Assembly (NCBI GenBank): GCA_965214835.1 | Contig: CBDCCK010000002.1 | Span: 128,001 to 192,000 of the forward strand | Source of the DNA: Nitrosopumilaceae archaeon | Lineage (GTDB): Archaea; Thermoproteota; Nitrososphaeria; Nitrososphaerales; Nitrosopumilaceae | Length of the DNA: 64,000 nucleotides | Reading direction: 5' to 3' | In this document: positions 1-64,000 of the stretch, in pieces | How the letters are laid out: every line of letters starts with the position of its first letter | How positions within the stretch are numbered: the first letter of the stretch is position 1 | Notes under the pieces: model-generated | The model's input: only the letters and a program-made list of their open reading frames with translations | Told to the model about the DNA's origin: nothing | Database searches by the model: none | Position numbers and translations under genes: made by a program

Positions 1-240
1 GTTTGCAATGGCAAAGCCGGATTTTTTCTCCAGTCGCTCAACTGAGCTCCAGTTCACACAGACAGGCGTCCCCCTGTTGGTCTCCATCAGTATTTTGGAA
101 TCCCTGCACTGTATCTCCTGCAGCGGCGTTCCGTTTTGAAATTGCGTGTGAGGAGCGTCAGTCTCTGCAAGTGCATGAATCGTGATTGATCCGACTGCCA
201 AAACCGCTGCCAGCCCCAGCATTGCCACTACGGTCATCAT
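1..240 (-). CDS. Secreted protein N-terminus (partial, runs off window) with thaumarchaeal-type 'QxxxGxxxxEIxC...GxPxCV' domain
   Basis: Manual translation MMTVVAMLGLAAVLAVGSITIHALAETDAPHTQFQNGTPLQEIQCRDSKILMETNRGTPVCVNWSSVERLE: signal peptide plus a two-Cys motif common in Nitrosopumilaceae exported proteins; not in the ORF track. Confidence 0.7.
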   Translation of the reverse strand, partial: MMTVVAMLGLAAVLAVGSITIHALAETDAPHTQFQNGTPLQEIQCRDSKILMETNRGTPVCVNWSSVERLEKKSGFAIAN

Positions 241-553
241 ATTTCATGCAAAATCAAGCCTATTAAGGGAACTGTCAAGTCAACGGGCGGAATTTGGCTG
301 TCAGAAAACTTCCGCAAAGCGTCCTGACATTGCGCCCTGCAGGGGATTCGTAACCTGCCGAGGAGATCCCCCGGCATTCCGCCGAGTCCCTGAAGTCAAA
401 GTACCGGACGTCGATTGCGGCCGCCGAGTACTGCAACGGGGCCTGCCAGGTAACCGATGATGCCGACATCCGGCTGTCTGCCGCAGAGATACCGGATGCC
501 TCCAGGGGAATGCTGCGCGTAATCCGTGCGCCGGCCGTCATTTGACATGCATG

Positions 554-799
554 CTATGAGGCAGGCGCATTCCTGCTGCCGTGAACCTGGGTGCCGAGCC
601 ACACGCCTGCCTTTGGTATGTACTGCACTACCGGCGAGCTCCCACACCTGTCGTATACGGCCACCACCTTGCTGATGTTCTTCTCAGTCCTGGAATGGTG
701 GACCACCATGTCATTTACGACGACTATCCAGTGACCTGCGTATCTCCTCCTGTCCTCCTCGCTCATGTTGTCGATGTACTTCCTGCTAGGGACTTTCAT
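554..799 (-). CDS. DUF5678-like small protein
   Basis: RRYAGHWIVVVNDMVVHHS matches the Y-x-G-x-W-V-A...V-V pattern of DUF5678. Confidence 0.55.
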   Translation of the reverse strand: MKVPSRKYIDNMSEEDRRRYAGHWIVVVNDMVVHHSRTEKNISKVVAVYDRCGSSPVVQYIPKAGVWLGTQVHGSRNAPAS

Positions 800-1037
800 G
801 ACCGCACATCAATGCGGGTTTGGTATTTAAAATTCACTTGGGTGCCTGTATTGCACGGCCTGTGGGGGTCGGGTCTCTTGGCGTAGATCCACGCCCTCTC
901 CCCGCCATTCAATGTGACTGTAACCCTGGAGTAGGCATCCGTCTCCCATTTGTCAGGTGCGGCAGTCCCCCAGCCTTGTGAAGCCCCGCGCACAGTACCC
1001 GGAAGCCGCCAACTTAGAACCGACCGGCCATGAAAAA

Positions 1038-1871
1038 TCAGATCATGCATTCGCTGCCGCAGGGGCTATCGACCCGGACGGACGGCAGTCCCTTCCCGCC
1101 CTTCATGATCCTGCCAAGCTCCCTCAGTGTGTAGCCCTTTGGCGCCAGGTGCTGCCTTCCAAAGTGCTTCCCGCCCTCCTCGAGCTCCACGGCCTGCCTG
1201 TACAGATCCGGGTGGTTTTCATGGATCTCGGCCCACCTTTCCATGCTGTTGAACGGGCACATCGTGCATCCGCTCTTTACGGGAACCGCAAGTCCGGCAT
1301 CCCCTATCAGATCGATGCATCCCCTCCTGTCAATCCGCGAGTCAACCAGGGGATACAGGTTGGTTATCCAGTCCTCCCCCGACGGTTTCATCCTGCGGAC
1401 CTCGCCATAGTCTATCCCCATGTACTGGTATACGTGTGATTTCAGCGCGCGATAAAACGCGTGAATCGGGGTCACCTTCATGTCGCGCGTGCACCAGCGC
1501 CAGACCTGCGACGGAATAACCCTTCGCTTCTGGCACCGGTCTGACAGCGAGGTCTTGTTTCTGGTGCTGACAATTTCAAACGGTATGTCCCTCCTTTGTA
1601 GATATCCCTTCATCACCTTCAGGTACCCGTATGTCTCAGGCATCTCGTTGCCGGTATCAGAAAAGACCACATAGTCCAGGGGAAGCCCGTTGTTTACCAG
1701 GTGGATGATCATGGCAGTGGAATTGACTCCTCCACCATAGCTTGCCACGTATCTTGCATCGGACTCACGCTCCATTCCGACGGTGCTGAGGATCCTTTTC
1801 TGGATCACAGTCTGCCGTTCAGGGTTTAGCTTGCCTGCTCTTCTGCCTTTATGCATTCTATCCAGAATCAA
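1038..1871 (-). CDS. PAPS-reductase-like (adenine nucleotide alpha-hydrolase) protein of the mobile-element type
   Basis: PP-loop SYGGGVNST, VFSDTGNEMPETY, RWCTRDMK, KSGCTMCPF, C-terminal CGSEC; true start may be 1856 or 1775. Confidence 0.8.
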   Translation of the reverse strand: MILDRMHKGRRAGKLNPERQTVIQKRILSTVGMERESDARYVASYGGGVNSTAMIIHLVNNGLPLDYVVFSDTGNEMPETYGYLKVMKGYLQRRDIPFEIVSTRNKTSLSDRCQKRRVIPSQVWRWCTRDMKVTPIHAFYRALKSHVYQYMGIDYGEVRRMKPSGEDWITNLYPLVDSRIDRRGCIDLIGDAGLAVPVKSGCTMCPFNSMERWAEIHENHPDLYRQAVELEEGGKHFGRQHLAPKGYTLRELGRIMKGGKGLPSVRVDSPCGSECMI

Positions 1872-2100
1872 TAATTTTTGCTTAAAAACCGGGTTTTCTT
1901 ACGCAGAAATTTTGAATCGATTGGCAGACATGGCGTCATAACAGGCAGGGCTCTGGAAGTTAAGGCGTGAGTCTTGTCAAAGGCACCGCTCAAACATAAT
2001 TTGCGCCTAAAATGGCAGGTCATTTCCAGAACCATACTGCTGCCATCATCAGTACAGAAGAAACAACATCCTTATCATGTGTCATGCTGATCGTGATTAT

Positions 2101-3261
2101 ATGGGCGTGGATGCATGGCATGAGAGGATGGCAGAATGGCTGGGGATGAATCCTGCCCATAGGCCAAACCGCCTCGTCTGCGTGCTTGAGGACGGCGGCG
2201 GGGATGACGGTATACATGAGGACGCCAGGCGTCTGGGGGTCATGGCGTGTGATGTAGGTGACGAGAGATGGATGATGGCGCCGTCCTCACCTGCCGTCAT
2301 AACGGGCACGCATGATGAGATCTTCTCTAGGGCCCTCAACAGGGGATACGGGGTGCGAGCAGACATGTGGAACATGCAGTTCGGACTGCTCAACAATGAC
2401 TGCCTGTGGGTTGACGGGACGGACAGCGGGCTGCACGCAGCCCTGTCTGATCTGCGCAGCAGGCTTCCCACGTTTCGCACGCCGGAAACTGTAGATCCGT
2501 CACAGTGTCATACCCAAGACATTCCGATTCACGGGCTGTTCGGCACCGGTAACATGTCTGACATAGCCAGGTTCATGCCAAAAGACATGATAGATCAGGA
2601 CGGGTCAATCATTTTAGGTGATATATCTGACATAGCCAGGTTCATGCGGAGACCGGTGGACGGCTGGGAAGGGATACGACCGCCGGCAGGAAGACATCTT
2701 GGAACGCAATGGATTACCCTTGCCGAACACCTCTCCATGACAGAGCGTCTGATATCAGACGTGTGTCCTGCAGGCGTGCCGGACATTGGCTCTCTGAGGA
2801 CTGCTGCCAGGTACCACGACTACGGCAAGGCGCATCCGGAGTTTCAGCGGTGGCTCTTGCAGGGGCTCCCACAAAACGAACATGAGTCAAGGGCGGCCAC
2901 GGCATGGGCAAAGAGAAGACCAAAGGCGGCACTTGGCAGGATAGATTACAGTCACGAGATTGCAGGAGCGGGTGCTCTTCTGCGGCTCCACCCAGGGGAT
3001 CATCTGGCCGCATACCTCGTCATGTCGCACCACGGCAGGTTCAGATCAGACATACCGGATACCACAGGCAGTCTTCCAAGAACGGATCTGGGTGACGGGA
3101 TGGTGGCCGACGAGGTATCATTTATGGTGACATCAGAAGGATGGAGAAAGACATTCGGTGGACTCTACAGGAGGTACGGACCGTTCCTTTTGTCATATTA
3201 CGAGGCGCTGTTGCGCACAGCAGACATGATTGCAAGTGATTCGGATGAGCGCAGACAGTGA
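2101..3261 (+). CDS. cas3: Reduced type I-G (I-U) Cas3-like protein: degenerate helicase remnant + intact C-terminal HD nuclease
   Basis: PNRLVCVL, PAVITGTHDEIFSRALNRGYG...FGLLNNDCLWV match I-G Cas3 helicase motifs Ia/Ib/II region; HD domain TLAEHL...HDYGKA...SHE...SHHG...ADMIAS; Walker A, DExx and RecA2 absent. Confidence 0.8.
   Translation: MGVDAWHERMAEWLGMNPAHRPNRLVCVLEDGGGDDGIHEDARRLGVMACDVGDERWMMAPSSPAVITGTHDEIFSRALNRGYGVRADMWNMQFGLLNNDCLWVDGTDSGLHAALSDLRSRLPTFRTPETVDPSQCHTQDIPIHGLFGTGNMSDIARFMPKDMIDQDGSIILGDISDIARFMRRPVDGWEGIRPPAGRHLGTQWITLAEHLSMTERLISDVCPAGVPDIGSLRTAARYHDYGKAHPEFQRWLLQGLPQNEHESRAATAWAKRRPKAALGRIDYSHEIAGAGALLRLHPGDHLAAYLVMSHHGRFRSDIPDTTGSLPRTDLGDGMVADEVSFMVTSEGWRKTFGGLYRRYGPFLLSYYEALLRTADMIASDSDERRQ
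2557..2647 (+). repeat. 22-bp exact direct repeat (TCTGACATAGCCAGGTTCATGC, period 69) inside the cas3-like gene
   Basis: Copies at 2557-2578 and 2626-2647, both encoding SDIARFM. Confidence 0.9.
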
Positions 3262-4846
3262 TCTCCCAAGGGTATTTTCCAAAAAAGCCGTGCCGTTTTG
3301 GATTGCGGGGTTTGCCGTAACCTGCGCCATGCTGCAGATATTCGGCGGCGACCACCTGCGGCCGGGAAGCCCAGAGGAGGCAATAGCATTCATCACTGTA
3401 AACGTCGAGATACTGGTGACCATGCTGACGGTCACCATGGGCGTGACGCTTCTGGGCCTGCAGTTCAGAGCCCAATCCTATACCATGATGGCACTTGTTC
3501 GATACATCAAGGATCGCGTGGTGTACGGATTCATCTCCGTCTTTACGGCACTGATAGTCTTCAGCATGTCAGTCATGATAATTCCTGGAATAGATCCGGT
3601 AGCAGTCTCACCGTTTGCATTTGCCGGAACGTCGTTTTCAATCGTTTATCTTATAGGGTATGTCTATTACATGGTTCACGAAATCCAGCCTACGCGGACG
3701 ATGGCACACATCAAAACTCAGATAGACGGAATCAGGACATCGGAGATGATACCCGATATCATGGCAGGACGGGATACGGAGTCGGGCTGGATTGAGCGGT
3801 TTGTAGTATGGGAGCAGATAATGCTGCGTGCAGTGGAAACGGACAACCTTTACGTTTACCGGACAGGACTTGACGTCATCTTCGACAAACTCCACCGATG
3901 CCTGGAGGCCTGCAAGGACGACACAAGGGATCCGGTCTATGCATTCTTCTTCCAATACGTGTCGGCCGTAACGCTTGCAGGGGTCAGGGAAAACAGGGAC
4001 AGGTTCGTCAGAATAACAATGGACAAGCTGAAGACCGTGGACGAGGCGATTCCCGAAAGCCGTGACAAGTTCAGCTCGAGACGCATGATGGTGTTTCACA
4101 TGTGGCAGCATGTCATGAGGGAGTCGATACGAATTGGAAACGTCCGCATGTCGCATTACGGAATGCTCGTGATAAGACAACTTCTTGACAGATACCTCAA
4201 AAGGCATCCCAAGGATGCCGGGCACATCCTGACATTTTTCCACATGTACATGTCACGCGCAGTGGATACAGCCATCACAAACAACAACACCGACTATCTG
4301 TTTGACTACGTGAGGATCATTGGAGAGATGGTCTTTCCAGAGAGGCGAGCCGCCGACGAACACACCCCGCTTGAGGCCTGGATAATGATAATGAAATACG
4401 CGATCCGCACGGAACGCATAGGCATGCTTGAGTATGGCATAGGCAGGCTCTTTTCTGTCTTTGGGAGTGCCAAACATGGTACGGATGCCATAAAACACAC
4501 TCACCGCGCCATTGAGGCGGTGGCCATCGAATGTGGATCGGATGAAAGATGCGTGCGTGTCCTGATGGACTCGTATCGGAAGCTGCCGCCGGAGCGATGG
4601 CCGGTACGCGCGTGGAAGCACGTCATGTTTGACTCGATCCACTCTTCTAGGGATGTGATCTTTGATCTGTGTGTGAGTGCCATCCATGACGAGCTGTCAG
4701 ATTCGGATGCGGGGTTCTTTGCCGGGGTTGCACCGGAAATGAGGAGCAACTCCCGGTTGGGCGTGAGCATGCCATCTGAGAGAATACGGGAGATTGGCGC
4801 ACACATTGACATGTGCCTTCACAAATCGGGCGTTCCCCCGGACTGA
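3245..4846 (+). CDS. DUF2254-like multi-pass membrane protein with helical cytoplasmic tail
   Basis: Four N-terminal TM segments, TLLGLQFRAQSYT motif; overlaps the cas3-like stop codon. Confidence 0.6.
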   Translation: MSADSDLPRVFSKKAVPFWIAGFAVTCAMLQIFGGDHLRPGSPEEAIAFITVNVEILVTMLTVTMGVTLLGLQFRAQSYTMMALVRYIKDRVVYGFISVFTALIVFSMSVMIIPGIDPVAVSPFAFAGTSFSIVYLIGYVYYMVHEIQPTRTMAHIKTQIDGIRTSEMIPDIMAGRDTESGWIERFVVWEQIMLRAVETDNLYVYRTGLDVIFDKLHRCLEACKDDTRDPVYAFFFQYVSAVTLAGVRENRDRFVRITMDKLKTVDEAIPESRDKFSSRRMMVFHMWQHVMRESIRIGNVRMSHYGMLVIRQLLDRYLKRHPKDAGHILTFFHMYMSRAVDTAITNNNTDYLFDYVRIIGEMVFPERRAADEHTPLEAWIMIMKYAIRTERIGMLEYGIGRLFSVFGSAKHGTDAIKHTHRAIEAVAIECGSDERCVRVLMDSYRKLPPERWPVRAWKHVMFDSIHSSRDVIFDLCVSAIHDELSDSDAGFFAGVAPEMRSNSRLGVSMPSERIREIGAHIDMCLHKSGVPPD

Positions 4847-4858
4847 CGGAAATCTGCC

Positions 4859-5101
4859 ATGTCGGATTTGCGGTTTTTATGCAAAGCACGTACCGTAAGT
4901 GTGGCAGACAGGGACGACACGGATCCAAATGACAGGCTGGACAGGATCGAGGAAAGACTGGTCAGGCTGGAGGGCATGGTCAGGGACGGAGGTCTGCAGG
5001 GATCGCAGGCCGGCGCACCGGATTCGGAGCCGTCACGTGAAGGCATTGGGGATTTCATTTCGCATACAATAAGGCTGGAGCGCCTCATTGGAAGGGGATA
5101 G
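4859..5101 (+). CDS. Hypothetical small coiled-coil protein
   Basis: RLDRIEERLVRLE heptad; lies between two co-oriented genes. Confidence 0.4.
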   Translation: MSDLRFLCKARTVSVADRDDTDPNDRLDRIEERLVRLEGMVRDGGLQGSQAGAPDSEPSREGIGDFISHTIRLERLIGRG

Positions 5102-5897
5102 GACGTCACGCGGGGGAATCGCACAGTTGTCAGACAGCAGACAGGCCGACGGGAGCACGATAATCAACGACGACTGCATCGACGGGATGAGATCACTTGA
5201 CGACGGGTCGGTGGATCTGATAGTTACTGATCCCCCGTTTGCCATAGGCTTCGGGGCCAGAAGATCAAACTACAACCGCAGACCGGACAACGTCCTGGAC
5301 GGATACGGCGAAATCAGGCAAAGGGACTATCTTTCCTTCAGCCGGAGCTGGATCAGCGAGGCATATGGGGTTCTCAGGGAGTCCGGAAGCATGTTTGTCT
5401 TTTCGGGATGGAGCAACCTGAAGGACGTCCTGATTGCACTGGATGAGGCCGGTTTCATCACGGTCAACCACATAATCTGGAGATACCAGTTCGGGGTCGT
5501 TACAAAGAAAAGGTACGTCACATCCCATTATCACTGCCTCTATGTCTGCAAGGACGACAAAAAAAGAAGGTTCTACCCGGATTCCCGCTTCGGGCCCGGC
5601 AGCGAAAGGTACAGGGACATGGAGGACGTATGGTACATCAGGCGCGAGTACTGGAGGAACGAAAAGAAGACGCCCACCAAGCTGCCTTCGGAGATAATAA
5701 GAAAGATTCTCCAGTACGCAAGCAGGCCCGGTGATCTGGTCCTGGATCCCTTTCTGGGATCTGGCCAGGTGGCGGCAGTCAGCAAGGAGATGGGAAGGTG
5801 CTATCTGGGGTTTGAGATCATCAGGGAATACTTTGACTTTGCCAAAAGGCACATAGGGAAGACCCGGGCGCAGGAGACCTCAGGCAGCCGGTCATGA
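5088..5897 (+). CDS. Site-specific DNA methyltransferase (N6-A/N4-C, beta class), orphan
   Basis: Motif IV VTDPPF precedes motif I LVLDPFLGSG; TPTKLP. Confidence 0.92.
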   Translation: MEGDRTSRGGIAQLSDSRQADGSTIINDDCIDGMRSLDDGSVDLIVTDPPFAIGFGARRSNYNRRPDNVLDGYGEIRQRDYLSFSRSWISEAYGVLRESGSMFVFSGWSNLKDVLIALDEAGFITVNHIIWRYQFGVVTKKRYVTSHYHCLYVCKDDKKRRFYPDSRFGPGSERYRDMEDVWYIRREYWRNEKKTPTKLPSEIIRKILQYASRPGDLVLDPFLGSGQVAAVSKEMGRCYLGFEIIREYFDFAKRHIGKTRAQETSGSRS

Positions 5898-6030
5898 TGG
5901 CGGGGCAGGCCCGACCGCAGCGGGGATTCCGCTTTGCATGATCCGGATCCCGTGGTTGACAATTATTACTCGTTTTGTGATTAATTTTAAATCAAGCCTG
6001 CCAAGTCGCGTCATATAGATCTGACACGGG

Positions 6031-6732
6031 TTGACACAAAGACGAATCGCTGATCATCGCAGGTTTGTGCCGGTGATTGCGGCACTGGTGCTGGCGTTAT
6101 CGGGCCCTGCATGCGTGCACGCCTCAGACGGGGCCGACGGCGGTGAGCTGGCAGGTGAGCTGAGAGGCATCCGAGAGTCGCTTGATGCCATCAACCTTAG
6201 CAATTCGCTGAACTTTATGATTGGGATCACAATCGCCTTCATAGCTATAATTGCCACCATCTATAACAGCAAAAAACTGAACAGGCAGCTGGCAATACAC
6301 GAGCGGGAGATCAAGTACAGGACAAGGCCTGTTCTTGTAAGGGGGCGCTATGATGACGGCAACACGTTCAGCATAAGGGATGCAGACCGCCGGTTATGGA
6401 TCAAGGTCACAAACGTCGGACCACTTCCGGCAGTCGGCATAAAACGTCGGATGCGATCAGGAATAGCCAGAAAGGACCGCAGCGCGGAGACGCTGGAGGA
6501 GATGCAGTATGTGTCAACCGACATGCCGTCAATAGGCCCCGACGAGTATGTCGACAACATAATACGCATGTCAGAGGAGGAATACGGCGAGCTGTGCGGC
6601 GGCGAGCGTTATTTCTTCGAGCTTGAAATAGAGTATGCAGAGCCAGAGAACAGGGAGAAGAGGTACCGCTATCACATACGCGGGCATTTTGAGAAGAGGA
6701 ACCTGATCCAGGATCATGTTGACATGAGCTAG
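6031..6732 (+). CDS. Membrane-anchored hypothetical protein
   Basis: Signal-like N-terminus, TM helix FMIGITIAFIAIIATIY, RPVL then beta-rich domain (VTNVGPLPA). Confidence 0.65.
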   Translation: MTQRRIADHRRFVPVIAALVLALSGPACVHASDGADGGELAGELRGIRESLDAINLSNSLNFMIGITIAFIAIIATIYNSKKLNRQLAIHEREIKYRTRPVLVRGRYDDGNTFSIRDADRRLWIKVTNVGPLPAVGIKRRMRSGIARKDRSAETLEEMQYVSTDMPSIGPDEYVDNIIRMSEEEYGELCGGERYFFELEIEYAEPENREKRYRYHIRGHFEKRNLIQDHVDMS

Positions 6733-7568
6733 GACCTTGTGCGCCCAGACCTGCACGAGTGGTACATCATGCCGGTATTGTATGATACGCCGGTCCTCCC
6801 CGTATAATCGACGGTTATCAGTCCTCCCAGGCCGCCGCGCATGCAGCCAAGCTCCCTTATTGCGAGATCTGCGGCCGCCTGTGCCGCCGCCCCGGATTCC
6901 ATTATATCGCACGCCCTTTTTGCGGCGCATGATTTCATCAGGACGTCCCCGTTTCCAGTAGTCACGGCCGCACCGGCCCCGTTTTTGGCGTAATATCCGG
7001 CACCCACTATTGCAGAGTCTCCGACCCTGCCGGGAGTCTTGCCCCACACTCCTCCGGTTGAGACTGCGGCGGCAAGGTCGCCATCCTTGTCGAGCACGAC
7101 ACATCCGACGGTTCCGTACTTTTCCCTTGCGGCCTCAAGCCCTCTCAGTTGCACTCTTCCTGGCGCCATCTCGTGCTTCTGTATCCCATGGGAGCGTGCA
7201 AACTCGGATGCGCCGCCGCCTGTAACGAGGGAATGGGCAGATCCGGACATGACGTACCATGCCACCCTTATGGGGTTCCTGACATGCTTGATGGCCCCGA
7301 CACCCCCGCATTCCATGGTTTTCCCGTTCATCATCCCGGCATCCATCTCGATGGTGCCGTCGCTGGTGAGGCAGGAGCCTGCCCCCGCGTTGAATGCGCC
7401 GTCATCCTCCATCCTGGTAATGCAGTGGAGTGCCACATCAACTGCGCGTCCTCCGCCATCGAGGATTGAGTAGGACTCGTCGGCAATGCAGTTGATTGTA
7501 ATTAACACACCGTCATCAGGCGTTCCATCCCCTGCCCCGCCGTGAACTAGGATGCCGTGTTTTGACAT
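6729..7568 (-). CDS. iaaA: Isoaspartyl peptidase/L-asparaginase (Ntn hydrolase)
   Basis: VHGGAG, FNAGAGS, EMDAG, nucleophile GTVG, STGG...GRVGDS, TGNGD. Confidence 0.93.
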   Translation of the reverse strand: MSKHGILVHGGAGDGTPDDGVLITINCIADESYSILDGGGRAVDVALHCITRMEDDGAFNAGAGSCLTSDGTIEMDAGMMNGKTMECGGVGAIKHVRNPIRVAWYVMSGSAHSLVTGGGASEFARSHGIQKHEMAPGRVQLRGLEAAREKYGTVGCVVLDKDGDLAAAVSTGGVWGKTPGRVGDSAIVGAGYYAKNGAGAAVTTGNGDVLMKSCAAKRACDIMESGAAAQAAADLAIRELGCMRGGLGGLITVDYTGRTGVSYNTGMMYHSCRSGRTRS

Positions 7569-7820
7569 GTATCTACAACTCGCGACGATCATATTTAACC
7601 TATCAATGCCGGCACCGTGCAAGTTCATCCCATGCACAAACCGCGGCTTAATAGCAAACGGCAGTGAATATGACATGGCGTCGACTGTGATACATGGGGG
7701 CATATCTACACTTGCGATAGCTGCCGGCGTGGCAACACTGCTGGTAGGTTACGCGGTGCACATACTTGGGATAGGCCCGCGCAATTGAAGATGTCATACC
7801 AATGTCGGTGTCTGATATTA

Positions 7821-8367
7821 GCTTCAATGGGACCACGACATTATCGTCGCGGAAATGGATGATGGCGCCGTCTTCGCCTGCCGTCATAACGGGCTTCAAT
7901 GGGGCCGCAACTTTATCGTCGCGGAAAGATATAATGCGAGATTTAACACAGGAACTCGGAAACTTGCTTCAATGGGGCCGCAACTTTATCGTCGCGGAAA
8001 GGTCGGAACCATGGGACGGATTGGCGGGACGGGAGGACGCTTCAATGGGGCCGCAACTTTATCGTCGCGGAAAGGTCGGAACCATGGGACGGATTGGCGG
8101 GACGGGAGGACGCTTCAATGGGGCCGCGACATTACCGTCGCGGAAATTCGTGAGGGCCCTGGAAATGATGATGCGTATATCACAGCTTCAATGGGGCCGC
8201 GACATTACCGTCGCGGAAATAGCTTTCTGCATATGCCGTTACATGCATCGTCATTACGCTTCAATGGGGCCGCGACATTACCGTCGCGGAAATTGGGTAA
8301 TGACGTGACTACCATATCCCTGCAGGGCAACGCTTCAATGGGGCCGCGACATTACCGTCGCGGAAAT
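7821..8367 (-). CRISPR. CRISPR mini-array: 8 x 36-bp type I-G-like repeats, 7 spacers (36-38 bp)
   Basis: Repeats start at 7821, 7893, 7966, 8039, 8112, 8185, 8258, 8332; consensus GCTTCAATGGGGCCGCGACATTACCGTCGCGGAAAT (reverse complement ends ATTGAAGC). Degenerate repeat at 7821 marks the trailer, so the leader is to the right. Spacers 3 and 4 are identical. Confidence 0.97.
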
Positions 8368-8593
8368 ACTGCAATGCCGACAGGTTCGGCCATTGCCTGT
8401 GCGTGACAGGCATCTTTTTTGTACAGCCCTTGCGTTTTTCGCACCACACATGCCGCGATGGCATGCGTCCTCACACTCACATATAATACATTTTCAAGCG
8501 CCTCCTCACAGCGGTGGTACCCAGGATCCCTCGCATGCCACGCCTGCCGGTGACACCAGAGACATACGTGACGATCTGACGCATATGCAGGAT

Positions 8594-8821
8594 CTACCAC
8601 GCATCCGGAACCGACAGAGCAAGTATGACCATCAGGAATCCGTAAATGACAATCGGAATCCAGAGCGAGTGGATGAGGTGTTTTTTTGCGGCATCGTTGT
8701 TGCGGTCCTTCCATACCAGATAGCATATCAGCCCCGATATTACCCAGAAGAACACGTGCGCGACCCACCACAGCCTTGACGGGGCCTGCCTGGCGTCACC
8801 GTGGATATCTTCGTCTGACAT
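8594..8821 (-). CDS. Small 2-TM membrane protein (paralogue of 33527-33775)
   Basis: PSRLWWVAHVFFWVISGLICYLVWKDRN...HLIHSLWIP shared with the second copy. Confidence 0.75.
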   Translation of the reverse strand: MSDEDIHGDARQAPSRLWWVAHVFFWVISGLICYLVWKDRNNDAAKKHLIHSLWIPIVIYGFLMVILALSVPDAW

Positions 8822-9362
8822 GCCATCCCAAACCGGGTTTTGTTAATAAACGCAGAAACGGCGGATTCGGAAGCAGGGCAGCTGTTACACCTTCTTGCAT
8901 CACTCGGCGGCCAACATCAGGAATTATCATGCCATGAGTTGACAGAACCTTTTCTCGAACAAGTTATAACCGGCAGTGGCGCCATGTACCGCATACTGTC
9001 ATGACGCAAAGAACCGAATCCAGTCTTGAAAAAACAGTTCTGGACATATATGCCAGTGATCAAAGCATCCTGAAATACCTCGTACAGTCGCACGGCAGGG
9101 TAAGATATCGAAAAAGAACGCGATGACATCCCGTCAGATAAGGCGTGACGGGTTGCCGCTTTTGTCTGGTTGCCGGGGCGTCGTGCCTCCAGTCCGGCCT
9201 CGGTTTTACACGATTTTTTGTATGAATTCGTCCCTAATGGCAAATCCAGACAAAACCCACAGTCAATTTCGGATCTATCTGTGATCAAAATCAGGTGCTT
9301 TTTTTAAAACGAGAAACGAAGTCATGCATCCAACAAACTAGAAGCCAGGCAATCCTTTTAAT

Positions 9363-9992
9363 TTGGCAGATTACAGTCAATGCATGGCTGTAACGCCTGC
9401 TGTCTCAGGTAATCCTCAATCCATGCCAGGATCACCCCTGATCGAGATAAGGGACATCTCCGGGATTGCGGCACGGCAGCTTCTGCAGGCAGTGAAGATT
9501 TACAGGAATTCGTTTCCGGCAAACGAGTCAAGGCCCGTAGGCGACGTCATGGAGTTACTGGAGCGCGGCGTCTACACGATGTATGCCGCCGTCGATGGCA
9601 GCGGGGCCGACGCGCCGGTCGCCGGATTCATGCTGCTGTATCCGCTGGACTCTGATTGTGTATTGCTTGACTATATGGCCGTGCGGGCAGGCGCTCGCGG
9701 GCGCGGCACAGGCAGCATCATGATGGGATATCTGAGGGATCACGTCCTGGGAACGTACGGGACTGTCCTGCTTGAGATTCAGCTGCCGCAGGGCGACGGC
9801 ATCCAGGCCAAGCGCGACAGGATCAGGTTTTATGTCTCGCACGGCGTCAGGCCGCTGACTGACAGCTATGTGATGCCAGGGTACGGCAGGGACGGCAGCG
9901 AGGTGATGAGCCTGATGTATATGGGCAGAAGGCCGGAGGATATTGGGCAGGTGACTGCAAGTATTCACTTTCGGGTATACGGCAAGGATTAG
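9363..9992 (+). CDS. GNAT family N-acetyltransferase
   Basis: IYRNSFPANESR, LLDYMAVRAGARGRGTGS (acetyl-CoA motif A), RIRFY. Confidence 0.85.
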   Translation: MADYSQCMAVTPAVSGNPQSMPGSPLIEIRDISGIAARQLLQAVKIYRNSFPANESRPVGDVMELLERGVYTMYAAVDGSGADAPVAGFMLLYPLDSDCVLLDYMAVRAGARGRGTGSIMMGYLRDHVLGTYGTVLLEIQLPQGDGIQAKRDRIRFYVSHGVRPLTDSYVMPGYGRDGSEVMSLMYMGRRPEDIGQVTASIHFRVYGKD

Positions 9993-10026
9993 TTCAGAGG
10001 CAGCGGCGGGGAAGGAAGGGACTGGC

Positions 10027-10425
10027 TCACCGTATCTCGACTACCTTGGTCCTGACTATGGTGCTGCCGTCGGTCCCCGACGCATCCACTATGAGCGTTA
10101 TATGCGTGGCCCCTTCTGCGCCGTCCACTATTCCAGATATCAGTCCGGACGATCTTCCTGCGGGCAGGGAGGCGCCGGGCTGGTCCACTGCCAGATCAGA
10201 CGGGGTGCTGACCGACAGGCCGGATATGTCCACGTTGCCTATGTTGTGCAGCGAGTAGCTCAGCAGCACGTCGCCGGACTGGGACAGGCGCCTGGCCTCG
10301 GCGCTCACCTGCAGGTCAAGCCGGTCAATGTCAAACTGCCCGGAGCTGAATGCAACTGCCAGCACGACGGGAACGATGACGCCGGCCGCAAGAAAAATCG
10401 CCAGGTATTCAGAAGAGAGGTTCAT
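10027..10425 (-). CDS. Pilin-like/secreted protein
   Basis: N-terminal hydrophobic helix then beta domain with LHNIGNVDI; resembles 42178-42633 and 42702-43268. Confidence 0.6.
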   Translation of the reverse strand: MNLSSEYLAIFLAAGVIVPVVLAVAFSSGQFDIDRLDLQVSAEARRLSQSGDVLLSYSLHNIGNVDISGLSVSTPSDLAVDQPGASLPAGRSSGLISGIVDGAEGATHITLIVDASGTDGSTIVRTKVVEIR

Positions 10426-10928
10426 TTCCTTACGTACCTTTTCAGCCTGGAGACGGCGGCCAGTATCTCGTCCATGCTACGGCCCCCGACTACTGCGTGA
10501 TACCCGTACGCCTTGACGTCGCAGCCGCCGATGCGGATCTGGACGCGCGCAAACCTCTCGTTGGATCTTATGTATCCCGGGGCGCCGCGCAGCCTGTCTA
10601 GGTCCAGCATCCTGCCGTCAAAGGAGACGTGCGTCACCACGTACCGCACGGTGAACTTTTCGACGGTCCTGATCTTCATGCCGAGCCTTTTGAGCAGCGA
10701 GACGAACGCCCTTGCCGCGCCGACTGCCGCCTTCTCGGAGGTGGAGCCGACCGACGTCACCCTTCCGGAATCGTACAGGTATATCATGGCGCCGCCGGAC
10801 GGCACGTACAGGGCAGGAAGGCCGTTGGGGCGGTACTGGGCATCGCGGACGCTGCGGACTATGGCCTCCGGGTCGTGCCCGGATATCATGCCGGCGGCAA
10901 TTACGTTGTCCACCTTTACCATCATCAT
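10422..10928 (-). CDS. Divergent TATA-box-binding-protein (TBP)-like protein
   Basis: VDNVIA...YRPNGLPALY...LYDSGRVTSVGSTS (TBP repeat 1) and VRYVVT...LDLDRL...ERFARV...VVGGRS (repeat 2); 168 aa; ATGA overlap with the upstream gene. Confidence 0.7.
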   Translation of the reverse strand: MMMVKVDNVIAAGMISGHDPEAIVRSVRDAQYRPNGLPALYVPSGGAMIYLYDSGRVTSVGSTSEKAAVGAARAFVSLLKRLGMKIRTVEKFTVRYVVTHVSFDGRMLDLDRLRGAPGYIRSNERFARVQIRIGGCDVKAYGYHAVVGGRSMDEILAAVSRLKRYVRK

Positions 10929-11329
10929 TTCCCGGGATTCTCCATCCTCCTCTTGACGATGATCGACCTGACGGCCTCTATGTTGTTGGCAACGGCGCAC
11001 AGGTGGATCATGCCGACAAAGAACGGCAGGAACGCGTCGGCCATTATGACGTACCATCCGAGGCAGACCGCTATGCCTGCCGAGAATATCACCATGATTG
11101 CATGGTACGGGCCCATGTGGCGGCGGAGGATGCCGAACATGGCGTTCTTCTCGTACCGTTCAAAGTCGCGCACCCGTATGGTGGTAAAGGCGTCAGCCGC
11201 AAAGCAGACCGTGTAAAACGACATGGCCACTGCCATCCCGTGGCCGCCAAGCAGCGTGTGCGCAAACACCCCGGTCACAAACGAGAAGGAAAGCGTTATG
11301 ATTCCGATAAAAAGGGGGATGAGGTTCAT
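10925..11329 (-). CDS. Multi-pass membrane protein in transfer operon
   Basis: Four hydrophobic segments; translationally coupled to the TBP-like gene. Confidence 0.7.
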   Translation of the reverse strand: MNLIPLFIGIITLSFSFVTGVFAHTLLGGHGMAVAMSFYTVCFAADAFTTIRVRDFERYEKNAMFGILRRHMGPYHAIMVIFSAGIAVCLGWYVIMADAFLPFFVGMIHLCAVANNIEAVRSIIVKRRMENPGK

Positions 11330-11338
11330 GCCGGGCTC

Positions 11339-11698
11339 TCACCTGGCACGTGCCACGTATGCTGTAGTACCGGCTGCCGCCGTCCGCATCCTGGCGGCGC
11401 AGTGTCTGCACGGAGTGTCCATGCGAAGGGTTATTCCGACCATGACGGATCCGCCTATGATGACCAGGTATATTGCCATCTGCATGTACACCTTCATCTC
11501 AGAAAAGAAGTCAGTCATGAATCCGCCGAAGATCCTGTCGTCCTCGTCGGCCAGATCCGTCGTGTCGACTGCAAACAGGCTGTCGGCCGCATAAAGTGAT
11601 CCCGCTATGATCACGATGCCGATTATCATGTACATCGGCGATCCGCGTAGCGCGTCTGACAGATCCTCGCCCTTTCGTTTTTCTATCATGGAATCCAC
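11339..11698 (-). CDS. 2-TM membrane protein in transfer operon
   Basis: Two TM helices, directly downstream of the VirD4-like gene. Confidence 0.6.
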   Translation of the reverse strand: MDSMIEKRKGEDLSDALRGSPMYMIIGIVIIAGSLYAADSLFAVDTTDLADEDDRIFGGFMTDFFSEMKVYMQMAIYLVIIGGSVMVGITLRMDTPCRHCAARMRTAAAGTTAYVARAR

Positions 11699-11712
11699 AG
11701 GACGGTTAGAAT

Positions 11713-14709
11713 TTAAACCCTAGATTGACTGTCTTCCCTCTTTTTTCCCATCCTGTACAGGTGCGCCCTGCCGCCCTTCCTCATGCGTATGGCATACCCC
11801 ATATCGGCTATCTGGCCTGCGATATAGTCGACCTCGTCGCGCTTTGAGGGATCGTTCCTGTTGGATTCCCACATCTGCAGGAGCCGCTGGCAGTGCAGCC
11901 GCTCGGCGTCTGCCTGCGGGCGGTCCCCGTCACCGTCGTCCTCCTTTGCTACAGCCGCTGCTGCTGCTTCTGCGTCATGCGGCCCGTCCTCGCAGTCCGG
12001 AGCCGGAAGCGCCGGAATCCTTTCCTGCGCGGCATCTGCTGCAGTGGTGGCGTCGTTGCCGTCATTATCACCGTCGGCATCGACATCAGCTGCATCCGTT
12101 GTGGCATCTGCAAATGTCACCGGTCCGGCGGATTCTTCTGCGGTATCCGGAGTGCCGTGGGGGATATGAGAACCGGACGGGGTCGCCGCCTCCGCTGCAG
12201 GCTGCTGCCCGGAGCCCTCATTCGCGACACCGCCGCCATCATCTGCGGTGTCGCCGGCATCCGCAGGCCGCCGTCCCGCCTTCAGGTGCTCATACCATCC
12301 GGCCTTGTTGTACGTGTCAACCCTGTCAGTGTCACGACCGCTGGCGACGGCCCCGTCCCTGGCAGCTGTATGGAGGGGGACCGGATCATCATCGTTCTGG
12401 CCGCCACCGTCCGCGTCTCCGCCGCCGGCATCAGCAGGGGGCGACACGCTGCCGCGTCCCCTGTACAGCACGTCCATGTCCTCGGGCCCGAGATCGCCGG
12501 ACTTGTCGGGGAGCAGCGGCCTGACTCCCGGCAGCGACCAGACGACATACAGCGACGGATCCTGCACGCGCCTGCCGTCCGCATCTCCGCCCCGGCCGGT
12601 GATGCCGCTCCTTTCCAGCCTGCCTTCCAGCCCCTGCAGCGACGCGATGACGTCTGCCTCGTCAAACTGCCATACTGAGTCGCAGACGAACCGCTGGGTG
12701 GCAGTCCCGCCTGCGCCCGAGAGCACCTCCATGATGCGGGCCTCACAGGCCGACATTGATCTTATGTTCTCGGATTTCGTATCAGTCAGGTGTGTCCTGT
12801 CCATTACCGTGAGCCGGTACTTGTCGCGCGAGACGCCGTTCTGCTTCATTGTATCGTGCATCCTCTCGGCCGTTGCCGCATCAAAGACGACAAACCAGAC
12901 TGAGTGGCCCAGCGCAGACGACTTTTGCCAGTTTACATACACCTGCTCCCAGTGCTTGCCTGGCCCCGTCTCGACCTCGACTGCCGTGATATCATCAGAC
13001 CACTCCGACGGGTTGAACAGTACGTCTTTGCGGCCGTCCCTGTCCCTGACGGGCTTGGGCGAGTATATCACGAGGTCTGCCTGCTTGGCCGCCCCCCTCC
13101 CGAGATCGGGAACGCAGTACCTCCCGTTGTTGACGTTGATCTCCATTATGGCAAATATGGCAGACAGGTGGAGGTCCCCTCCGGCCCTGCGGCCTGCGGC
13201 CGACCTCGAGAACAGGTTGTGCATGGCAGACTTTGTTATGGTGTATCTTGACTCGAACTTTTCGTCGCCGTCATCGCTTACCGTGTCGTGCTGGGAGACG
13301 TACCCGTTTGTGGCAATCAGCGTGTCGTGCAGCGCCGAGGAGACGTGCCGGGCGTCAGTCGCGTACCTGCGCAGCATGGCATCCGTTATCTCCTTTTTTG
13401 TCATGTCTCGGCTTTCTGTGCGCAGCAGGTTGAGTATCCCGAACTCCAGCGGCGTCAACTGCACGTCTGCGCCCCCGCCGCTCTGCGTGTAGTATTTGTC
13501 AAGGGAGACGAACTTGCCCAGCCGCATGACGCTGTGCCGCGAGGCCTCCTCGGAGCGGTCAGGTATCTCCATGTGGCGCGTCTTTGCCACCGCCTTTACC
13601 GGATTCGTGCCCCCCGACCAGAACGAAAAGTGGTGGAACGGCAGCTGCGTCTGCCGCTCGGGCTTTATCGGCAGTATGGACTTGAGCGAGGCGGCAGTCG
13701 TCGCGTCGCACCTGAAACAGGCGATTGCGCGGCACAGCGTCGGCAGCTCGGCTGCAAACTCGCGCTCTATGGCAGACGTTGACTGGGTGGCAATGGTCGC
13801 CTTGATGCCGTACTTGCGGACGGTATTGAGCAGCTCCCTGATCATGGGCTCTGAGAACATCTGCACCTCGTCCAGGTACAGGTTAAACGGCGCAAACCCC
13901 CCGCCGGGCTGGCGCTGTCTCTTGAGGTACGCGGTATAGAACAGGTGAAGAAACACGTTTCCCAGAAACTTTGTCATGTCGTTTGTCACCCCGCCAAAGT
14001 CCAGCACCACGTACATTCCCCGGTTCAGTATGTCCTCAAACGTTATGGAGGAGCGGCGCGTGTTGAACATCGCATCAAGCTCCGGGACGGTAAGCATCTT
14101 GTTGAGCTTGTTGAAGATGACGCCGCCTGCCTCCTTTGGATACTGCTCCCAGTATACCCTGGTGAAAAAGTCGCGGGCCTGCCGGTTCTGTATCTGTCCG
14201 ACGAACCCCTCGGAGAACTCCTTGTCCGTAAGAAGGCGGATCATGGCGCCAAGCGTGTCTGACTGCGTCCCGATTACGGCAAGTGCGCCGTTTCTGGCGC
14301 ACGTCTCCACGCGGGCCCCCCACGAGTCCGAGAACGCCTTTGCCAGGCATTCTGTGAACGTCAGCGAGACCATTCCCGCCTCGTGGGGATCGTCTATCTG
14401 CAGCGGGTTGAACCTTAGCGTCTTGTCAAGCTTCTTGATCGAGGAGAGGCTGACGTACACTATCCGGTCGTACTGCTCTGGCGGTATCAGCGAGAGGACC
14501 TCGCGGGACAGCTCCGAGTGGTTCTCTGCAAGCAGAAAGCCCCTTCCGGCCTTGATATCCTGCAGGATGAGCAGCCTCAGGACGCTTGACTTGCCGGAGC
14601 CTATCTCGCCGAGTATCAGCATGTTCTGCCGGGCCCTGTACGGCATCGTGAGGACCTTGCGGCCTGCCAGGTATCCGATTACCGAGTGATCGTGCGGGTT
14701 GACCGACAT
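11713..14709 (-). CDS. VirD4/TraD-like coupling ATPase fused to wHTH and PD-(D/E)xK-like domains
   Basis: Walker A GEIGSGKS, Walker B LYLDEVQ, RKYGI..TIATQ; C-terminal half ADLVIY...TAVEVETG; acidic low-complexity tail. Confidence 0.8.
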   Translation of the reverse strand: MSVNPHDHSVIGYLAGRKVLTMPYRARQNMLILGEIGSGKSSVLRLLILQDIKAGRGFLLAENHSELSREVLSLIPPEQYDRIVYVSLSSIKKLDKTLRFNPLQIDDPHEAGMVSLTFTECLAKAFSDSWGARVETCARNGALAVIGTQSDTLGAMIRLLTDKEFSEGFVGQIQNRQARDFFTRVYWEQYPKEAGGVIFNKLNKMLTVPELDAMFNTRRSSITFEDILNRGMYVVLDFGGVTNDMTKFLGNVFLHLFYTAYLKRQRQPGGGFAPFNLYLDEVQMFSEPMIRELLNTVRKYGIKATIATQSTSAIEREFAAELPTLCRAIACFRCDATTAASLKSILPIKPERQTQLPFHHFSFWSGGTNPVKAVAKTRHMEIPDRSEEASRHSVMRLGKFVSLDKYYTQSGGGADVQLTPLEFGILNLLRTESRDMTKKEITDAMLRRYATDARHVSSALHDTLIATNGYVSQHDTVSDDGDEKFESRYTITKSAMHNLFSRSAAGRRAGGDLHLSAIFAIMEINVNNGRYCVPDLGRGAAKQADLVIYSPKPVRDRDGRKDVLFNPSEWSDDITAVEVETGPGKHWEQVYVNWQKSSALGHSVWFVVFDAATAERMHDTMKQNGVSRDKYRLTVMDRTHLTDTKSENIRSMSACEARIMEVLSGAGGTATQRFVCDSVWQFDEADVIASLQGLEGRLERSGITGRGGDADGRRVQDPSLYVVWSLPGVRPLLPDKSGDLGPEDMDVLYRGRGSVSPPADAGGGDADGGGQNDDDPVPLHTAARDGAVASGRDTDRVDTYNKAGWYEHLKAGRRPADAGDTADDGGGVANEGSGQQPAAEAATPSGSHIPHGTPDTAEESAGPVTFADATTDAADVDADGDNDGNDATTAADAAQERIPALPAPDCEDGPHDAEAAAAAVAKEDDGDGDRPQADAERLHCQRLLQMWESNRNDPSKRDEVDYIAGQIADMGYAIRMRKGGRAHLYRMGKKREDSQSRV

Positions 14710-14721
14710 CGGCCGGGCCCC

Positions 14722-16563
14722 TCACCTCGGCCTGAACAGCTCCAGCTGCTCCTGGTCGGGAAGCACGTCGACCGGGACCACGGAGTTGCCAAAGCGCACG
14801 AGCGCCTGCCCGCGCCGCATCCGCATCAGCCAGTTGCTCATCTCGCCAGACAGCACAAAGTGCTCGTTGAGGGCGCGCGACGTGGCCTCGGACTGGCGCA
14901 GAAACATCACGGTGTCCGAGTTGACCAGGACGTTGCGGGCCGCCTCGTTTGCTGTCATGTCCTCGATGTTCTGCGTTGCCATGAGCATGTTGATGTTGTA
15001 CTTTCTTCCTCGGCGGGAGAGGTGCTGTATATAGTCTCCCAGCGGCCCGTGCTGGAGGAGCATCCACACCTCGTCGAGCATGAACAGCTTGGGGACTGTC
15101 TTTGACATCATCAGCGAGCGGCCAAGCGCGTACGACAGAGCTATCTGGGTTATCAGGCGGTGGACCGTCCCGCCCGCGGAGCCCACGTTCTTGAGGGAGA
15201 GTATGACGCGCTTTGTGTCCGGCGCCATGCCCCGGAAAAAGTCCTCGTACGGGTGGTGGCACAGCATCCTGAACTGGCCGAGCACCTGCCTGTCCTCGGG
15301 CTCCGTGTGCTTTTCCACCGCATCCACAAATCTGAAAAAGCTGCGCTCCTCCATCGGCATGTTCGACATGTCGGTGGCCGCCATGTTCGCGGGCATCCTC
15401 TTTTCCTCGGGTATGAGCAGCGCGTCGCACAGCGTCTCGGAGGCCGCAAAGGCGTCGGGCACCATCCGGAATAAATCGAGGCCCATCTGCTTGCCCGTCG
15501 AATAGTCCAGGTACGTAAAGCCCATCGAGTCGCCCAGCGCGCGGTACTCGGACTCGGGGTCTATCCCGAATATGAACGCCTCCGGATACATCCGGTCAAA
15601 GGCGTGTATTATCATCATTGCAAGCGTCGTCTTGCCGGATCCTGACAGCGCCGCAAGCACGGTGTTGCGGTTTATGCGGTTGTTGATGTTCCACCGGAAC
15701 GGGTTGCCGGTTACCGTATTGACTCCGAGCAGTATGCCGCCGTCCTCGTAGAGCTCCGACGTCGAGAACGGGACGAGCGCCGCAAAGGTCTCCGTTATGG
15801 CAAGCATCTGCTGGCCCTGCTCCCCTGCAAGCATCTGCGACTGGACGTGGCGCGCAGTCTCCACCCCGGGTACCCCGCGCATGTCTGCCTCGAATACGCG
15901 GGCGCGCTCCCTCAGCTTCTGGTAGTCAAGGGCAAACACCAGCGGTATTATCCGCATCGTATACAGCGACGTCTGGTTTCCGGTTATCATCTCCTTGATT
16001 GCCCGCGCGCTTGCGGCCACGTCGACGCCGCTTGCCGACGAGTCCGTGCTTGAGGAGGCCATGTGGCTTGCAACAACGGAATGCCGCTTTTCGGGTGGGA
16101 TCGGGTTCACGAACATCCTGACGGCATCGGCCTTGGAGTATATGCCGTATATCCACCCTGGGGGCAGCTCGTCGGCAAGCATCCCGATGGTGTACGCCTT
16201 GCAGTATATCCCCGACTTTAGCACGGTACAGTCGGTGTGCTCCCTCTCGACGTCCCATCGGCGGACCTCCGCCGGGCCCGACGATATCGGGGCGACGATA
16301 TGTTCTGCCTCCTTTTCTGCGGTTGTCAGCATGACAGTATCCATCGGGCACCTGCGGACCGTCTTGTTGAATGACAGCTCCTCATAGTCGCGTATGACGT
16401 CCACCGTGAACGGCTCGCGCAGCCTTGAGAGCACGCCGGTATAGTTTGACACCAGGACGTCGCGCTCTGAAACGTCCGATACGGTGCTCTCCGGGTTTGA
16501 GAACATGATGTTTATCGGGCTCAGCCTGAATGCCCTGGGCTTGCCGCGCGTCCTTTTTGGCAT
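14722..16563 (-). CDS. VirB4-like conjugation ATPase
   Basis: GILLGVN, NRN..ALSGSGKT (Walker A), IDPESEY, FMLDEVW (Walker B), RRGRKYN..MATQ. Confidence 0.88.
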   Translation of the reverse strand: MPKRTRGKPRAFRLSPINIMFSNPESTVSDVSERDVLVSNYTGVLSRLREPFTVDVIRDYEELSFNKTVRRCPMDTVMLTTAEKEAEHIVAPISSGPAEVRRWDVEREHTDCTVLKSGIYCKAYTIGMLADELPPGWIYGIYSKADAVRMFVNPIPPEKRHSVVASHMASSSTDSSASGVDVAASARAIKEMITGNQTSLYTMRIIPLVFALDYQKLRERARVFEADMRGVPGVETARHVQSQMLAGEQGQQMLAITETFAALVPFSTSELYEDGGILLGVNTVTGNPFRWNINNRINRNTVLAALSGSGKTTLAMMIIHAFDRMYPEAFIFGIDPESEYRALGDSMGFTYLDYSTGKQMGLDLFRMVPDAFAASETLCDALLIPEEKRMPANMAATDMSNMPMEERSFFRFVDAVEKHTEPEDRQVLGQFRMLCHHPYEDFFRGMAPDTKRVILSLKNVGSAGGTVHRLITQIALSYALGRSLMMSKTVPKLFMLDEVWMLLQHGPLGDYIQHLSRRGRKYNINMLMATQNIEDMTANEAARNVLVNSDTVMFLRQSEATSRALNEHFVLSGEMSNWLMRMRRGQALVRFGNSVVPVDVLPDQEQLELFRPR

Positions 16564-16608
16564 GTACCCTGCGACACGGCAGATATCATATAAAGCTGGA
16601 TTGGGGCC

Positions 16609-17694
16609 TTACGGTCCGTGCCCGTCGACGGAGCAGTTGTACTCTGCTGCTGCCGCGTTGTAGCTGTCGACTGCGTCGTTGTAGCTGTCCCCCAGGCGGT
16701 CATGGCCGGCGGCGGCCTCCTCCATCTGCGCCTCGACGCCCCTTATCCTTTCCAGAAGATCCCCGAGCTGGACGTACAGCGATTCTGCCTGCCCGTGGTC
16801 TCCTGCTCCTGTTGCGGCTGCGGCCAGCCGCTCGTACCTGCCGCCAAGCTGCTCGTACCGCTCCACGAGCCTCCCGTGCTCTGTCTCCATGCGATCAAGA
16901 CTCCTGACGATTCCGTCCATTTCTTCCTCAAGCCCTGCCATCTGCGACTCTGATGCCTGCATCCTGGCAAGTATCGGGGTTACCGCGTCAAACTGCAGGT
17001 GCTCGGCTGCCTGCGGTATGTCGTACCCGAGATCGTCAAAGGATTCCGGCAGTACACCCGGCGGGTCGCGCGTCCCGTACATCAGGTGGGACTCGTCTGT
17101 GACGTGTCCCAGTCCCAGGTGGTGGCCCAGCTCGTGGGCTATGGTGTCTGCCATCATCTCCCCGGAGTACGGGCGGAACGTGCCGTCGCACCACGGCCTG
17201 CCGGTCTCGACTGTTATCGTTGCAGGCCGGCCCGGAAGCGACGGGTGCTCGTACAGCCCGACTGTATCGCCCTCTATCCTGTCTGTAAGCACTATCACGA
17301 CGTCGCCGTCTGCCACATCCCCCACCAGGCGTACCGTTCCCGGATTGTCAGCGTTCCACATGGCGGCCGCCTGCCTTGCGGCAGCACCGGCTGCAGCAGC
17401 AGCAGCGGCGGCGGCGGCACCGTCTCCTGCCGACTCCCGGTCGACTGCCATTCTTACCGGAGGCCCGCCGCTCTCCTGGGCGCCGGCATTGACGGATGCG
17501 TGATGATGCGCCGGAGGCTGCCTGTCATGCGCGCCCGGCTCCACCGCGCTCTGCTGCCTGTCTGCGGCAGTCTCCCCCGGCCCGGCCCCGCCGCCGTCCG
17601 TGCCTCCTCCCGTGCCGCTTATCCCGAACCACGCGATTCCGGATATCACCGCGACCACTATGATCCCGGTTATTATTCCAGACATGCCATACAT
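16609..17694 (-). CDS. Membrane-anchored matrixin-type zinc metalloprotease with C-terminal coiled coil
   Basis: HELGHHLGLGH zinc motif, Met-turn HLMY, N-terminal TM helix. Confidence 0.85.
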   Translation of the reverse strand: MYGMSGIITGIIVVAVISGIAWFGISGTGGGTDGGGAGPGETAADRQQSAVEPGAHDRQPPAHHHASVNAGAQESGGPPVRMAVDRESAGDGAAAAAAAAAAGAAARQAAAMWNADNPGTVRLVGDVADGDVVIVLTDRIEGDTVGLYEHPSLPGRPATITVETGRPWCDGTFRPYSGEMMADTIAHELGHHLGLGHVTDESHLMYGTRDPPGVLPESFDDLGYDIPQAAEHLQFDAVTPILARMQASESQMAGLEEEMDGIVRSLDRMETEHGRLVERYEQLGGRYERLAAAATGAGDHGQAESLYVQLGDLLERIRGVEAQMEEAAAGHDRLGDSYNDAVDSYNAAAAEYNCSVDGHGP

Positions 17695-17867
17695 GAGGCA
17701 TTCCCGCTATTAAGGCCCGTGGCATGCCCGGGACAGTTGCGCGTTTATATCGAATTTGCTGTACGGATGGCAGGCCGCCGCCAAAAACATTCATTCGTTC
17801 ATTCTGGCGATGTTCTCACGTGCGGCGGTGGTCCCGCATTCCGCATGGCTGCCGTCGTTGCCGGCGG

Positions 17868-19805
17868 CTAGCATCCGACGCTTTCGTTGAACTTCCAGTG
17901 GGGTATGACGTGCACGCCGTCGCCGGCTTCCAGGGCTCCTGCAAGGATGGTTGCAAGGTCGGTGTCGTTGGAGAGGAGGATGACGTTGCCGCCTTCCGAC
18001 CTTGCTATGGCCATCGCCTGCGCCATTATCCTCATGTCCCCCTTCCCTATGCGGTCTGTCAGGATCTCGACTGCCTGATCCCTCCGCGCCTTGCTGTCGC
18101 AGATTGCCGGAATGACTGAGTCGTATACCTCGTTGTGGTTGTCCATGTCACTGTCATGCAGCACCGAGTTGAGATCCGCGTATTTCTGCGGATTCTGCGC
18201 CGCGTATTTCTGCAGATCCCTTCTCTTGGCCTTTATCCATTTCTCCGCCTCTTCCTTGGAGTCGGCTATGCCTTTCACGTGGCGCTGCAGGCGCGGCATA
18301 TGCTCCATGTATTGATCCCACTCGGCATCCGTCTCCCTGCCGCCAAACACCCTGTCAAATTCCGGCTTTAGGCGCTCCCATCTCCTGGAGTCGATTTCAC
18401 GGCGGGCCCCGGACGGCACCATTACCCTGTCCAGGTTGTCAAGCACGTATGCTATCTCCGCCTTTAGGCCGTCTGACTCCAGGCCGGTCGGATACTGCAG
18501 GATGTCGATTATCATGTTGGAATCGGGCACTATTGCCTCCCTTCCCGTTATCCTGTAGGCTGGCTCGGCGCCTGCCTGCCGCATGTCAGAAGAGGGTGAG
18601 TAGGATCTTACCGGCGTCCTGTCTTTCTGGCCATGCTGCATGGGAGTCTGGGAGCCGTGCGTGTCGGCTGGGGCTCCGGAGGATGGTACCGGCCGTGGCG
18701 GTGGTGGTGGTAGCGATGATTCCTGCGGTACGGTATCCGTCCACACACCGCCTGCACCTGCGGAATATGCCTGGTTCTCCTCCCCCGGACCGCCCCCTGT
18801 TGGTTTGCGCCTCCGCGATGCCGCCGCAACGACTGCTATTATGATCACTGCCAGGATGACGACGGCCGCAACCAGCATGATCATCGGATTGATGCCGGCT
18901 TCCGGCATGAGGCCGGACAGCAGGCCGATTACTGGATCCGCCGGGCTGTTGCGATCTGCGCCGGCCGCAGGCGCCGCGCCGAACGTAAACGCGGTAGTTG
19001 CCGGCCCTGACGGCCCCGACGAGCCGACCCATACCTCGTGGGTCCCGTCTGCGAGCCCCCTCCTTCCGGCAGTCTCTATCTCCAGGAGGTACGTGCCGTC
19101 GGGATGCACGCCGACTGACTCGTATACGGATCCCAGCGTGGCCCGTATCATGACGGTCTCCGACATTTCTGCCGTTCCGTATATGCGGACCGTATCGCCC
19201 GGATGGTAATGCGGCCTGTCAGTGTATACCGTCAGTCCCCTGCCGCCTGCCGGGGGCTGCGGCGGCCGCATCTGGTTGCCGTCTGACTGCGGCAGGACCG
19301 TGCCTCTGCCGGCATCCTCCCGTCCGGCCCCTGTCTGATCCCCGTGCCGCACGTCCGGCGGCCCTCCCATGTATCGCATCTCAAAGCCCACCTGTCCCAG
19401 CACCTTCCCGTCTGCCCGTGCCGAGACGTAATACGTCCCTGTCTGGCTCGTGTGATAGTCCAGGATGTGGTGGTGGACAAACGCGCCGTCTCGCGAAGAC
19501 CTGACTGTATGCGTCTCCGGGTGCCCGTCAGGATGCGTTATCGTTATATCTATTTTTGTCCGCCCCGCATCGTACACCTCGCCGGAGATGGCGACCATCA
19601 CGTTCTTCCCCTGCCCGACGGCATATCCGAACTGGTCAACGCCCACCTCGCCGTGTGCTGTGCTGCCGACGTTGGCCGCATGTGCCGTATCGCCGCCCGC
19701 AAGCATTACTGCCAGCGCGCACAGTGCCGTTGCACACGATACTGCGGCAGCTCTGCGTGCCGTCATTCCTGCCATCCCCGGCTCACCCCCTCCTCCTGCC
19801 CGCAC
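17868..19805 (-). CDS. Surface protein: signal peptide, two Ig-like domains, TM helix, cytoplasmic PIN-like domain
   Basis: VYTDRPHYHPGDTV Ig motif; TM followed by RRRK; C-terminal IVPDSNMIID...RREID...GDMRI...LLSNDTDL (PIN acidic residues). Confidence 0.72.
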   Translation of the reverse strand: MRAGGGGEPGMAGMTARRAAAVSCATALCALAVMLAGGDTAHAANVGSTAHGEVGVDQFGYAVGQGKNVMVAISGEVYDAGRTKIDITITHPDGHPETHTVRSSRDGAFVHHHILDYHTSQTGTYYVSARADGKVLGQVGFEMRYMGGPPDVRHGDQTGAGREDAGRGTVLPQSDGNQMRPPQPPAGGRGLTVYTDRPHYHPGDTVRIYGTAEMSETVMIRATLGSVYESVGVHPDGTYLLEIETAGRRGLADGTHEVWVGSSGPSGPATTAFTFGAAPAAGADRNSPADPVIGLLSGLMPEAGINPMIMLVAAVVILAVIIIAVVAAASRRRKPTGGGPGEENQAYSAGAGGVWTDTVPQESSLPPPPPRPVPSSGAPADTHGSQTPMQHGQKDRTPVRSYSPSSDMRQAGAEPAYRITGREAIVPDSNMIIDILQYPTGLESDGLKAEIAYVLDNLDRVMVPSGARREIDSRRWERLKPEFDRVFGGRETDAEWDQYMEHMPRLQRHVKGIADSKEEAEKWIKAKRRDLQKYAAQNPQKYADLNSVLHDSDMDNHNEVYDSVIPAICDSKARRDQAVEILTDRIGKGDMRIMAQAMAIARSEGGNVILLSNDTDLATILAGALEAGDGVHVIPHWKFNESVGC

Positions 19806-20208
19806 GCAGCAGGCGCCAGTGCCGCTCCACGTCTGCGTACATTCTCCGGCTGTCCCGGGCCCAGTGCGGCGCGGTACTGCACTGGAAGCGCACGATCATT
19901 CTGTGGGGCGAGGTCTGGCGGCGCGGATGCGGGTTCACGTCTGCGTACCTTCTCCAGTCGTCCCGGGCCCAGTGTGGTGCTTTATCGCACCGGAGGCGCA
20001 CGATCATCTTGTGGGGCGAAAGTGGGGGGAGGCGGCTCCGCGCTGTTGTAACCGGGACACCGGCATGTCCGTTACGATACACGGTACTGCGTCCGGCGGT
20101 ATTGCCGTATGCATCTACCGGCACACCGCTGCCGCCGTCCCACTCTGGGTGTGCCTCCCTGGCCGCCTTTTTTTCTGTCCGTTTTTTCGTGTCCGGCATT
20201 ATGAGCAT
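19783..20208 (-). CDS. Hypothetical protein with 36-aa tandem repeat
   Basis: 108-bp imperfect tandem duplication (copies start 19828 and 19936) encoding SPHxMIVR..C..APHWARD..RxYADV. Confidence 0.45.
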   Translation of the reverse strand: MLIMPDTKKRTEKKAAREAHPEWDGGSGVPVDAYGNTAGRSTVYRNGHAGVPVTTARSRLPPLSPHKMIVRLRCDKAPHWARDDWRRYADVNPHPRRQTSPHRMIVRFQCSTAPHWARDSRRMYADVERHWRLLRAGRRRG

Positions 20209-20333
20209 GTTTGGAGGGCGCAGGTTATAAGGATAAAATCGCGAAGGTGCCCCGACCTGGAGGATTGCGCGTTACCGGTGTGATTACTGACTCTGGAAGT
20301 TCAGGCATGGGTTTTGTTACTGATTGTAAGTTA

Positions 20334-20418
20334 CGTGGAAGGCGGGATTCGAACCCGCGGATCGGTTAGAATCAATTGCTTAGGAGACAACCGCTATACC
20401 TGGCTAAGCGACTTCCAC
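20334..20418 (-). tRNA. tRNA with CCT (Arg) anticodon and atypical long variable arm
   Basis: Acceptor GTGGAAG/CTTCCAC, anticodon loop CTCCTAA, T-arm GCGGG-TTCGAAT-CCCGC, variable arm GATT-CTAACC-GATC. Confidence 0.75.
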
Positions 20419-20713
20419 ATGATTCTGTCTTTACGTAATGATAAAAATGTTCTAGGGCTGATCCTAACCTTTGTCTCCCACCCTAGAACCGCCTAATCGA
20501 TTAATCCAATCTGCATGACAGAGAGGACCGCGAGCGCGAAGGCAATATTGGATTTCAAAGGCTATTATATAATTATTTGTTAGCCCAGGAGCTGGGACAT
20601 TAACGGGTGTTTATTCTCCTTGGGACATGCTGGGTGCTGGAAATCTCAGATTTTGAAGACTTAAAAACAGCATGGTCGTATGCAATTATCAGTATGGTGA
20701 TGACCTTAACTGG

Positions 20714-23577
20714 TCAATCAGGTGTCAGGGTTTCTCTGGCACTTTTCATTTTAGGTTTCCTAACGCTTGGCTCGGCACACCACAATTTTGTGACCGACCT
20801 TGCGTCATAGTTTCCAAACCCCATCATGGCCGATACCTTCTCGTTTATCTCATCGCGCACCTTGTCTGAATCCGCCTGGTTGGTTATTGCCAGCTCCTTT
20901 TCTGACAGTCTGTCAAACTCTGAGGATATGGCATCAAGCCTTTTGTCTCCAAATGATGAAAAGTCCGGGCATTTAAGACTCCCCAGTGCCCCCACTTGAA
21001 GCCTGCTTCTGCGTGTCTGGGCCCTCCCTCCAATGGACCAGTAGGTCATCATTCCGTATATCGAGTTGGCCCACATTGCAAACGCCTTTTTGACCCGCTC
21101 GTCCTTATGTCCTAGACTCGTATATGAGGGCCCTCCCATCACATCATTGCTTGTTATTGCTGCTACGAGTTTTTGTGAGGTCCATCTCACATTCCTGCAA
21201 ATAAAGAGGTTCGACCGCGTATCCCACATGGCATCTGCCTTTTCATCCCTGTACCTCACTCCCTTGTGTGTTGCATGTGTCATCATGCTGGTCTGAACCT
21301 TGCTGTCAACGGACCACAGCGACCTGTATCTTCCCATCGAATCGTTGTCCCCCAGCACCCTGTTGAATGTAAAGGCCCCTATGTCATCCTTGCCACTGAT
21401 GTGGCCTATGAGATGATGCGTCGGACCAACATCAAAAAGGGCATCCAGCCTCGTTATGGGAATCGTTCCGATGACCTCTCCGTCCAGACCAATCAGTTTT
21501 CCCTCGCGAAGCTTTATGCTGATGTCGTTGATACTGTCCCCGACTACCCCTACCGAGCTCCACGGGGCGCCCCCTCCTGCGCCATCCAGCGTCTTGAACA
21601 TCCTGGAGACTCCAATCTCCGAGCCTATAATCACCGGCCCGTCCTTTGGTGCAGCCCTGACGGCCTTTGCCATCTCTATGGCAACACCAAGCCGCAGTAT
21701 GGGCTCGTAAAGCGTAACACACCGTACATCGGATCGCTGCCCGTCTGACTCGGCTTTCTTTCTGGCAACAAGGAACATCTCCTCCATGTTGGTGTCAGCA
21801 GATATGGCATTCCTGCCTATTGCCTTGCCGGACTGTGTCGCGACTACTGTGATGTCCTCAAACTCACACTCTATCATATTCCTTGTGACCTTCCAGGTGT
21901 CTGCATATGCGGCAGTCCTTGGAAGCACGAACCCCATCATCCCGCCAGGCCTGATCTTCCTTCTTGCTATGCACAGGTACGTGGCGGCCATTCCAGCCGT
22001 CTTTACACACGGCTCCTCTTTTACCAGATCCCCCCATTTCTCCTGGCACAGCTTGCGCTCCTCCTCACTCAGGCCTGCAATGTCAAACGCACTCTGGCCG
22101 CCGCGTGTCCTACTGTATGGCGGATTCATCAGTATCACGTCAAAGGCGCCGTCTGCAATCTTTACAGATGAAAAGTGCTCGTCAAGCGATTCCCTGCCGG
22201 TGGAGTGCCCGAACATGCCGTGCGCCATGTCGGTGATGGCGCTTGCCGTGATGTATTCTATGGAGCCGGTCTTGATCGCGCCAAAATCCCTCTTTTTTAT
22301 TTTCTGCTTCCTGTCATCCCTCATGTCCCCGACTGATACCCATCCTATGTTGCTCAGACTGTACGGGTTCGTGGATCGCATGGCAAGTCCGGCAGACGTA
22401 AGATGTGCCGCTATCGGGGAGACATCCACGCCGTACAGCCCGTGCTCCATGGCGTTCTTGTGGAGTTTTTCCACATTGGGCTTTTTTCTTCCCTTGAAGG
22501 CCTGGTGATACGCCTCTATCTGGGCATATGCGAACCTGAGCAGCGTGCCGGTTCCGCATGCAAGGTCGCATATCCTGAACCCGTCAAACAGCGCCGGATC
22601 CGACCAGTCTGCCATGTTGTCAGTTATCGTCATTGCCGAAAGGAACTCGGCATTGTGGGCCTGCGTGTAAAACGCGGCTGCCTCTTTTCTGTCAGAGGAC
22701 AGCTTTGGAAAGAGTTCTGCTCCGATGCTGATGTCAGTTCCGGTCTTTGTCGCATCAATAAGCTCGACAGCATCAAGCAGGCGCTCAAGTGATTCTGTCA
22801 CCGGTCCGGGACTCTCGGTTCTTATTTCATCTAGCACCCTGATGGCAGGCTCAAAGATCGGCTTCCAGTTTATTTGGAGCAGCTTTCTCCATGCCGATAC
22901 ACATTCACTGGGAGTCTTTGATGGGGGGGGGTGTCGTGATAGTGCATCAGCTTTCGCTGTACTATGAATGCATCAATCCACAATATGGCAGTCGTACGCA
23001 ACCCGTCAAACTGGGATCTCTGGTACAGTGTCTTGGATATTTTCTCCAGCCTGCTTTTAGGTATGGCATCCATCATCTTTGTGGCAGCCTCACCTACCTT
23101 TGATGCAACCTTGCCTCCGACAATTTCGAGCTCCTCCTTGGGAATTGATGCCGATGTTGCAAGTCGGGAGATGTCAGCATACGTGCCCTTCATGAATCCG
23201 GAGCTTGGAAACCTAAAGTTTCCATTAGGCGTCTGCTGGTGCAGTGCGTAACTGAACACGTCATCCCTTTTCAGCTTCTTTGACTTGCGGTATTTTTTAT
23301 CCAGTTCGACTGATATGGCGGTTCTGATGGTGTCACCCGTCCTCGCGTGACATTTTCCAAGTCTGGCAATCGCGTCATTGTCGGCATCCCCTGGGAGGTA
23401 TGATGTCTCTATTATGACTGCCGGTAGCCCTTCAATGTCAAGCAGTATGTCGGGTCTAAGGCCCCTTGATTCTTTGAGCATTCCGGTCTCCTCGATGTGC
23501 ACGCGCCCGCCAAGTCTCTGGTTGGTACGTTCCATGGCCTCCCCAAGTATTCTGTTGAACTCGCCTTCCTGCTTCAT
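20714..23577 (-). pseudogene. Type IIG restriction-modification enzyme (fused REase-MTase), split by a frameshift at a C9 tract (22923-22931)
   Basis: N-terminal RPDILL...IIETS nuclease; DLACGTG motif I and NPPY motif IV downstream; the downstream frame reads on upstream as PSKTPSECVSAWRKLLQINWKPIF up to the homopolymer. Confidence 0.85.
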
Positions 23578-23586
23578 TCAATCATC

Positions 23587-23856
23587 CTATCCTTTCTTTT
23601 TGATTATCATAATCCAGGAACCCTTTATCTTATCAATGTCCCATTCTAAATGATCCCCCTGAGACAGTACCGAGTCTTTTTCGGGACTGCTTTTTGCTAT
23701 TTCCGCCTGGAGTCCCTTGTCTGCGACATCCTGTCTTGATTTGAATGCCGGAAGAAGGTCATCAAATTGTTTGTCTATGTAATTTAGACGAAAGTGGATG
23801 AACGCGATAAAAACGGCAACTATTGAGGCGACTATGGCTAAAAATTCAACACCCAA
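23587..23856 (-). CDS. Small membrane protein (truncated paralogue of 45355-45827)
   Basis: FIAFIHFRLNYIDKQFDDLLP vs FIAFIAIRLNYIDKQLDILLP. Confidence 0.6.
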   Translation of the reverse strand: MGVEFLAIVASIVAVFIAFIHFRLNYIDKQFDDLLPAFKSRQDVADKGLQAEIAKSSPEKDSVLSQGDHLEWDIDKIKGSWIMIIKKKG

Positions 23857-24132
23857 ACTGTTGGTCTGACATGAATGTCAAAGTTAAACCTTGCTGATGC
23901 CTTCATCGTACGAGTTTACCCCTCAGGAGACAAGGCTGGCCCGAACCTTCATGATCGTGCCTGCTACGCCGTATTCCTCGAGATGGGGTAAACTCATACG
24001 CCTTCATCAGGAGGGCCAATTAAGGTGGCGATCACTGCCGGCCCTGTACCGCCGCCTGTTTTCACATGTGCCGGCAGGATGTCAAATCCGCGCGATTTTA
24101 TCCTTATAACCTACGGGCTCTAAACATATCAC

Positions 24133-26313
24133 ATGCTTACAAGACAGGCGACCGAAAGGGCGATAGCAGAGGAGATACCCCTCAAGAAGGGCAGGAAGCT
24201 CGACGTCACGAACCTCAAGGTGTCCGTGTACACGGACGACGGCATCACCGTCTCTGTTCCGGCGCCGTCGCTGCGCTGCATCATTCCGCTTGACAAGAAA
24301 AAGGTGCGCATCCAGTACTGGGCGCCGGTCGCAGGAAACCCCGAGCCGCAGAGGCAGTACACAGACATCGAGCTGCACAAGCCCGAACGCGAGGCAGTCC
24401 ACCTGTGCCGCCAGATAAAGGACGCATACGAGAAGGCCGGTATATTTTCCCACAACCCCCGGGGGTTCGTTCTTCTCGTGCCCGACGAGCGCATCGTGAC
24501 CGTATACGATGACATACGCACCGAGCACGGGCGCGGCATGATGTACATTACAAACGTCGGCGTAATAGTGGAGACCGGCGGCGGCGTAATGTACGAGATC
24601 CCGTTTGACTGCATCCAGATAATATCTGACCACAAAAAAGATTCCCTTAGGCTGGTCTGGACGGAGGGGAATGCCACCCACAAAGCCGACCTGCGCATGT
24701 CCGGCGCCGGGCTCCGCAACGAGGCAGGCGGCCTGATACGCCGCGAGCTGGACACGTACCGCTCGGGCAGCGGCTACGAGTTCCGTCAGCTTGACGCAAA
24801 GTACTCGCAGCTGTCAGTAACGGACATACGCGAGATGGTCGGCCGCTCGGACCCCGAGTACGCCAGGTACGTCCGGCTGCACGCCATCCAGGTGTTCGGG
24901 TTCGAGTCGTGGTCTGAGATCGACGCCTCGCACGTGCTTGCCTGCAAGATCCTGGGGGTTAACCCGGAGGTTCTGGTGCGCGACATGCCAGAGGACGAGC
25001 TGCGCGACCGCCGCAGGTACGTCACAAAGTTCACGCCGGAGCTTGAGCGCAAGCTGTACGAGTACGAGATGACGCTGACGTATGCCGGCAATATCAAGGG
25101 AAGCGCCCTCACACCCGAGACGACAAAGCAGCTGCTGGATACCGACGAGTGGAAGGAACTCGTCAAGACGGCCAATACAATGCTGGATGACGAGGATCTA
25201 AAGTGGTACTTTGGCGCCGAGTCAAAGAGGCTTGCGGCCTCCATGTTCCGCGCCGACATACGCATGACCGGCATATTATATGACATATGGCGCAAGGACC
25301 ACCCCCTTACCGACTTTCGGGACGGGTATGACACCAGGTGGATTGACTGGCTGCTAAAGGAGACCGACAGGCCCGAGTATGATTTGGTGTTTGGCCATCC
25401 GTACTTTGAGAGGGCGTCGCTGATAGAGATGATAAAGATTGCAGACCGCAACCGCGTAACCCTTGAAAGCTTTAGAAAGCCCGACGGCATACCCGACGAG
25501 GACATCTTCAACAACTGCTGGTACGACAAGAAGAACAAGATGTGGTGGGTACAGGACGACCACCTGCCGGACTGTGTTACCGAGCTTGCTGCATCAGACC
25601 CCGATCACTCGCAGGCGACCATCGGCAGGCGCGTCTGGGGGTTTGCCGAAAAGGACGTCCTGAAGGTGTATGACAAGTATCCCTCCATCCTTCTCGACCT
25701 GCCTGGCTGCGACTGGCTGGTTGACAGGCCTACCCAGAAATGGGATCCGGATACGGGTTACATCGGTATCGGCAAGGCCGTATCACGGATACGCCACTCC
25801 CTTGCCATACTCCGGGAGGGACAGATCCGGGCGATTGACACTCCCGTGATGGCCACATACATGCGATGGCAATCTCCGGAGCTTCATTACATTCCTGTGG
25901 CATCCGGTGGTATGACTACTGGCACACCTCTATCCATGTATGAGCATACACGGCTGTTCAGGCGTCCGTTCGTGCCCTTCAACGAGTGCCTCCGCAGGGT
26001 GCTGTTCTCGGCGTTCTGTGGTCTCGGGTTCAACGGTTACGTTCCGTACACCGAGGAGCAGCCGTACGCGTATGTCAGGCCGGAAAAGAGGCCCGGGTTC
26101 AGGGAGGACACAAAGTGGGAGAAAATGAGGATGGAGGTTTTGCGCCACCTGTATGCCGGAGACCTGGAGTGGCTCAAGCAGCATAAAAAGTCCAGGACTT
26201 TTTTCGATCCCAATGTACATGGCGACGTAAAGGCGCTGTATGAGACAGAGCCGGACGCCCGCAAAGACACGTTTGATTTTTACGGCATGACCCACCACGG
26301 AACCTACTATTAG
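24133..26313 (+). CDS. Large hypothetical protein (726 aa)
   Basis: Long ORF with strong GC3 codon bias; GMMYITNVGVIVE...YEIPFDCI is PH-domain-like; TATA-like CTTATAA upstream. Confidence 0.8.
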   Translation: MLTRQATERAIAEEIPLKKGRKLDVTNLKVSVYTDDGITVSVPAPSLRCIIPLDKKKVRIQYWAPVAGNPEPQRQYTDIELHKPEREAVHLCRQIKDAYEKAGIFSHNPRGFVLLVPDERIVTVYDDIRTEHGRGMMYITNVGVIVETGGGVMYEIPFDCIQIISDHKKDSLRLVWTEGNATHKADLRMSGAGLRNEAGGLIRRELDTYRSGSGYEFRQLDAKYSQLSVTDIREMVGRSDPEYARYVRLHAIQVFGFESWSEIDASHVLACKILGVNPEVLVRDMPEDELRDRRRYVTKFTPELERKLYEYEMTLTYAGNIKGSALTPETTKQLLDTDEWKELVKTANTMLDDEDLKWYFGAESKRLAASMFRADIRMTGILYDIWRKDHPLTDFRDGYDTRWIDWLLKETDRPEYDLVFGHPYFERASLIEMIKIADRNRVTLESFRKPDGIPDEDIFNNCWYDKKNKMWWVQDDHLPDCVTELAASDPDHSQATIGRRVWGFAEKDVLKVYDKYPSILLDLPGCDWLVDRPTQKWDPDTGYIGIGKAVSRIRHSLAILREGQIRAIDTPVMATYMRWQSPELHYIPVASGGMTTGTPLSMYEHTRLFRRPFVPFNECLRRVLFSAFCGLGFNGYVPYTEEQPYAYVRPEKRPGFREDTKWEKMRMEVLRHLYAGDLEWLKQHKKSRTFFDPNVHGDVKALYETEPDARKDTFDFYGMTHHGTYY

Positions 26314-26433
26314 GACTCGTCATTGCCGGACGAGTCAATTTGATCTGTGCGGATGCCCCTCCCCCACATGCCGCCTGTGGCCCGTCTCATCTCTTGTAAC
26401 ACCGACGCAGGGACAAGCCCCGGGAAACCTCAT

Positions 26434-28764
26434 CTAAGGATTCTGTTGATGTTGTATAGTGACTGTTGTTTTTGGAGCCGTTGTACTGACACCACCCGAC
26501 GCCAGCCCATCCAGCGGAGAAGTTCCGGAGGCTATGCCATTGCGGAGCCCCTCTGCCATCGCAACCCTCTCGTTGAACTGCTCTATCCCTGCCGTTTGTG
26601 GTGATACCAGCGGCATGTTGATCATTCCCATTGCCGGCAATATCTCGTGGTTGATGGGCAGGCGGCTTTTCATGGTGATGCCGGCGAGATCCTTCTCTGT
26701 CGCAATCATCCCGACAGCCGATGCCATGTCAGTTGCCTCGGCGCTGCCCGGTGTGTCTATGGCCCCGCCCCTGAGTGGCCTGCTGCCCTGGAAGGTCGCG
26801 CCACCGCCGCCAGAGTAACCCGCAGGAGCGTGACCCCCCGTAAACCACCGCTTCATGCGCGCCCACCTCGACTCAGGCTGTCCGGCATCGCCCGCAGGAG
26901 CGTGGCCCGGCGCCGGGACAAAGACGGCTCCCGGCGGCCTCACCGATGCGGCCGCCCTGTCGTATATCGCGTTGCCCGTGCGCGGCGGAGGCGGCGGCAG
27001 CTCGTCGCCCACGTGCGCCGGCGTCCCTATGGGCCCTGCCCGTACCGTTCCTGCCGCCGCTCGCGGCGGAGACTGCTGCTGCTGTACCGCCGGCGGCGCG
27101 TCGGCGCCCGGAGTCGCGGCCCTTGCCCCGTGCATCATCCCCGACGAGCCCTCGCCGAGCCCCATCGTGTTGGCGGCAAACCCGCCGCCGGCGCCTCGCC
27201 CCAGCCCCTTTGCCGCGCCGTACGCAAGCGATCCGAGGCCGGCCCTCGTCCCCAGCAGGTTGTGCATGCCCGCAAGGCCGCCCCCGCCGGCCGCTGCCGT
27301 CCCTCCAAAGACTCCCCGCGCAGCCGTCCCCATGCCGGCGGCAGCCCCGCTGACTGCCTGCGTGGTGGCCATGACCCCTGCCATGGTCCCCGTCATCACC
27401 ATCCGCTGGCCCATCGACGACACGGATCCCAGCATGGGTACGAACATGACGGGTGCCATCACCCCCAGCGACAGCGTGGCGACTGCGGCCACCCAGAACA
27501 GGAACCGCTCCTCGTAGACGTCCTTTGGAAGTATCTGGCAGGTGGCCGCAATGTCCGGCGGCAGGCTGTCGCGGTCAGTTACCGTTATCTGGCCGTCGGC
27601 TCCCTCGCAGCTGGCCGCAAACGTGGTGGCATCATCCTCCATGTTCAGAAGCGCGACCGCACCTGCCGAGATTATCAGCGCCGTAAAGAAGGGCACCATC
27701 AGTAAAGGCACAAAGGCCTGCAGCAGCATGTTTGAGAGCCGGTCGATGTGGAACAGCGGGATGCACCGCAGCGCAAGCAGTATGGGCAGCGATATCGCTA
27801 TGATATCCACCAGGACTATCCTGACCGTGGAGACGAACACGGCCATGGTGGCCACGAACAGCAGCATCGACATCTTTGCAATCCCTGCAAAGATCGCAGT
27901 GACTATCCCCTCCAGATACGTCTGGATGTATGCTGACAGCTGCGTGAACATGGCAGTCAGATCAAGATCGTCGCCGAATGCCCCCGTGTCCAGCTCGACT
28001 GAGGCCCCAAAACGCGCCTTTGCAAACAGGTACTCGGGCCGCAGGTTATAGTCGCACATGCCGTCTTCTGTCGGCGCGCCCAGGAACTCCTGGAGCGGGA
28101 TTCCTCCCGGATGGCTCCGGTCGTATATCTCGCGGTTTATGTCGGCTATCTGCGCCAGGTACCCGTTCCCGAGCGATCCTATATCGTACGCGCAGAGCGG
28201 GTCGTCGGGGCCGTCGGGAAACCCGTACAGCGGATTTAACATCCACAGCGCCGAGTTTGTCGAGGCGTCCGATATCGGATCCCAGACGTACGGGAACACC
28301 ATGATGAATATTATCCCGAATACGGCAGACTTGAACATGTTCTTCATGTCGTCGCCGGTGACTATCTCGGCCTTTTTGAGGATCATCAGCGCGCCGAACA
28401 GCAAAAACACGAATATGAAGAATACAAGCGAGGCCTCGCGCAGCATCGCGTACTGGACAAAGCTGCTGTTGCCCATCTCCCTGCCGTCGGGCGCCACGTG
28501 AAAATCAAATCCGGGGGTGGTGGTTATCAGCTCCGCATAGTGCGGCGCTATCATGTCGACGAAGGCGCCCAGCAGCGCGATGGTCAGCAGGTTGCCTCCG
28601 ACCAGAGTGGCGATATGGATTATGGCATCAAGGCCGGGCACCACTGCCGCAAGCGAGGGGGCCCGCGATGCGAATGCCGCCGATGCTGCCGTGCGCATCC
28701 GGCCGAGCGCGCCCCGCATCCGTCCCGGGTCGGCGTACAGCAGGCGCCCGAGGGATGCCGTCAT
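26434..28764 (-). CDS. VirB6/TrbL-like polytopic membrane protein with Gly/Ala/Pro-rich tail
   Basis: Multiple TM helices, VRIVLVDIIAISLPILLAL pattern, low-complexity C-terminus; transfer-region context. Confidence 0.7.
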   Translation of the reverse strand: MTASLGRLLYADPGRMRGALGRMRTAASAAFASRAPSLAAVVPGLDAIIHIATLVGGNLLTIALLGAFVDMIAPHYAELITTTPGFDFHVAPDGREMGNSSFVQYAMLREASLVFFIFVFLLFGALMILKKAEIVTGDDMKNMFKSAVFGIIFIMVFPYVWDPISDASTNSALWMLNPLYGFPDGPDDPLCAYDIGSLGNGYLAQIADINREIYDRSHPGGIPLQEFLGAPTEDGMCDYNLRPEYLFAKARFGASVELDTGAFGDDLDLTAMFTQLSAYIQTYLEGIVTAIFAGIAKMSMLLFVATMAVFVSTVRIVLVDIIAISLPILLALRCIPLFHIDRLSNMLLQAFVPLLMVPFFTALIISAGAVALLNMEDDATTFAASCEGADGQITVTDRDSLPPDIAATCQILPKDVYEERFLFWVAAVATLSLGVMAPVMFVPMLGSVSSMGQRMVMTGTMAGVMATTQAVSGAAAGMGTAARGVFGGTAAAGGGGLAGMHNLLGTRAGLGSLAYGAAKGLGRGAGGGFAANTMGLGEGSSGMMHGARAATPGADAPPAVQQQQSPPRAAAGTVRAGPIGTPAHVGDELPPPPPRTGNAIYDRAAASVRPPGAVFVPAPGHAPAGDAGQPESRWARMKRWFTGGHAPAGYSGGGGATFQGSRPLRGGAIDTPGSAEATDMASAVGMIATEKDLAGITMKSRLPINHEILPAMGMINMPLVSPQTAGIEQFNERVAMAEGLRNGIASGTSPLDGLASGGVSTTAPKTTVTIQHQQNP

Positions 28765-28769
28765 CGCAG

Positions 28770-29486
28770 TCACTGCCCCCCTCCTCCTCCTCCCCCCTTC
28801 TTGGCAAAGCGGACGGTATCCCGGTACAGCTCCTCGCCGTCGGGGCCGGCTATCCTTATTCTCTTTGGTCCGTACCTGTCTATCATTACGGTCCACGAGA
28901 CCTTGCCGCCCTTTTCTGTCGGCGCGCTTGCGACCAGCTGCTCTTCTGCACCGTCTGGCTCTCCCATGTATATGGCGCATCTCGTGAACCTCTTTTCTGC
29001 GGACGTCCTGACCGTTATCGTCAGCGGCATCTCAATGTCGTCTATGTACATCGTATTTTCCGTGCCTGCTGCTGCCGACTTGGGCATCGCCGGGCTGCCG
29101 CCGGACTTGCCGCCTGCCGCCGCCGTTGCTGTTGTTGCTGCTGCCGCCTGCCCGTCAGCTGACCGCAGTCCCGCGCCTGCAAGCCTGGATGCCTCCGGCC
29201 TCCTCTTCTTTGTTCCCCTTCCCGATACCCCCAGATGGAACTGCAGCATCGCCGCTATCTGCCTCTCCGGCGCAAGAAACCCGCTGGGCTTGAGCCCTAT
29301 GACCAGGATGAACAGCCCGATGGCAGCCGACGCAGGATGCCAGGATCCGGAGACGGCCGCAGATATCAGCCCCAGCCCGAAGGTCAGCGACAGTATCTGG
29401 CGCGGCGAGAACCGGTACACCGATAAATCTACCCACCGTATGTCCATCAGCGACTTTGTGGGAACGGACAGTATTCTCATATCCAT
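28770..29486 (-). CDS. PrgI/VirB3-like membrane protein
   Basis: FSPRQILSL followed by 2 TM helices and KPSG..PE, PrgI-like layout; directly upstream of the VirB6-like gene. Confidence 0.55.
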   Translation of the reverse strand: MDMRILSVPTKSLMDIRWVDLSVYRFSPRQILSLTFGLGLISAAVSGSWHPASAAIGLFILVIGLKPSGFLAPERQIAAMLQFHLGVSGRGTKKRRPEASRLAGAGLRSADGQAAAATTATAAAGGKSGGSPAMPKSAAAGTENTMYIDDIEMPLTITVRTSAEKRFTRCAIYMGEPDGAEEQLVASAPTEKGGKVSWTVMIDRYGPKRIRIAGPDGEELYRDTVRFAKKGGGGGGGQ

Positions 29487-29592
29487 GACATCAGGATTTG
29501 TATTAAAGGACTAAATTGGTGCCAAAATGGGCATGTTTGGAGCCGAATCTGCAGGTAGTACACCAGGACTAATCCTGTATGGAATGGGACTC

Positions 29593-29684
29593 AAGTCATT
29601 GACGGTACCGCATCATCACAGGTACATGTGTGACTATTTCAGCTTGCCGCTTATCTCATCCAGCTTGCCGTTCATCTCCCTGAG
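29593..29684 (+). repeat. ~92-bp inverted repeat, left arm (pairs with 34808-34899)
   Basis: AAGTCA(T/C)TGACGGTACCGCATCATCACAGGTACATGTGTGACTATTTCAGCTTGCCGC... one mismatch. Confidence 0.9.
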
Positions 29685-30032
29685 CGTGTCGCGCATATCC
29701 CTGAGGGTCTCTGATATGTCATCAAGCTTGTCCAGCTTCTTGTCCATAGTGTCCAGCTTGTCCAGCTTCTTGTCCATAGTGTCCAGCTTGTCCATGATCT
29801 TCTTCGTGTCACCCCTGCTTAGAAACATGTCAATCACAAAAACCGCGATTCCTATTAAAGCCCCAAAAATGATGCCTAGTGCAGGACTGTCAAACTGGTT
29901 CCAGAAAAAGAATGTGGCTATCAGGGCGGCGGCTACCACTATTGTACAATGTATCGTCAGTGCGATCCAGTCCCTAGTCCCTGGTGGCTCTTGGAGCTTT
30001 CTCCCCATCATGAGGAGTTGTTTGAGTGTCAT
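29634..30032 (-). CDS. 2-TM + heptad-repeat (MDKKLDKL) coiled-coil protein, copy 1
   Basis: MDKLDTMDKKLDKLDTMDKKLDKLDDISETL. Confidence 0.85.
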   Translation of the reverse strand: MTLKQLLMMGRKLQEPPGTRDWIALTIHCTIVVAAALIATFFFWNQFDSPALGIIFGALIGIAVFVIDMFLSRGDTKKIMDKLDTMDKKLDKLDTMDKKLDKLDDISETLRDMRDTLREMNGKLDEISGKLK

Positions 30033-30075
30033 GCTAATATGTGATCATGTCAGAAGATGTCGTGGGAGCCTTGCG

Positions 30076-30453
30076 TTACTTTCTCTCCGGAAGGCGCTCG
30101 CGCAGGATGTCGCGAATCTCCTTTAGAATGTCTTTCATTTCAACCTGTGTCTCTATGATGTCGTCCAGCTTGCCGTCTATGCTGTCAAGCTTGGCATCCA
30201 TGCTGTCAAGCTTGGCATCCATGCTGTCAAACCTGTCCCTTACCTCGTCCATTGACTTTCTTGACAGAAACATTCCACCCACGAAAAAGGAGCTTGCTAT
30301 TAAAGCCGAAATGAAGAACGCTTCTGGCGGATCGATGCTCGGGAGAAGGTAGCTCAGCAGCAATGAGAGAAGGAAGAACAGTCCGATGGCCGCGAGCATC
30401 ATGTGATAGTTTATGTTGCTGCCCCTGTCATCCCTGCGGCCGTCTGTCTGCAT
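30076..30453 (-). CDS. 2-TM + heptad-repeat protein, copy 2
   Basis: DSMDAKLDSMDAKLDSIDGKLDDIIETQVEMKDILKEIRDILRERLPER. Confidence 0.85.
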   Translation of the reverse strand: MQTDGRRDDRGSNINYHMMLAAIGLFFLLSLLLSYLLPSIDPPEAFFISALIASSFFVGGMFLSRKSMDEVRDRFDSMDAKLDSMDAKLDSIDGKLDDIIETQVEMKDILKEIRDILRERLPERK

Positions 30454-30597
30454 CAGTCTGTGTTGTGGCGAGGCCGTGTAAGTCTTTCCCCTGTACTCCC
30501 GGTTGCATGCAGCCTGCCCGCATTCGCATCACCCTGCGGTTCCGCGCTTCCCGGGGCCGCCGGCGACGTCCCGCAACGCGCAGCACCGTCAATTATT

Positions 30598-30729
30598 TCA
30601 GATTCCCATTCCCCACATGATCAATCCCGTGATGACGCCCAATACAAAGAATATGGCAACGCCCACGGCGGTGTCTTTCATTTCACCCATCAGCCTGCCG
30701 TCTTTCTGCCCATATGCCGCATTCCTCAT
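30598..30729 (-). pseudogene. Remnant of the C-terminal TM part of 34905-35507
   Basis: MRNAAYGQKDGRLMGEMKDTAVGVAIFFVLGVITGLIM vs VRYASYGQGDGRLMDEIIGTAAGIAIFSVLGIITGIIM. Confidence 0.6.
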
Positions 30730-30843
30730 ATTGCCGCCATCTGAATGCCATCGGTTCTGTCCAGCAATCGGTTGAAACTGGACAGCCTGATGCCTACACG
30801 TGCGCGGCCCCTTCGCCCTGCCTGCCAGAGTGCGGATGCGCCG

Positions 30844-31116
30844 CTATTTCAGCTTCCGGCTGATCTCGCCAAGCTTTCCGTTTATCTCCCTGAGCGTGTC
30901 GCGCATCTCCTTTAGGGTCTCCGATATGTCGTCAAGCTTGTCCAGCTTCTTGTCAATGGTGTCCAGCTTCTTGTCCATCGTCTCAAGCTTGTCCAGCTTC
31001 TTGTCAATGGTATCAAGCTTGCCTCCAAGCAGCTCCTCGGTCTTTCTGATTCTCCTTTCGCTCAGCAACAAGTTGACTATGAAAAGCGGCAAGGCAAATA
31101 AAACCGAAAAGAACAC
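30844..31116 (-). pseudogene. 3'-half tandem duplicate of 31127-31555 (heptad-repeat family)
   Basis: ALPLFIVNLLLSERRIRKTEELLGGKLDTID...; lacks first TM helix and a good start. Confidence 0.7.
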
Positions 31117-31126
31117 GAATTCACGG

Positions 31127-31555
31127 CTATTTCAGCTTCCGGTTGATCTCGTTAAGGGTGTCGCGCATATCCCTGAGTATCTTCGATATGTCGTCAAGCT
31201 TGTCCAGCTTCTTGTCCATCGTCTCAAGCTTGTCCAGCTTCTTGTCAATGGTGTCCAGCTTCTTGTCCATCGTCTCAAGCTTGTCCAGCTTCCTGTCAAT
31301 GGTATCAAGCTTGCCTCCAAGCAGCTCCTCCGTCTTTTTGATCCTCCTCTCGCTCAGCAACAAGTTGATTACGAAAAGCGGCAAAGCAATTAAAGCCGAA
31401 AAGAACAGCCACGTCTGGATGGCCTCGCCGTAGACGGCGTGTATCTCCGGCCACAGCAGCCTGAGCACGACCGACAATGCGGCCGCCAGAAGGAACGACA
31501 CCGCCGCGATAATCAGCATCACAAAGTAAATCATCGGGCCGTTGAGTCCGGTCAT
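31127..31555 (-). CDS. 2-TM + heptad-repeat protein
   Basis: MTGLNGPMIYFVML...KLDKLETMDKKLDTIDKKLDKLETMDKKL. Confidence 0.85.
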   Translation of the reverse strand: MTGLNGPMIYFVMLIIAAVSFLLAAALSVVLRLLWPEIHAVYGEAIQTWLFFSALIALPLFVINLLLSERRIKKTEELLGGKLDTIDRKLDKLETMDKKLDTIDKKLDKLETMDKKLDKLDDISKILRDMRDTLNEINRKLK

Positions 31556-31737
31556 GACACACTGTCCACGCTAGGGCTAATTAAGGAGGCGGTCACCGTT
31601 TGTATCAAAGTCGTAACTTGCCCCCGAATCCGGGGATCCGGCGGCGGCTGTCCGGCGGCGCATGTGAGGACCGGCGGCAATACCTGGCCGACGTCCATGA
31701 TCGCCACCTTAATTGGCCCCGATGGGTGCAGGATGTC

Positions 31738-32103
31738 ATGGCGGGGCGCGACTGGTCGGATATAATGCACAGGATGGCCAGCATTGCGATAGCGGTCCCC
31801 ATTGCGATACTGCTTGCGGCCCACGTACTCGTATTCCTTTTTCCCGACTGGAAGGCCGCCTACTATGAAACGCTCCTGGCTGTAGCCTTCATTTCGTCTT
31901 TAATAGCATTGCCGCTATTCGGGTTCAACATGTGGCTTGGCAACAGCGGCAAGAAGGAGATCATGGACAAGCTTGAGACGATGGACAAGAAGCTGGACAA
32001 GCTGGAGACGATGGACAAGAAGCTGGACAAGCTGGACGACATGTCAGAGACCCTCAAGGAGATGCGCGACACGCTAAACGAGATCAACCGGAAGATGAAA
32101 TAG
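31738..32103 (+). CDS. 2-TM + heptad-repeat protein (opposite strand)
   Basis: ALPLFGFNMWLGNSGKKEIMDKLETMDKKLDKLETMDKKL. Confidence 0.8.
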   Translation: MAGRDWSDIMHRMASIAIAVPIAILLAAHVLVFLFPDWKAAYYETLLAVAFISSLIALPLFGFNMWLGNSGKKEIMDKLETMDKKLDKLETMDKKLDKLDDMSETLKEMRDTLNEINRKMK

Positions 32104-32113
32104 CCGCGCATCC

Positions 32114-32359
32114 GTGTTTGTTTCGTCTTTAATAGCATTGCCGCTATTCGGGTTCAACATGCGGCTTGGCAACAGCGGCAAGAAGGAGATCATGGACAAG
32201 CTTGAGACGATGGACAAAAAGCTGGACTCCATGGACAAAAAGCTGGACTCCATGGACAAGCTTGACGAGATGTCAGAGACGCTCAGGGAGATGCGCGACA
32301 CCCTCCAGCAGATGAACCGAAGACATGGATTTCAGCCAGATACCCTGGAAAGGCTTTAG
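32114..32359 (+). pseudogene. 3'-half tandem duplicate of 31738-32103
   Basis: Near-identical SSLIALPLFGFNM.LGNSGKKEIMDKLETMDKKL with a different C-terminus. Confidence 0.7.
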
Positions 32360-32447
32360 CGCATCAAACAGAGAAGACATCTCAGGCGCCGAAAGCCAGG
32401 AATTCCGGCCGGTTCCCCCGGAAGACTGAAATGCCGTCCCTCTCCCA

Positions 32448-33527
32448 TTACCTGCGCCGCCTTGCACACACCACCATCAGCGCGGCAATGCCCGGTAGTG
32501 CAGCTGCCACTATCATGACTTCATACCTTCCCTCCTCCAGGATTTCACGGATGATGCCACGTTCCGTGCGCGGCCGGTCTTCCGGCGCGGCGTCCGGTTC
32601 GGAATTCGCGTTCCTGCCCGTGTCCGGAGACTCCTGCAGGGGTTCTGCCGGGGCCTGCTGTCTGTTCTCCTGCCCGTGCGCGCTGCCCGTATCATCCGTC
32701 GCAGTCCCGACCGTAATCGTAAACGTTGCGCTGGCAGGCGCCTGCGACCACGGGGAGCCTGCCACCACCTCGTACGTTCCGCCTGCGAGTCTTCCCACCA
32801 TCGCCGCAGTGTCGATTTCCAGGGCGTATGTGCCGTCCGGCCCCACGTCTACCGCCCTGTAGGTGGGCCCCAGGCTTGTCCCTATCATGACCTTCTCTCC
32901 ACGCATCCCCGACGAGCCGTATATGCGGACGGTATCGCCCTCCTCGTAATGGCGCCTGTCCGTGTTTACAGTAAGAAATGACGCCATTGCATCATCAATG
33001 GCAGGATTCCCCGACGTCCCTGTCCGGCCGTCCTGCAGCCCGCTGCCTGGCGGCCCTCCCATATATCGCATCTCAAATGCCACCTGTCCCAGCACCTTCC
33101 CGCCTGCTTTAGCAGACACAAAGTACGTTCCAGGATCGCTGGTGTAATAGTCCAGCGCGTAATGCGAGACAAACCCGCCGTCCCTTGCTGCCAGCACGTT
33201 GTGTGTCTCGGAGATGTCGTCAGGATGCACTATCGTTATGTGTACAGGCATCCGGCCTGCCTCATACAGGATGCCTGTTATGTGCACTGCCACCCGCTCC
33301 CCGGGGCCTACCGCATAGTCGAACATGTCAACTCCCACCTCCCCGTGGGAGGTGTTTCCCGTGTTGGCGCGTGCGGCATGCGCCGCATCATAATCATGCA
33401 TTGCAAATGCCGCAGTCAGCATGCACAGCATCATGATGACGCATGCCGCACGGGCATCTCCCGACAGATCCCGCCCGGACCTGCGCGGCACGTCCGTTCC
33501 AGGCGCCCCCGGCAGAAGGATCCGCAT
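32448..33527 (-). CDS. Surface protein with two Ig-like domains and C-terminal TM anchor (PIN-less paralogue of 17868-19805)
   Basis: HGEVGVD.F.YAVG...GKVLGQV.FEMRYMGGPP and TDRRHYEEGDTVRIYG shared; ends TM-RRRR. Confidence 0.8.
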   Translation of the reverse strand: MRILLPGAPGTDVPRRSGRDLSGDARAACVIMMLCMLTAAFAMHDYDAAHAARANTGNTSHGEVGVDMFDYAVGPGERVAVHITGILYEAGRMPVHITIVHPDDISETHNVLAARDGGFVSHYALDYYTSDPGTYFVSAKAGGKVLGQVAFEMRYMGGPPGSGLQDGRTGTSGNPAIDDAMASFLTVNTDRRHYEEGDTVRIYGSSGMRGEKVMIGTSLGPTYRAVDVGPDGTYALEIDTAAMVGRLAGGTYEVVAGSPWSQAPASATFTITVGTATDDTGSAHGQENRQQAPAEPLQESPDTGRNANSEPDAAPEDRPRTERGIIREILEEGRYEVMIVAAALPGIAALMVVCARRRR

Positions 33528-33775
33528 CAGGGCCACCACCCCTGCCATTCGGCCGGAAACGCCAGCATTGCTGCTGCCATGAAGACTGCGTTTGCGGCTA
33601 TCGGAATCCAGAGCGAGTGCACAAGGTGCCTCCGTGCGGCCTCGCGGTTGCGGTCCTTCCACACAAGATAGCACACAAGCCCGGATATCACCCAGCAGAA
33701 CACGTGCGCGACCCACCACAGCCTTGACGGGGACCCGGCCTGAACGGGGCCTGCCGGAGGCCCTTCTGAGGACAT
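33527..33775 (-). CDS. Small 2-TM protein (paralogue of 8594-8821)
   Basis: PSRLWWVAHVFCWVISGLVCYLVWKDRN. Confidence 0.75.
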   Translation of the reverse strand: MSSEGPPAGPVQAGSPSRLWWVAHVFCWVISGLVCYLVWKDRNREAARRHLVHSLWIPIAANAVFMAAAMLAFPAEWQGWWP

Positions 33776-33828
33776 GCATGATCCAGCCGCGTTTGCTATT
33801 AAAGATGAAAAATGGTGCCTGCCGGCAG

Positions 33829-34224
33829 TCACGTCCTTTCAGGAAGACGCTCTCGCAAAATGTCGCGTATCTCCTTTAGAATGTCTTTCATTTCAACCTG
33901 TGTCTCTATGATGTCGTCCAGCTTGTCCAGCTTCTTGTCCATCGTCTCCAGCTTGTCCAGCTTCTTATCCATGCTGTCCAGCTTCTTGTCCTGCTTTTCG
34001 AAGGCGGCCATGATTTTTTTCATGTCCTTTTCGCTCAGAATCAATGCCATCAGGAAGAAGGTGATTGGAATAAAAACGCCAAATACCAAGCCCAGCACCC
34101 AGTCATAACCGAAATAGAATACGGCAAGTAAGATGAGCAGATCCACGAAGGCGGAGGCTGCGATCGTTATGGCAAGAATGCGGCGATCAATTCTGCCTAT
34201 GACTGCCTTCAATCCACCGGACAT
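33829..34224 (-). CDS. 2-TM + heptad-repeat protein
   Basis: C-terminus DDIIETQVEMKDILKEIRDILRERLPER identical to 30076-30453. Confidence 0.85.
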   Translation of the reverse strand: MSGGLKAVIGRIDRRILAITIAASAFVDLLILLAVFYFGYDWVLGLVFGVFIPITFFLMALILSEKDMKKIMAAFEKQDKKLDSMDKKLDKLETMDKKLDKLDDIIETQVEMKDILKEIRDILRERLPERT

Positions 34225-34493
34225 GATTCTTTCACGGGTCTGCACGTTATATCGATGTTGGATGCAGTTCCACGGGTTCACATGCAGTCTGTCATTTGAG
34301 ATTAGTGTAGGTTTCGGTCAGGCATGGAATTGCAGGCCAGACAGAACAGTCATGACGGGACAGTCGTTTCTGCAAAGCCTGACACTGACGGCGACAGGTT
34401 CCCGTCGATATTCTGGTGACGGTGGCAGGCTGGTGACATCAGGACTGATGGCATCTACGAGTGGAGGAAGGCAGGTGGCGGGGACAGTACGTC

Positions 34494-34858
34494 ATGACGA
34501 GACTCAATGGCCCGATGATTTACTTTGTGATGCTGCTCATCGCACTGGTGTCGTTTCTCCTGTCAGGCGCGTCGCTGATCATATTCAGGCTGCTGTTGCC
34601 GGAGATACATGCCGTCCATGGCGAGGTCATCCAGACGTGGCTGTTCTTTTCGGCTTCATTTGCTTTGCCGTTATTTGGAATCAACTTGTGGTGGAGTGTG
34701 ACACATCTTGACAGAATGGAGAAGTTCGGAGACAAGTTGACGTCATCGATGGCAAGCTGGACAGCATGGATAAGGAGATCTACAAGCTTGACGACATATC
34801 GGAGACCCTCAGGGAGATGAACGGCAAGCTGGATGAGATAAGCGGCAAGCTGAAATAG
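34494..34858 (+). pseudogene. Heptad-repeat family copy with 1-nt frameshift near 34735
   Basis: N-terminus like 31127-31555; AAGTTGAC instead of AAGCTTGAC; shifted frame continues KLDSMDKEIYKLDDISETLREMNGKLDEISGKLK*. Confidence 0.75.
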
Positions 34859-34899
34859 TCACACATGTACCTGTGATGATGCGGTACCGTCAGTGACTT
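34808..34899 (-). repeat. ~92-bp inverted repeat, right arm (pairs with 29593-29684)
   Basis: Reverse complement matches 29593-29684 with one mismatch. Confidence 0.9.
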
Positions 34900-34904
34900 T
34901 GGAT

Positions 34905-35507
34905 TCACATTCCATACAGGATTATTCCCATGATTATTCCTGTGATGATGCCCAGGACAGAGAATATGGCAATACCTGCAGCGGTGCCTATTATTTCATC
35001 CATCAGCCTGCCGTCTCCCTGCCCATATGACGCATATCTCACATTTTCACCATCCGAAGACCCGGAATCCTGCATGTTGCTGGCTGCCGCAGGCCGTGTC
35101 TTTTGCCCATCCTCCAGCACGCAATCATCGCAAATATTCGGATGAACTCCTTTATTGTAGCACCGCACCGGATTGTCCATGCCGCCGCCGCATCCCGGAT
35201 GATGACAAAATATGAGCATGCGATGTTTCATGTTTTTGTCGCATCTGCTGCACCGCGTCTCCATGGGTGTAGCATACCTCACATTTCCACCATCCAAAGG
35301 TTCGAAATCCTGTAGATCACGGGCAGTTGCTGCAGGCCGTGCCTTTTGTACATCCTCCAGCACGCAGTCACCGCAAATATTCTGATGTGATTTTTTGTTG
35401 TGACACCTTACAGGACTGCCCAGGGCACCGCCGCATCCCGGATGATAACAAAATATGAGCATGCCGTGCATTATGTTTTTGTCGCATCTGTAGCACCGCG
35501 CCTTCAT
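34905..35507 (-). CDS. Tandem Cys/His (zinc-finger-like) repeat protein with C-terminal TM anchor
   Basis: Two copies of RC.RCDKN..H.MLIFC.HPGCGG....PVRC.NK..H.NIC.DCVLED. Confidence 0.75.
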   Translation of the reverse strand: MKARCYRCDKNIMHGMLIFCYHPGCGGALGSPVRCHNKKSHQNICGDCVLEDVQKARPAATARDLQDFEPLDGGNVRYATPMETRCSRCDKNMKHRMLIFCHHPGCGGGMDNPVRCYNKGVHPNICDDCVLEDGQKTRPAAASNMQDSGSSDGENVRYASYGQGDGRLMDEIIGTAAGIAIFSVLGIITGIIMGIILYGM

Positions 35508-35704
35508 GGGTGCAACACCTCTCTCTCACCGCAGCAGGCAACCTCCAATCTATCATATCGAGCCATCAGGCTGCCGTCTCCCTACACGCCTGCTGCCTGC
35601 CCCAAATGCGCTGCACGCAAAATACGCCATTATTATAATGACTATGGCGCCCGTCGCCCCGATCCTGGAGACATCAATCATGATACCATGACGCATGTTT
35701 GCAT

Positions 35705-35965
35705 TTAACTGCCCCCACCGCCCGTCCCCTTCCTCCACTCGTAGATGTCCATCAGCCCCGACGTCACCAGCCGGCCCCGCCTGTACAGCGAGATCCGGTG
35801 CAGCGTCCTGCCGCTTCTGTGGAGGCTGCGCTCCTCCATGACTATCCTGTATATCCCAAAGTGCGCCTCGTCGCCGTCCCCGAGGTCCCCGATCGCGGAG
35901 GTTATCGTCTCAGGAGAGTGTCCCGTTATCGAGCACATGCGCACAAACGCATCACCGTACCTCAT
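35705..35965 (-). CDS. Hypothetical protein, last gene of surface-protein operon
   Basis: Co-oriented after 36036-39221; its 3' end has a degenerate inverted copy at 34421-34487. Confidence 0.6.
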   Translation of the reverse strand: MRYGDAFVRMCSITGHSPETITSAIGDLGDGDEAHFGIYRIVMEERSLHRSGRTLHRISLYRRGRLVTSGLMDIYEWRKGTGGGGS

Positions 35966-36035
35966 GCCCGTATCTGTACCGTTTGAATTTAACCCGGCTT
36001 TTTGCGCAGCAGGCAGCCTGCATGCCGGTCCTGTG

Positions 36036-39000
36036 TCATCCCTGCTGCCTCCTCTTTGTATACATGGCCCTGACTGCCCTGTACCCGACGTATATCATGG
36101 CGCCCCCCATCAGCACGTAGAATATGCGGTACCCGATGACCTCCTCGTATAATGCCTCGGACGTTCCGTCCGGCGCTATCGCAGTCACGTTGCGCATTAC
36201 CGCGATTCCGCCCCACTCGTTCTGGACCGTCACCACCCCCAGCGCCGGCCCCGGCCTGTCAAGCACCAGCAGGCACCCGTCCCCGGCGCATGCCGAGTCG
36301 CGCATCCTGGTGCCATCAACCCATGCTGATTCGATGCCGCCGAACTCGCGCTCGCCCTGTACCATTGCCGTGTCGTCGTACATCTCCGTCAGAAGGACGT
36401 TCTCCGGGTGCATGTTTACCGGGATCCGTATCACGGGCTCTGCCTCAAAGCCGCCGTACAGCATGACTCCGGTGGCCTCTGCGCCCTCCCTGCCTGCCGT
36501 AACGTATATGGAGTGCCACGAGATGTGCGTCATCAGCGTACTCTCGTCTTCTGTTATCGCGTCCCCGTGCGATGCCGCCCCCAGGCGCTCTGCCAGCGGC
36601 GGCAGCGCCGACGTCGGATACGCTATTCCCGTGCGGTTGAGCAGTATCACGGATGTCGGCCCGCCAGGATATGCAGGCACGTTCATCTGGTACGTGTCGC
36701 CGAGCCTGAGATACGAGTACTTGTGGTCGGTCTTGTTATACAGCATGTGCTCTACCAGCGAGACCCTGCCGTACAGGTCCGGCGACTCGTCGCGTATGCG
36801 TATCTCCAGGATGTCCGTTTCCCCGTCTATCTCAGGCGGCAGCGGTGCGGTCACGTGCCACGCCGTGGCGTTGAGCGGTATGGAGAACCTGCCAAGCGGG
36901 TACCCGTACCCGTATGCGTGAAGCCATGTCACCTGTTCCCCGCCATAGTCGCGCGATGCCAGCGTGTCATGGGTAGTCATGTTCAGGTACAGCATGGGTG
37001 CGGCCTCGGCCGGGATGTCGCCGTCCACTGCTATCCTGATGTATCCCTCTTTTTCTATCATGGCGTCCTGGACGGTCCCGTTCCAGTATACGGGTGCGGC
37101 ATCGGCCCATCCGGTGACCGTCTTGAGCGGATGATCCTCTGGTATGTAGCCGCGCACCGTCGGGTGTATCGAGGTATCGTCAAGTCCTGCGGCGTCTGTC
37201 ATTGTGACGTCGGACTGCCATTTGGCATAGTCGGTCCCAAGCGGGGTCTGGATTGCCTGCACGGCGTAAATGTCGGTCACCTTCATCGGCCGCAGCGCGT
37301 GGATTCCCGGAGTGTCGCCGGGCCCGCCGCCCTCTGATCCCGCGTATTTGAGCGCCGTACCGTACCTGTTCTCAAAGCTGGTTGTGCCGCCGTCATTTGT
37401 GATACTCCACGTCATCTCCGAGTCTATTACGGGATCATACCACACCACCAGCGGCTTTGCTGCTCCCGTCCATTCCCCTGCCGGCCTGCCAAGGTTGTAC
37501 AGTGTGGCATAATGCAGAAGATTCTGGATGCCGTGCTCCGAGTCCTCATAGTGGACCGACAGCAGGTCGCCGTTTCCCGTATCCTGCAAGTATTCTGTTA
37601 TACGGTCGTGGTTTACAGATGAATGGCATGTGTGCATTCCAGTGCACAGGTGATCGTCCATCTCGATTACCGTGGTATCAGTTATGTCCGTATCAAACGA
37701 TATCGTCGCGTGCCGCTCGTCCTTCCAGACGGCGTCAGGCCATCCGTGTATGCCTATGGCATCATCGATATAGTATGTGGCATCCAGGTTCTTTGAGGGA
37801 AAGCCGTCCCTGTCGTATACCTGCGGGAACGCAAACAGTATCGGTCCCGTGCCGTTTACCGTGGGATATGCAATGTCTGCCGTATCTTGGCGCTTGTAAG
37901 TATGGCATTTTGTGGGGTTGTGGCTGCAGTACTGGCCGTATCCCGTTATCTCTATGCGCGTGGAATCAAACAGCAGCCGCCTCTCCTCCGGATAAGCGCA
38001 ATAGTTGACAAACGCAAGGTACCTCTCTATGGCGTTATGGTCCGTTCTCCACTTTGATGGGTTGTTCTTGTTGCCCTTTGTCCAGTAGCCGAATCTTGAT
38101 TCCAGGCTCTCATAGTATGCCTCGTCGTCTGTGATACACCACTGCGGCGGCGTGTCCTCTGTCGCAAGCTCTATGTGACCGTATACGCATCCCGAATACT
38201 TTTGACCCCGGCCGCATCCGGCGGCTGCCACCTCTTCGGCAAATAATTCCACGTCCTCGTCGTGCTCGAGTGCATCGAGTGCGTCAAACTCCGTCTGGTC
38301 GCGCGGCACGCCATAGTGGATCTTTGTCATGTCCGTATCATGGTGATCATCCAGGCCGCTGCACGATATCCTCCTGGTGGAGTCGCAGAATTCCTCGAGG
38401 GAATGGATGTCAAACCTTGGTAGGCTCTCCACGCGCGCCTCTTCGAGGATCGGGTGGTTTGACGTATACCCCATCACCCTGCCCGGACTCCCGCGCGGCT
38501 CGTACCTGCCTGCACTCACCTTGACTGTTATGGGCTCGCCGTCCGGGTCAAACTCTTCTGCACCCCAGTTCATGACGCCCCTGCCGGAGTACTGGAGCTC
38601 CTTTGCCTGTGTCCCGTTGAGGATGGTACCGACGCTGAGGTGCGCCCTGGAGACGTCGCACGGCCCGTCCTCAAGCGCCCCCAGATATGGCCCGATGCAC
38701 GACCTTGACGGGGCAGGCGACAGCGTGTAGGTCTCGCTCCATGTCGCCACGCAGTTCTGGTGGAAGCACCTCTTCCTGCTCTTCTCATAGTCTATCACGT
38801 CAAAGACGTGGCCCACCACCTGCTCGTCGACGCGCATCCCCCACGTGCTGAACCTGTGGTCGTGGACCTTCCCGTCGTGGTCTATCCTGTGAAGCGACAT
38901 GACGTGCATGTTCTGCGAGACCTCGAGCGGGTGCACCTGGAATCGCATGCACTCGCGGTGGCCGCTATACTTGTAGATGAAATGAAACGCGTCTCCCGGA

Positions 39001-39221
39001 TAGTACGTGCCGTCGGGGTTGATGCGGTCATCCCCGCTGGCAGCCCTCACCACCGGCGATGTCCCCGTGTCGCTGATGCGAACCCAGCACTTGCGGTCCA
39101 GGTGGGATGCATGCGCCTCGTCTGCCGTAATTATTACTTCCATGACTGTTATTGATGCTGCCAGTAACACCAGCGCCGGAACCAAGGATCTAATGACAGT
39201 CATTTTTTGCAGCGTCATCAT
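36036..39221 (-). CDS. Large secreted/surface protein with C-terminal TM anchor (1061 aa)
   Basis: Signal peptide, Cys-rich N-terminal region, C-terminal TM + basic tail. Confidence 0.85.
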   Translation of the reverse strand: MMTLQKMTVIRSLVPALVLLAASITVMEVIITADEAHASHLDRKCWVRISDTGTSPVVRAASGDDRINPDGTYYPGDAFHFIYKYSGHRECMRFQVHPLEVSQNMHVMSLHRIDHDGKVHDHRFSTWGMRVDEQVVGHVFDVIDYEKSRKRCFHQNCVATWSETYTLSPAPSRSCIGPYLGALEDGPCDVSRAHLSVGTILNGTQAKELQYSGRGVMNWGAEEFDPDGEPITVKVSAGRYEPRGSPGRVMGYTSNHPILEEARVESLPRFDIHSLEEFCDSTRRISCSGLDDHHDTDMTKIHYGVPRDQTEFDALDALEHDEDVELFAEEVAAAGCGRGQKYSGCVYGHIELATEDTPPQWCITDDEAYYESLESRFGYWTKGNKNNPSKWRTDHNAIERYLAFVNYCAYPEERRLLFDSTRIEITGYGQYCSHNPTKCHTYKRQDTADIAYPTVNGTGPILFAFPQVYDRDGFPSKNLDATYYIDDAIGIHGWPDAVWKDERHATISFDTDITDTTVIEMDDHLCTGMHTCHSSVNHDRITEYLQDTGNGDLLSVHYEDSEHGIQNLLHYATLYNLGRPAGEWTGAAKPLVVWYDPVIDSEMTWSITNDGGTTSFENRYGTALKYAGSEGGGPGDTPGIHALRPMKVTDIYAVQAIQTPLGTDYAKWQSDVTMTDAAGLDDTSIHPTVRGYIPEDHPLKTVTGWADAAPVYWNGTVQDAMIEKEGYIRIAVDGDIPAEAAPMLYLNMTTHDTLASRDYGGEQVTWLHAYGYGYPLGRFSIPLNATAWHVTAPLPPEIDGETDILEIRIRDESPDLYGRVSLVEHMLYNKTDHKYSYLRLGDTYQMNVPAYPGGPTSVILLNRTGIAYPTSALPPLAERLGAASHGDAITEDESTLMTHISWHSIYVTAGREGAEATGVMLYGGFEAEPVIRIPVNMHPENVLLTEMYDDTAMVQGEREFGGIESAWVDGTRMRDSACAGDGCLLVLDRPGPALGVVTVQNEWGGIAVMRNVTAIAPDGTSEALYEEVIGYRIFYVLMGGAMIYVGYRAVRAMYTKRRQQG

Positions 39222-42181
39222 GTATCTTTCTCCCTGTACTCGCCTATCGCCGCCAGTATGCGGACGCGGTTCACGTAGGACAGCGCGGCAATGCCGGCAA
39301 ACCCGCAGACCAGTATGAGTCCCGTATAGTCCTCGCGGTACAGCGCCTCGGTGCTAAAGTTCTCGCGTGCGCGCAGCTGGACTGTCTGCGAGTAGATGTC
39401 GGATCCGTGGCCCTGCGGCAGCTCGGTCCAGCGGTCAAAGACGTCAGATACCAGGAACGGTATTCTTTCTCGCGGCGGCGCGTCCAGCGTCACCATCTGG
39501 CCGTCCTCGTATATGCCGCCTCCCGTCCCGCCGTGCACCTGTATCCTTATGGTGTGCATGTATTCGAGCCTGACCACGGTCAGCCCGTCTACATTCACCG
39601 GGAACGTGGGTGTCTCCCATGTATTGCCGTCGCCGTCCGTCGCCCGCACAAAGCTGTATCCGGCGTTTCCAACTATGACGTCGCGTGGAACCTCCACGTG
39701 GGCGGTCCCCAGGCCGACTGCCGTCTCGCCGGGGATGCCGGCAGTCGCCGTCTCGCCCGACTCCGAGGTTATGACCGCCGTGCCGGTGGTGGCAATCAGT
39801 GTGCCGGTGTCTACTGCGCGGGACTCCAGCCTGAGCACCGCCCTGTCGGGTATCATATACTCGTGGGAAAAGGTGGCCGCCTCGTATCCGGGGGCCTCCA
39901 GCGTTATGTGTATATCGTACGTCCCCGGGGACACGGGCGTTATGACTATTCCGGCATCGGACTCCGTGTATGGCAGCTCCGTGTCGATTATGTGCGTGGC
40001 CGCATCCGGCGCGGCTATCCCCACGACCTGGGAGGTTCCGATGTCTATTGTGTTTGACCCGAATGCCACTGTCGCGAGATCCGACGGCAGATCGTTTGTA
40101 AAGACGGCGACTGACGTCTCCCCGAATCCGACGGTCTCCCCGAATATCGCAAACGTCTCCCGCCCGGGGGACTGCGGCATGCAGGAGTACATGTTCCGGG
40201 ACTGCGCTGCTGCCGTGCAGCCGGTCTCCATGTGCTCTGAGATGTCAAGTATGTGGCCGTCGGCCGATCTCAGGTATGCGTATGCCGGGAACTCCTCTCC
40301 CCAGCGCACCGAGTCGGGGGCCCTGATGGTCAGCTGGAACGGGCTGGCAGGTATATTGGACTGCTGGCCTGTGATGTCCTCGGTGTCCGCTATCGCGGTG
40401 ACCTCGGGGTTTCTCACGTGCGGCGTCCCATACACGTAGGTTATCGGGTGCTCGAGGCGCACCGTCTGCGGCAGGTCCGCCTGCGAGGAGATCAGCGTTA
40501 TGCGGAGATCGCCGAACGTGTCGTGCGGGTCCACCACGTTTCCGGCCGAGTCCAGCACCATGACTGCCAGTACGGGCTGCGTCCCATGATTGTCGCCGCC
40601 GGCATCAACGCTCATCTGGCGCAGCTCCAGCGTGTACCGTTCCGTTCCTACTGCGATCTCGGCTGTCGCCGATCCCGTGTGCGGCGATGACAGGTGGATG
40701 GCCGACGGGGCCTGGGATGTCGGCGTCACCCGGAATGCTACGGACTGGGCCGGGAGCCCCTCTGGATCCCACGTGATGCTCTCCTCGTGCTCCAGCCCGC
40801 TTGAGGAGACGTGGATCACGCTGCCCTCTATCCCGTATGTTGGGATCACGTCGGGGAGCGTCCTGTCGTATTTGTCGCGGAACTCCACGTCTATTACCTC
40901 GTGGTCCGGGTTTTCCGTGTCCGTGTCTATATCCCACAGCGACGTATCGGTGTATGCTGATGCCACAAGGTAGGCTGCAGAGTCCAGCGGGATGGACGGC
41001 GGGTAGACTGCCGCAGTCATGGTGTTGGGGCGTGCTGCCAGCACCTGGGAGATGCGCTCAAGCGGCCTGCAGTCGGTCTCGGTTACCGTTACCGGCTCCA
41101 GCACCGTTTCAGCGCCTCCGTCATCATCACCGGCTGCTGCAGTAGAGTTTACCGCCACCAGCTGCAGCTCTATGTGCAGTGTAGTGATGCATACCTTGAC
41201 GTCCTTCCCGTCTATCCTGTCGAGCACCTCCATTTCGGCCTCGGCGGCGCCTATACCCCGGACGCTTGCTGTAACTGACGCGGTTCCCTCCCCGTGCGTG
41301 TATAGCTTTGCCATCCCCAGCCCGTTTACGATGTTGACCTTTGTCGTGGAATGGTCAGCTGTCCTGGTCGGCGTGAAGCCGGCTATCAGCCTGTCGGATA
41401 TTGTCAGCTCGGCCTCGCGCAGCGCGGAGGATGTCACCTGCTGCTGCCTGCCTGCGGCATCCTCCAGCCAGACGAACACGTATGCATAGCTGTTGGAGGC
41501 AATCACCCCGTCAGGCGCCACGGCTACCCTGACCGAGTGCCTGTCGTGCACGTACCGTATTTCTGCCGTGTCCGATACCGTGCTGTCCGTGTATGCCGTT
41601 ATCGTGGCGTCGTCGGCATGCAGTTTTATGGGCGCCATGGCATGCGTCTCCCCGTCGCGTATGGTTACGGTATTCGGCATGTCCACGCCGGTTCCAGCAA
41701 GGTGCACCCGCGTGTCGCCTGCGGATCTGACCGGCGTTCCAAGGTGGTCTACAAGCTGGACTGCGGCCGTGAATTCCCGGGATGCCGATGCCTCTGGGAC
41801 CGTCAGCACTATGGCGGTGTCCGAGCCTGCCCTCTCGTGTATGGTGGAGAAGGCCGGCGCGGCAAACTCCCCTGCGCGCTCGGCCCTGACCTCCAGGTCT
41901 CCCGTGCCCCTTATCTTTATCTCGAACGTTCCATGGTTTCTGCCCGCAGGGATTGTTACCTCGGCCGGGATGCCTATGATGTCGGAGCTTGATGCCAGGC
42001 GTACTGTTTCTGTTGTTGCATGGCCGTCGTCGCGGATGTACACGCCGTAATAGTACGCATCCGGCTGCGTGAAGAGCATCTGGTCGGGGATGAACAGCTC
42101 GTCTGCGTGTGCTGGCATGACGGGAATGGTTGCAGCTACAGCGATTATTGCGGCGACGACTGCGTGCAGGGCGTATCTCAC
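39218..42181 (-). CDS. Large Ig-like-repeat surface protein with C-terminal TM anchor (987 aa)
   Basis: Signal peptide AHA, repeated EVTIPAG / VQL.D..G.P Ig motifs, GGTGGGIY..GQ.VTL.A repeat, TM tail. Confidence 0.85.
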   Translation of the reverse strand: MRYALHAVVAAIIAVAATIPVMPAHADELFIPDQMLFTQPDAYYYGVYIRDDGHATTETVRLASSSDIIGIPAEVTIPAGRNHGTFEIKIRGTGDLEVRAERAGEFAAPAFSTIHERAGSDTAIVLTVPEASASREFTAAVQLVDHLGTPVRSAGDTRVHLAGTGVDMPNTVTIRDGETHAMAPIKLHADDATITAYTDSTVSDTAEIRYVHDRHSVRVAVAPDGVIASNSYAYVFVWLEDAAGRQQQVTSSALREAELTISDRLIAGFTPTRTADHSTTKVNIVNGLGMAKLYTHGEGTASVTASVRGIGAAEAEMEVLDRIDGKDVKVCITTLHIELQLVAVNSTAAAGDDDGGAETVLEPVTVTETDCRPLERISQVLAARPNTMTAAVYPPSIPLDSAAYLVASAYTDTSLWDIDTDTENPDHEVIDVEFRDKYDRTLPDVIPTYGIEGSVIHVSSSGLEHEESITWDPEGLPAQSVAFRVTPTSQAPSAIHLSSPHTGSATAEIAVGTERYTLELRQMSVDAGGDNHGTQPVLAVMVLDSAGNVVDPHDTFGDLRITLISSQADLPQTVRLEHPITYVYGTPHVRNPEVTAIADTEDITGQQSNIPASPFQLTIRAPDSVRWGEEFPAYAYLRSADGHILDISEHMETGCTAAAQSRNMYSCMPQSPGRETFAIFGETVGFGETSVAVFTNDLPSDLATVAFGSNTIDIGTSQVVGIAAPDAATHIIDTELPYTESDAGIVITPVSPGTYDIHITLEAPGYEAATFSHEYMIPDRAVLRLESRAVDTGTLIATTGTAVITSESGETATAGIPGETAVGLGTAHVEVPRDVIVGNAGYSFVRATDGDGNTWETPTFPVNVDGLTVVRLEYMHTIRIQVHGGTGGGIYEDGQMVTLDAPPRERIPFLVSDVFDRWTELPQGHGSDIYSQTVQLRARENFSTEALYREDYTGLILVCGFAGIAALSYVNRVRILAAIGEYREKDT

Positions 42182-42633
42182 CTGCCGCGCACCTCCGCTA
42201 TTGCAGTAGCATATGCGGTACTGCCGTCCCTGACAGCCGTGCCGTGTACGGTTACCGGATACCGGTCAAGCTCCAGCTGCGTATCATAGAATAGCTCCTC
42301 GTGGTATGTGGCAGTCATTCCCGGATCAAGGTGTGTGGCAAACGGGTTTGGCGGCAACGCGTCCCCCTGTCCCAGCATCCCAGTCGCGTTTGCAATATCG
42401 ACGAATTCAGCCCTCTCAAACGTGACGTCCCGTACTGTCTCGCTGCCGGCGTTTCTCGCAGATATGGCCAAGACGAAAATATCGCCCGGCGGATCGATTA
42501 TCTCCGAGGATACCTCGATGACGGCCCCCGTCTCTGCCTGGTCTAGTAGCCCGCCTGCCAGTATTCCGGTTATGGCGGCCACCGTCACTCCGGATACTGC
42601 CATCCACTTTATGATCTCCTTTGTCAGTAACAC
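42178..42633 (-). CDS. Pilin-like protein
   Basis: TKE + hydrophobic helix + ARNAGSETV beta domain. Confidence 0.65.
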   Translation of the reverse strand: MLLTKEIIKWMAVSGVTVAAITGILAGGLLDQAETGAVIEVSSEIIDPPGDIFVLAISARNAGSETVRDVTFERAEFVDIANATGMLGQGDALPPNPFATHLDPGMTATYHEELFYDTQLELDRYPVTVHGTAVRDGSTAYATAIAEVRGR

Positions 42634-42701
42634 AAGCCCAAAAGCTGCCTTTGTTTAAAAATGGGGAATTTGTGTCAGAAAGAAAAAAGAGGTTGGCGGT
42701 G

Positions 42702-43268
42702 TTAGATGCCTATGCGTATGGTCTCTGTGACGTATTGCAGATTTGTATTTACTGGATCTGTAACTGTTATGTATACTGCTGTTATCGTATACCCGCCACC
42801 TGGCGCCACTCCGAGATTTCCACTTAAAACTCCGCTGAATTGGTTGGATCTACCTGAGGGGATAGATATTCCTCCAGCTGTATCTAGTCCATCGTCTGGG
42901 TCGTCAATATCGTGTGTGACAGATGCTGTACCATTAGTATATGTCCTAGCAACCCCATCAAACTGATCCGGGAGGAAAGAAGAACCACTGATCCTGTCAC
43001 CAAGATATAGTATCTCTTTTCCTGTCAGTCCATCCAAGGCCACCAGCAACACGCTAATATCGTTTCTTCCTGTGTTCTGAATCGTGGCTTCCGCTACAAT
43101 CTGTCCCGGAAGACCCTGCTTGGCAGATCCCTCGATGAATACCGTCTCTGTCGCACCCTCTCCTGCAAGGTCGCCCAGCACTCCTCCTGCGATTAGTGCG
43201 CCTGCGCCTCCGGCTATAGCTACAACAAGCCCAATCCATATGACTGTCTCTTTGGTTACCTGTACCAT
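42702..43268 (-). CDS. Pilin-like protein (first gene of operon)
   Basis: MVQVTKETVIWIGLVVAIAGGAGALIAGG...IQNTGRNDI. Confidence 0.65.
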   Translation of the reverse strand: MVQVTKETVIWIGLVVAIAGGAGALIAGGVLGDLAGEGATETVFIEGSAKQGLPGQIVAEATIQNTGRNDISVLLVALDGLTGKEILYLGDRISGSSFLPDQFDGVARTYTNGTASVTHDIDDPDDGLDTAGGISIPSGRSNQFSGVLSGNLGVAPGGGYTITAVYITVTDPVNTNLQYVTETIRIGI

Positions 43269-43402
43269 TGATTCCGCAAAACCGTTTTGCATATAAACAC
43301 GCAAATTAGCTATGTTGGTGTCATGTTGGCGGCATGATATTGAGTGTGGATGGTTGTTGTGACGCGGTTAAATGATTAGGTATGTTGTGATGTTGAATGT
43401 CT
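43255..43402 (+). repeat. Direct repeat copy 1: pilin-like 5' end and divergent promoter region (copy 2 at 48369-48506)
   Basis: 36-bp identical core GTTACCTGTACCATTGATTCCGCAAAACCGTTTTGC plus shared TGACGCGGTTAAATG and GATGTTGAATGTCT blocks. Confidence 0.88.
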
Positions 43403-43633
43403 GATAAACGCTCAAAAGTAGCTTGGGGATTAATGATTGTTGGATTCGCAGTCCTGTCTCTGGGTATCGTTTTGTTCTTGGACTTGTTTGAGCTGGACAA
43501 AGAAAACATCGGTACGGTCTTAATGACGTCAGGGGGAGTCATCATCGGAATAGGTTCCGCGGCATTGATTGCCTCAAGATCATCCAACCGGCAGAATCCG
43601 CCTGCCCGACCGCGCAGAGTCACCCGTCTTTGA
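43397..43633 (+). CDS. Small 2-TM membrane protein
   Basis: Two hydrophobic helices, divergent from the pilin operon. Confidence 0.6.
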   Translation: MSDKRSKVAWGLMIVGFAVLSLGIVLFLDLFELDKENIGTVLMTSGGVIIGIGSAALIASRSSNRQNPPARPRRVTRL

Positions 43634-43746
43634 CCTGTCATGCAGAAACTCACATGTGACTGTGATCTTCACTTCCTGATAATTGAACATGACCTGATCA
43701 GCGATGATCATTCCATGCTTAAATGGCTTCAAGGTCTGTTGAAAGC

Positions 43747-45243
43747 ATGGGACTGTTCTCACGCAAGAAATCAGACATGCACAAATTGTATGAGGCCTGC
43801 ATGAAAGGGGCCGTAACAGATACGCTTACTGCCACGGAGACAAGCACCGCCATCGTCTCACCGTTCTCGCTGTACTGCAGCTATCATGCGGATCCAGACC
43901 TGCAGGATCCGCCGGATCCGTTCCAGCAGGCGCTTTCACGGAAGGGTCTCGAGCACGAGGCCGCAGTAGTCGAGTCGGAGCATCCGGACATACGGGAGAT
44001 ACCGGTCGAGTCGCCGCAGGACGGTTTTATGAAGATGCTTGACTCCATGTCTGCCGGGACCGAAGCTCTAGTGCAGCCTCCCATGTTCTACCTCCCTGAC
44101 TGCATGTACGGCGTCATTGATATCCTTGAAAGGCGAGACGGTGACTCTGTCTTTGGCAGACACCACTATGTAGTGAGGGAGATCAAGGTTGCACTCAACA
44201 TAAAGGAGCACCACCTCATCCAAGCGGCGTTTTACGCAAAGATGATGGGGCTGATCCAGGGCCGCCGGCCTGAATACTTTCTGATAACCGACGGCAACGA
44301 GAATACCATGAGCTTCCGGTATGACGAGTATGAAAAGCCTATGGAGGATGCCATGTCGCTTGCACGGCGCATAATGAAGGGGTGGATTCCGCCTGCAGTG
44401 TACAATACTGGCATCCCACCGTGGACAGGGTACACTAATGAGATTGCCATCCGGAACAACGACATCTCGCTTATTCCACATATCGGGCCAAAGATGCGCT
44501 CACTGCTGCTCGATGCTGGACTCCATACCGTAAACGACGTGGCCACATCGTCGGCAGGGAGGCTCCAGAAGATCAGGGGAATCGGTAGTAAAAAGTCGGC
44601 AGGATACATCGAGTCTGCCCGCGCCATAGACACCGGCCGGTGCGCCAGGATGGGCGGAAATATAGACCTGCCGGAACGGCCTACCGAGATATTCCTCGAT
44701 CTGGAGGGGCTCAATGCCACCTTCAGCAACAGACTGACGGACTATCTGATAGGTGCGGTTGTGAGAAGGGACGGGGAAGCTGCATACCACCGCTTCTTGG
44801 CAGAGAACTGGCGCGAGGACCGCATGCTGGAGGAGTTCCTCGGCTTTATAGATCAGCAGGATGACTATGTCATATACCACTGGCACAGCTATGAGAGGAA
44901 TCACCTGAAATCGATGATGGAAAGGCACGGCATGGACGGACACGGCATGCTTGCCCCGGATGTGATGATTGACCTGCACACCGTTGCCACCGGTGCCTTT
45001 GTGTTCCCGACATACTCCAACAGCATCAAGGACATAGCCAGGTGGATCGGGTTTGAGTGGAGGCACCATGACATGGGTGCGACATCTGCCATCGAAGTAT
45101 ACCTGCGGTATGCCGATGATCCGGAGGCATATGCAGACGAGATGAAGCTTGTCATCGACTATAACGAGGACGACTGCAGGGCCGTCATGGTAGTGAAGGA
45201 CTGGCTGGCATCACGTGCTCCACGCGAGGCGGCTGGCGCATGA
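43747..45243 (+). CDS. TM0106-family RecB-like nuclease with HhH and C-terminal RNase H-like domain
   Basis: GLEHE, GVIDIL...VREIK (PD-(D/E)xK), IRGIG HhH, IFLDLEG, YHWHSYE, SIKDIA, YNEDDC. Confidence 0.88.
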   Translation: MGLFSRKKSDMHKLYEACMKGAVTDTLTATETSTAIVSPFSLYCSYHADPDLQDPPDPFQQALSRKGLEHEAAVVESEHPDIREIPVESPQDGFMKMLDSMSAGTEALVQPPMFYLPDCMYGVIDILERRDGDSVFGRHHYVVREIKVALNIKEHHLIQAAFYAKMMGLIQGRRPEYFLITDGNENTMSFRYDEYEKPMEDAMSLARRIMKGWIPPAVYNTGIPPWTGYTNEIAIRNNDISLIPHIGPKMRSLLLDAGLHTVNDVATSSAGRLQKIRGIGSKKSAGYIESARAIDTGRCARMGGNIDLPERPTEIFLDLEGLNATFSNRLTDYLIGAVVRRDGEAAYHRFLAENWREDRMLEEFLGFIDQQDDYVIYHWHSYERNHLKSMMERHGMDGHGMLAPDVMIDLHTVATGAFVFPTYSNSIKDIARWIGFEWRHHDMGATSAIEVYLRYADDPEAYADEMKLVIDYNEDDCRAVMVVKDWLASRAPREAAGA

Positions 45244-45354
45244 CCGTGGTTTGGGTACAGAAGATCGGACGTCTTTACACGTTCAGGCACGGTTACGTAA
45301 CATGTCATCTTGCTCGCAACGTTTAACTGGAACGCTCAGATCCAGACAGCAGGT

Positions 45355-45827
45355 TTGGACACGGAGTCGTTGGCCATAATTGCACCTGTGGCAACTTTTT
45401 CATCGCATTCATTGCCATTCGGCTGAATTATATCGACAAGCAGTTAGATATCCTGCTGCCGAAGTTCAAGTCAAAATTAGATCGTGCCGACAAGGAGCTT
45501 CAGGCGGAGATATCCAAAAGGAGTCCGAAAAAAGATGTCGTGCTGTCGTTCGCCAATCAAATCGCGTCATATACGAGCATCCGCAACACCATCAAGGAAC
45601 TTTCAAAGATGAACCGCAGGCAGGTTGCGTTGGATGCTGCCGCAATCGTGGGTATGATTACAATTGTAATAATCCACACGTATGGTTATCAGCATCAGCT
45701 AAAAGACGCGGCATCTGTCATTATCGTGCTTGCCATGGCCATGATGTTTTTTTCAGGCTTGACATTCGCTAGAAACTTTCACCGCATGAACCATTTTAAA
45801 AACAAGGCAATGGATCTCGAGGATTAG
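45355..45827 (+). pseudogene. 3-TM membrane protein with apparent 1-nt frameshift near 45396-45400
   Basis: TTG-DTESLAIIAPVAT then shifted frame FIAFIAIRLNYIDKQLDILLP... to stop 45827; paralogous to 23587-23856. Confidence 0.55.
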
Positions 45828-46339
45828 AGATCGGGCTCGTCGTATTCCGTACTGAGATACGAATCGGACTCGTAAATCCCCCTGCCTACCTTTGCCTTTA
45901 TCGTGCTTGCGCTTGCATACTGGGGGTACTGAAAGTAGACATCCTGCAGCAGCCGCGACAGGGAATACTCCTGGTATCTTTTTGTGATCGTCATGATCTT
46001 GTTGTGCAGGGCCGTGTGCTCGTGCCTCAGCCTCTCAAAGACCTTCATGCCCTGCTCTGTGACCGCGAACCTGTCCACCTTGAACCCGTAATCGTTTGTA
46101 ATCGGATGTTTTTCTATCTGGCCGCTGCCAAGCGCTCCCTCCATGTCGCCTGCCAGCCCAGCACTGAATGGTCCAAAGTTGCTTGCCCTCCAGTCGTCGT
46201 AGAACCCGACATTGCGAAGTTCCTTGATCTGCATTGCAGAGAGAAATGCGTACTTTTGCAACCTGGTCATGCCCTCCACATAGTCATGCATTCCGATCAG
46301 AAATGCCGGAATCTCCGAGCGCTCAATCATGTGCGGCAC
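45824..46339 (-). CDS. Panacea/SocA (DUF4065)-like antitoxin-domain protein
   Basis: GMTRLQKYAFL, FYDDWRASNFGPFS, VYFQYP. Confidence 0.7.
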   Translation of the reverse strand: MPHMIERSEIPAFLIGMHDYVEGMTRLQKYAFLSAMQIKELRNVGFYDDWRASNFGPFSAGLAGDMEGALGSGQIEKHPITNDYGFKVDRFAVTEQGMKVFERLRHEHTALHNKIMTITKRYQEYSLSRLLQDVYFQYPQYASASTIKAKVGRGIYESDSYLSTEYDEPDL

Positions 46340-46534
46340 CCGACCCCATGCCCGTATGTTCCTCCACGGCTGAATTAAATGGTTTCATCTGGATTACCCG
46401 TCCCTCCATAACCGAGTATTGTAGGACTGTGGGGTATTTATTGCTGCTTTTTTTCCATCCTACCTTCATAGATGTGACCAGGCTCGCGGCTGGATGGTCA
46501 ACAGGATCAGGCCAGTGTGATGTCATCTAGCCCC

Positions 46535-47038
46535 TTATCCTGCTGTTAACAACATACCCGGATATGCGTTATAGATCCCCGTCAGCAGCGCACGCTGGCT
46601 CTCGGCCTGCAGGAGGCGTATCTTCTCGTGCAGGTCGCCTATCTCCGACGTCTTTTCTGCCAGCAGCCTGCGCCACTTGACGCGCCCCTTCGTGGTGAGG
46701 GAGTATATATCATACTTGTGATTGCCGCTGCCGGCATCCTTTTTTATCAGCCCCGCATCGACGCATTTTTCTATGTCTGCCTCCAGCTGCCTGCTGAACG
46801 GCCCGTAATGGTATGCCTTCCAGTCGTCATAAAACGGCACCATGTACTCGATTGCCAGCTCTGACAGCTCCTTCCGGTACTGTTTGTGCAGCAGAAACCC
46901 GTATTTCTGCAGCCGTGTCGCCCCGTGTACGGCATTGTCGTTTATTATGAACAGTACGCGCTCCTCTGGCTGCAGTATCATCTGCTGAATGTATGCGGTG
47001 TTGTTATAAAAAGTATCAAGGCCGGCAGTCCATACCAC
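46535..47038 (-). CDS. Panacea/SocA (DUF4065)-like antitoxin-domain protein
   Basis: GATRLQKYGFL, FYDDWKAYHYGPFS, IYNAYP; likely start about 46983. Confidence 0.7.
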   Translation of the reverse strand: MVWTAGLDTFYNNTAYIQQMILQPEERVLFIINDNAVHGATRLQKYGFLLHKQYRKELSELAIEYMVPFYDDWKAYHYGPFSRQLEADIEKCVDAGLIKKDAGSGNHKYDIYSLTTKGRVKWRRLLAEKTSEIGDLHEKIRLLQAESQRALLTGIYNAYPGMLLTAG

Positions 47039-47072
47039 GCCTTAAATCCGCATAAAGAACTTCAAAGCACGG

Positions 47073-47459
47073 ATGATCGAGATACTGCGGTCAATTGCCG
47101 GAGGGATGATGACTGTTGCAATGGTGGATATCATTCGTGCCATGACCAAAAAAGCGGCAAGGGACAGGGAGATATCCAAGATCAGAAAGTCTTTCAGAGA
47201 AGCCGAAGTGCGCACAAAGCACGGACGAAGTGATGGCGACAGGATAGTTGATCACATGGCAAGATTTGGATGTTTTAAATCTCAACTGCAAAATACCAAA
47301 CTAGCGGTGACATATTCTGAGAATTTAAGAATCAATCAAAAAGTTGAGCTGTTGCATATGATAGACAAGAGGCTGGACATCCTTGCCATTTTTGCAAGTA
47401 GCCAGATGTCAATGGCGGTTTACGAGATATTCTTTGATGATCTTAGAAAGCTCAGGTGA
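47073..47459 (+). CDS. N-terminal-TM hypothetical protein (paralogue of 59831-60274)
   Basis: FKSQLQNTK...YEIFFDDLRKLR vs FRSRLQNAK...YGQFFDGLGKLRWLKF. Confidence 0.65.
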   Translation: MIEILRSIAGGMMTVAMVDIIRAMTKKAARDREISKIRKSFREAEVRTKHGRSDGDRIVDHMARFGCFKSQLQNTKLAVTYSENLRINQKVELLHMIDKRLDILAIFASSQMSMAVYEIFFDDLRKLR

Positions 47460-47549
47460 TTAGGTTTTTGGGATTGCCGGAAATGACGTATTCTGATCCG
47501 TGTTCACACATGCTGGCAGGCTTGTCATTCCACTTTGTTGAATGAAAAA

Positions 47550-47657
47550 TTAATCCTCGTCCTCTTCAGAGTCCTGATACTTGTCACTGTTTGGATTCAT
47601 TTGTTGTGAGTGGTTGTCCAGATCGGCCTTGTCGCCTTTACCTTCGTATTTTCCCAT
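47550..47657 (-). CDS. 35-aa acidic peptide with DNHSQQMNPN motif
   Basis: MGKYEGKGDKADLDNHSQQMNPNSDKYQDSEEDED*; CTTATAA TATA-like box upstream; below the ORF-track cutoff. Confidence 0.6.
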   Translation of the reverse strand: MGKYEGKGDKADLDNHSQQMNPNSDKYQDSEEDED

Positions 47658-47810
47658 GGTGTTTGTTCACGTGGATTGTTTATAAGGATTCCATGATGGA
47701 TGTGCGAGGCCGGTAAGAGCTGATGACTCTGGATCGCGCAAGGCCGTGCCCCCGGCACTGCCTGGCGGGGATCCTGCGAGCCGTTCCCCGCTTAAATGTA
47801 AAGGCGCATC

Positions 47811-48071
47811 ATGTCTGCATTGTACCTTGGAAGGCTTGTCACAACGGCCCGCACCGTCAGCTGCAGGGCAGACCGCGGCTGGAGACCATCCGTTGGCAGG
47901 TATCACCCCCTGACAGTGATAATGCTTGTAATCGCGGCCTTGTATGTGTCGCTCTTCTCGTCCCTTGGCCTTGTCGGGGAACCTGCCGATGAGCGGTACC
48001 TGATGGCCGCAAGCTACGGGATGATTGTTTTTGCCGTCTGGCTCGCGTGGTCGCACCTTCTCAAATCATAA
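47811..48071 (+). CDS. Small 2-TM membrane protein
   Basis: Two hydrophobic segments in the C-terminal half. Confidence 0.45.
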   Translation: MSALYLGRLVTTARTVSCRADRGWRPSVGRYHPLTVIMLVIAALYVSLFSSLGLVGEPADERYLMAASYGMIVFAVWLAWSHLLKS

Positions 48072-48243
48072 TGCGATGGGATCCCGGGTTCAGGACTGCG
48101 CAGGCCGAATGCCGGGATTTTTATAATACCGCCTCCAATATATCGTGAGTTCGCTCCTTGCGTCCTTGGTTTCGATCAGGATTGCAGGCCCCGCCGGGCA
48201 TTATGCATGTGCCCGTTTTGCGAAGGCGGGGAGCTTTTTCCTT

Positions 48244-48317
48244 GGGGGTGTAGTTTAGACTGGATAGAATGCCAGATTCGCAACTGGAGATTGAGGGTTC
48301 GAATCCCTCCATCCCCT
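48244..48317 (+). tRNA. tRNA-like gene with abnormal (8-nt) anticodon loop
   Basis: Acceptor GGGGGTG/CATCCCC, D-loop AGACTGGATA, CCAG-ATTCGCAA-CTGG, T-arm GAGGG-TTCGAAT-CCCTC. Confidence 0.7.
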
Positions 48318-48368
48318 TGACTACCGAGAGGGGACATGATTACAAGGTCACCTAGAAGAGTTTCTTTC

Positions 48369-48506
48369 GTTACCTGTACCATTGATTCCGCAAAACCGTT
48401 TTGCGTGTAAACACGCAAAAGTGTGGCGCGCAAGTGATTGTACCCAAATGGAATCATGGATCATGACGCGGTTAAATGGTTGGATGAATCCGGATGTTGA
48501 ATGTCT
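48369..48506 (+). repeat. Direct repeat copy 2 of 43255-43402
   Basis: Contains an orphan MVQVTKET start and palindromes GCAAAAC-C-GTTTTGC and GCGTGT-AA-ACACGC. Confidence 0.88.
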
Positions 48507-48600
48507 CGTAAGCACTCAAAATCCGCTTGCAGATCCACACGCCACCGTCCGCACCTGTGTGAATCCGATTGTGCTTGGAAAGACATACAGCACGACTGCC

Positions 48601-49851
48601 CTACTTTGCTTTCTTGATAGTTATTCTGTTGGGCAGTTTCTTGCTCTTGGCTCTGCCCTTTCCATATTTCTGATCCAAAATAAAATTAGCGTCCCTTTGA
48701 GAAATTTCTGCCCCCAGCAGATGGGCAATCAGCCTTCCTGCCGTGCGCGCCGTGCGCTTTCCATACATCACGCGCCCGTTGGTCCTTATCAATATGCCAT
48801 TCCACATGTCGTTGTCCCTGCTCCAGTTGATCCTGTTCAATTTCTTCACAAGCGTATCTTTGTCTGTGTCAGTAGCTCCCAATAAGACACATGCAAGCGA
48901 GTATCCCATGACTATTGAGAGTTGTCCTACCGGGAGTCCCAGAATGGACCTTTTGCGCAATTCGATCCTTGAACTGTCGCCATTCTTTGCCGCGTCCCCC
49001 AACACCTTTTTCCATTCTATTATGCCCGACAGCAGCCGCCTCCACTCTTTTTCTATGTCCTTTTGCATGTCATCTCTTTCCTTGTCATTCATTGTTTCTG
49101 GCCTCCCGACAATTTGAATTGGAAGCGCAGGCAGCAGCTCCCTGTTTGCCTCATAAACAGTAGACATCAGCGTAAACTCTGGTGATTTTTTGTTTAGCGA
49201 ACTGGAGTCGATGTTGACGAGTTTGCGCGGTATGATGCCGCCCTCTATTATTTTGCGCGTTATCACCGCCATGGCATCATCGTCATCTGTGATAAGCTTG
49301 CCTGCCTTTGATGTCGGTTTGGCATACTTGTTTATCTTGTTGAATATGTATCTGGAATCTCCCTTGTCAAATGGAACAATTATTACCACCACCCTGTCAT
49401 CGCCCAGCTTGTTTTCAGGATCGTTTTCAAGAACGCACTGAAATGCCCTTGCTCTGTGCTGGCCGTCAAGCGGTATCAGATGACGGCTGTCATCCTCGAA
49501 TGTGACAAACCCGAGATCCTGTGTAGGGCGGTTGTATGCCGCCGGCAGATCGTCCTTTACGACATCCCTTATGTTGTCAAACCCCATGGCTCCTCCATTT
49601 GATGCCTCTGTCGCCATCACTAGGGCGCCTGAAAACCTCCTGGCGTCTTTTGCAAAATACGGCGCAATGTCCCTGTCTATCCTGCGTTCGTCGAGTTTTC
49701 TCTGAAACTGCTCCTCAAGTGAATAGGTTTCCCAGCCGTCTACCTCTGTCGGGAATCTTATGTTCTTTACCAGATCCGCTATGCGTACAGTCATCACATA
49801 GTACTCGGTGCGTCCGAACCTTCCACGCAGTGCCGGGTATGTGGATGTCAT
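48601..49851 (-). CDS. DGQHR/DndB-family protein
   Basis: FQRKLDERRI, LIPLDGQHR, IFNKINKYAKP. Confidence 0.9.
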   Translation of the reverse strand: MTSTYPALRGRFGRTEYYVMTVRIADLVKNIRFPTEVDGWETYSLEEQFQRKLDERRIDRDIAPYFAKDARRFSGALVMATEASNGGAMGFDNIRDVVKDDLPAAYNRPTQDLGFVTFEDDSRHLIPLDGQHRARAFQCVLENDPENKLGDDRVVVIIVPFDKGDSRYIFNKINKYAKPTSKAGKLITDDDDAMAVITRKIIEGGIIPRKLVNIDSSSLNKKSPEFTLMSTVYEANRELLPALPIQIVGRPETMNDKERDDMQKDIEKEWRRLLSGIIEWKKVLGDAAKNGDSSRIELRKRSILGLPVGQLSIVMGYSLACVLLGATDTDKDTLVKKLNRINWSRDNDMWNGILIRTNGRVMYGKRTARTAGRLIAHLLGAEISQRDANFILDQKYGKGRAKSKKLPNRITIKKAK

Positions 49852-50180
49852 GGTGTGCCACCCGCGTTGTTTGTCAGTGGACGCATCTCCGATATTGCAT
49901 CAGATTCCATGGCGCGCAGGCGCCTCTCTGACACATCATGATATGAGAATGACAGCATGATCTCGTTTCTATACGTCTCAAAGTAATGTCTCAGCAGGAG
50001 ATTGTCCTCTGCAGTACAGTGCTCCCCTAGCCTCCTTCGCAGGTTCATGCTCATTCCAATATAGAGACACCTGCCGCGCAACCAAAAGCAGTAAAGACCT
50101 GGGGATTCATCAATTCCCTCGTATGACATGTACCCAAACGGCACCTGGCCTCCCGTCAGTCCGGATATGGGATCAGACAC
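49848..50180 (-). CDS. GIY-YIG nuclease-like protein
   Basis: PGLYCF...LYIGMSMNLRRRLGEH...E...PLTN. Confidence 0.8.
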   Translation of the reverse strand: MSDPISGLTGGQVPFGYMSYEGIDESPGLYCFWLRGRCLYIGMSMNLRRRLGEHCTAEDNLLLRHYFETYRNEIMLSFSYHDVSERRLRAMESDAISEMRPLTNNAGGTP

Positions 50181-51810
50181 CGCAGAGACCCTCGCACTCG
50201 CTTGCCATAAAGTCCTCATAGTCCTCCGTATCGCTAAAGTCTACTGTATCCAGTGGTTTTCTGTCCTTGTGAAGATAGCCCTCCCCGTGCAGCGTTCCAC
50301 GAATGTGCGGCACGTCGCGTATTGCCTTGTCTATGAACACCGCGTCATTAAACGAGTCCGGATCGTTTTCTTTTATCCACTTCCACTCCATGTCTGTGTG
50401 GTACGGGCATCCAACGCATGCGCTCCTAGGCAGGCTTTGTCCCGGATACCTTTCGGCAAACCATTCATAGAGCTGCGCCCGTGAAATCTCCATCTCTATC
50501 AACGGGAACCTGTTTGTTATCCATTCGTTTCTGCTCGGCTTCATGCGGTGGGCCTCGTCGGCACTTATTCCCATCCACATCTCTACCTGCATGTTCTTTG
50601 GCGCGCGCTTGCCCGGCTCCAGATTTAACATGTTCCGAAGTTCCCTGTGAATCGGCCGTATCTTGTAATGGTTGGTGCACTGCCTGGCAGCCACCGACCT
50701 GCTGCCGTCCTTGTTTATTAAAAATACCGGCATGTCCAGAAACTTGTCTCCTGCAGGCGTCACACCCTTTAGCACGTTCTCGCGTATGTCTCCTGCCGTA
50801 ACCCTGATCACCTTGTAGGACAGCTGCTTTTCAAGCCAGTCAAGGTGCTTGTATACGTGCGGCGGCTCCCACTTTGTGTCCGCAAATATGGCAACATCCG
50901 GCTTTTCCAGTCCTCCCCATCCGCTTTCTGCCATGAGCGCCATCACTGTTGACTGGGTACCGGCCCCCAAGCTGAGCACCTTGAATTTTTTTACGCCCCT
51001 CAGATACCGGCGGTCAGACACAGATTCGGGCCTGCACATCTGGCGGTCAACTGCGCGGCTTACCAGGCCCCGTGCATCCCCCTGCGTCAGCACATCCAAT
51101 AATCTGGAGCCTGCCTCCAGGTTCAGCTCCCTGGCCACCATCCTGTATCCGTAGCGGTTCATGCCTTTCCCCTCGTTGAGCAGTGCCCTGATGCACTCGG
51201 CCCGGACTGTCGGATTGCGCAGTACCCCGAACTCCATCGTATGGTGATAGTATTCAGGATGCTTGGAGAACATGTCCAGTGCCTGTCGTGTATCAAACGC
51301 CCCGTTTGAGGCCTCTGCTGACTGCCGTGCAATGTGTGCTATCCACCATGTCCTGCCTGAAATGCTTGCCTCGTATATATCCCGTTTCTGTGACGACTTT
51401 GTGAGCCAGTGTTTTTGCACGTTTGATGCCGTCGTCTTTTTTCCACTTATCGGCCAGCGCTCTATCCCGTATCTGTGCAGATATACGTGGTTTATGTATG
51501 CGAGCAGCTCCGGCATCACTGCAAGCTTTGGCGTCATCCCTGTCAGGGAGTTGTAAAAATCAAGCGCCTGGGAATCTGCCTCATGACGTCGATTCACTGG
51601 CTTGTCTGCAGGCGGCATCATCATGATTGGACTGCCGCTGACTGTCACGTCCACACTTTTTCTATAATCGTCAATGCCGTTTTCCCGTAGCAACTTGACA
51701 AAGTCGGCATCCGGGTTCTCGTAATGATCTAGGTTGTCTGTTATGTTGCCCAAAAGCCATTCAAATGCCTCGTCAGAGAACCTGTACAGCTCACTCATTG
51801 CCTGCATCAT
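50173..51810 (-). CDS. DUF6339-like domain fused to PAPS-reductase-like domain
   Basis: N-terminal TPKLA...Y..ERW...ISGRTWWIAH (DUF6339-like); C-terminal LSLGAGTQST, IFADTKWEP, CTNHYK, RSACVGCPYH, ECEGLCGV. Confidence 0.75.
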   Translation of the reverse strand: MMQAMSELYRFSDEAFEWLLGNITDNLDHYENPDADFVKLLRENGIDDYRKSVDVTVSGSPIMMMPPADKPVNRRHEADSQALDFYNSLTGMTPKLAVMPELLAYINHVYLHRYGIERWPISGKKTTASNVQKHWLTKSSQKRDIYEASISGRTWWIAHIARQSAEASNGAFDTRQALDMFSKHPEYYHHTMEFGVLRNPTVRAECIRALLNEGKGMNRYGYRMVARELNLEAGSRLLDVLTQGDARGLVSRAVDRQMCRPESVSDRRYLRGVKKFKVLSLGAGTQSTVMALMAESGWGGLEKPDVAIFADTKWEPPHVYKHLDWLEKQLSYKVIRVTAGDIRENVLKGVTPAGDKFLDMPVFLINKDGSRSVAARQCTNHYKIRPIHRELRNMLNLEPGKRAPKNMQVEMWMGISADEAHRMKPSRNEWITNRFPLIEMEISRAQLYEWFAERYPGQSLPRSACVGCPYHTDMEWKWIKENDPDSFNDAVFIDKAIRDVPHIRGTLHGEGYLHKDRKPLDTVDFSDTEDYEDFMASECEGLCGV

Positions 51811-52597
51811 CCTTGAGTATGTGCCTTAGGGGGTTTTCCAGCAGGTTTTGCGCGATGACGTATGGTGATTCCTTGTATGGGGGCTCATATCCGCGTTTTT
51901 TCAGGCTGTCTGTAAGCGCTTGTGCCCATTTCCTATCCAGGTTGTCTCCAAGTTCCTGTATTGCATGTGTGATGGCCGACATGTAAAGCGATGGAAACAG
52001 CACATGATCCCTGGCGTTCCTCCTTGCGCGTACCCTGTTAAAAGTGGTCTTGTGCATTCTTATCTGTATTTTATCCCCGCTCAGATCAATCCTGTACTGG
52101 TCCTCGCCTACCGACTTTTCTGGTATTATTTGTATGGCTGACCCTATCTTCTGGATGGAATCAAGCGTGAGCTCGTGCGTGTCCCCCATTGCAAGTATGG
52201 CGCCTGCTGGCAGATGGCACCTTATTCCCTTGAATTCCCTGTCGTGTTCTGCTGAGGAAAATGCCTCTATGTTCCGGATGGCTGCTATGTATGGAAGGAG
52301 TGTTATCTTTTCTGCATAGTCTGCCTCTGTGAGAGTTATTGTGGTCTTGGATTCCCTTATCTGAAATACCTGGCGGGCATATGTGCTTGGGCACCTTACT
52401 GCAATGAAAAAGCCTGCGTTGCCGTCAGTTATCTGCTGGCTCAGAAACCTGCTTTTTAGATCTGTCGTCATTTCTATCTTGATGCATCCGTCAAGTGTCC
52501 TCTGCACGTTGCCATCTATACTCGTGTCAAAGATGCATTCTTTTTGATAATCCTGGCGATCCGGTGATAATACCGGGTGCGGTATCAGCGCAGTCAT
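51791..52597 (-). CDS. Hypothetical protein in GHKL operon
   Basis: PHPVL...DY, VRCPSTYAR, PAGAILAMG, AQNLLENPL; overlapped on both sides. Confidence 0.8.
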   Translation of the reverse strand: MTALIPHPVLSPDRQDYQKECIFDTSIDGNVQRTLDGCIKIEMTTDLKSRFLSQQITDGNAGFFIAVRCPSTYARQVFQIRESKTTITLTEADYAEKITLLPYIAAIRNIEAFSSAEHDREFKGIRCHLPAGAILAMGDTHELTLDSIQKIGSAIQIIPEKSVGEDQYRIDLSGDKIQIRMHKTTFNRVRARRNARDHVLFPSLYMSAITHAIQELGDNLDRKWAQALTDSLKKRGYEPPYKESPYVIAQNLLENPLRHILKDDAGNE

Positions 52598-54442
52598 CTT
52601 TCAACCGTGCCTCCCATTGCACACTCCACGATGTCATACCCCGGATAGGCCGCCCCCTTGTCGGTCACGACATCCAGTATTATCCGCCTGTCCGGCGCGG
52701 TGTTTATCTCTACAATGTTGTTGTCAAGTGATACTGAGACTCCGTCTGACGGAAAGACGTTCCTTACATCGTGCAATCGCACGGCGTCTTCATCATATGC
52801 CTCCTCTCCTGCAGGCTTTATCATGAATCGGATGCTGCCTGACTTTGGTGTAAAGGCGACCCGCAGCGTGTTTTCAGATTTGATTATGCGCCGATTGCTT
52901 ATGTTGGTGATGCCGTCGTTGATATGCTGTCTGCCGTCGTTGCCGCCGTCATGTCCGCCATCAGATCCATCAGCACTTTCGGCACCACTGCCATCTCCTG
53001 CTTGACCTCCTCCCCCGTCCCCCTCACGTACCGGTTTGGGTTTTTGTTTTGGAAGCTGGCGTTTCTTGTGTTTAATCTCATCAGGTATGCTATCAGGCAG
53101 ATCTTCATCGTCAAATAATGGTAGTATGTCCTGCAGTTCCGTGAGATTTGTCTGGTTTCCGTCGTTGCCTATCTCCAGTATTTTTTGTATGTGGTCACGC
53201 ACCTTGTCTCCCAGGATTTTAAGCAGTTGATCCGTACTCTTCCGCTCGTTGGGATCTGCAATCCTTTCAAATTCTATTGTCTCGTGGGTCGGAGGCTCCA
53301 TCTTACGTATGCGTTCGTCAGTCCTGTCATCTTCGGCGCATATGACTGCCATAAAGTTCCCAATGTCCCCCAGGCGAGGATGGAACGGGTTTTTCCTGCG
53401 TGATTTCTCATCAGTTATCATCATTCCCCTGCGGTTTATGTACGCCACACGGTTGTCCATGTCGTCATCACCTGTCACGGCCTTTAGGGTGAATCTGCCA
53501 AACTTGCCCTCGATTTTTTCCCAGCCGCCATCGGGGCTCTTGATTATATCGTAATAGTGCCTCCTGTTGACATCATCAAAATCGATTTCGTTTAGCGTCT
53601 CGTGTGATATGGTTTTGCTCCCTACTATTACGCGCAGTTTTTTGTCATGTATTGCAGAAAAGAAATTACGCGCCACGGATTTTATTGCCGCCTTTTCCCA
53701 ACCCTGCTCCATGAACCCGATTATGAATATGCCGCTTCCCTGTGAATCAAGCCTGAACGACTTGTCTATGTCATTGCCCATTATCGGCTGGAAGCGCGAA
53801 TCCCTGAGCTCGTTTGACGTGCCAAAACCCACATTCTGCAAATCATGTCTGTTGTTTTTAGGATCACGATGTGTCACCAGCTGGCACCTGGCAATGAATT
53901 TCTCGTACCGGTTCCGGTTGAGGTATCTGGTGGAATATCCGACCATTTTTAGCTGTGAGGCCACATATGGGGCGTTCTTTCCTATCCCATAGCTTCCCCC
54001 GGCAGCACCAACCCCGGTTTTGTCTGGTGTGCCCTCCATGTACACCAGGGCATCCCATTTGCGGTCTGTCAGTCCGGTGGTATTCTTGTCTACTATTTTG
54101 AGTGTTGGAATACGCTTGCTCTGCAGTATTTTCAGTGATTTCTTGAAGAATTTGACGGCATCATCATGACGAACATAGTTCATCTTCTTTATCGACTCCT
54201 TTATGTGCGGTATCAGGTCGTTGCCGCCGATCATGCGGCTTGTAACATCTATCATTTCCATCGTTACGATGACAGGTAGATCAGAACGTCTGCCATCATG
54301 TGCATCCAGCGAGTTCTGTATTACCTCGCGGATGACATGACCCATCACGTCTGCCCTGAAAAGCTCCTGACTACCGTGATTAAAGCCGGTATCGATCCCC
54401 CCCCCCCGTAGGCGGAAAATTCCACTTTATCTTGTTTGTCAT
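52594..54442 (-). pseudogene. GHKL (HATPase_c) ATPase, frameshifted at a G11 tract (54397-54407)
   Basis: REVIQNSLDA (N box), DKNTTGL, GGSYGIGK; G10 restores MTNKIKWNFPPTGGGIDTGFNHGSQELF from ATG 54442. Confidence 0.82.
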
Positions 54443-54880
54443 GCGTTGTCTTGCCATGATCTGAGAGGGACTCACTGCCTTACCATTATGTACCCCAGTA
54501 TAAAGAATTTATGTAACAAACAGACAAGAGTCTCTCCCTCAAAAGAATTCGGATACCATCCACTCTATTATTCCAAAAAATATGTCCCAGCCGCCAACTA
54601 TAACTGCCGCGCAGCACAGCGTCACTCCTGCAGGCATCGTTGCCCGCAGCGTGTAATATGCCGTCTTTGCAACCACCATCCCAGAGCATGCTGCCATGAG
54701 TACGATTGCAGGCTTTAACGCATTAATTGCTTGGAAATCTCCTAGACAATAAAACTCGATGACGATACCTGAAGGGATTGCCGTCGTGGCAGGCACTACA
54801 ATGCCGTCCCTTAACAATCAACCGAAATCCCGCATTTTTCCAATCTAAATATACCAAACATGTTAAGAGATGACGTTGAC

Positions 54881-54968
54881 GTTGGCGTTGGCAAGCCCAC
54901 CGAGCTGATGCCTCGGCGAGTGGCCCCGAGACGGGCCGTTCATGCGGGTTCAACTCCCGTCGCCAACG
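54881..54968 (+). ncRNA. tRNA-like RNA: GAT anticodon, truncated D arm, 9-bp variable stem
   Basis: GTTGGCG/CGCCAAC acceptor, CCGAG-CTGATGC-CTCGG, GAGTGGCCC-CGAGAC-GGGCCGTTC, GCGGG-TTCAACT-CCCGT. Confidence 0.6.
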
Positions 54969-55229
54969 CTGTAATCTATCCAGACATTCTATAAAAAAGT
55001 AGGGATCTGAAAGTTTACAGCTGACGCTGAGATGTAGCCGCATGTGTGATTATAGTCACGGTGGTTCTCATATGGCGGCTTGAATTAACTGCAAAGACAC
55101 GGCACCGGCAGCTGCAATCCCGCACCTCTAGGCTGCAATGCCGCCAAGTAATAATCGTCATTAACTTAGGACATCCTTCAGCAAGTGTCCAAGGCATCAT
55201 ACCGCAAAAACATGTCATGAAATATTAGT

Positions 55230-55724
55230 GTGTATGTGTATGATGATGTAGTGGATCCCAAACCAATCATGTTGAATCCCGAAGATCGGGTATTGTTCAT
55301 AATCAATGACAGGATAATCGAGGGATCCACAAGGTTTCAAAAATACGGCTTTTTGCTGTTCAAGCAGTATCAAAAGGAGCTGACTGAGCTGAGGATGAGT
55401 CATCCCGGCTTTGATTTTTACCGTGACTGGGTTCCCCATCACTTTGGCCCGTACAGCCGACAGCTCAGCCTGGACATGCAGTCCTGCATCAAGGGTGGAC
55501 TGATGAGCAAGGTCCTGATAGACCGTTCAAGCCGTTATGCACTTACACTTAGAGGCCGCGTCAGATGGAGAAAGCTCCTTGCCATCTCTCCTGATCAGGT
55601 CACTGCAATGTCAGAAAAGGTGGCCAACATGCAAAGGACATCCCTTTACGGATTGCTGAGGTCAATCTACAGCGCCTATCCGGAATATGCGGTAAACAGC
55701 CAGATAAAAGAAAGACTACAGTGA
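55230..55724 (+). CDS. Panacea/SocA (DUF4065)-like protein, paralogue of 46535-47038
   Basis: PEDRVLFIIND..IEGSTRFQKYGFL...DWVPHHFGPYS...IYSAYP. Confidence 0.72.
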   Translation: MYVYDDVVDPKPIMLNPEDRVLFIINDRIIEGSTRFQKYGFLLFKQYQKELTELRMSHPGFDFYRDWVPHHFGPYSRQLSLDMQSCIKGGLMSKVLIDRSSRYALTLRGRVRWRKLLAISPDQVTAMSEKVANMQRTSLYGLLRSIYSAYPEYAVNSQIKERLQ

Positions 55725-56174
55725 TTCCGGGTTCTTTTGCGTTACAGTCCTGATATGTGTCATGAAATGAAACAGCGGCATTGAGAACAATATCATTAAT
55801 GTGAATACAAGCAACAGAAAATCATCTCTGAAAAAGCCCTGCACGGCTGCCAGTCCCAGTATTACAATGGAGAACAGTGCAAGAAAGTCGATTATCACTC
55901 CCTCCTTTTTGTTGTTGTTCTGCTTGGTTCGGTAAAAACCAATTGCCCTTTGAAACGAGGAAAGGTAGGCACGTGTCGTCTCAGAATCGGCATCCCCGGT
56001 GTCTTTTTCCGGCTCGGACATTATGCTCTCAGTCTTCTCTACGAACTTCTCCTGTTCTGCTATCATCTTAGAATAGTGGCTGTCAATATAGAGAAACCTA
56101 GTGGCTATGACTATTCCTATTATTGTCACCATCATCCCCATTATGGAGAATATTCCAGCGTTCCATGGCTCCAT
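55716..56174 (-). CDS. 3-TM membrane protein convergent on the Panacea-like gene
   Basis: TM-RFLYID-helical linker-2TM, same layout as 45355-45827. Confidence 0.65.
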   Translation of the reverse strand: MEPWNAGIFSIMGMMVTIIGIVIATRFLYIDSHYSKMIAEQEKFVEKTESIMSEPEKDTGDADSETTRAYLSSFQRAIGFYRTKQNNNKKEGVIIDFLALFSIVILGLAAVQGFFRDDFLLLVFTLMILFSMPLFHFMTHIRTVTQKNPESL

Positions 56175-56650
56175 CCGTATATGTCAAAATGCCCATACAT
56201 AATAAATCGTTACCTAGAGACCGTGATGATGTATGTGACGGCTTTTTGTGATGCATCATGCTTCTGAGGCCGGAGTTCTATGAGGCATTCTTTGGCGAGT
56301 TGAAAAAAATTCGATGGCTGAAGTTTTAGTGTGAGGCTGCGTCCCTGCAACCGGACATGGAATTGCATATCAGTACTTCCTAGATGTACTTTTGCAGACC
56401 CGACACGGCACCTCCGCTACTTTCCGCGATCGTTTACAAACGAGTCGGCCGCATCGACAATGCACGCGACAAACAGCATCATGGTAAACCCCTTCCCTCC
56501 TGCAAATCCGTCCCACTTGGATTCCACGTCTATGAACACGGCAGTCCTCCACAGGTTGTACAGTATGACAGACATATAGAACAGCAGCAGCCTTGATCTG
56601 GACCCCGTATTTTCGAACCACTTTTTGGGCGTTTTTGCGTAGCTCTGGCA

Positions 56651-57487
56651 TCATCTGCCTGCCTCCCTTTGGTGCCGTACGATGAACTCCATCGGAGTGA
56701 GATATCCAAGCGAGGAGTGTATTCTATCGTGATTATAGTCCCTAAAGGCCTCCTTTATGACGTCTGAGGCGTCCTGAAAGGAGCCAAATTCATGGGGCCA
56801 CAGGTATTCCCTCTTGATGCTTCCGTGAAACGACTCTATGTGGCCGTTTTGCTCTGGCGTCCTGTATGCTATGAGCTCGTGCCTGATTCCCAGCTGTTTT
56901 AGGGACTCCCTGAACATACGCGATGTATACTGAGAACCGTTGTCTGTTCGCAGGGTCAGCATGCTGCAGTCCGGATCTGCTGCCGATACCGCATCGAGTA
57001 CGGCCTGAACCGCATTCTCCTTTTGCGCCGTGGTATCAAAGGAGTATGCAAGCCATCTGCGCGAAAAGGCATCAAGTACGTTGAAACAGTAGCACCAGCC
57101 GTCCCCGCCGCAGTCCACGTATGTAATGTCTGCCTGCCACAGCCGGTTGGGGGCATCTGGCCTTGTAAGCTTGCGCGAGGCCCGTATTATGTCGTTTTTG
57201 GTCTTTTTGGGCTCGATCCAGCCTATCTGGCGGTAGATTCGCTGTATCTTTTTGCGGTTTACGCGTACGCCAGTCTCGCGCAATATCTGGTTTGCCATCC
57301 TCCGGGTTCCATACGTCGGCCTTTTCTTGCCTATGGTACGTATGATTGAGACCGTCCCAGAGTCGGCTTTTCTGGTCCGTCTGTCGACGTCCTTCCTGGC
57401 GTAATACCAGGTGCCCTTTGAGACGCCGCAGTATTTCAGGGCCGTGTTGAGGCTCATCTTCTGGTGGCAGATCTGTACGGCATTCAT
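56651..57487 (-). CDS. IS3-family transposase OrfB (DDE)
   Basis: YGTRR, WQADIT, RTDNGSQY, TPEQNGHIESFHG, YNHDRIHSSLGY. Confidence 0.93.
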   Translation of the reverse strand: MNAVQICHQKMSLNTALKYCGVSKGTWYYARKDVDRRTRKADSGTVSIIRTIGKKRPTYGTRRMANQILRETGVRVNRKKIQRIYRQIGWIEPKKTKNDIIRASRKLTRPDAPNRLWQADITYVDCGGDGWCYCFNVLDAFSRRWLAYSFDTTAQKENAVQAVLDAVSAADPDCSMLTLRTDNGSQYTSRMFRESLKQLGIRHELIAYRTPEQNGHIESFHGSIKREYLWPHEFGSFQDASDVIKEAFRDYNHDRIHSSLGYLTPMEFIVRHQREAGR

Positions 57488-57771
57488 CCTTTGCTCAGCT
57501 CCATTGTTTTTTTTAAAGCGTCACAGGCCACTGCATACTCGCCTATGATGCGTTTGAGATTCTGGTTCTCCTTTTGCAGGGCAGCCGCTACCTTGTCATT
57601 CCGGCCCAGGATGGATGCCTTGCCGCCCTCGACGAACCTGTCCATCCACCTGCCAAACGTGGTGGGCGCGATGTTGTGCTTGCGGCACAGCTCGGCAGTG
57701 CTGATGCTGGTCTTGATGGACTCCATCACTATGTCTGTCTTTTCGGCCAATGTGAACTTTTGTTTTTTCAT
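57484..57771 (-). CDS. IS3-family OrfA (HTH)
   Basis: FTLAEKTDIV...AELCRKHNI...W, LQKENQNLK zipper. Confidence 0.88.
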   Translation of the reverse strand: MKKQKFTLAEKTDIVMESIKTSISTAELCRKHNIAPTTFGRWMDRFVEGGKASILGRNDKVAAALQKENQNLKRIIGEYAVACDALKKTMELSKG

Positions 57772-59119
57772 GCCCCGTATGCCCTCCTGTCATATACAAA
57801 TTCTACGCATTTGGGTGGTTCGAATTTTATGGGGTCCTCACCAGCCTGACGACCGGGGAATTGCTGCACGTCTTGCCCATTATCCCCTTGATCACCCTGA
57901 ACCCGGTCTCGATTCCCCACCGACTGCGGTACTCCTCCGGTATCTGCTCAATGACTGCCTCTGCACTTTTAGCAGACATGTTGGTGGCAAAGACCAGATA
58001 CCTGTCGGCTATGGTCTCTTCTGCCTTGTCCTTCTTTGCTGCTGCCGTGCCGTCCTTTTCTACCTCGTCCTTTTCCACAATGACTAGCCTGAATGTGGCG
58101 CTCTTGCCGTCCTTGTTGGTCATTGTATATTTTGATACCGCACCGCGTTCTCCGCGGTCATGCTCCTCTATTGCCGCCACTATCCTCCTGTTCTTGACGG
58201 CAGGCATGATGTAGCTGCCCGTGCTTGTTTCTGCAGCCCTCATGCAGTCCACGTTAAAGAACCCGCGGTCATACAGGAACGTCTTGATCCTCATCCCTGA
58301 TCTGGACGCCTTGCGGATCATTTTAGGCACGAAATCGGCCAGTTTTGCCTCTTTTGGAAGCTGCAGCGAGGAAAGCACGAGGTCAGACCCGTCATCTGAT
58401 CCTATTCCGTGCATGGTAATGTGCGAGAGAAACGTCGACGTGCCGTTCTTGGGCTTTGACTTTCTGGCGATATCCTCCAGGCCCTTGCCATAGTATTCCA
58501 CGTCGGTAACGTCCACTGCCACGACGTCCGTGTTGTGCAGCATGCCTGACCTGCGGGCGCACCTTACCGTATGCTGCAGCATGGAGCTGCACCACTTTTG
58601 CGCATCATCCAGGCTGACGCCCCGGATCGCCTTTAGGATCCAGTCCGGACTAGGCGTACGGCAACTATACGCGCCGCCCTTGGAGGCAGCCCCGTCGTCA
58701 TGCTGCTGCCTGCTGCATTTTGAGGCCCGCCTGCGAAGGTGCGTCACGGCAGATTCTGCAAACATCCTCCTCTCAGACATGAAATATAGAACGCGCAGTG
58801 CGTCGATGTGGTCATACACTGCGTTGCGACTCTTTGAGACGGCCAGCCCGAGCTTGGGAAACCGCCGTCGCAATGTTTTAAACTGTCTCGATGTTATGTC
58901 AAACTGGTGTGCAAACACGTCGTTTTGTGTTACTGACATGATGATGGTTGGCACACCGCCTGATCTATAGTATGATGGTCAAAAAATCTCGGCAAATTGC
59001 GTAATTATCGTGCCTGCAAAAGTACATCGAGGAACTACTGATATGGCTGTGACTCCCATTCCCAGCTGGCAAGGAAATGCGACTTCACGCCGATGTATCA
59101 ATGGAACAACGGAGTTGTA

Positions 59120-59716
59120 TCACGACTCTTTCAAACTTTCAAGTTCTTTGATTACCGCCCCAACTGAGGGGTTCTTGCCAGGGTTTATCCACCGGATGTT
59201 GTTTTCCTCGCACCCCCGGACGCTTTCTTGATCCCGTGTAACCAGAACCATGCCGTATTCCCTGGCATGGTTTAGAACTGAAAAGTCAGACGTCATCGGA
59301 AGCCCCTTCCAGCGCAGTTTTTTCACGCTCTGTGCCTCATAGCATCTTTTTGGAAGCTTGGAGTCAAGCCCGTCATACATTTCATCGAACAGGATTTTGG
59401 TTCTTGGTGGTTTGTGATTCCTGTGTTTTATCGCATCGTCCACGATTGCCGAAATTATAACCGCCAGTACTATGACGATTGGAATGATGCCTGTTCCGAT
59501 GTACGTCAATCCTAATTCTGAAAAACCCTTGGAAATGACTTTCAGTGCTTCCTTGGCATCCCCAGACGCCTCGACAGAATCGATCTCCAATCCTGAACTG
59601 AACGTCTGCAAGGAAATCCCGGAAGCCAGCATCACCGCTCCCACAGTGACTCCAATTGTTGCCAGTAATTGCAAGATGGCAAGCCGCTTCTGAAATTCCC
59701 GTTCTGAACTATCCAT
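59120..59716 (-). CDS. 2-TM protein fused to a DUF5615/Mut7-C-like PIN domain
   Basis: Two TM helices then KILFDEMY...SDFSVLNHA...LVTRD. Confidence 0.7.
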   Translation of the reverse strand: MDSSEREFQKRLAILQLLATIGVTVGAVMLASGISLQTFSSGLEIDSVEASGDAKEALKVISKGFSELGLTYIGTGIIPIVIVLAVIISAIVDDAIKHRNHKPPRTKILFDEMYDGLDSKLPKRCYEAQSVKKLRWKGLPMTSDFSVLNHAREYGMVLVTRDQESVRGCEENNIRWINPGKNPSVGAVIKELESLKES

Positions 59717-59830
59717 GATGATATTTTTACACTCCAGCATGATTTTGCTTATAACCGCAGATTCGTATGCCCCAGCTGGCCATACGGCACATGCAAGGCC
59801 GGCGTCCTTCCACGCGCCACGCATATCAGC

Positions 59831-60274
59831 TCAGAACTTCAGCCATCGAAGCTTTCCCAGCCCGTCAAAGAACTGTCCGTAGATCTCGGATTCTGTGCGG
59901 TTGTTCCTTGGAAAACCTTCAATCATATCCAGTGTTTCCTCCAACACCAGCATCAGCCCAATGTCCTGCTCCGCCGTAAGATGCTCATGAGATATTGCAA
60001 GCATCTTGGCATTCTGCAGCCTGGATCTGAAACCTGCAAGTTTTGTGACTGGCTTAACTGGCATATGGCCGTCACTTCCACCCGTGCCCTTCACTGACGT
60101 CTCGAATTCTTTGAGAAATCCCCTGAGACGGTTTATGCCCCTTCTTCTTCGTCTTGTTCTGGCCAGCAGAAAGACAACTTCGACTGCCATTCCGCCGGCC
60201 AAGCCGCCTATCATTCCCTCTACGATTGAATCTGGTGACAGTTCGAACATACGTACTTCGGAATTTATCATCAA
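59831..60274 (-). CDS. N-terminal-TM hypothetical protein (paralogue of 47073-47459)
   Basis: GGLAGGMAV TM, basic patch, C-terminal FFDGLGKLRWLKF. Confidence 0.7.
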   Translation of the reverse strand: MMINSEVRMFELSPDSIVEGMIGGLAGGMAVEVVFLLARTRRRRRGINRLRGFLKEFETSVKGTGGSDGHMPVKPVTKLAGFRSRLQNAKMLAISHEHLTAEQDIGLMLVLEETLDMIEGFPRNNRTESEIYGQFFDGLGKLRWLKF

Positions 60275-60395
60275 GATTGTTCTTAAGCGACTCTTCGATG
60301 GCTGGATTGCTTACGCTGAGACCGGATTACACACTGCTAGGCCGTACTTCCTGCACGGCATAAGGCGGATCCGGCGGATTGGACGTCATCCCTGG

Positions 60396-60965
60396 TCAGT
60401 GCTTCAGCAGGACTATCCGGCTGATGTCCTTCTCCGTGAACACGATGGCATCGCCTACCTCCACCCACCTCCTTTCGTCTTTTTTCACCTGCAGCAGCTC
60501 CGGGTGTGAGAGTTCCACCTCCCTCCGGTGTTTCTCATCAGTCGACATCACCTTGATCCACCCCCTGTAGACATCCCCCTGGCTGGTGTGTACATCCACC
60601 CAGTCCCCGACGTTGTCAAACGCGAATTTTACCCAGACGCTTCCCCTGTTTACGCCCTTTCTCCACGTGAGGCGCGCAATCTCCCCGAACCCCGTGCCGA
60701 TGACTGCCGCCAGCACAAAGTAGCTGGTTATGACGTCATACTGCAGGATTCTGGTCTCCAGGTCCGATATTGACTGGAACTGCCAGATTGATGCAAAGGG
60801 AACAAAGATGATCACGCTGGAAATCAGGCTCCACAGGGTGGTCTGCAGGTTGTTGAAAACGAATTCGTATGAGGCCCTCCAGATGAACAGCCTAAATGCA
60901 AGGAACCCCGGGGCCAGGAGTATTATGATCGTGTATGCCTCTGTGAGGGACGGAATTTCTGCCAT
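60396..60965 (-). CDS. DUF6338-like membrane protein
   Basis: ILLAPGFLA, three TM helices, VW..F....WVDV...G..YRGW beta domain. Confidence 0.65.
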   Translation of the reverse strand: MAEIPSLTEAYTIIILLAPGFLAFRLFIWRASYEFVFNNLQTTLWSLISSVIIFVPFASIWQFQSISDLETRILQYDVITSYFVLAAVIGTGFGEIARLTWRKGVNRGSVWVKFAFDNVGDWVDVHTSQGDVYRGWIKVMSTDEKHRREVELSHPELLQVKKDERRWVEVGDAIVFTEKDISRIVLLKH

Positions 60966-61858
60966 GTCGTGCTTTAATCTGACGCATGGTCAAAGTCGGT
61001 ATTGGCGGGTTTTGGGCGCTTGGGTTCGGACGCTGTCACCGACATGGCGATCTTGTATTGTGATTTGGCATTCTTTTTTTCCTGGTGCTGGCTATCTTTT
61101 TCCACGTACATAATGCATGTCACTGCTATTTATTTTCACCGACGACCGGCTTGTAGCCATCTGGCATGGCACAATCCATTTTTGCTGCAACCTCAAATAA
61201 AAATGGCGAAATCCTGTAATTTCTACTGCGCATACTACGACAATGATTGTTGTTCATACCTGCCAAACCACAAGCCGTCTCTGAAATTCCTGCCCTGAAT
61301 CATTCATGACCGCACCTTCACTCTCCAGCCCGCTTCAAACCCAGATCCACAGATTTGGCAGATATTTTTCCTATGATGTCTGTCAATCCAGATTCAAACT
61401 CCCTTGAGACGTCCCCCGCGCCGCTTGTCGCGTGACATGCCTCGTGAAGCAGCGTTCCCGCATAGTCCTCCAGACTCCCAAGCTGTCCGCGCTTGATGAC
61501 TATTCTCTTTTTGTCCGGCTCCCACAGGCCTACGGCCTCCACTCCCGACTCCTCCCTTCGCATGGTCTCAGACACTGCTATCTCCCCGATGATGCCAGGT
61601 CTTCCGCCGGCCAGGTCAAAGATGGCCCCCGTCCTGTCGAAGACCTTGCGCTCTGAGGAGTCCAGCTCCGACGGTTTTACGAACTTGAACTCAAAGCTGT
61701 CGTTCCATTCCGTGTTGTACTGCCCGAGATCCCTCATTACGTTTCCCGACATGTCCTGCTCCCCGCGTATCTTTTGAACGGTTGTCTCCGGCTAGACTGT
61801 TGCATAACTCCGACTAGAGCCCAGCCAATCCTTCCGGATCACTACCGGTGCTCGGTTC

Positions 61859-63073
61859 CTACATGGCAGTCACCGCCTCTGCGATCCACTTGTTGTACAG
61901 CCATATCCTCAGCTTTACCTCCTGCACTATGTTGGACCACTTGAGGGCCTTTACGTCCTCGCCGAACATGCGCTTTATGGCCGATATCACGATCTCGACG
62001 ATCCATCTACTGCCAAAGCCGACCGTGCTCTTCCAGTACCGCAGGTTCTCCTGCCTCTCCTCCTTTGACAGGTTGCCCACCGGCACCTCGGGGCCGCCCC
62101 CGAGCTGCCATCGCACCAGCCGGCCCCACTTGTCGCCGGCGCCCTTGCCCCTTGCAGTACAGCTTGTCAAAAGCCGTATGAGGGGCATTACGTCGTACTT
62201 GTAGCACTCGGCTACGTTCTTTCTAGAGCCGTATGCGCCGTCTGCAAGCAGGATCTTGCCAGGTGTAATCTGGTCCTCGCCGGTGCCGAGCATATCTAGC
62301 GGCGATCTCCCGTCTGCAAGCATGTTGGGGATCTTGATTGTATCCACGATGTCAGGGCAGTCCTGCTCCTCTTCCTTCTTGATGCTCTTGATTGTATCCA
62401 CGATGTCAGGGCAGTCCTGCTCCTCTTCCTTCTTGATGCTCTTGATTGTATCCACGATGTCAGGGCAGTCCTGCTCCTCTTCCTTCTTGATGCTCTTGAT
62501 TGTATCCACGATGTCAGGGCAGTCCTGCTCCTCTTCCTTCTTGATGCTCCTGGCCGCCTCCTCAAGTAGCGCAGGCAGCTCCGTGCTGTCGCCGACTGCC
62601 TCGCTTGTGACGGACACTGCCAGCACCTGCTTGGTGTCTGCGTCTACCATCAGGTGCATCTTGACGAACCCGCGCCTTACCTTCCATTTCTTGCGTATCC
62701 ACTCGCCCCGGTTGTGCTGCTTGAGGCCCGTGGCATCGGCTATCATGACCAGGTTGTTGGACTTGTCGCGCACGGTAATTATGTGCTCTGCAATGTCGAC
62801 GTCAAGCTTCTGCATCCTCCTGAATATCGTGGTATAGCACGGCGAGTCCATACCCCTTAGCATTTCCCCGAACATGCCTGACAGCTGCCTGTACGGTATC
62901 ATCAATGCGGTCCTGAGGGCGGCCGCGGCCATTATCATGCCTTCCGCGTACAGGAACGGGGCGCCCTCCTTGTGGCGGTTGGCATCCTTGAGATCCTTCT
63001 CCCAGCCGGGGTCGTGCTTGACGACCAGGCCGGCTCCCCTCTCTACGTACTTTGCGTTATCCGTGTGTGTCAA
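61859..63073 (-). CDS. IS5-family transposase with internal 18-aa tandem repeat
   Basis: IADATG, VKMHL, LADGAY, SRWIVEIVISAIK. Confidence 0.9.
   Translation of the reverse strand: MTHTDNAKYVERGAGLVVKHDPGWEKDLKDANRHKEGAPFLYAEGMIMAAAALRTALMIPYRQLSGMFGEMLRGMDSPCYTTIFRRMQKLDVDIAEHIITVRDKSNNLVMIADATGLKQHNRGEWIRKKWKVRRGFVKMHLMVDADTKQVLAVSVTSEAVGDSTELPALLEEAARSIKKEEEQDCPDIVDTIKSIKKEEEQDCPDIVDTIKSIKKEEEQDCPDIVDTIKSIKKEEEQDCPDIVDTIKIPNMLADGRSPLDMLGTGEDQITPGKILLADGAYGSRKNVAECYKYDVMPLIRLLTSCTARGKGAGDKWGRLVRWQLGGGPEVPVGNLSKEERQENLRYWKSTVGFGSRWIVEIVISAIKRMFGEDVKALKWSNIVQEVKLRIWLYNKWIAEAVTAM
62332..62549 (-). repeat. 54-bp tandem repeat x4 inside the IS5 transposase
   Basis: Encodes (SIKKEEEQDCPDIVDTIK)4, period 54 nt. 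Confidence 0.95.
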
Positions 63074-63822
63074 CTGATACCATACAAGGCATCCTCATGA
63101 TCCATTACTTTTTCGGCCAAGTTTCGTTGATCATTATGGTGATTTTCGGTCAAGTTTCAGATTTTAGGCAGGGTTATGCAACAGTCTATCTCCGGCACCA
63201 CCATGACTGACAGCCCGTCCCGCCTGGCGTTGTCTATTGCGGCCGTGTCATCCTGCAGCTGCTGCGGCGTCACAAATACCACCTGCGATGAGGCGTTGAG
63301 GATCTTGCATGCGTGTGCTGCAACGTCTACGTATTTCATCTCATCATGAATCGTCCCACTCTGGTATCCCTGCAGATCGTCCACCAGCATTCTTGCAACC
63401 CCCTTGTCTCGACTTGACATCAGGATTGACTTTACGCGTCCCGTGTATGCCCCCCTTCCCACATGCGTCCGCTCCCTGTTCAGTGCCTTCCTCATTGCTC
63501 CTGTCATGGACGTGATGTTGTATCTATGTGTCGTGCTTATAAGGATTCCACGCGTAACGGTGTTGTGAAGTATGGCTTTGGCTGGGGGTCTCTTCCTGAC
63601 AATCACAAAATGAAGGTCGGACACTTATCTATACGAGGATCTCCCTCAGTACCATTCTTCATCCATTTGTCAGAACCGTTCTGCAGTTACTAAACGAGGA
63701 TCTCCCTCAACTACATCAACGCAGATTAAAGTTCTAACTGTAATGACAATAATAATGATGATGATGACGTTCATTTCACACGCATGTCCACTATGCACTG
63801 ACTGAAGGCCATCTATTTCTTT

Positions 63823-64000
63823 AGCATACGAGGACTCCATGACGCACCTGGTGTTATCCGGAATCTTTGCAAACATCTCTCTTATCTCGCTGTTCCTGTT
63901 GCTTATTTTTGTATTCCCCAGGACCTTGCCGTCCTTGTCCATCACCGCGACCTGGATGGACTCCTTGTGCACGTCCAGGCCGACATACTGCTGCTCCGCC
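63823..64000 (-). pseudogene. IS110-family transposase N-terminal fragment
   Basis: YVGLDVHKESIQVAVMDKDG...VMES (RuvC-like DEDD start), then similarity is lost; 5' end off window. Confidence 0.75.

Follow-up and report, generated by a model that had tools for sequence, protein, structure and literature searches.

A spacer of a cas-less type I-G CRISPR array nearly matches the neighbouring helicase-less cas3g gene on a putative conjugative-element-like island of an ammonia-oxidising archaeon

Known cas-less arrays of mobile elements and the locus considered here

In the Sulfolobales portogloboviruses SPV1 and SPV2, mini-array spacers are reported to match nearby genes of sibling viruses, and the carrier's own copy of the target is described as bearing point mutations (Medvedeva et al. 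2019, PMC6858448); the thaumarchaeal conjugative elements NCAV2-E1 and NitIsl-E1 are likewise reported to carry cas-less arrays with host-identical repeats (Krupovic et al. 2019, PMC6563490). The locus analysed here lies in a 64,000-nt window, the whole stretch of DNA under study, whose positions serve as coordinates throughout, in the 3.22-Mb genome of an ammonia-oxidising archaeon. With SPV1/SPV2, as these are described, it shares a cas-less array, a host-like and promoter-bearing leader, a presumed use of host Cas proteins in trans, a target gene close to the array and a point-mutated orthologous site in the carrier, which here differs from the spacer (W7) by two mismatches and has a TGC flank. 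Unlike those viruses with their one or two spacers, however, the present carrier is a conjugative-element-like island with seven spacers, type I-G repeats, an ammonia-oxidising archaeal host and a Cas3-derived target, and a perfectly matching sibling was not found in the viral_contigs, genome_contigs or metagenome_contigs collections. Common to NCAV2-E1, NitIsl-E1 and this locus are a cas-less array, an element (here a putative one) of VirB4/VirD4 type in the same phylum, repeats that are those, or nearly those, of a host array with a full cas complement, and a proposed acquisition in trans. Those arrays are described as having type I-B repeats and 69-96 spacers on elements with defined att sites, whereas the present array is small, has repeats of type I-G and is accompanied by a gene for a helicase-less Cas3g; no tyrosine integrase was found nearer than ~100 kb, nor was an att-like repeat of tRNA-Arg. 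We regard the array as a likely member of the known class of cas-less mobile-element arrays engaged in conflict between related elements; the original interpretation is partly supported, and a pattern of inter-element conflict at this locus is plausible but unproven.

The array, the host type I-G locus and the island

The array comprises eight repeats between 7821 and 8367, spaced by 72-74 nt, and seven spacers, with no cas genes of its own. Its parts are as follows.

7821-7856, minus strand: terminal (trailer) repeat, degenerate, with three mismatches against the leader-side repeat
7857-7892, minus strand: spacer W7, the oldest, crRNA sense CCGTTATGAC..., antisense to the mini-cas3g mRNA
7893-8367, minus strand: the other six spacers and seven repeats, three older ones of the same type as in the main array and, towards the leader, four that do not differ from each other
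8368-8570, minus strand: leader with a BRE/TATA-like box at 8480-8497, homologous to the main I-G leader

The 36-nt repeat has the build of the I-G family: it contains a stem-loop and, at its 3' end, ATTGAAGC, which would supply the 8-nt handle. Sequence features indicate that the array is transcribed from the minus strand, as originally predicted: the repeat ends in ATTGAAGC on that strand, Rfam model CRISPR-DR16 matches it there with 38.6 bits, the degenerate repeat is the one that starts at 7821 and a main-array-like leader occupies 8368-8570. This orientation makes W7 the trailer-end and therefore the oldest spacer. Because four identical leader-side repeats follow three of the older type, at least three spacers were gained after the first repeat changed, which points to continued acquisition in trans. 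Spacers W4 and W5 form part of a perfect 73-nt duplication (7966-8111).

A compatible type I-G system elsewhere in the host, which the original prediction had named as a check, is indeed present: a complete locus with 147 spacers, near-identical repeats and a homologous leader lies 2.35 Mb from the array and encodes cas4/1, cas2, cas3g, cas8g2, cas7g and csb2. The array repeats differ from its 148 identical repeats at 2-5 of 36 positions, with stem changes that are compensatory or G-T, and an alignment of the two leaders, each with a BRE/TATA-like box, shows 72% identity in its last 140 columns (100 of 139 positions). The genome has a single cas1 copy, and neither Cas10 nor a type III effector was found in it.

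Around the array, the window contains the following cargo and backbone features.

1038-1871, minus strand: SspD-like PAPS-reductase cargo gene (Pfam PAPS_reduct; PADLOC SspD, 3.8e-34)
3317-5915, no strand: insertion, variable among strains, that separates mini-cas3g from the array (run X6, Pfam, PADLOC)
10422-11698, minus strand: three small backbone genes, A, B and C, next to the leader on its upstream side; gene C encodes a TBP-like domain
11713-14709, minus strand: TraG/VirD4-like coupling-protein gene, 998 aa, open frame (Pfam TraG-D_C)
14722-16563, minus strand: VirB4/TraG P-loop ATPase gene, 613 aa, open frame (Pfam P-loop_TraG, AAA_10)

The SspD-like gene has a 65%-identical homologue in a sibling locus (L106). 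The 3317-5915 segment, which encodes a membrane protein of the DUF2254 family together with a type II-like DNA methyltransferase, is absent from a contig of run X6, where 42 other letters stand in its place, and thus marks a variable cargo region. Genes A, B and C are conserved beside TraG in sibling elements, the TraG-like protein is 56-63% identical in nine sibling loci, and 11 of the 401 family genomes, that of the window included, encode a close VirB4 orthologue (47-57% identity). One of the relatives, G400, shares more than 45 kb of synteny with the window and also carries a mini-array and mini-cas3g, the common order being a 987-aa gene, a 1061-aa gene, VirB4, TraG, A, B, C, array, mini-cas3g and an actin-like gene. 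No array was seen downstream of gene C in seven other sibling loci (11-14 kb examined in six of them, 1.7 kb in one), so the array is no constant component of the backbone. The array and mini-cas3g appear to be cargo of a conjugative-element-like island with a VirB4/TraG-type backbone. The originally proposed mobile-element setting gains from the intact VirB4/TraG-like genes, their patchy distribution and the G400 synteny and loses from the missing integrase and att site, so that the argument for mobility is one of gene content and patchy occurrence.

Mini-cas3g and the near-match of spacer W7

The gene neighbouring the array, its W7-like site and the adjacent flank are arranged as follows.

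2077-3261, plus strand: mini-cas3g, 394 aa (386 aa with start 2101), NCBIfam TIGR02621, PADLOC Cas3g
2270-2305, minus strand: protospacer-like site of W7, 34/36 match, covering residues 65-77 (WMMAPSSPAVITG) within a conserved N-terminal block
2306-2308, minus strand: PAM position, 5'-TGC-3', with no AT-rich, TTN-type motif

In the encoded protein, RecA1 is reduced to a vestigial piece that has neither Walker A nor DEAH, and the HD domain at the C terminus is intact. Its score against TIGR02621 is 184 bits (cut-off 400), in two stretches that cover model positions 664-853 and a short N-terminal piece only, and by tblastn mini-cas3g matches only residues 125-173 and 676-845 of the host Cas3g. 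Assignment as a full helicase-nuclease Cas3g was rejected on the sub-threshold score and on RecA domains devoid of Walker A and DEAH; in the alignment, 'LWVDGTDSG' occupies what we take to be the position of the DEAH motif. The HD part, by contrast, retains H218, H247, D248, H253, H293, H318 and H319 in all 16 sequences compared, scores 27.1 bits against Pfam Cas3_HD (cut-off 23.1) and is modelled by AF2 with a pLDDT of 85-95, its best Foldseek match being a weak one to the Cas3-HD structure 8wth (E 0.079). Relative to type I-G Cas3g as described (TIGR02621; Thioalkalivibrio, PMC9638904), mini-Cas3g has in common the C-terminal HD domain with its H, HD, H and HH motifs and keeps a single segment of RecA1 near its N terminus (SRALNRGYG to FGLLNND), but is without Walker A, DEAH and the entire second RecA domain, ~400 residues in total, and occurs also in genomes where Cas7g was not found.

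Homologues form 15 clusters of 355-386-aa proteins aligned across 95-99% of their length; 11 representatives at 50% identity (324-372 aa) score 276-589 bits, against at most 180 bits for full-length Cas3g. The dN/dS between two loci, L047 and L049, is 0.17, the gene is present in four genomes without detected cas7g, and one genome, G002, retains only a C-terminal stump. These comparisons indicate that mini-cas3g belongs to a small and discrete family of Cas3g derivatives, ~360 aa long and lacking the helicase, on which purifying selection acts, and the reduced Cas3 gene noticed at the outset is accordingly a genuine, conserved gene rather than debris.

Across the entire 3.22-Mb genome, only two sites lie within eight mismatches of W7, namely the spacer itself (7857-7892, 0 mismatches) and 2270-2305 (2 mismatches), which bears out the predicted 34/36 match; no such pair arose in 100 shuffles. 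In the frame of ORF 2077-3261, both mismatches fall, as had been claimed, on third positions of serine codons and are synonymous: at 2286 the gene has C and the spacer T (Ser70, TCC), and at 2289 the gene has A and the spacer G (Ser71, TCA). Only 26 of the 108 possible single changes in the 36-nt target are synonymous, so that the chance of both mismatches being silent is p ~0.058, or 0.049 for transitions. Two silent differences fit divergence between coding alleles rather than divergence in a neutral spacer. The identity between W7 and its target runs 2 nt past both ends, with AT on one side and GC on the other. The flank likewise reads as predicted: the plus strand at 2306-2308 is GCA, the Gly77 codon (2305-2307) is GGC, and a GGC to GGA change would turn the minus-strand TGC into TTC.

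The proposed escape through synonymous changes does not hold up as well. At positions 17 and 20 of the spacer, the mismatches fall beyond the seed (positions 1-16, fully paired), and alone they would not block type I interference; it is more plausible that the resident mini-cas3g is shielded by its TGC flank, neither TTN nor AT-rich, than by the silent changes. Type I-G PAMs published for characterised systems include TTN and TAT (PMC9638904, PMC12915315). Deriving the host's own PAM from its other spacers, as originally suggested, succeeded only in part, yielding one ambiguous protospacer that reads GTT, or TTC after a one-base register shift.

The 36/36 allele anticipated by the original prediction was not found in any of the three sequence collections, nor was any allele encoding the target peptide with the same codon families (0 matches to the degenerate pattern). 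Sibling alleles do exist: P0167 and P0168, with 97% and 96% protein identity, have an identical target peptide, WMMAPSSPAVITGTHDE, and the X6 contig, from another study's run, covers 1900-2434 with 17 differences in 535 positions (~97% DNA identity). None of the six G400 spacers matches that genome's own mini-cas3g, and among 818 spacers (154 own, 658 from relatives and six from G400) compared with the fetched sibling-element DNA, W7 alone gave a match, to its own island.

Origin of W7 and its possible role

We propose that a leader-bearing, cas-less type I-G array rides as cargo in an integrated conjugative-element-like island and would rely in trans on the host's single I-G system, with Cas4/1-Cas2 serving acquisition and Csb2, Cas7g, Cas8g2 and Cas3g serving processing and interference. 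W7 would derive from a close allele of the mini-cas3g on this island, most likely in a sibling element or strain entering the same cell lineage. The resident copy would be spared by its two silent differences and, more importantly, by a TGC in place of an AT-rich, TTN-type PAM, without which Cascade should not license its cleavage. W7 could thus be an encounter record that would still exclude siblings with a PAM-bearing allele. As a whole, this reading of sibling exclusion by a spacer from a sibling allele has, in our estimate, an even chance of being correct; within it, we infer the source of W7, the host PAM rule, the expression of the array and any present-day exclusion.

Alternatively, host adaptation could have sampled the resident mini-cas3g itself, by autoimmune accident or during replication or transfer of the element, the lineage then surviving through a silent GGA to GGC change (TTC to TGC) followed by silent drift, with W7 now an inert scar. 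The target lies only 4.5 kb away on the same island, one silent change suffices to convert TTC into TGC, and self-sampling does occur in this genome, as main-array spacer M041 matches its own contig C1 at 36 of 37 positions. W7 is moreover the oldest spacer and stands beside a degenerate repeat, a setting listed for ineffective self-targeting spacers (categories of Stern et al. 2010, as given in PMC6990116), with which it shares a tolerated near-perfect self-match, a missing PAM, a mutated adjacent repeat and pairing 2 nt into the repeat. Here, however, the host retains an intact effector locus and neither mismatch alters the protein, which favours an allelic donor over simple decay. A self-derived W7 would further demand three independent silent substitutions in 39 nt, a high number against the ~3% strain divergence (17/535), while potential donor alleles exist in siblings, and the at least three later spacers together with the intact host locus argue that the system did not collapse. 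We therefore hold self-derivation to be unlikely, though far from negligible.

The array and a cas3g stump could also be immobile, functionless leftovers of a decayed second chromosomal I-G locus, with W7 an old and meaningless near-self match. The missing integrase and att site, the degenerate trailer repeats and the C-terminal stump in G002 are in keeping with such decay, as is the finding of no cas remnants beyond mini-cas3g in the window. Decay accords poorly, however, with a discrete, length-conserved gene family under purifying selection that extends to four genomes without detected cas7g, with a syntenic block bearing a patchy VirB4/TraG backbone, and with four identical leader-side repeats that imply acquisitions after the first repeat changed; we consider it improbable.

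The sibling-allele origin also fares better than a regulatory role, in which the W7 crRNA would direct Cascade into the mini-cas3g ORF, unlicensed for Cas3 by the poor PAM, and damp its transcription. Stable type I R-loops require a PAM, and known cr-like regulators act through partial matches to promoters and not through near-full coding-region matches. Such regulation is very improbable: although the crRNA would pair within the ORF to the non-template (plus) strand, antisense to the mRNA and with seed positions 1-16 perfectly matched, and cr-like RNAs controlling cas genes have been reported (bioRxiv 10.1101/2023.03.03.530964), the R-loop would have to form at a TGC unlike any I-G PAM characterised in PMC9638904 and PMC12915315, the near-full match in a coding region departs from the promoter-type partial matches of such regulators, the arrangement is not conserved in G400 and the genome offers no type III effector to act on the mRNA. 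Assignment of W7 to the CreTA or tracr-L type of cr-like regulatory RNA, in which a solitary degenerate repeat unit supplies a partial match to the promoter or 5' region of a cas or toxin gene, was likewise rejected, as its match is 34/36, lies at least 190 nt inside the ORF and belongs to a regular spacer of a seven-spacer array.

The spacer-gene match and the array

The features concerned lie at these window positions:
2077-3261, plus strand: mini-cas3g, the gene for a putative helicase-less Cas3g derivative
2270-2305: protospacer-like site within mini-cas3g
2306-2308: PAM position of this site
7821-8367, minus strand: CRISPR array with spacers W1-W7
7857-7892: W7, the spacer at the trailer end of the array

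The match between W7 and mini-cas3g is confirmed, and the interpretation originally placed on it is partly supported. W7 recurs at the gene site with two mismatches, whereas 100 shuffles produced 0 such pairs, and the 3.22-Mb genome holds no third site within 8 mismatches of the spacer. The mismatches, at 2286 and 2289, fall on the third positions of Ser70 (TCC) and Ser71 (TCA) and correspond to positions 17 and 20 in crRNA orientation; the 36-nt site allows 108 single changes, 26 of them silent, so that both mismatches would be silent by chance with p ~0.058 (0.049 for transitions). Immediately 5' of the protospacer the minus strand reads TGC, and the third base of the Gly77 codon (GGC) lies at 2307, where GGA would turn the flank into TTC. 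The original prediction's account of the match, the silent mismatches, the TGC flank and the change to TTC is accurate in every detail that could be checked. The identity between gene and array (2268-2307 versus 7855-7894) also runs 2 nt past the spacer on each side, into the repeat ends (AT on one side, GC on the other), an extension expected by chance about once in 256 cases.

The array comprises eight repeats at 72-74-nt spacing and seven spacers. That it is read on the minus strand, as had been proposed, is borne out by the 3' end of the minus-strand repeat, ATTGAAGC (PMC9638904 describes a 5' handle of 8 nt in type I-G), by the Rfam CRISPR-DR16 match on the same strand, by the position of the most degenerate repeat at the 7821 end, and by a homologous leader: the 200 nt past 8367 align to the leader of the host's main array, with 100 of 139 positions identical (72%) in the last 140 columns, and both leaders contain a BRE/TATA-like box. 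This orientation makes W7 the oldest spacer. The four leader-side repeats are mutually identical, and the next three differ at 3-4 positions and are main-array-like; the identity of the four implies that at least three spacers were gained after the first repeat changed, and thus argues for acquisition having continued beyond that change. Together with their repeats, W4 and W5 constitute an exact 73-nt tandem duplication (7966-8111). Beside the trailer, a 191-nt stretch (7622-7812) that could encode a 37-aa hydrophobic peptide, as read from the sequence, is repeated directly, at 85% identity, 11.1 kb upstream (C2:124302-124492), the similarity ending right before the terminal repeat.

The genome belongs to an ammonia-oxidising archaeon (amoA found, ribosomal proteins archaeal), and the compatible Cascade with near-identical repeats that was to be sought elsewhere in it is present. 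A complete type I-G locus at 2.48-2.50 Mb of contig C2 is ordered cas4g/cas1g, cas2, array, IS630 transposase, cas3g, cas8g2, cas7g and csb2, with a main array of 148 identical repeats and 147 spacers and a cas3g product of 846 aa (630 bits against TIGR02621). Its cas1 is the genome's only one. Neither Cmr2 nor Csm1 was found in the genome, and a type III route was set aside; the window holds no further cas remnants. The transposase gene between main array and cas3g, of the IS630 family, occupies L002:81-1100 (C2, ~2.493 Mb).

The mini-Cas3g family

Against the Cas3g model, mini-Cas3g scores 184 bits (cut-off 400); its match to the host Cas3g is confined to residues 125-173 and 676-845, and full-length Cas3g proteins come at best to ~38% identity across 45% of its length. 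A search for proteins of similar length returned 15 clusters (355-386 aa) that align with it at 36-54% identity across 95-99% of its length, and the family alignment keeps both an N-terminal block (RLVCV, W65, ITG, SRALNRGYG, FGLLNND) and all HD-type His/Asp residues. Among 1.84 billion representatives, a profile search picked out 11 proteins of 324-372 aa with 276-589 bits in a single stretch; every longer protein (710-1114 aa) reached at most 180 bits, spread over two to four stretches. Between two of the carrier loci, L047 and L049, dN/dS is 0.17. Full-length homologues of ~360 aa, purifying selection and the discreteness of the family led us to drop the idea that the frame is an isolated cas3g pseudogene left behind by a decayed locus.

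By these sequence comparisons, mini-Cas3g is a Cas3g-derived protein that lacks the helicase motor, keeps the HD nuclease domain and stands outside Cas3g proper. The AF2 model (mean pLDDT 67; 85-95 in the HD part) agrees weakly with this assignment, in that the best PDB matches of the fold search are Cas3-HD entries, none at E <=0.001. A complex prediction with the host Cas8g2, with controls not folded, scored 0.22 against a mark of 0.32 and weighs on neither side of the question of binding. The protein offers a clean case of a Cas3 without motor but with its nuclease domain, and we consider the family the most original by-product of the analysis; a full-text literature search, covering articles without their supplementary files, found no description of a helicase-less Cas3g, which does not imply absence from print. 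The linker of the window protein contains an in-frame 23-aa tandem duplication (2554-2622; SDIARFM twice) that is missing in the allele P0167 and in every other family member.

In genome_contigs, with one genome per species, 4 of 34 confirmed loci (L046-L049) cover the whole protein, all from Nitrosopumilus or Nitrosopumilaceae. Three of the 401 genomes in our family sample carry the whole frame (G000, G400 and G413), and four more matches there sit within Cas3g frames of 808-918 aa. Among five carrier genomes, Cas7g was found in one (G000; G400 is 99% and G413 85% complete, with no figure given for the other two) and cas1 in two. In L047-L049 mini-cas3g is flanked by genes for ribosomal proteins L21e and S19e, and the adjoining 7-10 kb hold no array. 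It follows that the gene is kept without an I-G effector and that the array is not obligatory. Selection on mini-Cas3g even in genomes that yielded no I-G Cascade gene raises the testable question of Cas3 exaptation, whether for counter-defence or as a stand-alone nuclease.

A same-genus genome (G002, contig C147) retains only the last ~35 mini-cas3g codons, at 83% DNA identity (L005:290-434); the sequence upstream is unrelated and stop-filled, so that this is a true stump, unlike the window gene. Directly upstream of mini-cas3g in the window lies a ~95-nt MITE-like element with short inverted ends (1939-2033), present in ~50 copies of 72-94% identity in this genome and in many in G002; its reading as a tRNA was rejected.

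The island and its cargo

Past the array leader follow three small genes, A, B and C, the last with a TBP-like domain, and then a 998-aa TraG/VirD4-like gene and a 613-aa VirB4/TraG-P-loop gene with open frames. G400, the second genome with both mini-array and mini-cas3g, is syntenic over more than 45 kb (987-aa gene, 1061-aa gene, VirB4, TraG, A, B, C, a 7-repeat I-G-type array, mini-cas3g and an actin/ParM-like gene), with protein identities of 24-56% and mini-cas3g inverted in one of the two blocks. Of the 401 family genomes, 11, spread over three genera, have a close VirB4 orthologue (47-57% identity), and 91 more hold distant matches only. Comparison of nine sibling loci recovered TraG in eight and gene C in seven. 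No I-G-type repeat, CRISPR-like periodic k-mer set or mini-cas3g was found in the nine. The span covered downstream of C was 11-14 kb in six loci and 1.7 kb in one; a contig end truncates one locus at 3 kb. Array and mini-cas3g thus appear as cargo in 2 of 11 elements.

Other window cargo includes an SspD-like PAPS reductase and several type II or orphan methyltransferases. In a run of another study, a related strain lacks 3317-5915. The uncovered parts of the stretch in runs X5, X6 and X8 are no evidence of absence. No tyrosine integrase lies within ~100 kb, and no att-like copy of the tRNA-Arg (20333-20419) was found. Gene content and patchy distribution lead us to see in the region an integrated conjugative-element-like island, which may be immobilised. 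Further DNA methyltransferase/type IIG-like genes, at least four, lie within the island or around it (window 20714-22837; C2:120610-123218, L088).

Source of the spacer and presumed sparing of the resident gene

The reading we prefer, to which we assign an even chance, is that an element-borne I-G array acquired W7 in trans from the allele of a sibling, and that it is mainly the flank which spares the resident gene. The 36/36 allele predicted for the donor was not found in viral_contigs, genome_contigs or metagenome_contigs, where a pattern keeping the peptide and leaving nine third positions free returned 0 hits. The 90%-identity cluster of the window protein holds three other natural sequences: P0167 (363 aa, 97% identical, without the duplication), P0168 (394 aa, 96% identical) and P0166, a 212-aa fragment. 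P0167 and P0168 both span the site and carry identical WMMAPSSPAVITGTHDE. Gene and W7 appear in sequencing run X4 exactly as in the window (one contig over 1900-7917, 0 differences), and run X6, from another study, yielded a contig over 1900-2434 with 17 differences. Donor-grade sibling alleles therefore exist, judging from P0167, P0168 and the X6 contig, and one of them may be 36/36 with a TTC flank.

The closest homologue beyond these alleles (54% identity) has another peptide at the site. The donor must have been either a closely related allele or the resident copy. The latter origin, in which W7 is self-derived and the resident then escaped by a silent PAM change, ranks second and seems to us rather doubtful. 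Of 818 spacers compared with sibling-element DNA, W7 alone gave a match, to its own island, and in G400, the one comparable element, 0 of 6 array spacers match the genome's own mini-cas3g.

Should the sibling-allele origin hold, type I-G systems and mesophilic ammonia-oxidising archaea would join the known settings of CRISPR rivalry between related elements, which until now comprise viruses of Sulfolobales and, by inference, thaumarchaeal elements whose repeats are of type I-B. The case would also provide a concrete, testable allele pair defined by silent changes and PAM. In its anatomy the array resembles both the cas-less type I-B arrays reported on thaumarchaeal conjugative elements, with repeats equal to the host's and spacers against other elements (PMC6563490), and virus-borne mini-arrays with host-like leaders, whose spacers are described as matching array-near genes of sibling viruses, the carrier's own target site being mutated (PMC6858448). 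It differs in its type (I-G), its carrier, its size and its target, a cargo gene derived from Cas3; a sibling with a perfect match, which would be the decisive feature, is missing here.

A broader and, in our view, improbable extension is that the cas-less I-G array and mini-Cas3g together form a portable cargo module of Nitrosopumilaceae conjugative elements. Mini-Cas3g would still dock on the host I-G Cascade via Cas8g and, once docked, either block the host's full Cas3g, thus shielding the element, or provide nick-only HD activity. The element's array would turn the host Cascade on rival siblings, with W7 aimed at the rivals' copy of the same counter-defence gene and a silent PAM change shielding the resident.

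Escape of the resident through its synonymous mismatches, as originally suggested, is not borne out: the I-G seed is given as positions 1-8, with differences outside it considered unlikely to alter targeting (PMC12915315), and both changes fall outside it, so that they are unlikely to be the shield. Characterised I-G PAMs are reported as TTN (PMC9638904) and TAT (PMC12915315), both AT-rich, and the TGC flank resembles neither. The main array matched no phages or plasmids, and the window array no phages in distant mode; the main array gave mostly repeat-driven matches to other arrays in 121 family genomes, 658 spacers of relatives gave 0 matches to this genome, and all spacers against the fetched loci gave low-complexity or same-array matches only. 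The genome's own spacers otherwise matched it only through the main-array spacer M041, on contig C1, and once with 6 mismatches.

M041 (C2, ~2.485 Mb) thus provides the sole informative protospacer for the host PAM. It matches C1:6366-6401 (L016), inside a 1270-aa glycosyltransferase gene, at 36/37, with the mismatch at spacer position 1. Deriving the PAM from other spacers, as had been proposed, therefore yielded one protospacer, whose 5' flank is ambiguous, reading GTT, or TTC with a one-base register shift; for this host we infer a TTN-type rule. The M041-C1 pair is a second self-match in the genome, C1 being placed in the same organism by IS66 copies 99-100% identical to those of the chromosome.

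What the first reader, a model, noticed from the sequence alone, without database searches (positions are those of the whole stretch)
2101..3261. Helicase-dead, nuclease-intact miniature type I-G Cas3
Seen: an open 386-aa ORF keeps I-G Cas3 helicase motifs Ia/Ib (PNRLVCVL; GTHDEIFSRALNRGYG...FGLLNNDCLWV) but lacks Walker A, the DExx box (reads WVDG) and the RecA2 domain. All expected HD metal ligands remain (EHL, HD, SHE, SHHG, AD). No other cas gene is in the window. Known: I-G Cas3 carries HD at the C-terminus and is much longer. Inference: multiple in-frame deletions plus synonymous divergence from the spacer-donor allele suggest purifying selection for a new role, for example a non-processive nickase recruited by host Cascade, a dominant-negative anti-CRISPR decoy, or a stand-alone defence nuclease coupled to the overlapping DUF2254-like membrane gene and MTase.
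Basis: partly seen in the sequence, partly recalled or inferred. Interest (0 to 1): 0.75.

Follow-up and report, generated by a model that had tools for sequence, protein, structure and literature searches.

The report
Helicase-less mini Cas3g nuclease on ICE
This archaeal gene is an intact, conserved, shrunken version of the type I-G CRISPR enzyme Cas3 that has lost its motor but kept its DNA-cutting domain, and here it sits on a conjugative-element-like island next to a small stand-alone CRISPR array.

Summary
Window 2101-3261 (+) is an intact 386-aa gene. Its product keeps two blocks of type I-G Cas3 (Cas3g): a RecA1 remnant without P-loop or DExH box, and the complete HD nuclease with every metal ligand.

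It is not a decaying copy of the resident cas3g (846 aa, 2.36 Mb away, only 28-43% identical). It belongs to a small, discrete family of 324-386 aa found in Nitrosopumilus-type archaea. That family is separated from full-length Cas3g by a long branch and evolves under purifying selection (dN/dS 0.13; 17 of 22 listed strain differences are synonymous).

In this genome and in one other (G001), the gene lies in a homologous ICE-like island (VirB4/VirD4 pair). Both islands also carry a stand-alone I-G-type mini CRISPR array. The oldest spacer of the window's array matches mini-cas3g with two synonymous mismatches and no TTN PAM. In three other genomes the gene is solitary between housekeeping genes, and no I-G genes were found.

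Best reading (0.45): an ATP-independent, non-processive ssDNA or R-loop nuclease that works without Cascade. Main rival (0.35): a Cas3 mimic that docks on host I-G Cascade. The proposed coupling to the DUF2254 and MTase genes is not supported, because a related strain lacks that cassette.

The parts
2101..3261 (+). mini-cas3g coding sequence (386 aa; an upstream in-frame ATG at 2077 would give 394 aa)
2101..2460 (+). RecA1 remnant (about aa 1-120). It is homologous to Cas3g residues ~55-190, has no P-loop, and the motif II position reads WVDG.
   Evidence: The fold matches SF2 RecA1 domains at Z 6.3-7.3.
2270..2305 (-). Protospacer matching the oldest spacer of the window's array. It matches at 34 of 36 positions. 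Both mismatches (2286, 2289) are synonymous. The flank reads TGC, not TTN.
   Evidence: A related strain has G at 2289, as in the spacer.
2548..2647 (+). In-frame tandem duplication (two 31-nt copies 69 nt apart). It adds 23 aa to a low-confidence linker and is absent from the 15 other family members aligned.
   Evidence: (family D6)
2704..3258 (+). HD nuclease domain (aa ~202-386) with all metal ligands
   Evidence: Cas3-HD 8wth at Z 12.4, rmsd 3.3 over 152 residues
7821..8367 (-). Stand-alone I-G-type CRISPR array: 8 repeats of 36 nt and 7 spacers (6 unique). The terminal repeat at 7821-7856 is degenerate.
7857..7892 (-). Oldest (trailer-end) spacer, which matches mini-cas3g
8368..8520 (-). 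Putative leader of the array. It resembles the sequence upstream of the array in L001.
   Evidence: flanks printed; the similarity was judged by eye
3317..5915 (+). Strain-variable cassette (DUF2254-like membrane protein and N6/N4 DNA methyltransferase). Not part of the conserved unit.
   Evidence: joint 3316->5916 in runs X6 and X7
1038..1871 (-). Divergently oriented PAPS-reductase/SspD-like gene. This neighbour is found only in this locus.
10422..16563 (-). Conjugation-type module of the island: TBP-like gene, VirD4/TraG-like gene (11713-14709) and VirB4-like gene (14722-16563). Homologous to the module beside the G001 copy.

Best explanation
What is shown. Window 2101-3261 encodes a functional member of a small protein family that I call mini-Cas3g. 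It derives from the type I-G Cas3 helicase-nuclease by loss of the N-terminal ~55 residues (P-loop) and of about 360 internal residues (motif II, RecA2 and the following region).

What remains is:
- a ~120-aa RecA1 remnant that keeps the Cas3g-specific SRALNRGYG / FGLLNND block;
- a poorly ordered linker;
- the complete HD nuclease domain.

The gene is an accessory gene. Here and in G001 it is cargo of homologous ICE-like islands that also carry a stand-alone I-G-type mini CRISPR array. In three Nitrosopumilus-type genomes it is a solitary chromosomal gene.

Inferred mechanism. Without any ATPase it cannot translocate. It most likely binds exposed single-stranded DNA through the retained RecA1 surface and cuts it with the metal-dependent HD site. 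That would make it a non-processive ssDNA or R-loop endonuclease. It would act on its own, without Cascade, on incoming, competing or transfer-intermediate DNA.

Confidence. I put about 0.9 on the gene being real, intact and selected, and 0.45 on the Cascade-independent mechanism.
For: Family and selection:
- 15 same-length homologues (355-386 aa, 36-54% identity, 95-99% coverage).
- 11 family clusters of 324-372 aa scoring 276-589 bits among 1.84 billion representatives. The next best are full-length Cas3g at 180 bits or less.
- All 25 family rows sit on one side of a branch of length 1.44, SH-aLRT 99, in a quick HD-domain tree.
- dN/dS between L002 and L004 is 0.13 at dS 0.64. The N-terminal part gives 0.15 and the HD part 0.10.
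- 17 of 22 listed differences to a related strain are synonymous.

Catalysis:
- The HD ligands are invariant in 19 of 19 members.
- The AF2 model has pLDDT 80.8 and pTM 0.85.
- The HD domain matches Cas3-HD at Z 12.4. The N-terminal domain matches SF2 RecA1 domains at Z 6.3-7.3.

ssDNA binding:
- The block most similar to Cas3g is the motif Ib region. It is 43% identical to the resident Cas3g over 49 aa, against 28% in the HD domain. It stays nearly invariant in the mini family.

Independence from Cascade:
- G001-G004 gave no match to Cas3g above cut-off, Csb2 or Cas7g. G000 served as a positive control for Cas7g.
- No I-G protein matched by tblastn in 81 kb around the G001 copy.
- In L002-L004 the gene lies directly between rpl21e/rpoF/DUF655/ksgA and PDCD5-like/S19e/Rpr2/Nep1 genes.
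Against: - In both ICE-like contexts (2 of 2) the gene lies within 5.5-7.7 kb of an I-G-type mini-array.
- The window's host has a complete I-G system with nearly the same repeat.
- In the one I-G system studied biochemically, Cas3 is a stable Cascade subunit bound through Cas8g (PMC9638904, passages read). A Cas3g derivative could therefore keep that contact.
- G002-G004 are incomplete MAGs (G004 is 85% complete).
- A paper on sponge Thaumarchaeota reports CRISPR arrays and cas genes in those species (PMC6697440, passages read; its supplementary figure could not be seen). Absence of I-G is therefore firm only for G001.
- No nuclease activity, substrate or expression has been measured.
Confidence: 0.45

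Rival explanations
1. Cas3 mimic at host I-G Cascade. The ICE-borne mini-Cas3g docks on Cascade in place of full-length Cas3g. One outcome is poisoning of interference against the ICE (an anti-CRISPR by subunit mimicry). The other is conversion of Cascade into a nick-only effector, which the ICE's own mini-array directs against rival elements.
For: - It derives from Cas3g. In the Thioalkalivibrio I-G system, Cas3g binds Cascade stably via Cas8g and, without ATP, nicks the non-target strand once (PMC9638904).
- The gene and an I-G-type array with a homologous leader are kept together in two diverged ICE-like islands. VirD4 is 55% identical and mini-Cas3g 43% identical between them.
- The window's array repeats differ from the host's 148 identical repeats by 2-4 bases, with compensatory stem changes.
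- MGE-encoded Cas homologues that poison Cascade are known: AcrIB3 and AcrIB4 (bioRxiv 10.1101/2023.06.24.545427, passages read).
- Orphan methyltransferases, typical anti-restriction cargo, lie nearby.
- A main-array spacer matches the assembly's own second contig 36 of 36, next to GTTC. Such a match would be tolerated if interference were inhibited.
Against: - G001, a chromosome-level assembly, keeps an intact gene and array but has no I-G effector genes.
- The solitary chromosomal copies are under purifying selection in genomes where no I-G genes were found.
- A pure decoy would not need all the HD ligands to stay invariant.
- The protein is only 28-43% identical to the host's Cas3g.
Confidence: 0.35
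2. DNA-processing nickase of the conjugative element. The HD nuclease nicks or processes ICE DNA for transfer or integration, filling the place of the relaxase that has not been found in archaeal ICEs.
For: - It lies in two homologous islands with a VirB4/VirD4 pair.
- The survey of thaumarchaeal ICEs found no relaxase candidates (PMC6563490, passages read).
Against: - The gene also occurs as a solitary gene with no conjugation genes within about 8 kb in L002-L004.
- It sits in the variable cargo region, not inside the conjugation module.
- It was not found in 398 of 400 other genomes of the family. How many of those carry ICEs was not counted.
Confidence: 0.07
3. Stand-alone defence module together with the overlapping DUF2254-like membrane protein and the methyltransferase.
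For: The genes are adjacent and on the same strand in the window. The ORFs overlap by 32 nt if the TTG at 3230 is the start.
Against: - No homologue of either neighbour lies within 10 kb of the gene in L001-L004.
- In runs X6 and X7 a 95-99% identical strain joins 3316 to 5916. It skips both genes while keeping mini-cas3g.
- The DUF2254-like protein has no PADLOC match.
Confidence: 0.05
4. Decaying remnant of a cas3g gene with no function.
For: - It lacks more than half of Cas3g.
- One family member (P0048) has a frameshifted C-terminus.
- The window's copy carries a 23-aa duplication.
Against: - The same truncated architecture recurs at 35-58% identity in 18 other members.
- dN/dS is 0.13, and 17 of 22 listed strain differences are synonymous.
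- The catalytic residues are invariant.
- The frame is open, with no stops.
Confidence: 0.03

Closest known systems
Type I-G Cas3 (Cas3g, TIGR02621)
   Same: - Clear common ancestry in two blocks: Cas3g residues ~55-190 and ~550-end.
- The HD domain is at the C-terminus.
- The same motif Ib block and the same HD ligands are present.
   Different: - No P-loop, no DExH box and no RecA2, so no ATPase or helicase activity is possible.
- 386 aa against 710-1114 aa.
- Scores 184 bits against a cut-off of 400.
- Not in a cas operon.
- Forms a separate clade.
Cas3'' stand-alone HD nucleases of split type I systems (e.g. MJ0384, TIGR01596; names recalled, PDB titles)
   Same: - An HD nuclease without a helicase in the same polypeptide.
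- The fold matches Cas3-HD structures 8wth (Z 12.4), 7tr8_Q (Z 9.0) and 3skd (Z 7.1).
   Different: - Cas3'' is encoded next to a Cas3' helicase and Cascade genes and works with them.
- Mini-Cas3g has an extra RecA1 remnant and no cas neighbours.
- It scores below the TIGR01596 cut-off (39.1 against 43.45).
Cas-derived anti-CRISPRs on mobile elements (AcrIB3, AcrIB4, AcrVIA2; bioRxiv 10.1101/2023.06.24.545427)
   Same: - An orphan cas homologue on a mobile element.
- It forms its own clade apart from the real Cas protein (paper passages).
   Different: - The Cas3-derived Acrs in that paper keep the helicase and lack the HD domain. This protein is the reverse.
- No inhibition has been tested.
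- Some family members are chromosomal.
Stand-alone CRISPR arrays on thaumarchaeal ICEs (Krupovic et al. 2019, PMC6563490) and virus-borne mini-arrays (PMC6858448, abstract listing only)
   Same: - An array without cas genes inside an ICE-like island.
- Repeats close to those of a host array that has cas genes.
- A spacer that matches a gene of a related element.
   Different: - Those ICE arrays carry type I-B-type repeats.
- No Cas3-like gene is mentioned with them ('Cas3' occurs 0 times in that paper).
- Here the array travels with a Cas3g derivative.

Membership tests
Type I-G Cas3 (Cas3g, TIGR02621) | Whole-protein score above the curated cut-off (400 bits) | tested here: not met
   184.3 bits. 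The resident full-length Cas3g scores 630 bits.
Type I-G Cas3 (Cas3g, TIGR02621) | SF2 helicase core with P-loop (motif I), DExH (motif II) and a RecA2 domain | tested here: not met
   Only profile positions 112-172 and 664-853 of 854 are matched. hmmsearch maps the protein to Cas3g ~55-190 and ~550-end. The motif II position reads WVDG and is not conserved in the family.
Type I-G Cas3 (Cas3g, TIGR02621) | C-terminal HD nuclease with the metal ligands | tested here: met
   hhalign probability 100 over residues 198-383. The ligands are invariant in 19 of 19 members. Z is 12.4 to Cas3-HD 8wth.
Type I-G Cas3 (Cas3g, TIGR02621) | Encoded in an operon with cas8g, cas7g (csb1) and csb2 | tested here: not met
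   The I-G operon lies at C2:2494182-2500639, 2.36 Mb away. No such genes are near any of the five copies.
Cas3'' stand-alone HD nuclease (TIGR01596 / Pfam PF18019) | Matches the Cas3 HD models above their cut-offs | tested here: inconclusive
   PF18019 scores 27.1 bits against a cut-off of 23.1, so it is met. TIGR01596 scores 39.1 bits against 43.45, so it is not met.
Cas3'' stand-alone HD nuclease (TIGR01596 / Pfam PF18019) | Partnered with an adjacent Cas3' helicase gene and Cascade genes | tested here: not met
   No helicase or Cascade gene was found in the neighbourhoods.
Cas-derived anti-CRISPR (AcrIB3/AcrIB4-like) | Orphan cas homologue on a mobile element, in a clade apart from the bona fide Cas protein | tested here: met
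   ICE-like island with a VirB4/VirD4 pair in the window and in G001. Separate clade. However, three copies are chromosomal with no MGE genes nearby.
Cas-derived anti-CRISPR (AcrIB3/AcrIB4-like) | Inhibits the cognate CRISPR-Cas system | not testable with these tools
   Needs an interference assay.
ICE-borne stand-alone CRISPR array (as in PMC6563490) | Array inside an ICE without adjacent cas genes, with repeats (nearly) identical to a host array that has cas genes | tested here: met
   The array at window 7821-8367 lies between ICE-type genes. Its repeats differ by 2-4 of 36 bases from the 148-repeat host array beside the I-G genes. In G001 the host has no matching array. No integrase or att sites were found, so the island's borders and mobility are not shown.

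The most novel reading that the evidence does not exclude
The ICE carries a two-part kit for exploiting CRISPR. One part is a stand-alone I-G-type mini-array. The other is a helicase-less Cas3g that takes the Cas3 seat on the host's I-G Cascade. This would blunt processive destruction of the ICE itself (anti-CRISPR by subunit mimicry). It would still leave an ATP-independent nick at targets chosen by the ICE's own spacers, such as the mini-cas3g allele of a rival ICE. That would be a mobile-element-encoded re-programming of a host type I effector.
Probability: 0.25. Interest if true: 0.85.

Novelty: new variant of a known kind. Interest (0 to 1): 0.62.

Why it matters
Cas3 is the signature enzyme of type I CRISPR systems, and its nuclease has been understood as working with a helicase, either fused or as a partner.

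This family is conserved and under selection, yet it keeps only half of one RecA domain plus the HD nuclease. It travels on conjugative-element-like islands beside stand-alone arrays. It has also become fixed as a solitary gene in some sponge-associated ammonia-oxidising archaea.

It is therefore either a new exaptation of a Cas nuclease outside CRISPR or a new kind of mobile-element counter-measure aimed at Cascade. Either outcome can be tested with one purified protein and a published I-G reconstitution system.

A natural ATP-independent, Cascade-compatible nickase would also interest genome-editing work.

I found no description of such a protein in the full-text searches made. One paper lists 'Cas3' among gene families shared by sponge Thaumarchaeota (PMC6697440). 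That may be this gene, but I could not check its supplements.

Tried and rejected
- Complex prediction of the host's Cas8g2 (alignment A3, 14 rows) with mini-Cas3g (A2, 19 rows) gave no verdict (score 0.00, mark 0.32, controls not run). This counts neither for nor against binding.
- Foldseek against the PDB gave no match at E <= 0.001. The best was Cas3-HD 8wth at E 0.13. The VIA-align wide search was used instead.
- The viral-contig scan found that 0 of 22 candidate stretches encode a relative.
- The metagenome-contig scan found 210 relatives and kept 80. None of the 80 spans both blocks. They cover either the HD part or residues 39-157 of ordinary Cas3g-like genes, so no extra DNA of the mini family was gained.
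- Phage-integrase search of the own genome: the nearest weak hit is at C2:24537, about 100 kb from the gene. No tRNA lies in the 20 kb upstream. The borders of the island remain undefined.
- I thought the linker motif (LFD...SDIARFM) matched a Cas3g motif after RecA2. hmmsearch gave only insignificant hits there (i-E 1 and 3.7, in 2 of 16 proteins), so I dropped the idea.
- The PAM could be read from only one protospacer (main-array spacer to C1), and the reading is ambiguous. It is TTC with a 36-nt match and an unmatched first spacer base, or GTT with 37 nt. I read it as TTC because TTN is the published I-G PAM.
- Whether the related strain carries a TTN-creating base at 2307 or the spacer's base at 2286 could not be read. 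One search lists only the best-supported differences (61 are not shown).
- The look-up of sequencing runs listed no RNA holder, so nothing can be said on expression.
- DNA searches of two same-genus genomes with 40 kb around the gene returned only methyltransferase fragments and CRISPR repeats. This fits an accessory island, but diverged core genes might also escape such a search.
Main-array spacers hit only C1.
- The subtype of G001's own CRISPR-Cas locus was not determined with family models. It has Cas1, a 713-aa Cas3-like ORF and 74 repeats of a different sequence.
- The tree is the quick tree (SH-aLRT only), because the careful search did not finish. It used the last 190 or 240 residues only, and P0048 (frameshifted) was left out.
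Full report
**The gene and its motifs.** The reported ORF is real. Frame +1 is open from 2077 to 3261 (394 aa). Every quoted motif is in the translation.
- NCBIfam's type I-G Cas3 model (TIGR02621) matches at E 5.5e-54 but only 184 bits against a curated cut-off of 400. It matches in two stretches.
- On the genome these stretches are profile positions 112-172 and 664-853 of 854.
- PADLOC's Cas3g models agree (159.7 bits, two stretches).
- Pfam sees only Cas3_HD (27.1 bits, cut-off 23.1).

**What is left of Cas3g.** I built a profile of the family and searched it against 16 full-length Cas3g proteins.
- It aligns to Cas3g residues ~55-190 and ~550-end and nowhere else with significance. The library-wide search gave the same picture.
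- The first ~55 residues (P-loop) are missing. So is everything from motif II through RecA2 and the region behind it, about 360 residues.
- The motif II position reads WVDG in the window and is not conserved in the family.
- The remnant keeps the Cas3g-typical PRRLV strand and the SRALNRGYG / FGLLNND block (consensus lines).
- The HD ligands are invariant in all 19 aligned members: H210, H239-D240, H285, H310-H311 and D375.
- An AlphaFold2 model from that alignment is confident (pLDDT 80.8, pTM 0.85), apart from the linker at residues 140-200.
- Residues 202-386 superpose on Cas3-HD structures: 8wth at Z 12.4, rmsd 3.3 over 152 residues, and the type I-A Cas3 HD subunit 7tr8_Q at Z 9.0.
- Residues 1-138 superpose on the first RecA domain of SF2 helicases at Z 6.3-7.3, which is in the range where only a shared arrangement can be claimed.
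- The window's copy has a private in-frame 23-aa duplication in the linker.

**Not a decayed copy of the host's cas3g.**
- The same genome holds a complete type I-G locus 2.36 Mb away. It runs cas4-cas1, an array of 148 identical repeats, an IS630 transposase, cas3g (846 aa, 630 bits), cas8g2, cas7g and csb2.
- The mini protein is only 28% identical to that Cas3g in the HD domain and 43% identical over 49 residues of the N block.
- Fifteen proteins of 355-386 aa cover 95-99% of the query at 36-54% identity.
- Among 1.84 billion cluster representatives there are 11 such clusters (324-372 aa, 276-589 bits). Below them the scores drop to 180 bits or less for proteins of 710-1114 aa.
- In a quick maximum-likelihood tree of the HD domain, all 25 mini rows lie on one side of a branch of length 1.44 (SH-aLRT 99). 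The tree holds 25 mini and 52 full-length rows. The careful search did not finish and the frameshifted P0048 was left out.
- One member, P0048, is frameshifted in its C-terminal third. The others are intact.

**Selection.**
- For the one pair whose synonymous divergence is not saturated (L002 against L004, dS 0.64), dN/dS is 0.13. The N-terminal part gives 0.15 and the HD part 0.10. Other pairs are saturated.
- Contigs of two public runs (X6, X7, one study) carry a 95-99% identical strain. Of the 22 listed differences inside the gene, 17 are synonymous and 5 are not. One search shows only the best-supported differences.

**Where the family occurs.**
- Among species representatives of 185,579 species, only four loci cover the whole protein. 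All are in records titled Nitrosopumilus sp. or Nitrosopumilaceae (L001-L004). The other 30 loci are parts of ordinary Cas3g.
- None was found in viral contigs. None of the 80 kept metagenome loci spans both blocks.
- In 400 other genomes of the window's own family, the mini gene was found in 2. By their coordinates these are the places already held as L001 and L004.
- In a sample of 400 other genomes of the order it was found in none.

**Genomic context falls into two classes.**

*First class: ICE-like islands (the window and L001, genome G001).*
- In the window these genes include a VirD4/TraG-like protein (11713-14709), a VirB4-like protein (14722-16563), a TBP-like protein, an actin-like ParM-type protein 8 kb upstream, and three N6/N4 methyltransferases.
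- The two islands are homologous. VirD4 is 55% identical over 745 aa, VirB4 50%, ParM-like 47.5% and mini-Cas3g 43%.
- A VirB4/VirD4 pair is the signature of thaumarchaeal ICEs in the published survey (PMC6563490, passages read).
- I found no integrase or att sites, so I call it ICE-like only.
- Two same-genus genomes share almost nothing with 40 kb around the gene.

*Second class: solitary chromosomal copies (L002, L003, L004).*
- The gene lies directly between rpl21e-rpoF-DUF655-ksgA on one side and PDCD5-like, S19e, RNase P Rpr2 and Nep1 on the other.
- No mobile-element genes lie within about 8 kb.
- In the window's genome those two housekeeping clusters are 408 kb apart.

**The mini CRISPR arrays.**
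- The window has 8 repeats of 36 nt at 7821-8367 with 7 spacers, 6 of them unique.
- On the minus strand the repeat ends in ATTGAAGC. The repeat at the 7821 end is degenerate. An AT-rich promoter-like stretch lies beyond the other end. I therefore take the leader to be on the right and 7857-7892 to be the oldest spacer. This orientation rests on those three features and on general knowledge of type I repeats.
- The repeats differ at 2-4 of 36 positions from the host's main array. The changes keep the stem paired.
- L001 has a 7-repeat array (1769-2240) of the same repeat family. It shares the same ends, has a different but still paired stem, has a degenerate last repeat, and has a similar upstream sequence.
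- It lies 7.7 kb from the mini gene, between the conjugation module and the gene, as in the window.
- G001 has no other repeat of this kind except one solitary motif.
- It gave no match to Cas3g above cut-off, Csb2 or Cas7g (with G000 as positive control).
- No I-G protein matched in 81 kb around the gene.
- Its own CRISPR-Cas locus, 320 kb away, has a quite different repeat.
- Stand-alone arrays on thaumarchaeal ICEs with host-like repeats have been described. That paper does not mention Cas3 ('Cas3' occurs 0 times).

**The spacer match.**
- The oldest spacer of the window's array matches the minus strand of mini-cas3g at 2270-2305 in 34 of 36 positions. It matches nothing else in the genome at up to 8 mismatches, and so not the full-length cas3g.
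- Both mismatches are synonymous third positions of serine codons (TCC/TCT and TCA/TCG).
- The related strain in runs X6 and X7 carries the spacer's base at one of them (2289 A>G). Alleles closer to the donor therefore exist.
- The only other protospacer I could find (a main-array spacer against contig C1) is flanked by GTTC. I read this as TTC, in line with the published TTN PAM of type I-G (PMC9638904).
- The resident target is flanked by TGC. A single synonymous change of the adjacent glycine codon would give TTC.
- The spacer was therefore taken from a mini-cas3g allele of a related element. The resident copy is not expected to be attacked. This part is inference.

- The DUF2254-like ORF (Pfam 37.9 bits, N-terminal part only) and the methyltransferase (139.6 bits) are real, but they are not partners.
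- No homologue lies near the gene in L001-L004.
- In X6 and X7 a contig joins 3316 to 5916 with 42 other letters between. This removes both genes while keeping mini-cas3g.
- The upstream divergent gene is a PAPS-reductase/SspD-like protein (PADLOC SspD 116.7 bits). It too is found only in this locus.

**Mechanism.**
- Shown: there is no ATPase, the HD site is complete and invariant, the motif Ib block is strongly conserved, both halves are under purifying selection, and the gene is mobile-element cargo in two genomes and solitary in three.
- Inferred: the protein binds single-stranded DNA with the RecA1 remnant and cuts it with the HD site without translocating.

I put 0.45 on this happening without Cascade, for these reasons:
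- Four of the five carrier genomes show no I-G effector genes. One of them is a chromosome-level assembly.
- The solitary copies are clearly under selection.
- A motif that stays almost identical between the mini family and very diverse Cas3g proteins is more likely to touch DNA than a fast-evolving Cas8g.

I put 0.35 on a Cas3-mimic role at host I-G Cascade, at least for the ICE-borne copies, for these reasons:
- Gene and array are kept together in two diverged islands.
- The window's host has a matching I-G system.
- In the studied I-G system Cas3 is a stable Cascade subunit that nicks once without ATP.
- Cas-derived anti-CRISPRs that poison Cascade are known.

The co-folding attempt with Cas8g2 gave no verdict and counts for nothing.

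A caveat on the absence data: G002-G004 are incomplete. A paper reports CRISPR arrays and cas genes in sponge-associated Nitrosopumilus species and lists 'Cas3' among their shared gene families (PMC6697440). That 'Cas3' may be this very gene. Its supplementary figure and table were not available to me.

**Novelty.** The protein fails the membership tests for Cas3g (helicase core, cut-off, operon) and for Cas3'' (partner genes). It works, as far as sequence can tell, like a Cas3 HD nuclease. It is a new variant of a known kind. Full-text searches found no description of it: 'orphan/solo/truncated/mini Cas3' and similar phrases; viral cas genes; type I-G Cas3; sponge Thaumarchaeota Cas3.

Two tools that might have added names or earlier notes were unavailable.

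Noticed in passing
G000 C2:2485135-2485172 (main array) and C1:6366-6401: One of the 147 main-array spacers matches the assembly's 13-kb second contig 36 of 36, next to GTTC. The target lies inside a 1270-aa glycosyltransferase gene. The contig also holds an IS66 transposase, a methyltransferase and a laminin-G protein, and shows no terminal overlap. It may be a self-target, a strain-variable piece or another replicon.
   Followed up: partly
window 1038-1871 (-): Solitary PAPS-reductase-type gene whose best match is PADLOC SspD (116.7 bits; also BrxP and DndC). No other Ssp or Dnd genes were seen nearby.
   Followed up: partly
window 3317-5915: A 2.6-kb cassette (DUF2254-like membrane protein and N6/N4 methyltransferase) is replaced by 42 other letters in a 95-99% identical strain (runs X6, X7). 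The same strain's contig departs from the window at 7812, just before the array.
   Followed up: partly
window 8002-8038 and 8075-8111: The same spacer occurs twice in the mini-array. The array also mixes two repeat subtypes (4 + 3) plus a degenerate terminal repeat. This suggests recombination rather than recent acquisition.
   Followed up: no
L001 16164-16251 and 17298-17387: Two copies of tRNA-Ile(GAT) lie 1.1 kb apart with a 193-bp tandem repeat between them, 5 kb from the G001 mini gene. This could be an attachment-site duplication.
   Followed up: no
L043 16538-19324 (-) (C2:124538-127324): A 928-aa protein with fibronectin-III and HYR domains (eukaryote-like repeat domains) lies inside the accessory region just upstream of the window.
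   Followed up: no
window 10001-20000: The conjugation-type genes lie in a stretch of 60-63% G+C, against 52.6% for the chromosome.
   Followed up: no
window 48244-48317 and 54875-54969: ARAGORN reports a tRNA with an undetermined two-base anticodon and a 95-nt tRNA-Ile, which may contain an intron.
   Followed up: no
G096 C1:1716654-1719317: A same-genus genome holds a CRISPR array whose repeats resemble those of the window. The mini gene was not found in that genome.
   Followed up: no
L044 8864-12001 (-) (C2:2500864-2504001): Next to the I-G operon lies a 1045-aa UvrD/PcrA-type helicase with a C-terminal Cas4-like nuclease domain (TIGR00372, 67.5 bits).
   Followed up: no

What the first reader, a model, noticed from the sequence alone, without database searches (positions are those of the whole stretch)
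10422..10928. Divergent TBP-like protein embedded in the transfer operon
Seen: a 168-aa protein with two TBP-like repeats, translationally coupled between a membrane gene and a pilin-like gene. Several TATA-contacting positions differ from the TBP consensus (FPGL becomes LPAL, IF.SGK becomes LYDSGR and AYGYH, and the repeat-2 Asn is lost). Known: TBP uses Phe pairs and Asn residues to bend the TATA box. Inference: an element-specific basal factor with altered specificity, a TFB-sequestering decoy, or a TBP fold co-opted as an oriT-bending relaxosome accessory protein.
Basis: partly seen in the sequence, partly recalled or inferred. Interest (0 to 1): 0.75.

Follow-up and report, generated by a model that had tools for sequence, protein, structure and literature searches.

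The report
TBP-fold protein in archaeal conjugation cassette
A small gene inside an archaeal DNA-transfer gene cluster encodes a diverged copy of the TATA-binding protein that always travels with the transfer machinery, so it probably bends DNA for that machinery instead of starting transcription in the usual way.

Summary
Window 10422-10928 (-) encodes a 168-aa protein with a complete two-repeat TBP saddle: Pfam TBP is above its cut-off, the profile match to TBPs has 99.8% probability over both repeats, the AF2 model has pLDDT 95, and TM to solved TBPs is 0.78-0.87. It is not the host's core TBP, which lies elsewhere in the genome. It founds a small, basic, fast-evolving family ("TBPL") that is monophyletic against other TBPs.

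TBPL was found in 11 of 401 Nitrososphaeria genomes. These are exactly the 11 that carry one clade of VirB4. In all of them TBPL sits in a fixed, overlapping four-gene cassette (p119-p134-TBPL-p132), usually just after VirB4-VirD4.

The four DNA-kinking aromatic positions, the repeat-1 Asn and the SGK Lys are kept in the family. The repeat-2 Asn and the two TFB-docking glutamates are not.

My best reading (inferred, about 0.5) is a TFB-independent DNA-bending protein dedicated to the transfer module. It may present DNA to a VirD4 that carries a winged-helix and a nuclease-like domain. The main rival is an element-specific transcription factor. A TFB decoy and a Rep_trans-type nickase are disfavoured. 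No paper found describes it.

The parts
10422..10928 (-). TBPL: a 168-aa divergent two-repeat TBP-fold protein, pI 10.2
10925..11329 (-). p134: a 134-aa integral membrane protein whose stop overlaps the TBPL start. Polar residues D46, T50, E60, N62 and N116 are invariant.
   Evidence: Hydropathy and alignment A3. It lies directly upstream of TBPL in all 11 genomes that have TBPL. Weak homologues lie near other VirB4 clades.
11339..11698 (-). p119: a 119-aa protein with two hydrophobic helices and an acidic loop. It is a candidate VirB2-type pilin (inference).
   Evidence: Homologues precede p134 in 10 of 11 other loci.
10027..10425 (-). p132: a 132-aa protein with an N-terminal membrane anchor. 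Its start overlaps the TBPL stop.
   Evidence: Homologues follow TBPL in 8 of 11 other loci.
11713..14709 (-). VirD4-like coupling ATPase, 998 aa, with a conserved C-terminal module. The module holds a winged helix (13207-13464) and a PD-(D/E)XK-like domain (12769-13185).
   Evidence: Pfam TraG-D_C and T4SS-DNA_transf. It is 56-63% identical to homologues in 8 loci. Alignment A4 has invariant D136, D146, E179, E181 and K186 in fragment numbering. AF2 pLDDT is 75.9. VIA gives MarR-type wHTH at Z about 10 and the PaqCI EN domain at Z 9.1 (PMC10201449 passages).
14722..16563 (-). VirB4-like ATPase, 613 aa
   Evidence: Pfam P-loop_TraG and AAA_10. Homologues of 47% identity or more occur only in the 11 TBPL genomes.

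Best explanation
SHOWN. The gene encodes a genuine but strongly diverged member of the TBP family with a complete two-repeat saddle. It is not the cell's basal TBP. It belongs to a small, basic, fast-evolving family (TBPL). In the genomes searched, TBPL occurs only together with one clade of VirB4/VirD4 conjugation-type clusters of Nitrosopumilaceae. There it sits in a fixed cassette, p119 - p134 - TBPL - p132, with overlapping start and stop codons.

INFERRED. The family keeps the four aromatic 'kink' positions, the repeat-1 Asn and Val, and the SGK lysine. It has not kept the repeat-2 Asn or the two glutamates that dock TFB. I therefore read TBPL as a TFB-independent architectural protein. 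It would still sit astride duplex DNA and bend it, with altered, asymmetric specificity, and would serve the transfer module rather than general transcription.

FAVOURED SUB-MECHANISM (about 0.35 on its own). TBPL marks and bends a cis site on the element and presents the DNA to the neighbouring VirD4 coupling ATPase. In this clade VirD4 carries its own winged-helix and PD-(D/E)XK-like domains. TBPL would then play the part that DNA-bending accessory proteins play in bacterial relaxosomes. As with F-plasmid TraY (recalled), the same binding could also regulate the transfer operon.
For: Fold and family.
- Pfam TBP matches at 31.6 bits against a cut-off of 22.9, and 13 of 13 family members match.
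- hhalign against TBPs gives 99.8% probability over 165 columns.
- AF2 pLDDT is 95.3.
- Every listed Foldseek row to rank 44 is a TBP, TMq 0.78-0.87.

Not the core TBP.
- A canonical TBP lies elsewhere in the genome.
- TBPL (21 rows) is one clade against 22 other TBPs with 100/100 support.

Linkage to the transfer genes.
- Full-length TBPL (over 160 bits) occurs in 11 of 401 genomes.
- VirB4 of 47% identity or more occurs in the same 11 of 401, while 87 further genomes with more distant VirB4 have no TBPL.
- TBPL and VirB4 share a contig in 10 of the 11 genomes. They lie 1.1-6.3 kb apart in 9 of these and 16 kb apart in 1.
- Strong p134 matches lie directly beside TBPL in 11 of 11 genomes.
- The p134 and TBPL ORFs abut or overlap in all 11 other loci.

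DNA-facing residues (n = 13).
- Repeat-1 Asn: 13 of 13.
- First repeat-1 aromatic: F10, Y2, L1.
- Second repeat-1 aromatic: F8, Y5.
- SGK position: K12, R1.
- Repeat-2 aromatics: F13, and Y11 F2.
- All 21 unique members are basic, pI 8.3-10.4.

Loss of the TFB signature.
- C.L3.2 reads E4 S2 D2 R2 M1 K1 N1 and C.L3.4 reads E3 D2 R2 P2 K2 Q2.
- These two glutamates contact TFB/TFIIB, and charge reversal there reduces transcription in vitro (PMC7221094 passages).

Context.
- No TFB (PF00382) lies in the window or next to TBPL in 10 other genomes.
- VirD4 has a wHTH plus a nuclease-like module.
- Archaeal conjugative elements have no recognised relaxase (PMC9905601 and PMC6563490 passages).
- TBPL is only 27-35% identical between loci, against 46-57% for VirB4 and 56-63% for VirD4. 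That pattern fits a specificity determinant.
Against: - No DNA binding, bending or target site is shown. I found no cis element specific to the cluster: the one repeated promoter-like 22-mer is a genome-wide type.
- The default function of a TBP paralogue is transcription. Thaumarchaeal ICEs are reported to carry their own TFIIB homologues (PMC6563490 passages), and divergent TFB-like ORFs lie 16-110 kb from TBPL in several of the genomes.
- This copy has Leu at one kink position (L37).
- Other VirB4 clades do without TBPL, so it is not a general requirement of thaumarchaeal conjugation.
- The nuclease-like assignment of VirD4 rests on a middling Z of 9.1, a model of pLDDT 76 and a motif reading.
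- Neither an integrase nor element ends were found in the window.
- Eight of the eleven genomes are one genus, so the co-occurrence counts are not independent.
- The DNA-contact positions are taken from recalled TBP literature and mapped through an alignment, not measured on the model.
Confidence: 0.5

Rival explanations
1. TBPL is an element-specific basal transcription factor. It recognises variant TATA-like boxes on the element and recruits RNA polymerase through a cognate TFB, either element-borne or one of the many host TFB paralogues. This would be an orthogonal TBP-TFB pair like those proposed for large DNA viruses.
For: - TBPL is a member of the TBP family and keeps the DNA-facing aromatics.
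- Viral TBPs also vary at C.L3.2 and C.L3.4 and co-occur with their own TFIIB (PMC7221094 passages).
- All thaumarchaeal ICEs described so far encode TFIIB homologues (PMC6563490 passages).
- Divergent TFB-like ORFs lie 16 kb (G257), 47 kb (G160), 58 kb (G313), 61 kb (G100) and 80 kb (G357) from TBPL. Two of them were confirmed by Pfam.
- These genomes carry many TFB and several TBP genes.
Against: - No TFB is adjacent to TBPL in any of the 11 genomes. None lies within about 100 kb in G186, G240 or G283, and none lies in the window.
- The nearest TFB-like ORFs in the window's genome sit beside a family-B polymerase and an integrase-like ORF 107 kb away, which looks like another element.
- ICE clades without TBPL still need transcription, so the ICE TFBs work without it.
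- The gene is wedged, with overlapping codons, between membrane-protein genes rather than among regulatory genes.
Confidence: 0.25
2. TBPL is a promoter-occluding regulator. It binds TATA-like boxes but cannot recruit TFB. It would so repress or time the transfer operon, or damp host promoters during transfer, acting as a natural dominant-negative TBP.
For: - The kink aromatics and the basic character are kept while the TFB-docking glutamates are not.
- The gene sits inside the operon it could feed back on.
Against: - No target was identified.
- A repressor need not be co-inherited so strictly with p134 or be codon-coupled to membrane proteins.
- This rival overlaps the best explanation, since a dual role like that of TraY is possible.
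Confidence: 0.12
3. The TBP fold has been re-used as a protein-binding or scaffold part of the secretion machine and no longer binds DNA. TBP domains do serve protein-protein contacts in eukaryotic COPG and adaptins (PMC3597702 passage).
For: - TBPL is strictly coupled with p134.
- The most conserved stretch is stirrup 1, Y-R-P-N-G-F-P, which could be a protein contact.
Against: - Conservation of all four kink aromatics and the repeat-1 Asn is hard to explain without DNA.
- All 21 members are basic.
Confidence: 0.08
4. TBPL is a Rep_trans / MOB_T-type nicking enzyme, that is, a relaxase with a TBP-like fold, and so the missing archaeal relaxase itself.
For: - Rep_trans and the archaeal Rep-Arvir initiators adopt a TBP-like fold and occur on plasmids, phages and conjugative transposons (PMC13107129 passages).
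- Archaeal elements lack a known relaxase.
Against: - PF02486 matches 0 of 13 members at E <= 1.
- No Rep_trans structure is among the Foldseek rows listed with E <= 0.001.
- No Tyr is invariant in 21 sequences: Y32 reads Y17 F4, Y141 reads Y17 F3 T1, and Y165 reads Y15 C4 H1 T1.
- The sequence relation is directly to TBP across both repeats.
- The protein is half the size of Rep_trans enzymes (size recalled).
Confidence: 0.03
5. TBPL is a TFB-sequestering decoy that binds host TFB off DNA.
For: Only the family membership.
Against: The TFB-contact glutamates are not conserved, while the DNA-facing residues are. That is the opposite of what a decoy needs.
Confidence: 0.02

Closest known systems
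Archaeal TATA-binding protein (Pfam PF00352; for example PDB 1mp9, 1ais, 1pcz, 2z8u)
   Same: - It has the same two-repeat saddle fold, with TMq 0.78-0.82 to these archaeal chains.
- The alignment is collinear over both repeats.
- The kink aromatics, the repeat-1 Asn and the SGK turn are kept.
   Different: - It is about 22% identical to the host TBP and forms a separate long-branched clade.
- The repeat-2 Asn is replaced by a hydrophobic residue.
- The TFB-docking glutamates are not conserved, and stirrup 1 is fixed as Y-R-P-N-G-F-P.
- It is encoded in a conjugation cassette, is patchily distributed (11 of 401 genomes), and is not the essential basal factor.
TBP-like proteins of large DNA viruses, with their own TFIIB (Ravarani et al. 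2020, PMC7221094, passages read)
   Same: It is carried by a mobile element, keeps the duplex-binding signature, and varies at C.L3.2 and C.L3.4.
   Different: No cognate TFB is linked to it here. It also sits among membrane and ATPase genes of a transfer apparatus.
TRF2 / TLF, a metazoan TBP-related factor (PMC4422821, passages read)
   Same: It is a TBP paralogue that has left canonical TATA recognition.
   Different: TRF2 does not bind TATA DNA and lacks the Phe pairs (recalled). TBPL keeps aromatic residues at all four positions in 20 of 21 members.
Relaxosome accessory DNA-bending proteins of bacterial conjugation (TraY, TraM, IHF; recalled, no call)
   Same: The proposed role is the same: a small basic DNA bender encoded in the transfer operon next to the coupling ATPase.
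   Different: The folds are unrelated (ribbon-helix-helix or IHF-like against a TBP saddle). No relaxase partner is known here, and the function of TBPL is untested.
Rep_trans / Rep-Arvir rolling-circle initiators with a TBP-like fold (PMC13107129, passages read)
   Same: They share the TBP-like fold, occur on mobile elements and process DNA.
   Different: TBPL has no Pfam match to Rep_trans and no conserved catalytic Tyr, and it has direct sequence homology to TBP proper.
Thaumarchaeal integrative-conjugative elements (Krupovic et al. 2019, PMC6563490; Abby et al. 2018, PMC5797428; passages read)
   Same: The cluster has the VirB4/VirD4 signature pair with small membrane and pilin-like genes, in ammonia-oxidising archaea.
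   Different: Neither main text mentions TBP or TATA (0 occurrences). Their supplements, which hold the gene-by-gene annotation, could not be seen. The TFIIB-ParB pair they report was not found in this window.

Membership tests
TBP family (PF00352, TBP-domain superfamily) | Sequence match to the family model above the curated cut-off | tested here: met
   The match is 31.6 bits against 22.9, on repeat 1 only. 13 of 13 family members match, best E 7e-14.
TBP family (PF00352, TBP-domain superfamily) | Two tandem TBP domains that form one saddle | tested here: met
   hhalign aligns 165 columns over both repeats. AF2 pLDDT is 95.3 with S1-H1-S2..S5-H2 twice. TMq to solved TBPs is 0.78-0.87.
TBP family (PF00352, TBP-domain superfamily) | Two pairs of DNA-kinking aromatic residues (positions recalled from the TBP literature, mapped by alignment) | tested here: met
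   In the family the four positions read F10 Y2 L1, F8 Y5, F13, and Y11 F2. This copy has L37, Y52, F126 and Y141, so three of four are aromatic.
TBP family (PF00352, TBP-domain superfamily) | Minor-groove Asn in strand S1 of both repeats | tested here: not met
   Repeat 1 has Asn in 13 of 13. Repeat 2 reads L5 M4 Y1 N1 V1 Q1, and this copy has Y96.
Basal transcription factor TBP (functional orthologue) | Acidic pair C.L3.2 / C.L3.4 that docks TFB/TFIIB | tested here: not met
   The positions are S122 and E124 here. In the family they are acidic in 6 of 13 and 5 of 13. Their role is taken from PMC7221094 passages.
Basal transcription factor TBP (functional orthologue) | Being the genome's core, universally present TBP | tested here: not met
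   A canonical TBP lies at G000:C2:3119153-3119668. TBPL occurs in only 11 of 401 genomes and forms a separate clade with 100/100 support.
Basal transcription factor TBP (functional orthologue) | TATA-box binding and support of transcription initiation | not testable with these tools
   This needs EMSA or in-vitro transcription.
Rep_trans / MOB_T nickases (TBP-like fold) | Match to PF02486 and an invariant catalytic Tyr | tested here: not met
   PF02486 matches 0 of 13 at E <= 1. No Tyr is invariant in 21 sequences.
Thaumarchaeal integrative-conjugative element (conjugation module) | Paired VirB4-like and VirD4-like ATPases with small membrane or pilin genes | tested here: met
   Pfam hits and synteny in 12 loci.
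Thaumarchaeal integrative-conjugative element (conjugation module) | Integrase and flanking attachment repeats that define a mobile unit | tested here: inconclusive
   There is no PF00589 match in the window; the nearest weak one lies at C2:24537, 104 kb upstream of the window start. No tRNA-derived direct repeat was found in 7000-21500. GC is 0.60-0.63 in 10-20 kb against 0.52-0.55 in the flanks.
Relaxosome accessory DNA bender (functional class) | Binds and bends the transfer origin and contacts the coupling protein | not testable with these tools
   No origin of transfer is known, and no DNA modelling tool was on hand.

The most novel reading that the evidence does not exclude
TBPL and the VirD4 of this clade, which is fused to a winged helix and a PD-(D/E)XK-like nuclease domain, together form an archaeal counterpart of the relaxosome. 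A TBP-derived saddle would recognise and sharply bend an origin of transfer. It would hand the DNA to a coupling ATPase that cuts it itself. This would explain why no relaxase has been found on archaeal conjugative elements. It would also be the first case of the TBP fold proper recruited from transcription into DNA transfer.
Probability: 0.25. Interest if true: 0.88.

Novelty: new variant of a known kind. Interest (0 to 1): 0.68.

Why it matters
How archaeal conjugative elements select and process their DNA is an open question. The papers read here state that no relaxase or accessory factor is recognisable on them (PMC9905601 and PMC6563490 passages).

This finding offers a concrete, easily expressed candidate for the DNA-recognition step. 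TBPL is a conserved, basic, DNA-bender-type protein hard-wired into the transfer cassette, next to a coupling ATPase with its own DNA-binding and nuclease-like domains.

For transcription biology, TBPL is a natural TBP variant. It keeps the kink residues but drops one central Asn and the TFB-docking pair. That makes it a ready-made probe of what those residues contribute.

If TBPL instead proves to be an orthogonal initiation factor, it would be a prokaryotic parallel to the viral TBP/TFIIB pairs.

Tried and rejected
- Word-indexed protein search: 187 candidates, none at E <= 1e-3. The exhaustive phmmer search was needed instead. It gave 51 hits at E <= 1e-3, 13 at <= 1e-10 and 0 at <= 1e-30. 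One of the 13, P0006, is a 48-aa fragment and was left out of alignment A1.
- IMG/VR viral contigs, PLSDB plasmids and GenBank phages hold no relative.
- The metagenome scan gave one locus, L011, with the same synteny.
- Complex prediction of p134 with TBPL returned no answer: score 0.00, mark 0.32, controls not run. I draw nothing from it.
- Sequencing runs: no RNA holder is listed, so nothing can be said on expression. Contigs of four runs laid on 5001-25000 show the cassette in runs of more than one study. In one run a contig has 648 other letters in place of 9219-10017. No element end and no empty site could be read from them.
- Cis-site hunt. AT-rich islands in 9900-20450 are few. The exact 22-mer at 20222-20243 (-) and 24091-24112 (+) looks like a shared promoter. 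Its 18-nt core occurs 5 times in the genome at up to 2 mismatches and in none of the 14 loci then held, so it is not a TBPL-specific site.
My repeat scan with a 60-nt distance limit missed them. Nothing links them to TBPL.
- TFB linkage: divergent TFB-like ORFs exist at 16-110 kb, but none is adjacent and none is next to a ParB in the stretches scanned. This stays unresolved.
- Integrase: none in the window.
- Foldseek on the VirD4 fragment found only the winged helix, at E about 4e-3. The nuclease-like match came only from VIA.
- The Atlas look-up only repeated 'TBP'.
- Not-in-print claim. Full-text searches and term look-ups in PMC6563490 and PMC5797428 found no description of a TBP-like gene in archaeal conjugative elements. 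Supplements were closed, and the gene tables of Krupovic et al. 2019 may annotate it.
- Papers. I read passages only, not whole texts, of PMC6563490, PMC9905601, PMC13107129, PMC3597702, PMC7221094, PMC4422821, PMC5797428 and PMC10201449.
- Recalled, from no call: the yeast and human numbering of TBP DNA contacts, the loss of the Phe pairs in TRF2, TraY/TraM/IHF as relaxosome accessories, the size of Rep_trans enzymes, and plasmid-borne TBPs of haloarchaea.
Full report
**What is there.** Window 10422-10928 (-) is an open frame of 168 codons. Its ATG overlaps the stop of the upstream 134-aa ORF (10925-11329, -) as ATGA. Its stop overlaps the ATG of the downstream 132-aa ORF (10027-10425, -) in the same way. 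Upstream on the same strand lie, with gaps of 9-14 nt, a 119-aa ORF (11339-11698), a 998-aa VirD4-like ATPase (11713-14709) and a 613-aa VirB4-like ATPase (14722-16563). The ATPases match Pfam TraG-D_C / T4SS-DNA_transf and P-loop_TraG / AAA_10. GC is 0.60-0.63 across 10-20 kb, against 0.52-0.55 on either side.

**It is a TBP-fold protein with both repeats.**
- Pfam PF00352 matches residues 4-81 at 31.6 bits (cut-off 22.9).
- phmmer against PDB sequences ranks archaeal TBPs first, at E 3.5e-6 to 4e-5.
- An exhaustive phmmer search of 1.84 billion representatives gave 51 proteins at E <= 1e-3 and 13 at <= 1e-10.
- Twelve full-length proteins of 162-182 aa were aligned with the query as A1. All 13 sequences of A1 match Pfam TBP.
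- A profile-profile comparison of A1 with 12 other TBPs, including the host's own, gives 99.8% probability (E 4e-29) over 165 collinear columns, so it covers both repeats.
- AlphaFold2 on A1 gives pLDDT 95.3 and pTM 0.83, with the order S1-H1-S2..S5-H2 twice.
- In Foldseek against the PDB, every listed row down to rank 44 is a TBP chain (TMq 0.78-0.87, rmsd 2.2-3.3 A). The next hit has TMq 0.42.
- The alignment behind the model is shallow (13 rows) and the TBP fold is well known to the predictor. The sequence evidence stands on its own.

**It is not the cell's TBP.** The same genome (3.22 Mb, 2 contigs) holds a canonical TBP at C2:3119153-3119668, whose two repeats score 103 and 97 bits. In a maximum-likelihood tree, 21 unique TBPL sequences form one clade against 22 other TBPs with 100/100 support, on a long branch. 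The 22 were picked from the weaker hits plus the host TBP. They are unnamed, so the tree says nothing about the donor lineage.

**Where the family occurs.**
- A profile search of 401 Nitrososphaeria genomes found full-length matches (163-224 bits) in 11, this genome included. All other matches, in 391 of 401 genomes overall, are ordinary TBPs at about 85 bits on profile positions 3-111.
- A search of the same handles with the window's VirB4 found homologues at E <= 1e-20 in 98 of 401. Only 11 genomes have one of 47% identity or more, and they are the same 11.
- TBPL and VirB4 share a contig in 10 of the 11 genomes. They lie 1.1-6.3 kb apart in 9 of these and 16 kb apart in 1 (G283). In G131 they lie on different contigs of a fragmented assembly.
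- Seven loci from named records are all Nitrosopumilus MAGs, and their coordinates coincide with G-handles of genus g3.
- The 11 genomes fall in three genera of one family (g3: 8, g5: 1, and g1: this genome only of its 4). The counts are therefore not independent events.
- Nothing was found in viral contigs, plasmids or phages. One metagenome contig has the same layout.

**The cassette.**
- In the 11 other loci examined (7 named, 1 metagenomic, 3 fetched by handle), blastp finds the p134 homologue directly upstream of TBPL in 10. The profile search supplies the eleventh, G240.
- p119 precedes p134 in 10 of 11, and p132 follows TBPL in 8 of 11.
- VirB4-VirD4 stand immediately upstream in 6 of 11 and within about 3 kb in 8 of 11.
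- The p134 and TBPL ORFs abut or overlap in all 11.
- p134 has weak relatives (26-42 bits) in 23 further genomes, many of them a few kb from the more distant VirB4 genes of those genomes. So p134 is a broader component of these machines, and TBPL is an addition specific to one clade.
- TBPL is 27-35% identical between loci. VirB4 is 46-57% and VirD4 56-63% identical.

**What the residues say.** I mapped the positions through hhalign onto the host TBP. The list of DNA contacts is recalled from the yeast and human TBP literature.
- The family keeps the repeat-1 Asn (13 of 13) and Val or Ile (12 of 13).
- It keeps the first aromatic pair (F10 Y2 L1, and F8 Y5), the SGK lysine (K12 R1) and the second aromatic pair (F13, and Y11 F2).
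- It does not keep the repeat-2 Asn (L5 M4 Y1 N1 V1 Q1) or the repeat-2 SGK lysine.
- It does not keep the two glutamates C.L3.2 and C.L3.4. According to Ravarani et al. 2020, these contact an Arg and a Thr of TFB/TFIIB, and their charge reversal reduces transcription in vitro (passages). They are acidic in only 6 and 5 of 13 family members.
- In 21 unique sequences the invariant residues are N8, P34, P38, S54, G55 and F126. The most conserved stretch is stirrup 1, Y-R-P-N-G-F-P. All 21 are basic, pI 8.3-10.4. No tyrosine is invariant.
- This copy is unusual in having Leu at the first kink position (L37).

**Reading.** Retention of all four kink positions separates TBPL from TRF2. TRF2 does not bind TATA DNA (PMC4422821 passages) and, as I recall, has lost the Phe pairs. 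This argues that the saddle still sits on and bends duplex DNA.

Loss of one central Asn and of the TFB-docking pair argues against a canonical TBP-TFB-promoter complex and against a TFB decoy. The absence of an invariant Tyr and of any PF02486 match argues against a Rep_trans-type nickase, although that family shares the fold (PMC13107129 passages).

The fixed, codon-coupled place between membrane-protein genes beside VirD4 suggests a protein made with, and for, the transfer apparatus.

**The neighbour matters.** All nine VirD4 homologues share a C-terminal module (alignment A4).
- Fragment residues 17-102 model as a MarR/PadR-type winged helix (VIA Z about 10; Foldseek probability 1.0 at E about 4e-3).
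- Residues 110-248 match the N-terminal PD-(D/E)xK endonuclease domain of PaqCI (Z 9.1, rmsd 3.6 A, 122 residues). The domain identity comes from PMC10201449 passages.
- Invariant acidic and basic residues are D136, D146, E179, E181 and K186.
- The model is of moderate quality (pLDDT 75.9) and the Z is middling, so 'nuclease-like' is a lead, not a finding.

Archaeal conjugative elements are said to lack any recognisable relaxase. My favoured mechanism is therefore that TBPL bends a cis site and presents DNA to this VirD4. This is inference throughout.

**The main rival.** TBPL could be an element-specific initiation factor paired with its own TFB. It cannot be excluded. Thaumarchaeal ICEs are reported to encode TFIIB homologues, and divergent TFB-like ORFs lie 16-110 kb from TBPL in several genomes. 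But none is adjacent and three genomes show none nearby. In this genome the nearest ones sit beside a family-B polymerase and an integrase-like ORF 107 kb away.

The element's ends and integrase were not found. 'ICE' here therefore means a conjugation-type cluster of deviant GC and patchy distribution, not a delimited element.

**Known or new.** Four full-text searches and term look-ups in the two papers that describe thaumarchaeal ICEs (0 occurrences of TBP or TATA in the main texts) found no description.

I rate TBPL a new variant of a known kind: a real TBP-family member in an undescribed, tightly conserved context, with a distinctive loss-and-retention pattern. Its function is untested.

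Noticed in passing
window 11713-14709 (-), especially 12769-13464: The VirD4-like coupling ATPase carries a conserved C-terminal module: a MarR/PadR-type winged helix followed by a domain matching the PD-(D/E)xK endonuclease domain of PaqCI (Z 9.1), with invariant D, D, E-x-E and K. The module is shared by all 9 homologues aligned. In this genome an extra acidic, low-complexity tail of about 270 aa follows.
   Followed up: partly
window 7819-8380: A CRISPR-like array has 8 repeats of about 36 nt at a spacing of 72-74 nt. One repeat-spacer unit is duplicated exactly (7966-8038 equals 8039-8111). It lies about 1.6 kb from the end of the transfer cluster.
   Followed up: no
window 20222-20243 (-) and 24091-24112 (+): An exact 22-nt promoter-like element is present in inverted orientation about 30 nt upstream of two divergent ORFs (19783-20208 - and 24133-26313 +). 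The pair brackets a 3.85-kb low-GC stretch holding a tRNA-Arg gene and an Eco57I-type methylase gene. The 18-nt core occurs 5 times in the genome at up to 2 mismatches.
   Followed up: partly
window 19812-20019: Two tandem copies of a 100-nt unit, 80% alike and 108 nt apart, lie in GC-rich DNA upstream of the 645-aa ORF, inside the possible ORF 19783-20208.
   Followed up: no
window 20333-20419 (-), 48244-48317 (+), 54875-54969 (+): ARAGORN calls an 87-nt tRNA-Arg(CCT) and a 95-nt tRNA-Ile(GAT), both long enough to hold introns, and one tRNA of undetermined identity. The tRNA-Arg lies between genes that have homologues in the Nitrosopumilus elements, so it sits inside or at a joint of the mobile region.
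   Followed up: no
window 10925-11329 (-) and alignment A3: The small membrane protein p134 has invariant polar residues within or beside its hydrophobic segments: D46, T50, E60, N62 (motif D..ST....K....E.NP) and N116, with H109 nearly invariant. This pattern suggests an enzyme or ion-binding site rather than a mere scaffold. No Pfam family matches.
   Followed up: partly
window 16609-17694 (-): A 361-aa protein has an N-terminal membrane anchor, a matrixin-type (M10) HExxH metallopeptidase match (25.5 bits) and a coiled-coil-like tail. It is encoded just upstream of VirB4, and homologues lie in two Nitrosopumilus loci.
   Followed up: no
G000:C2:24537-36271 (outside the window; L017): An integrase-like ORF (below the Pfam cut-off), two divergent TFB-like ORFs and a family-B DNA polymerase lie together about 92-104 kb upstream of the window start. 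This is either another mobile element or the far end of a very large one.
   Followed up: partly
window 9219-10017 (GNAT acetyltransferase gene 9363-9992 +): In contigs of one public run, a related strain has 648 other letters in place of this stretch, joined to sequence matching 9011-9218 and 10018-10556. The gene next to the cassette's end is therefore variable.
   Followed up: no
genomes of family f1: Most Nitrosopumilaceae genomes give 4-9 TBP-domain matches, which means 2-4 TBP genes, and 10-20 TFB-repeat matches. General-factor paralogy is therefore the norm in this lineage.
   Followed up: no
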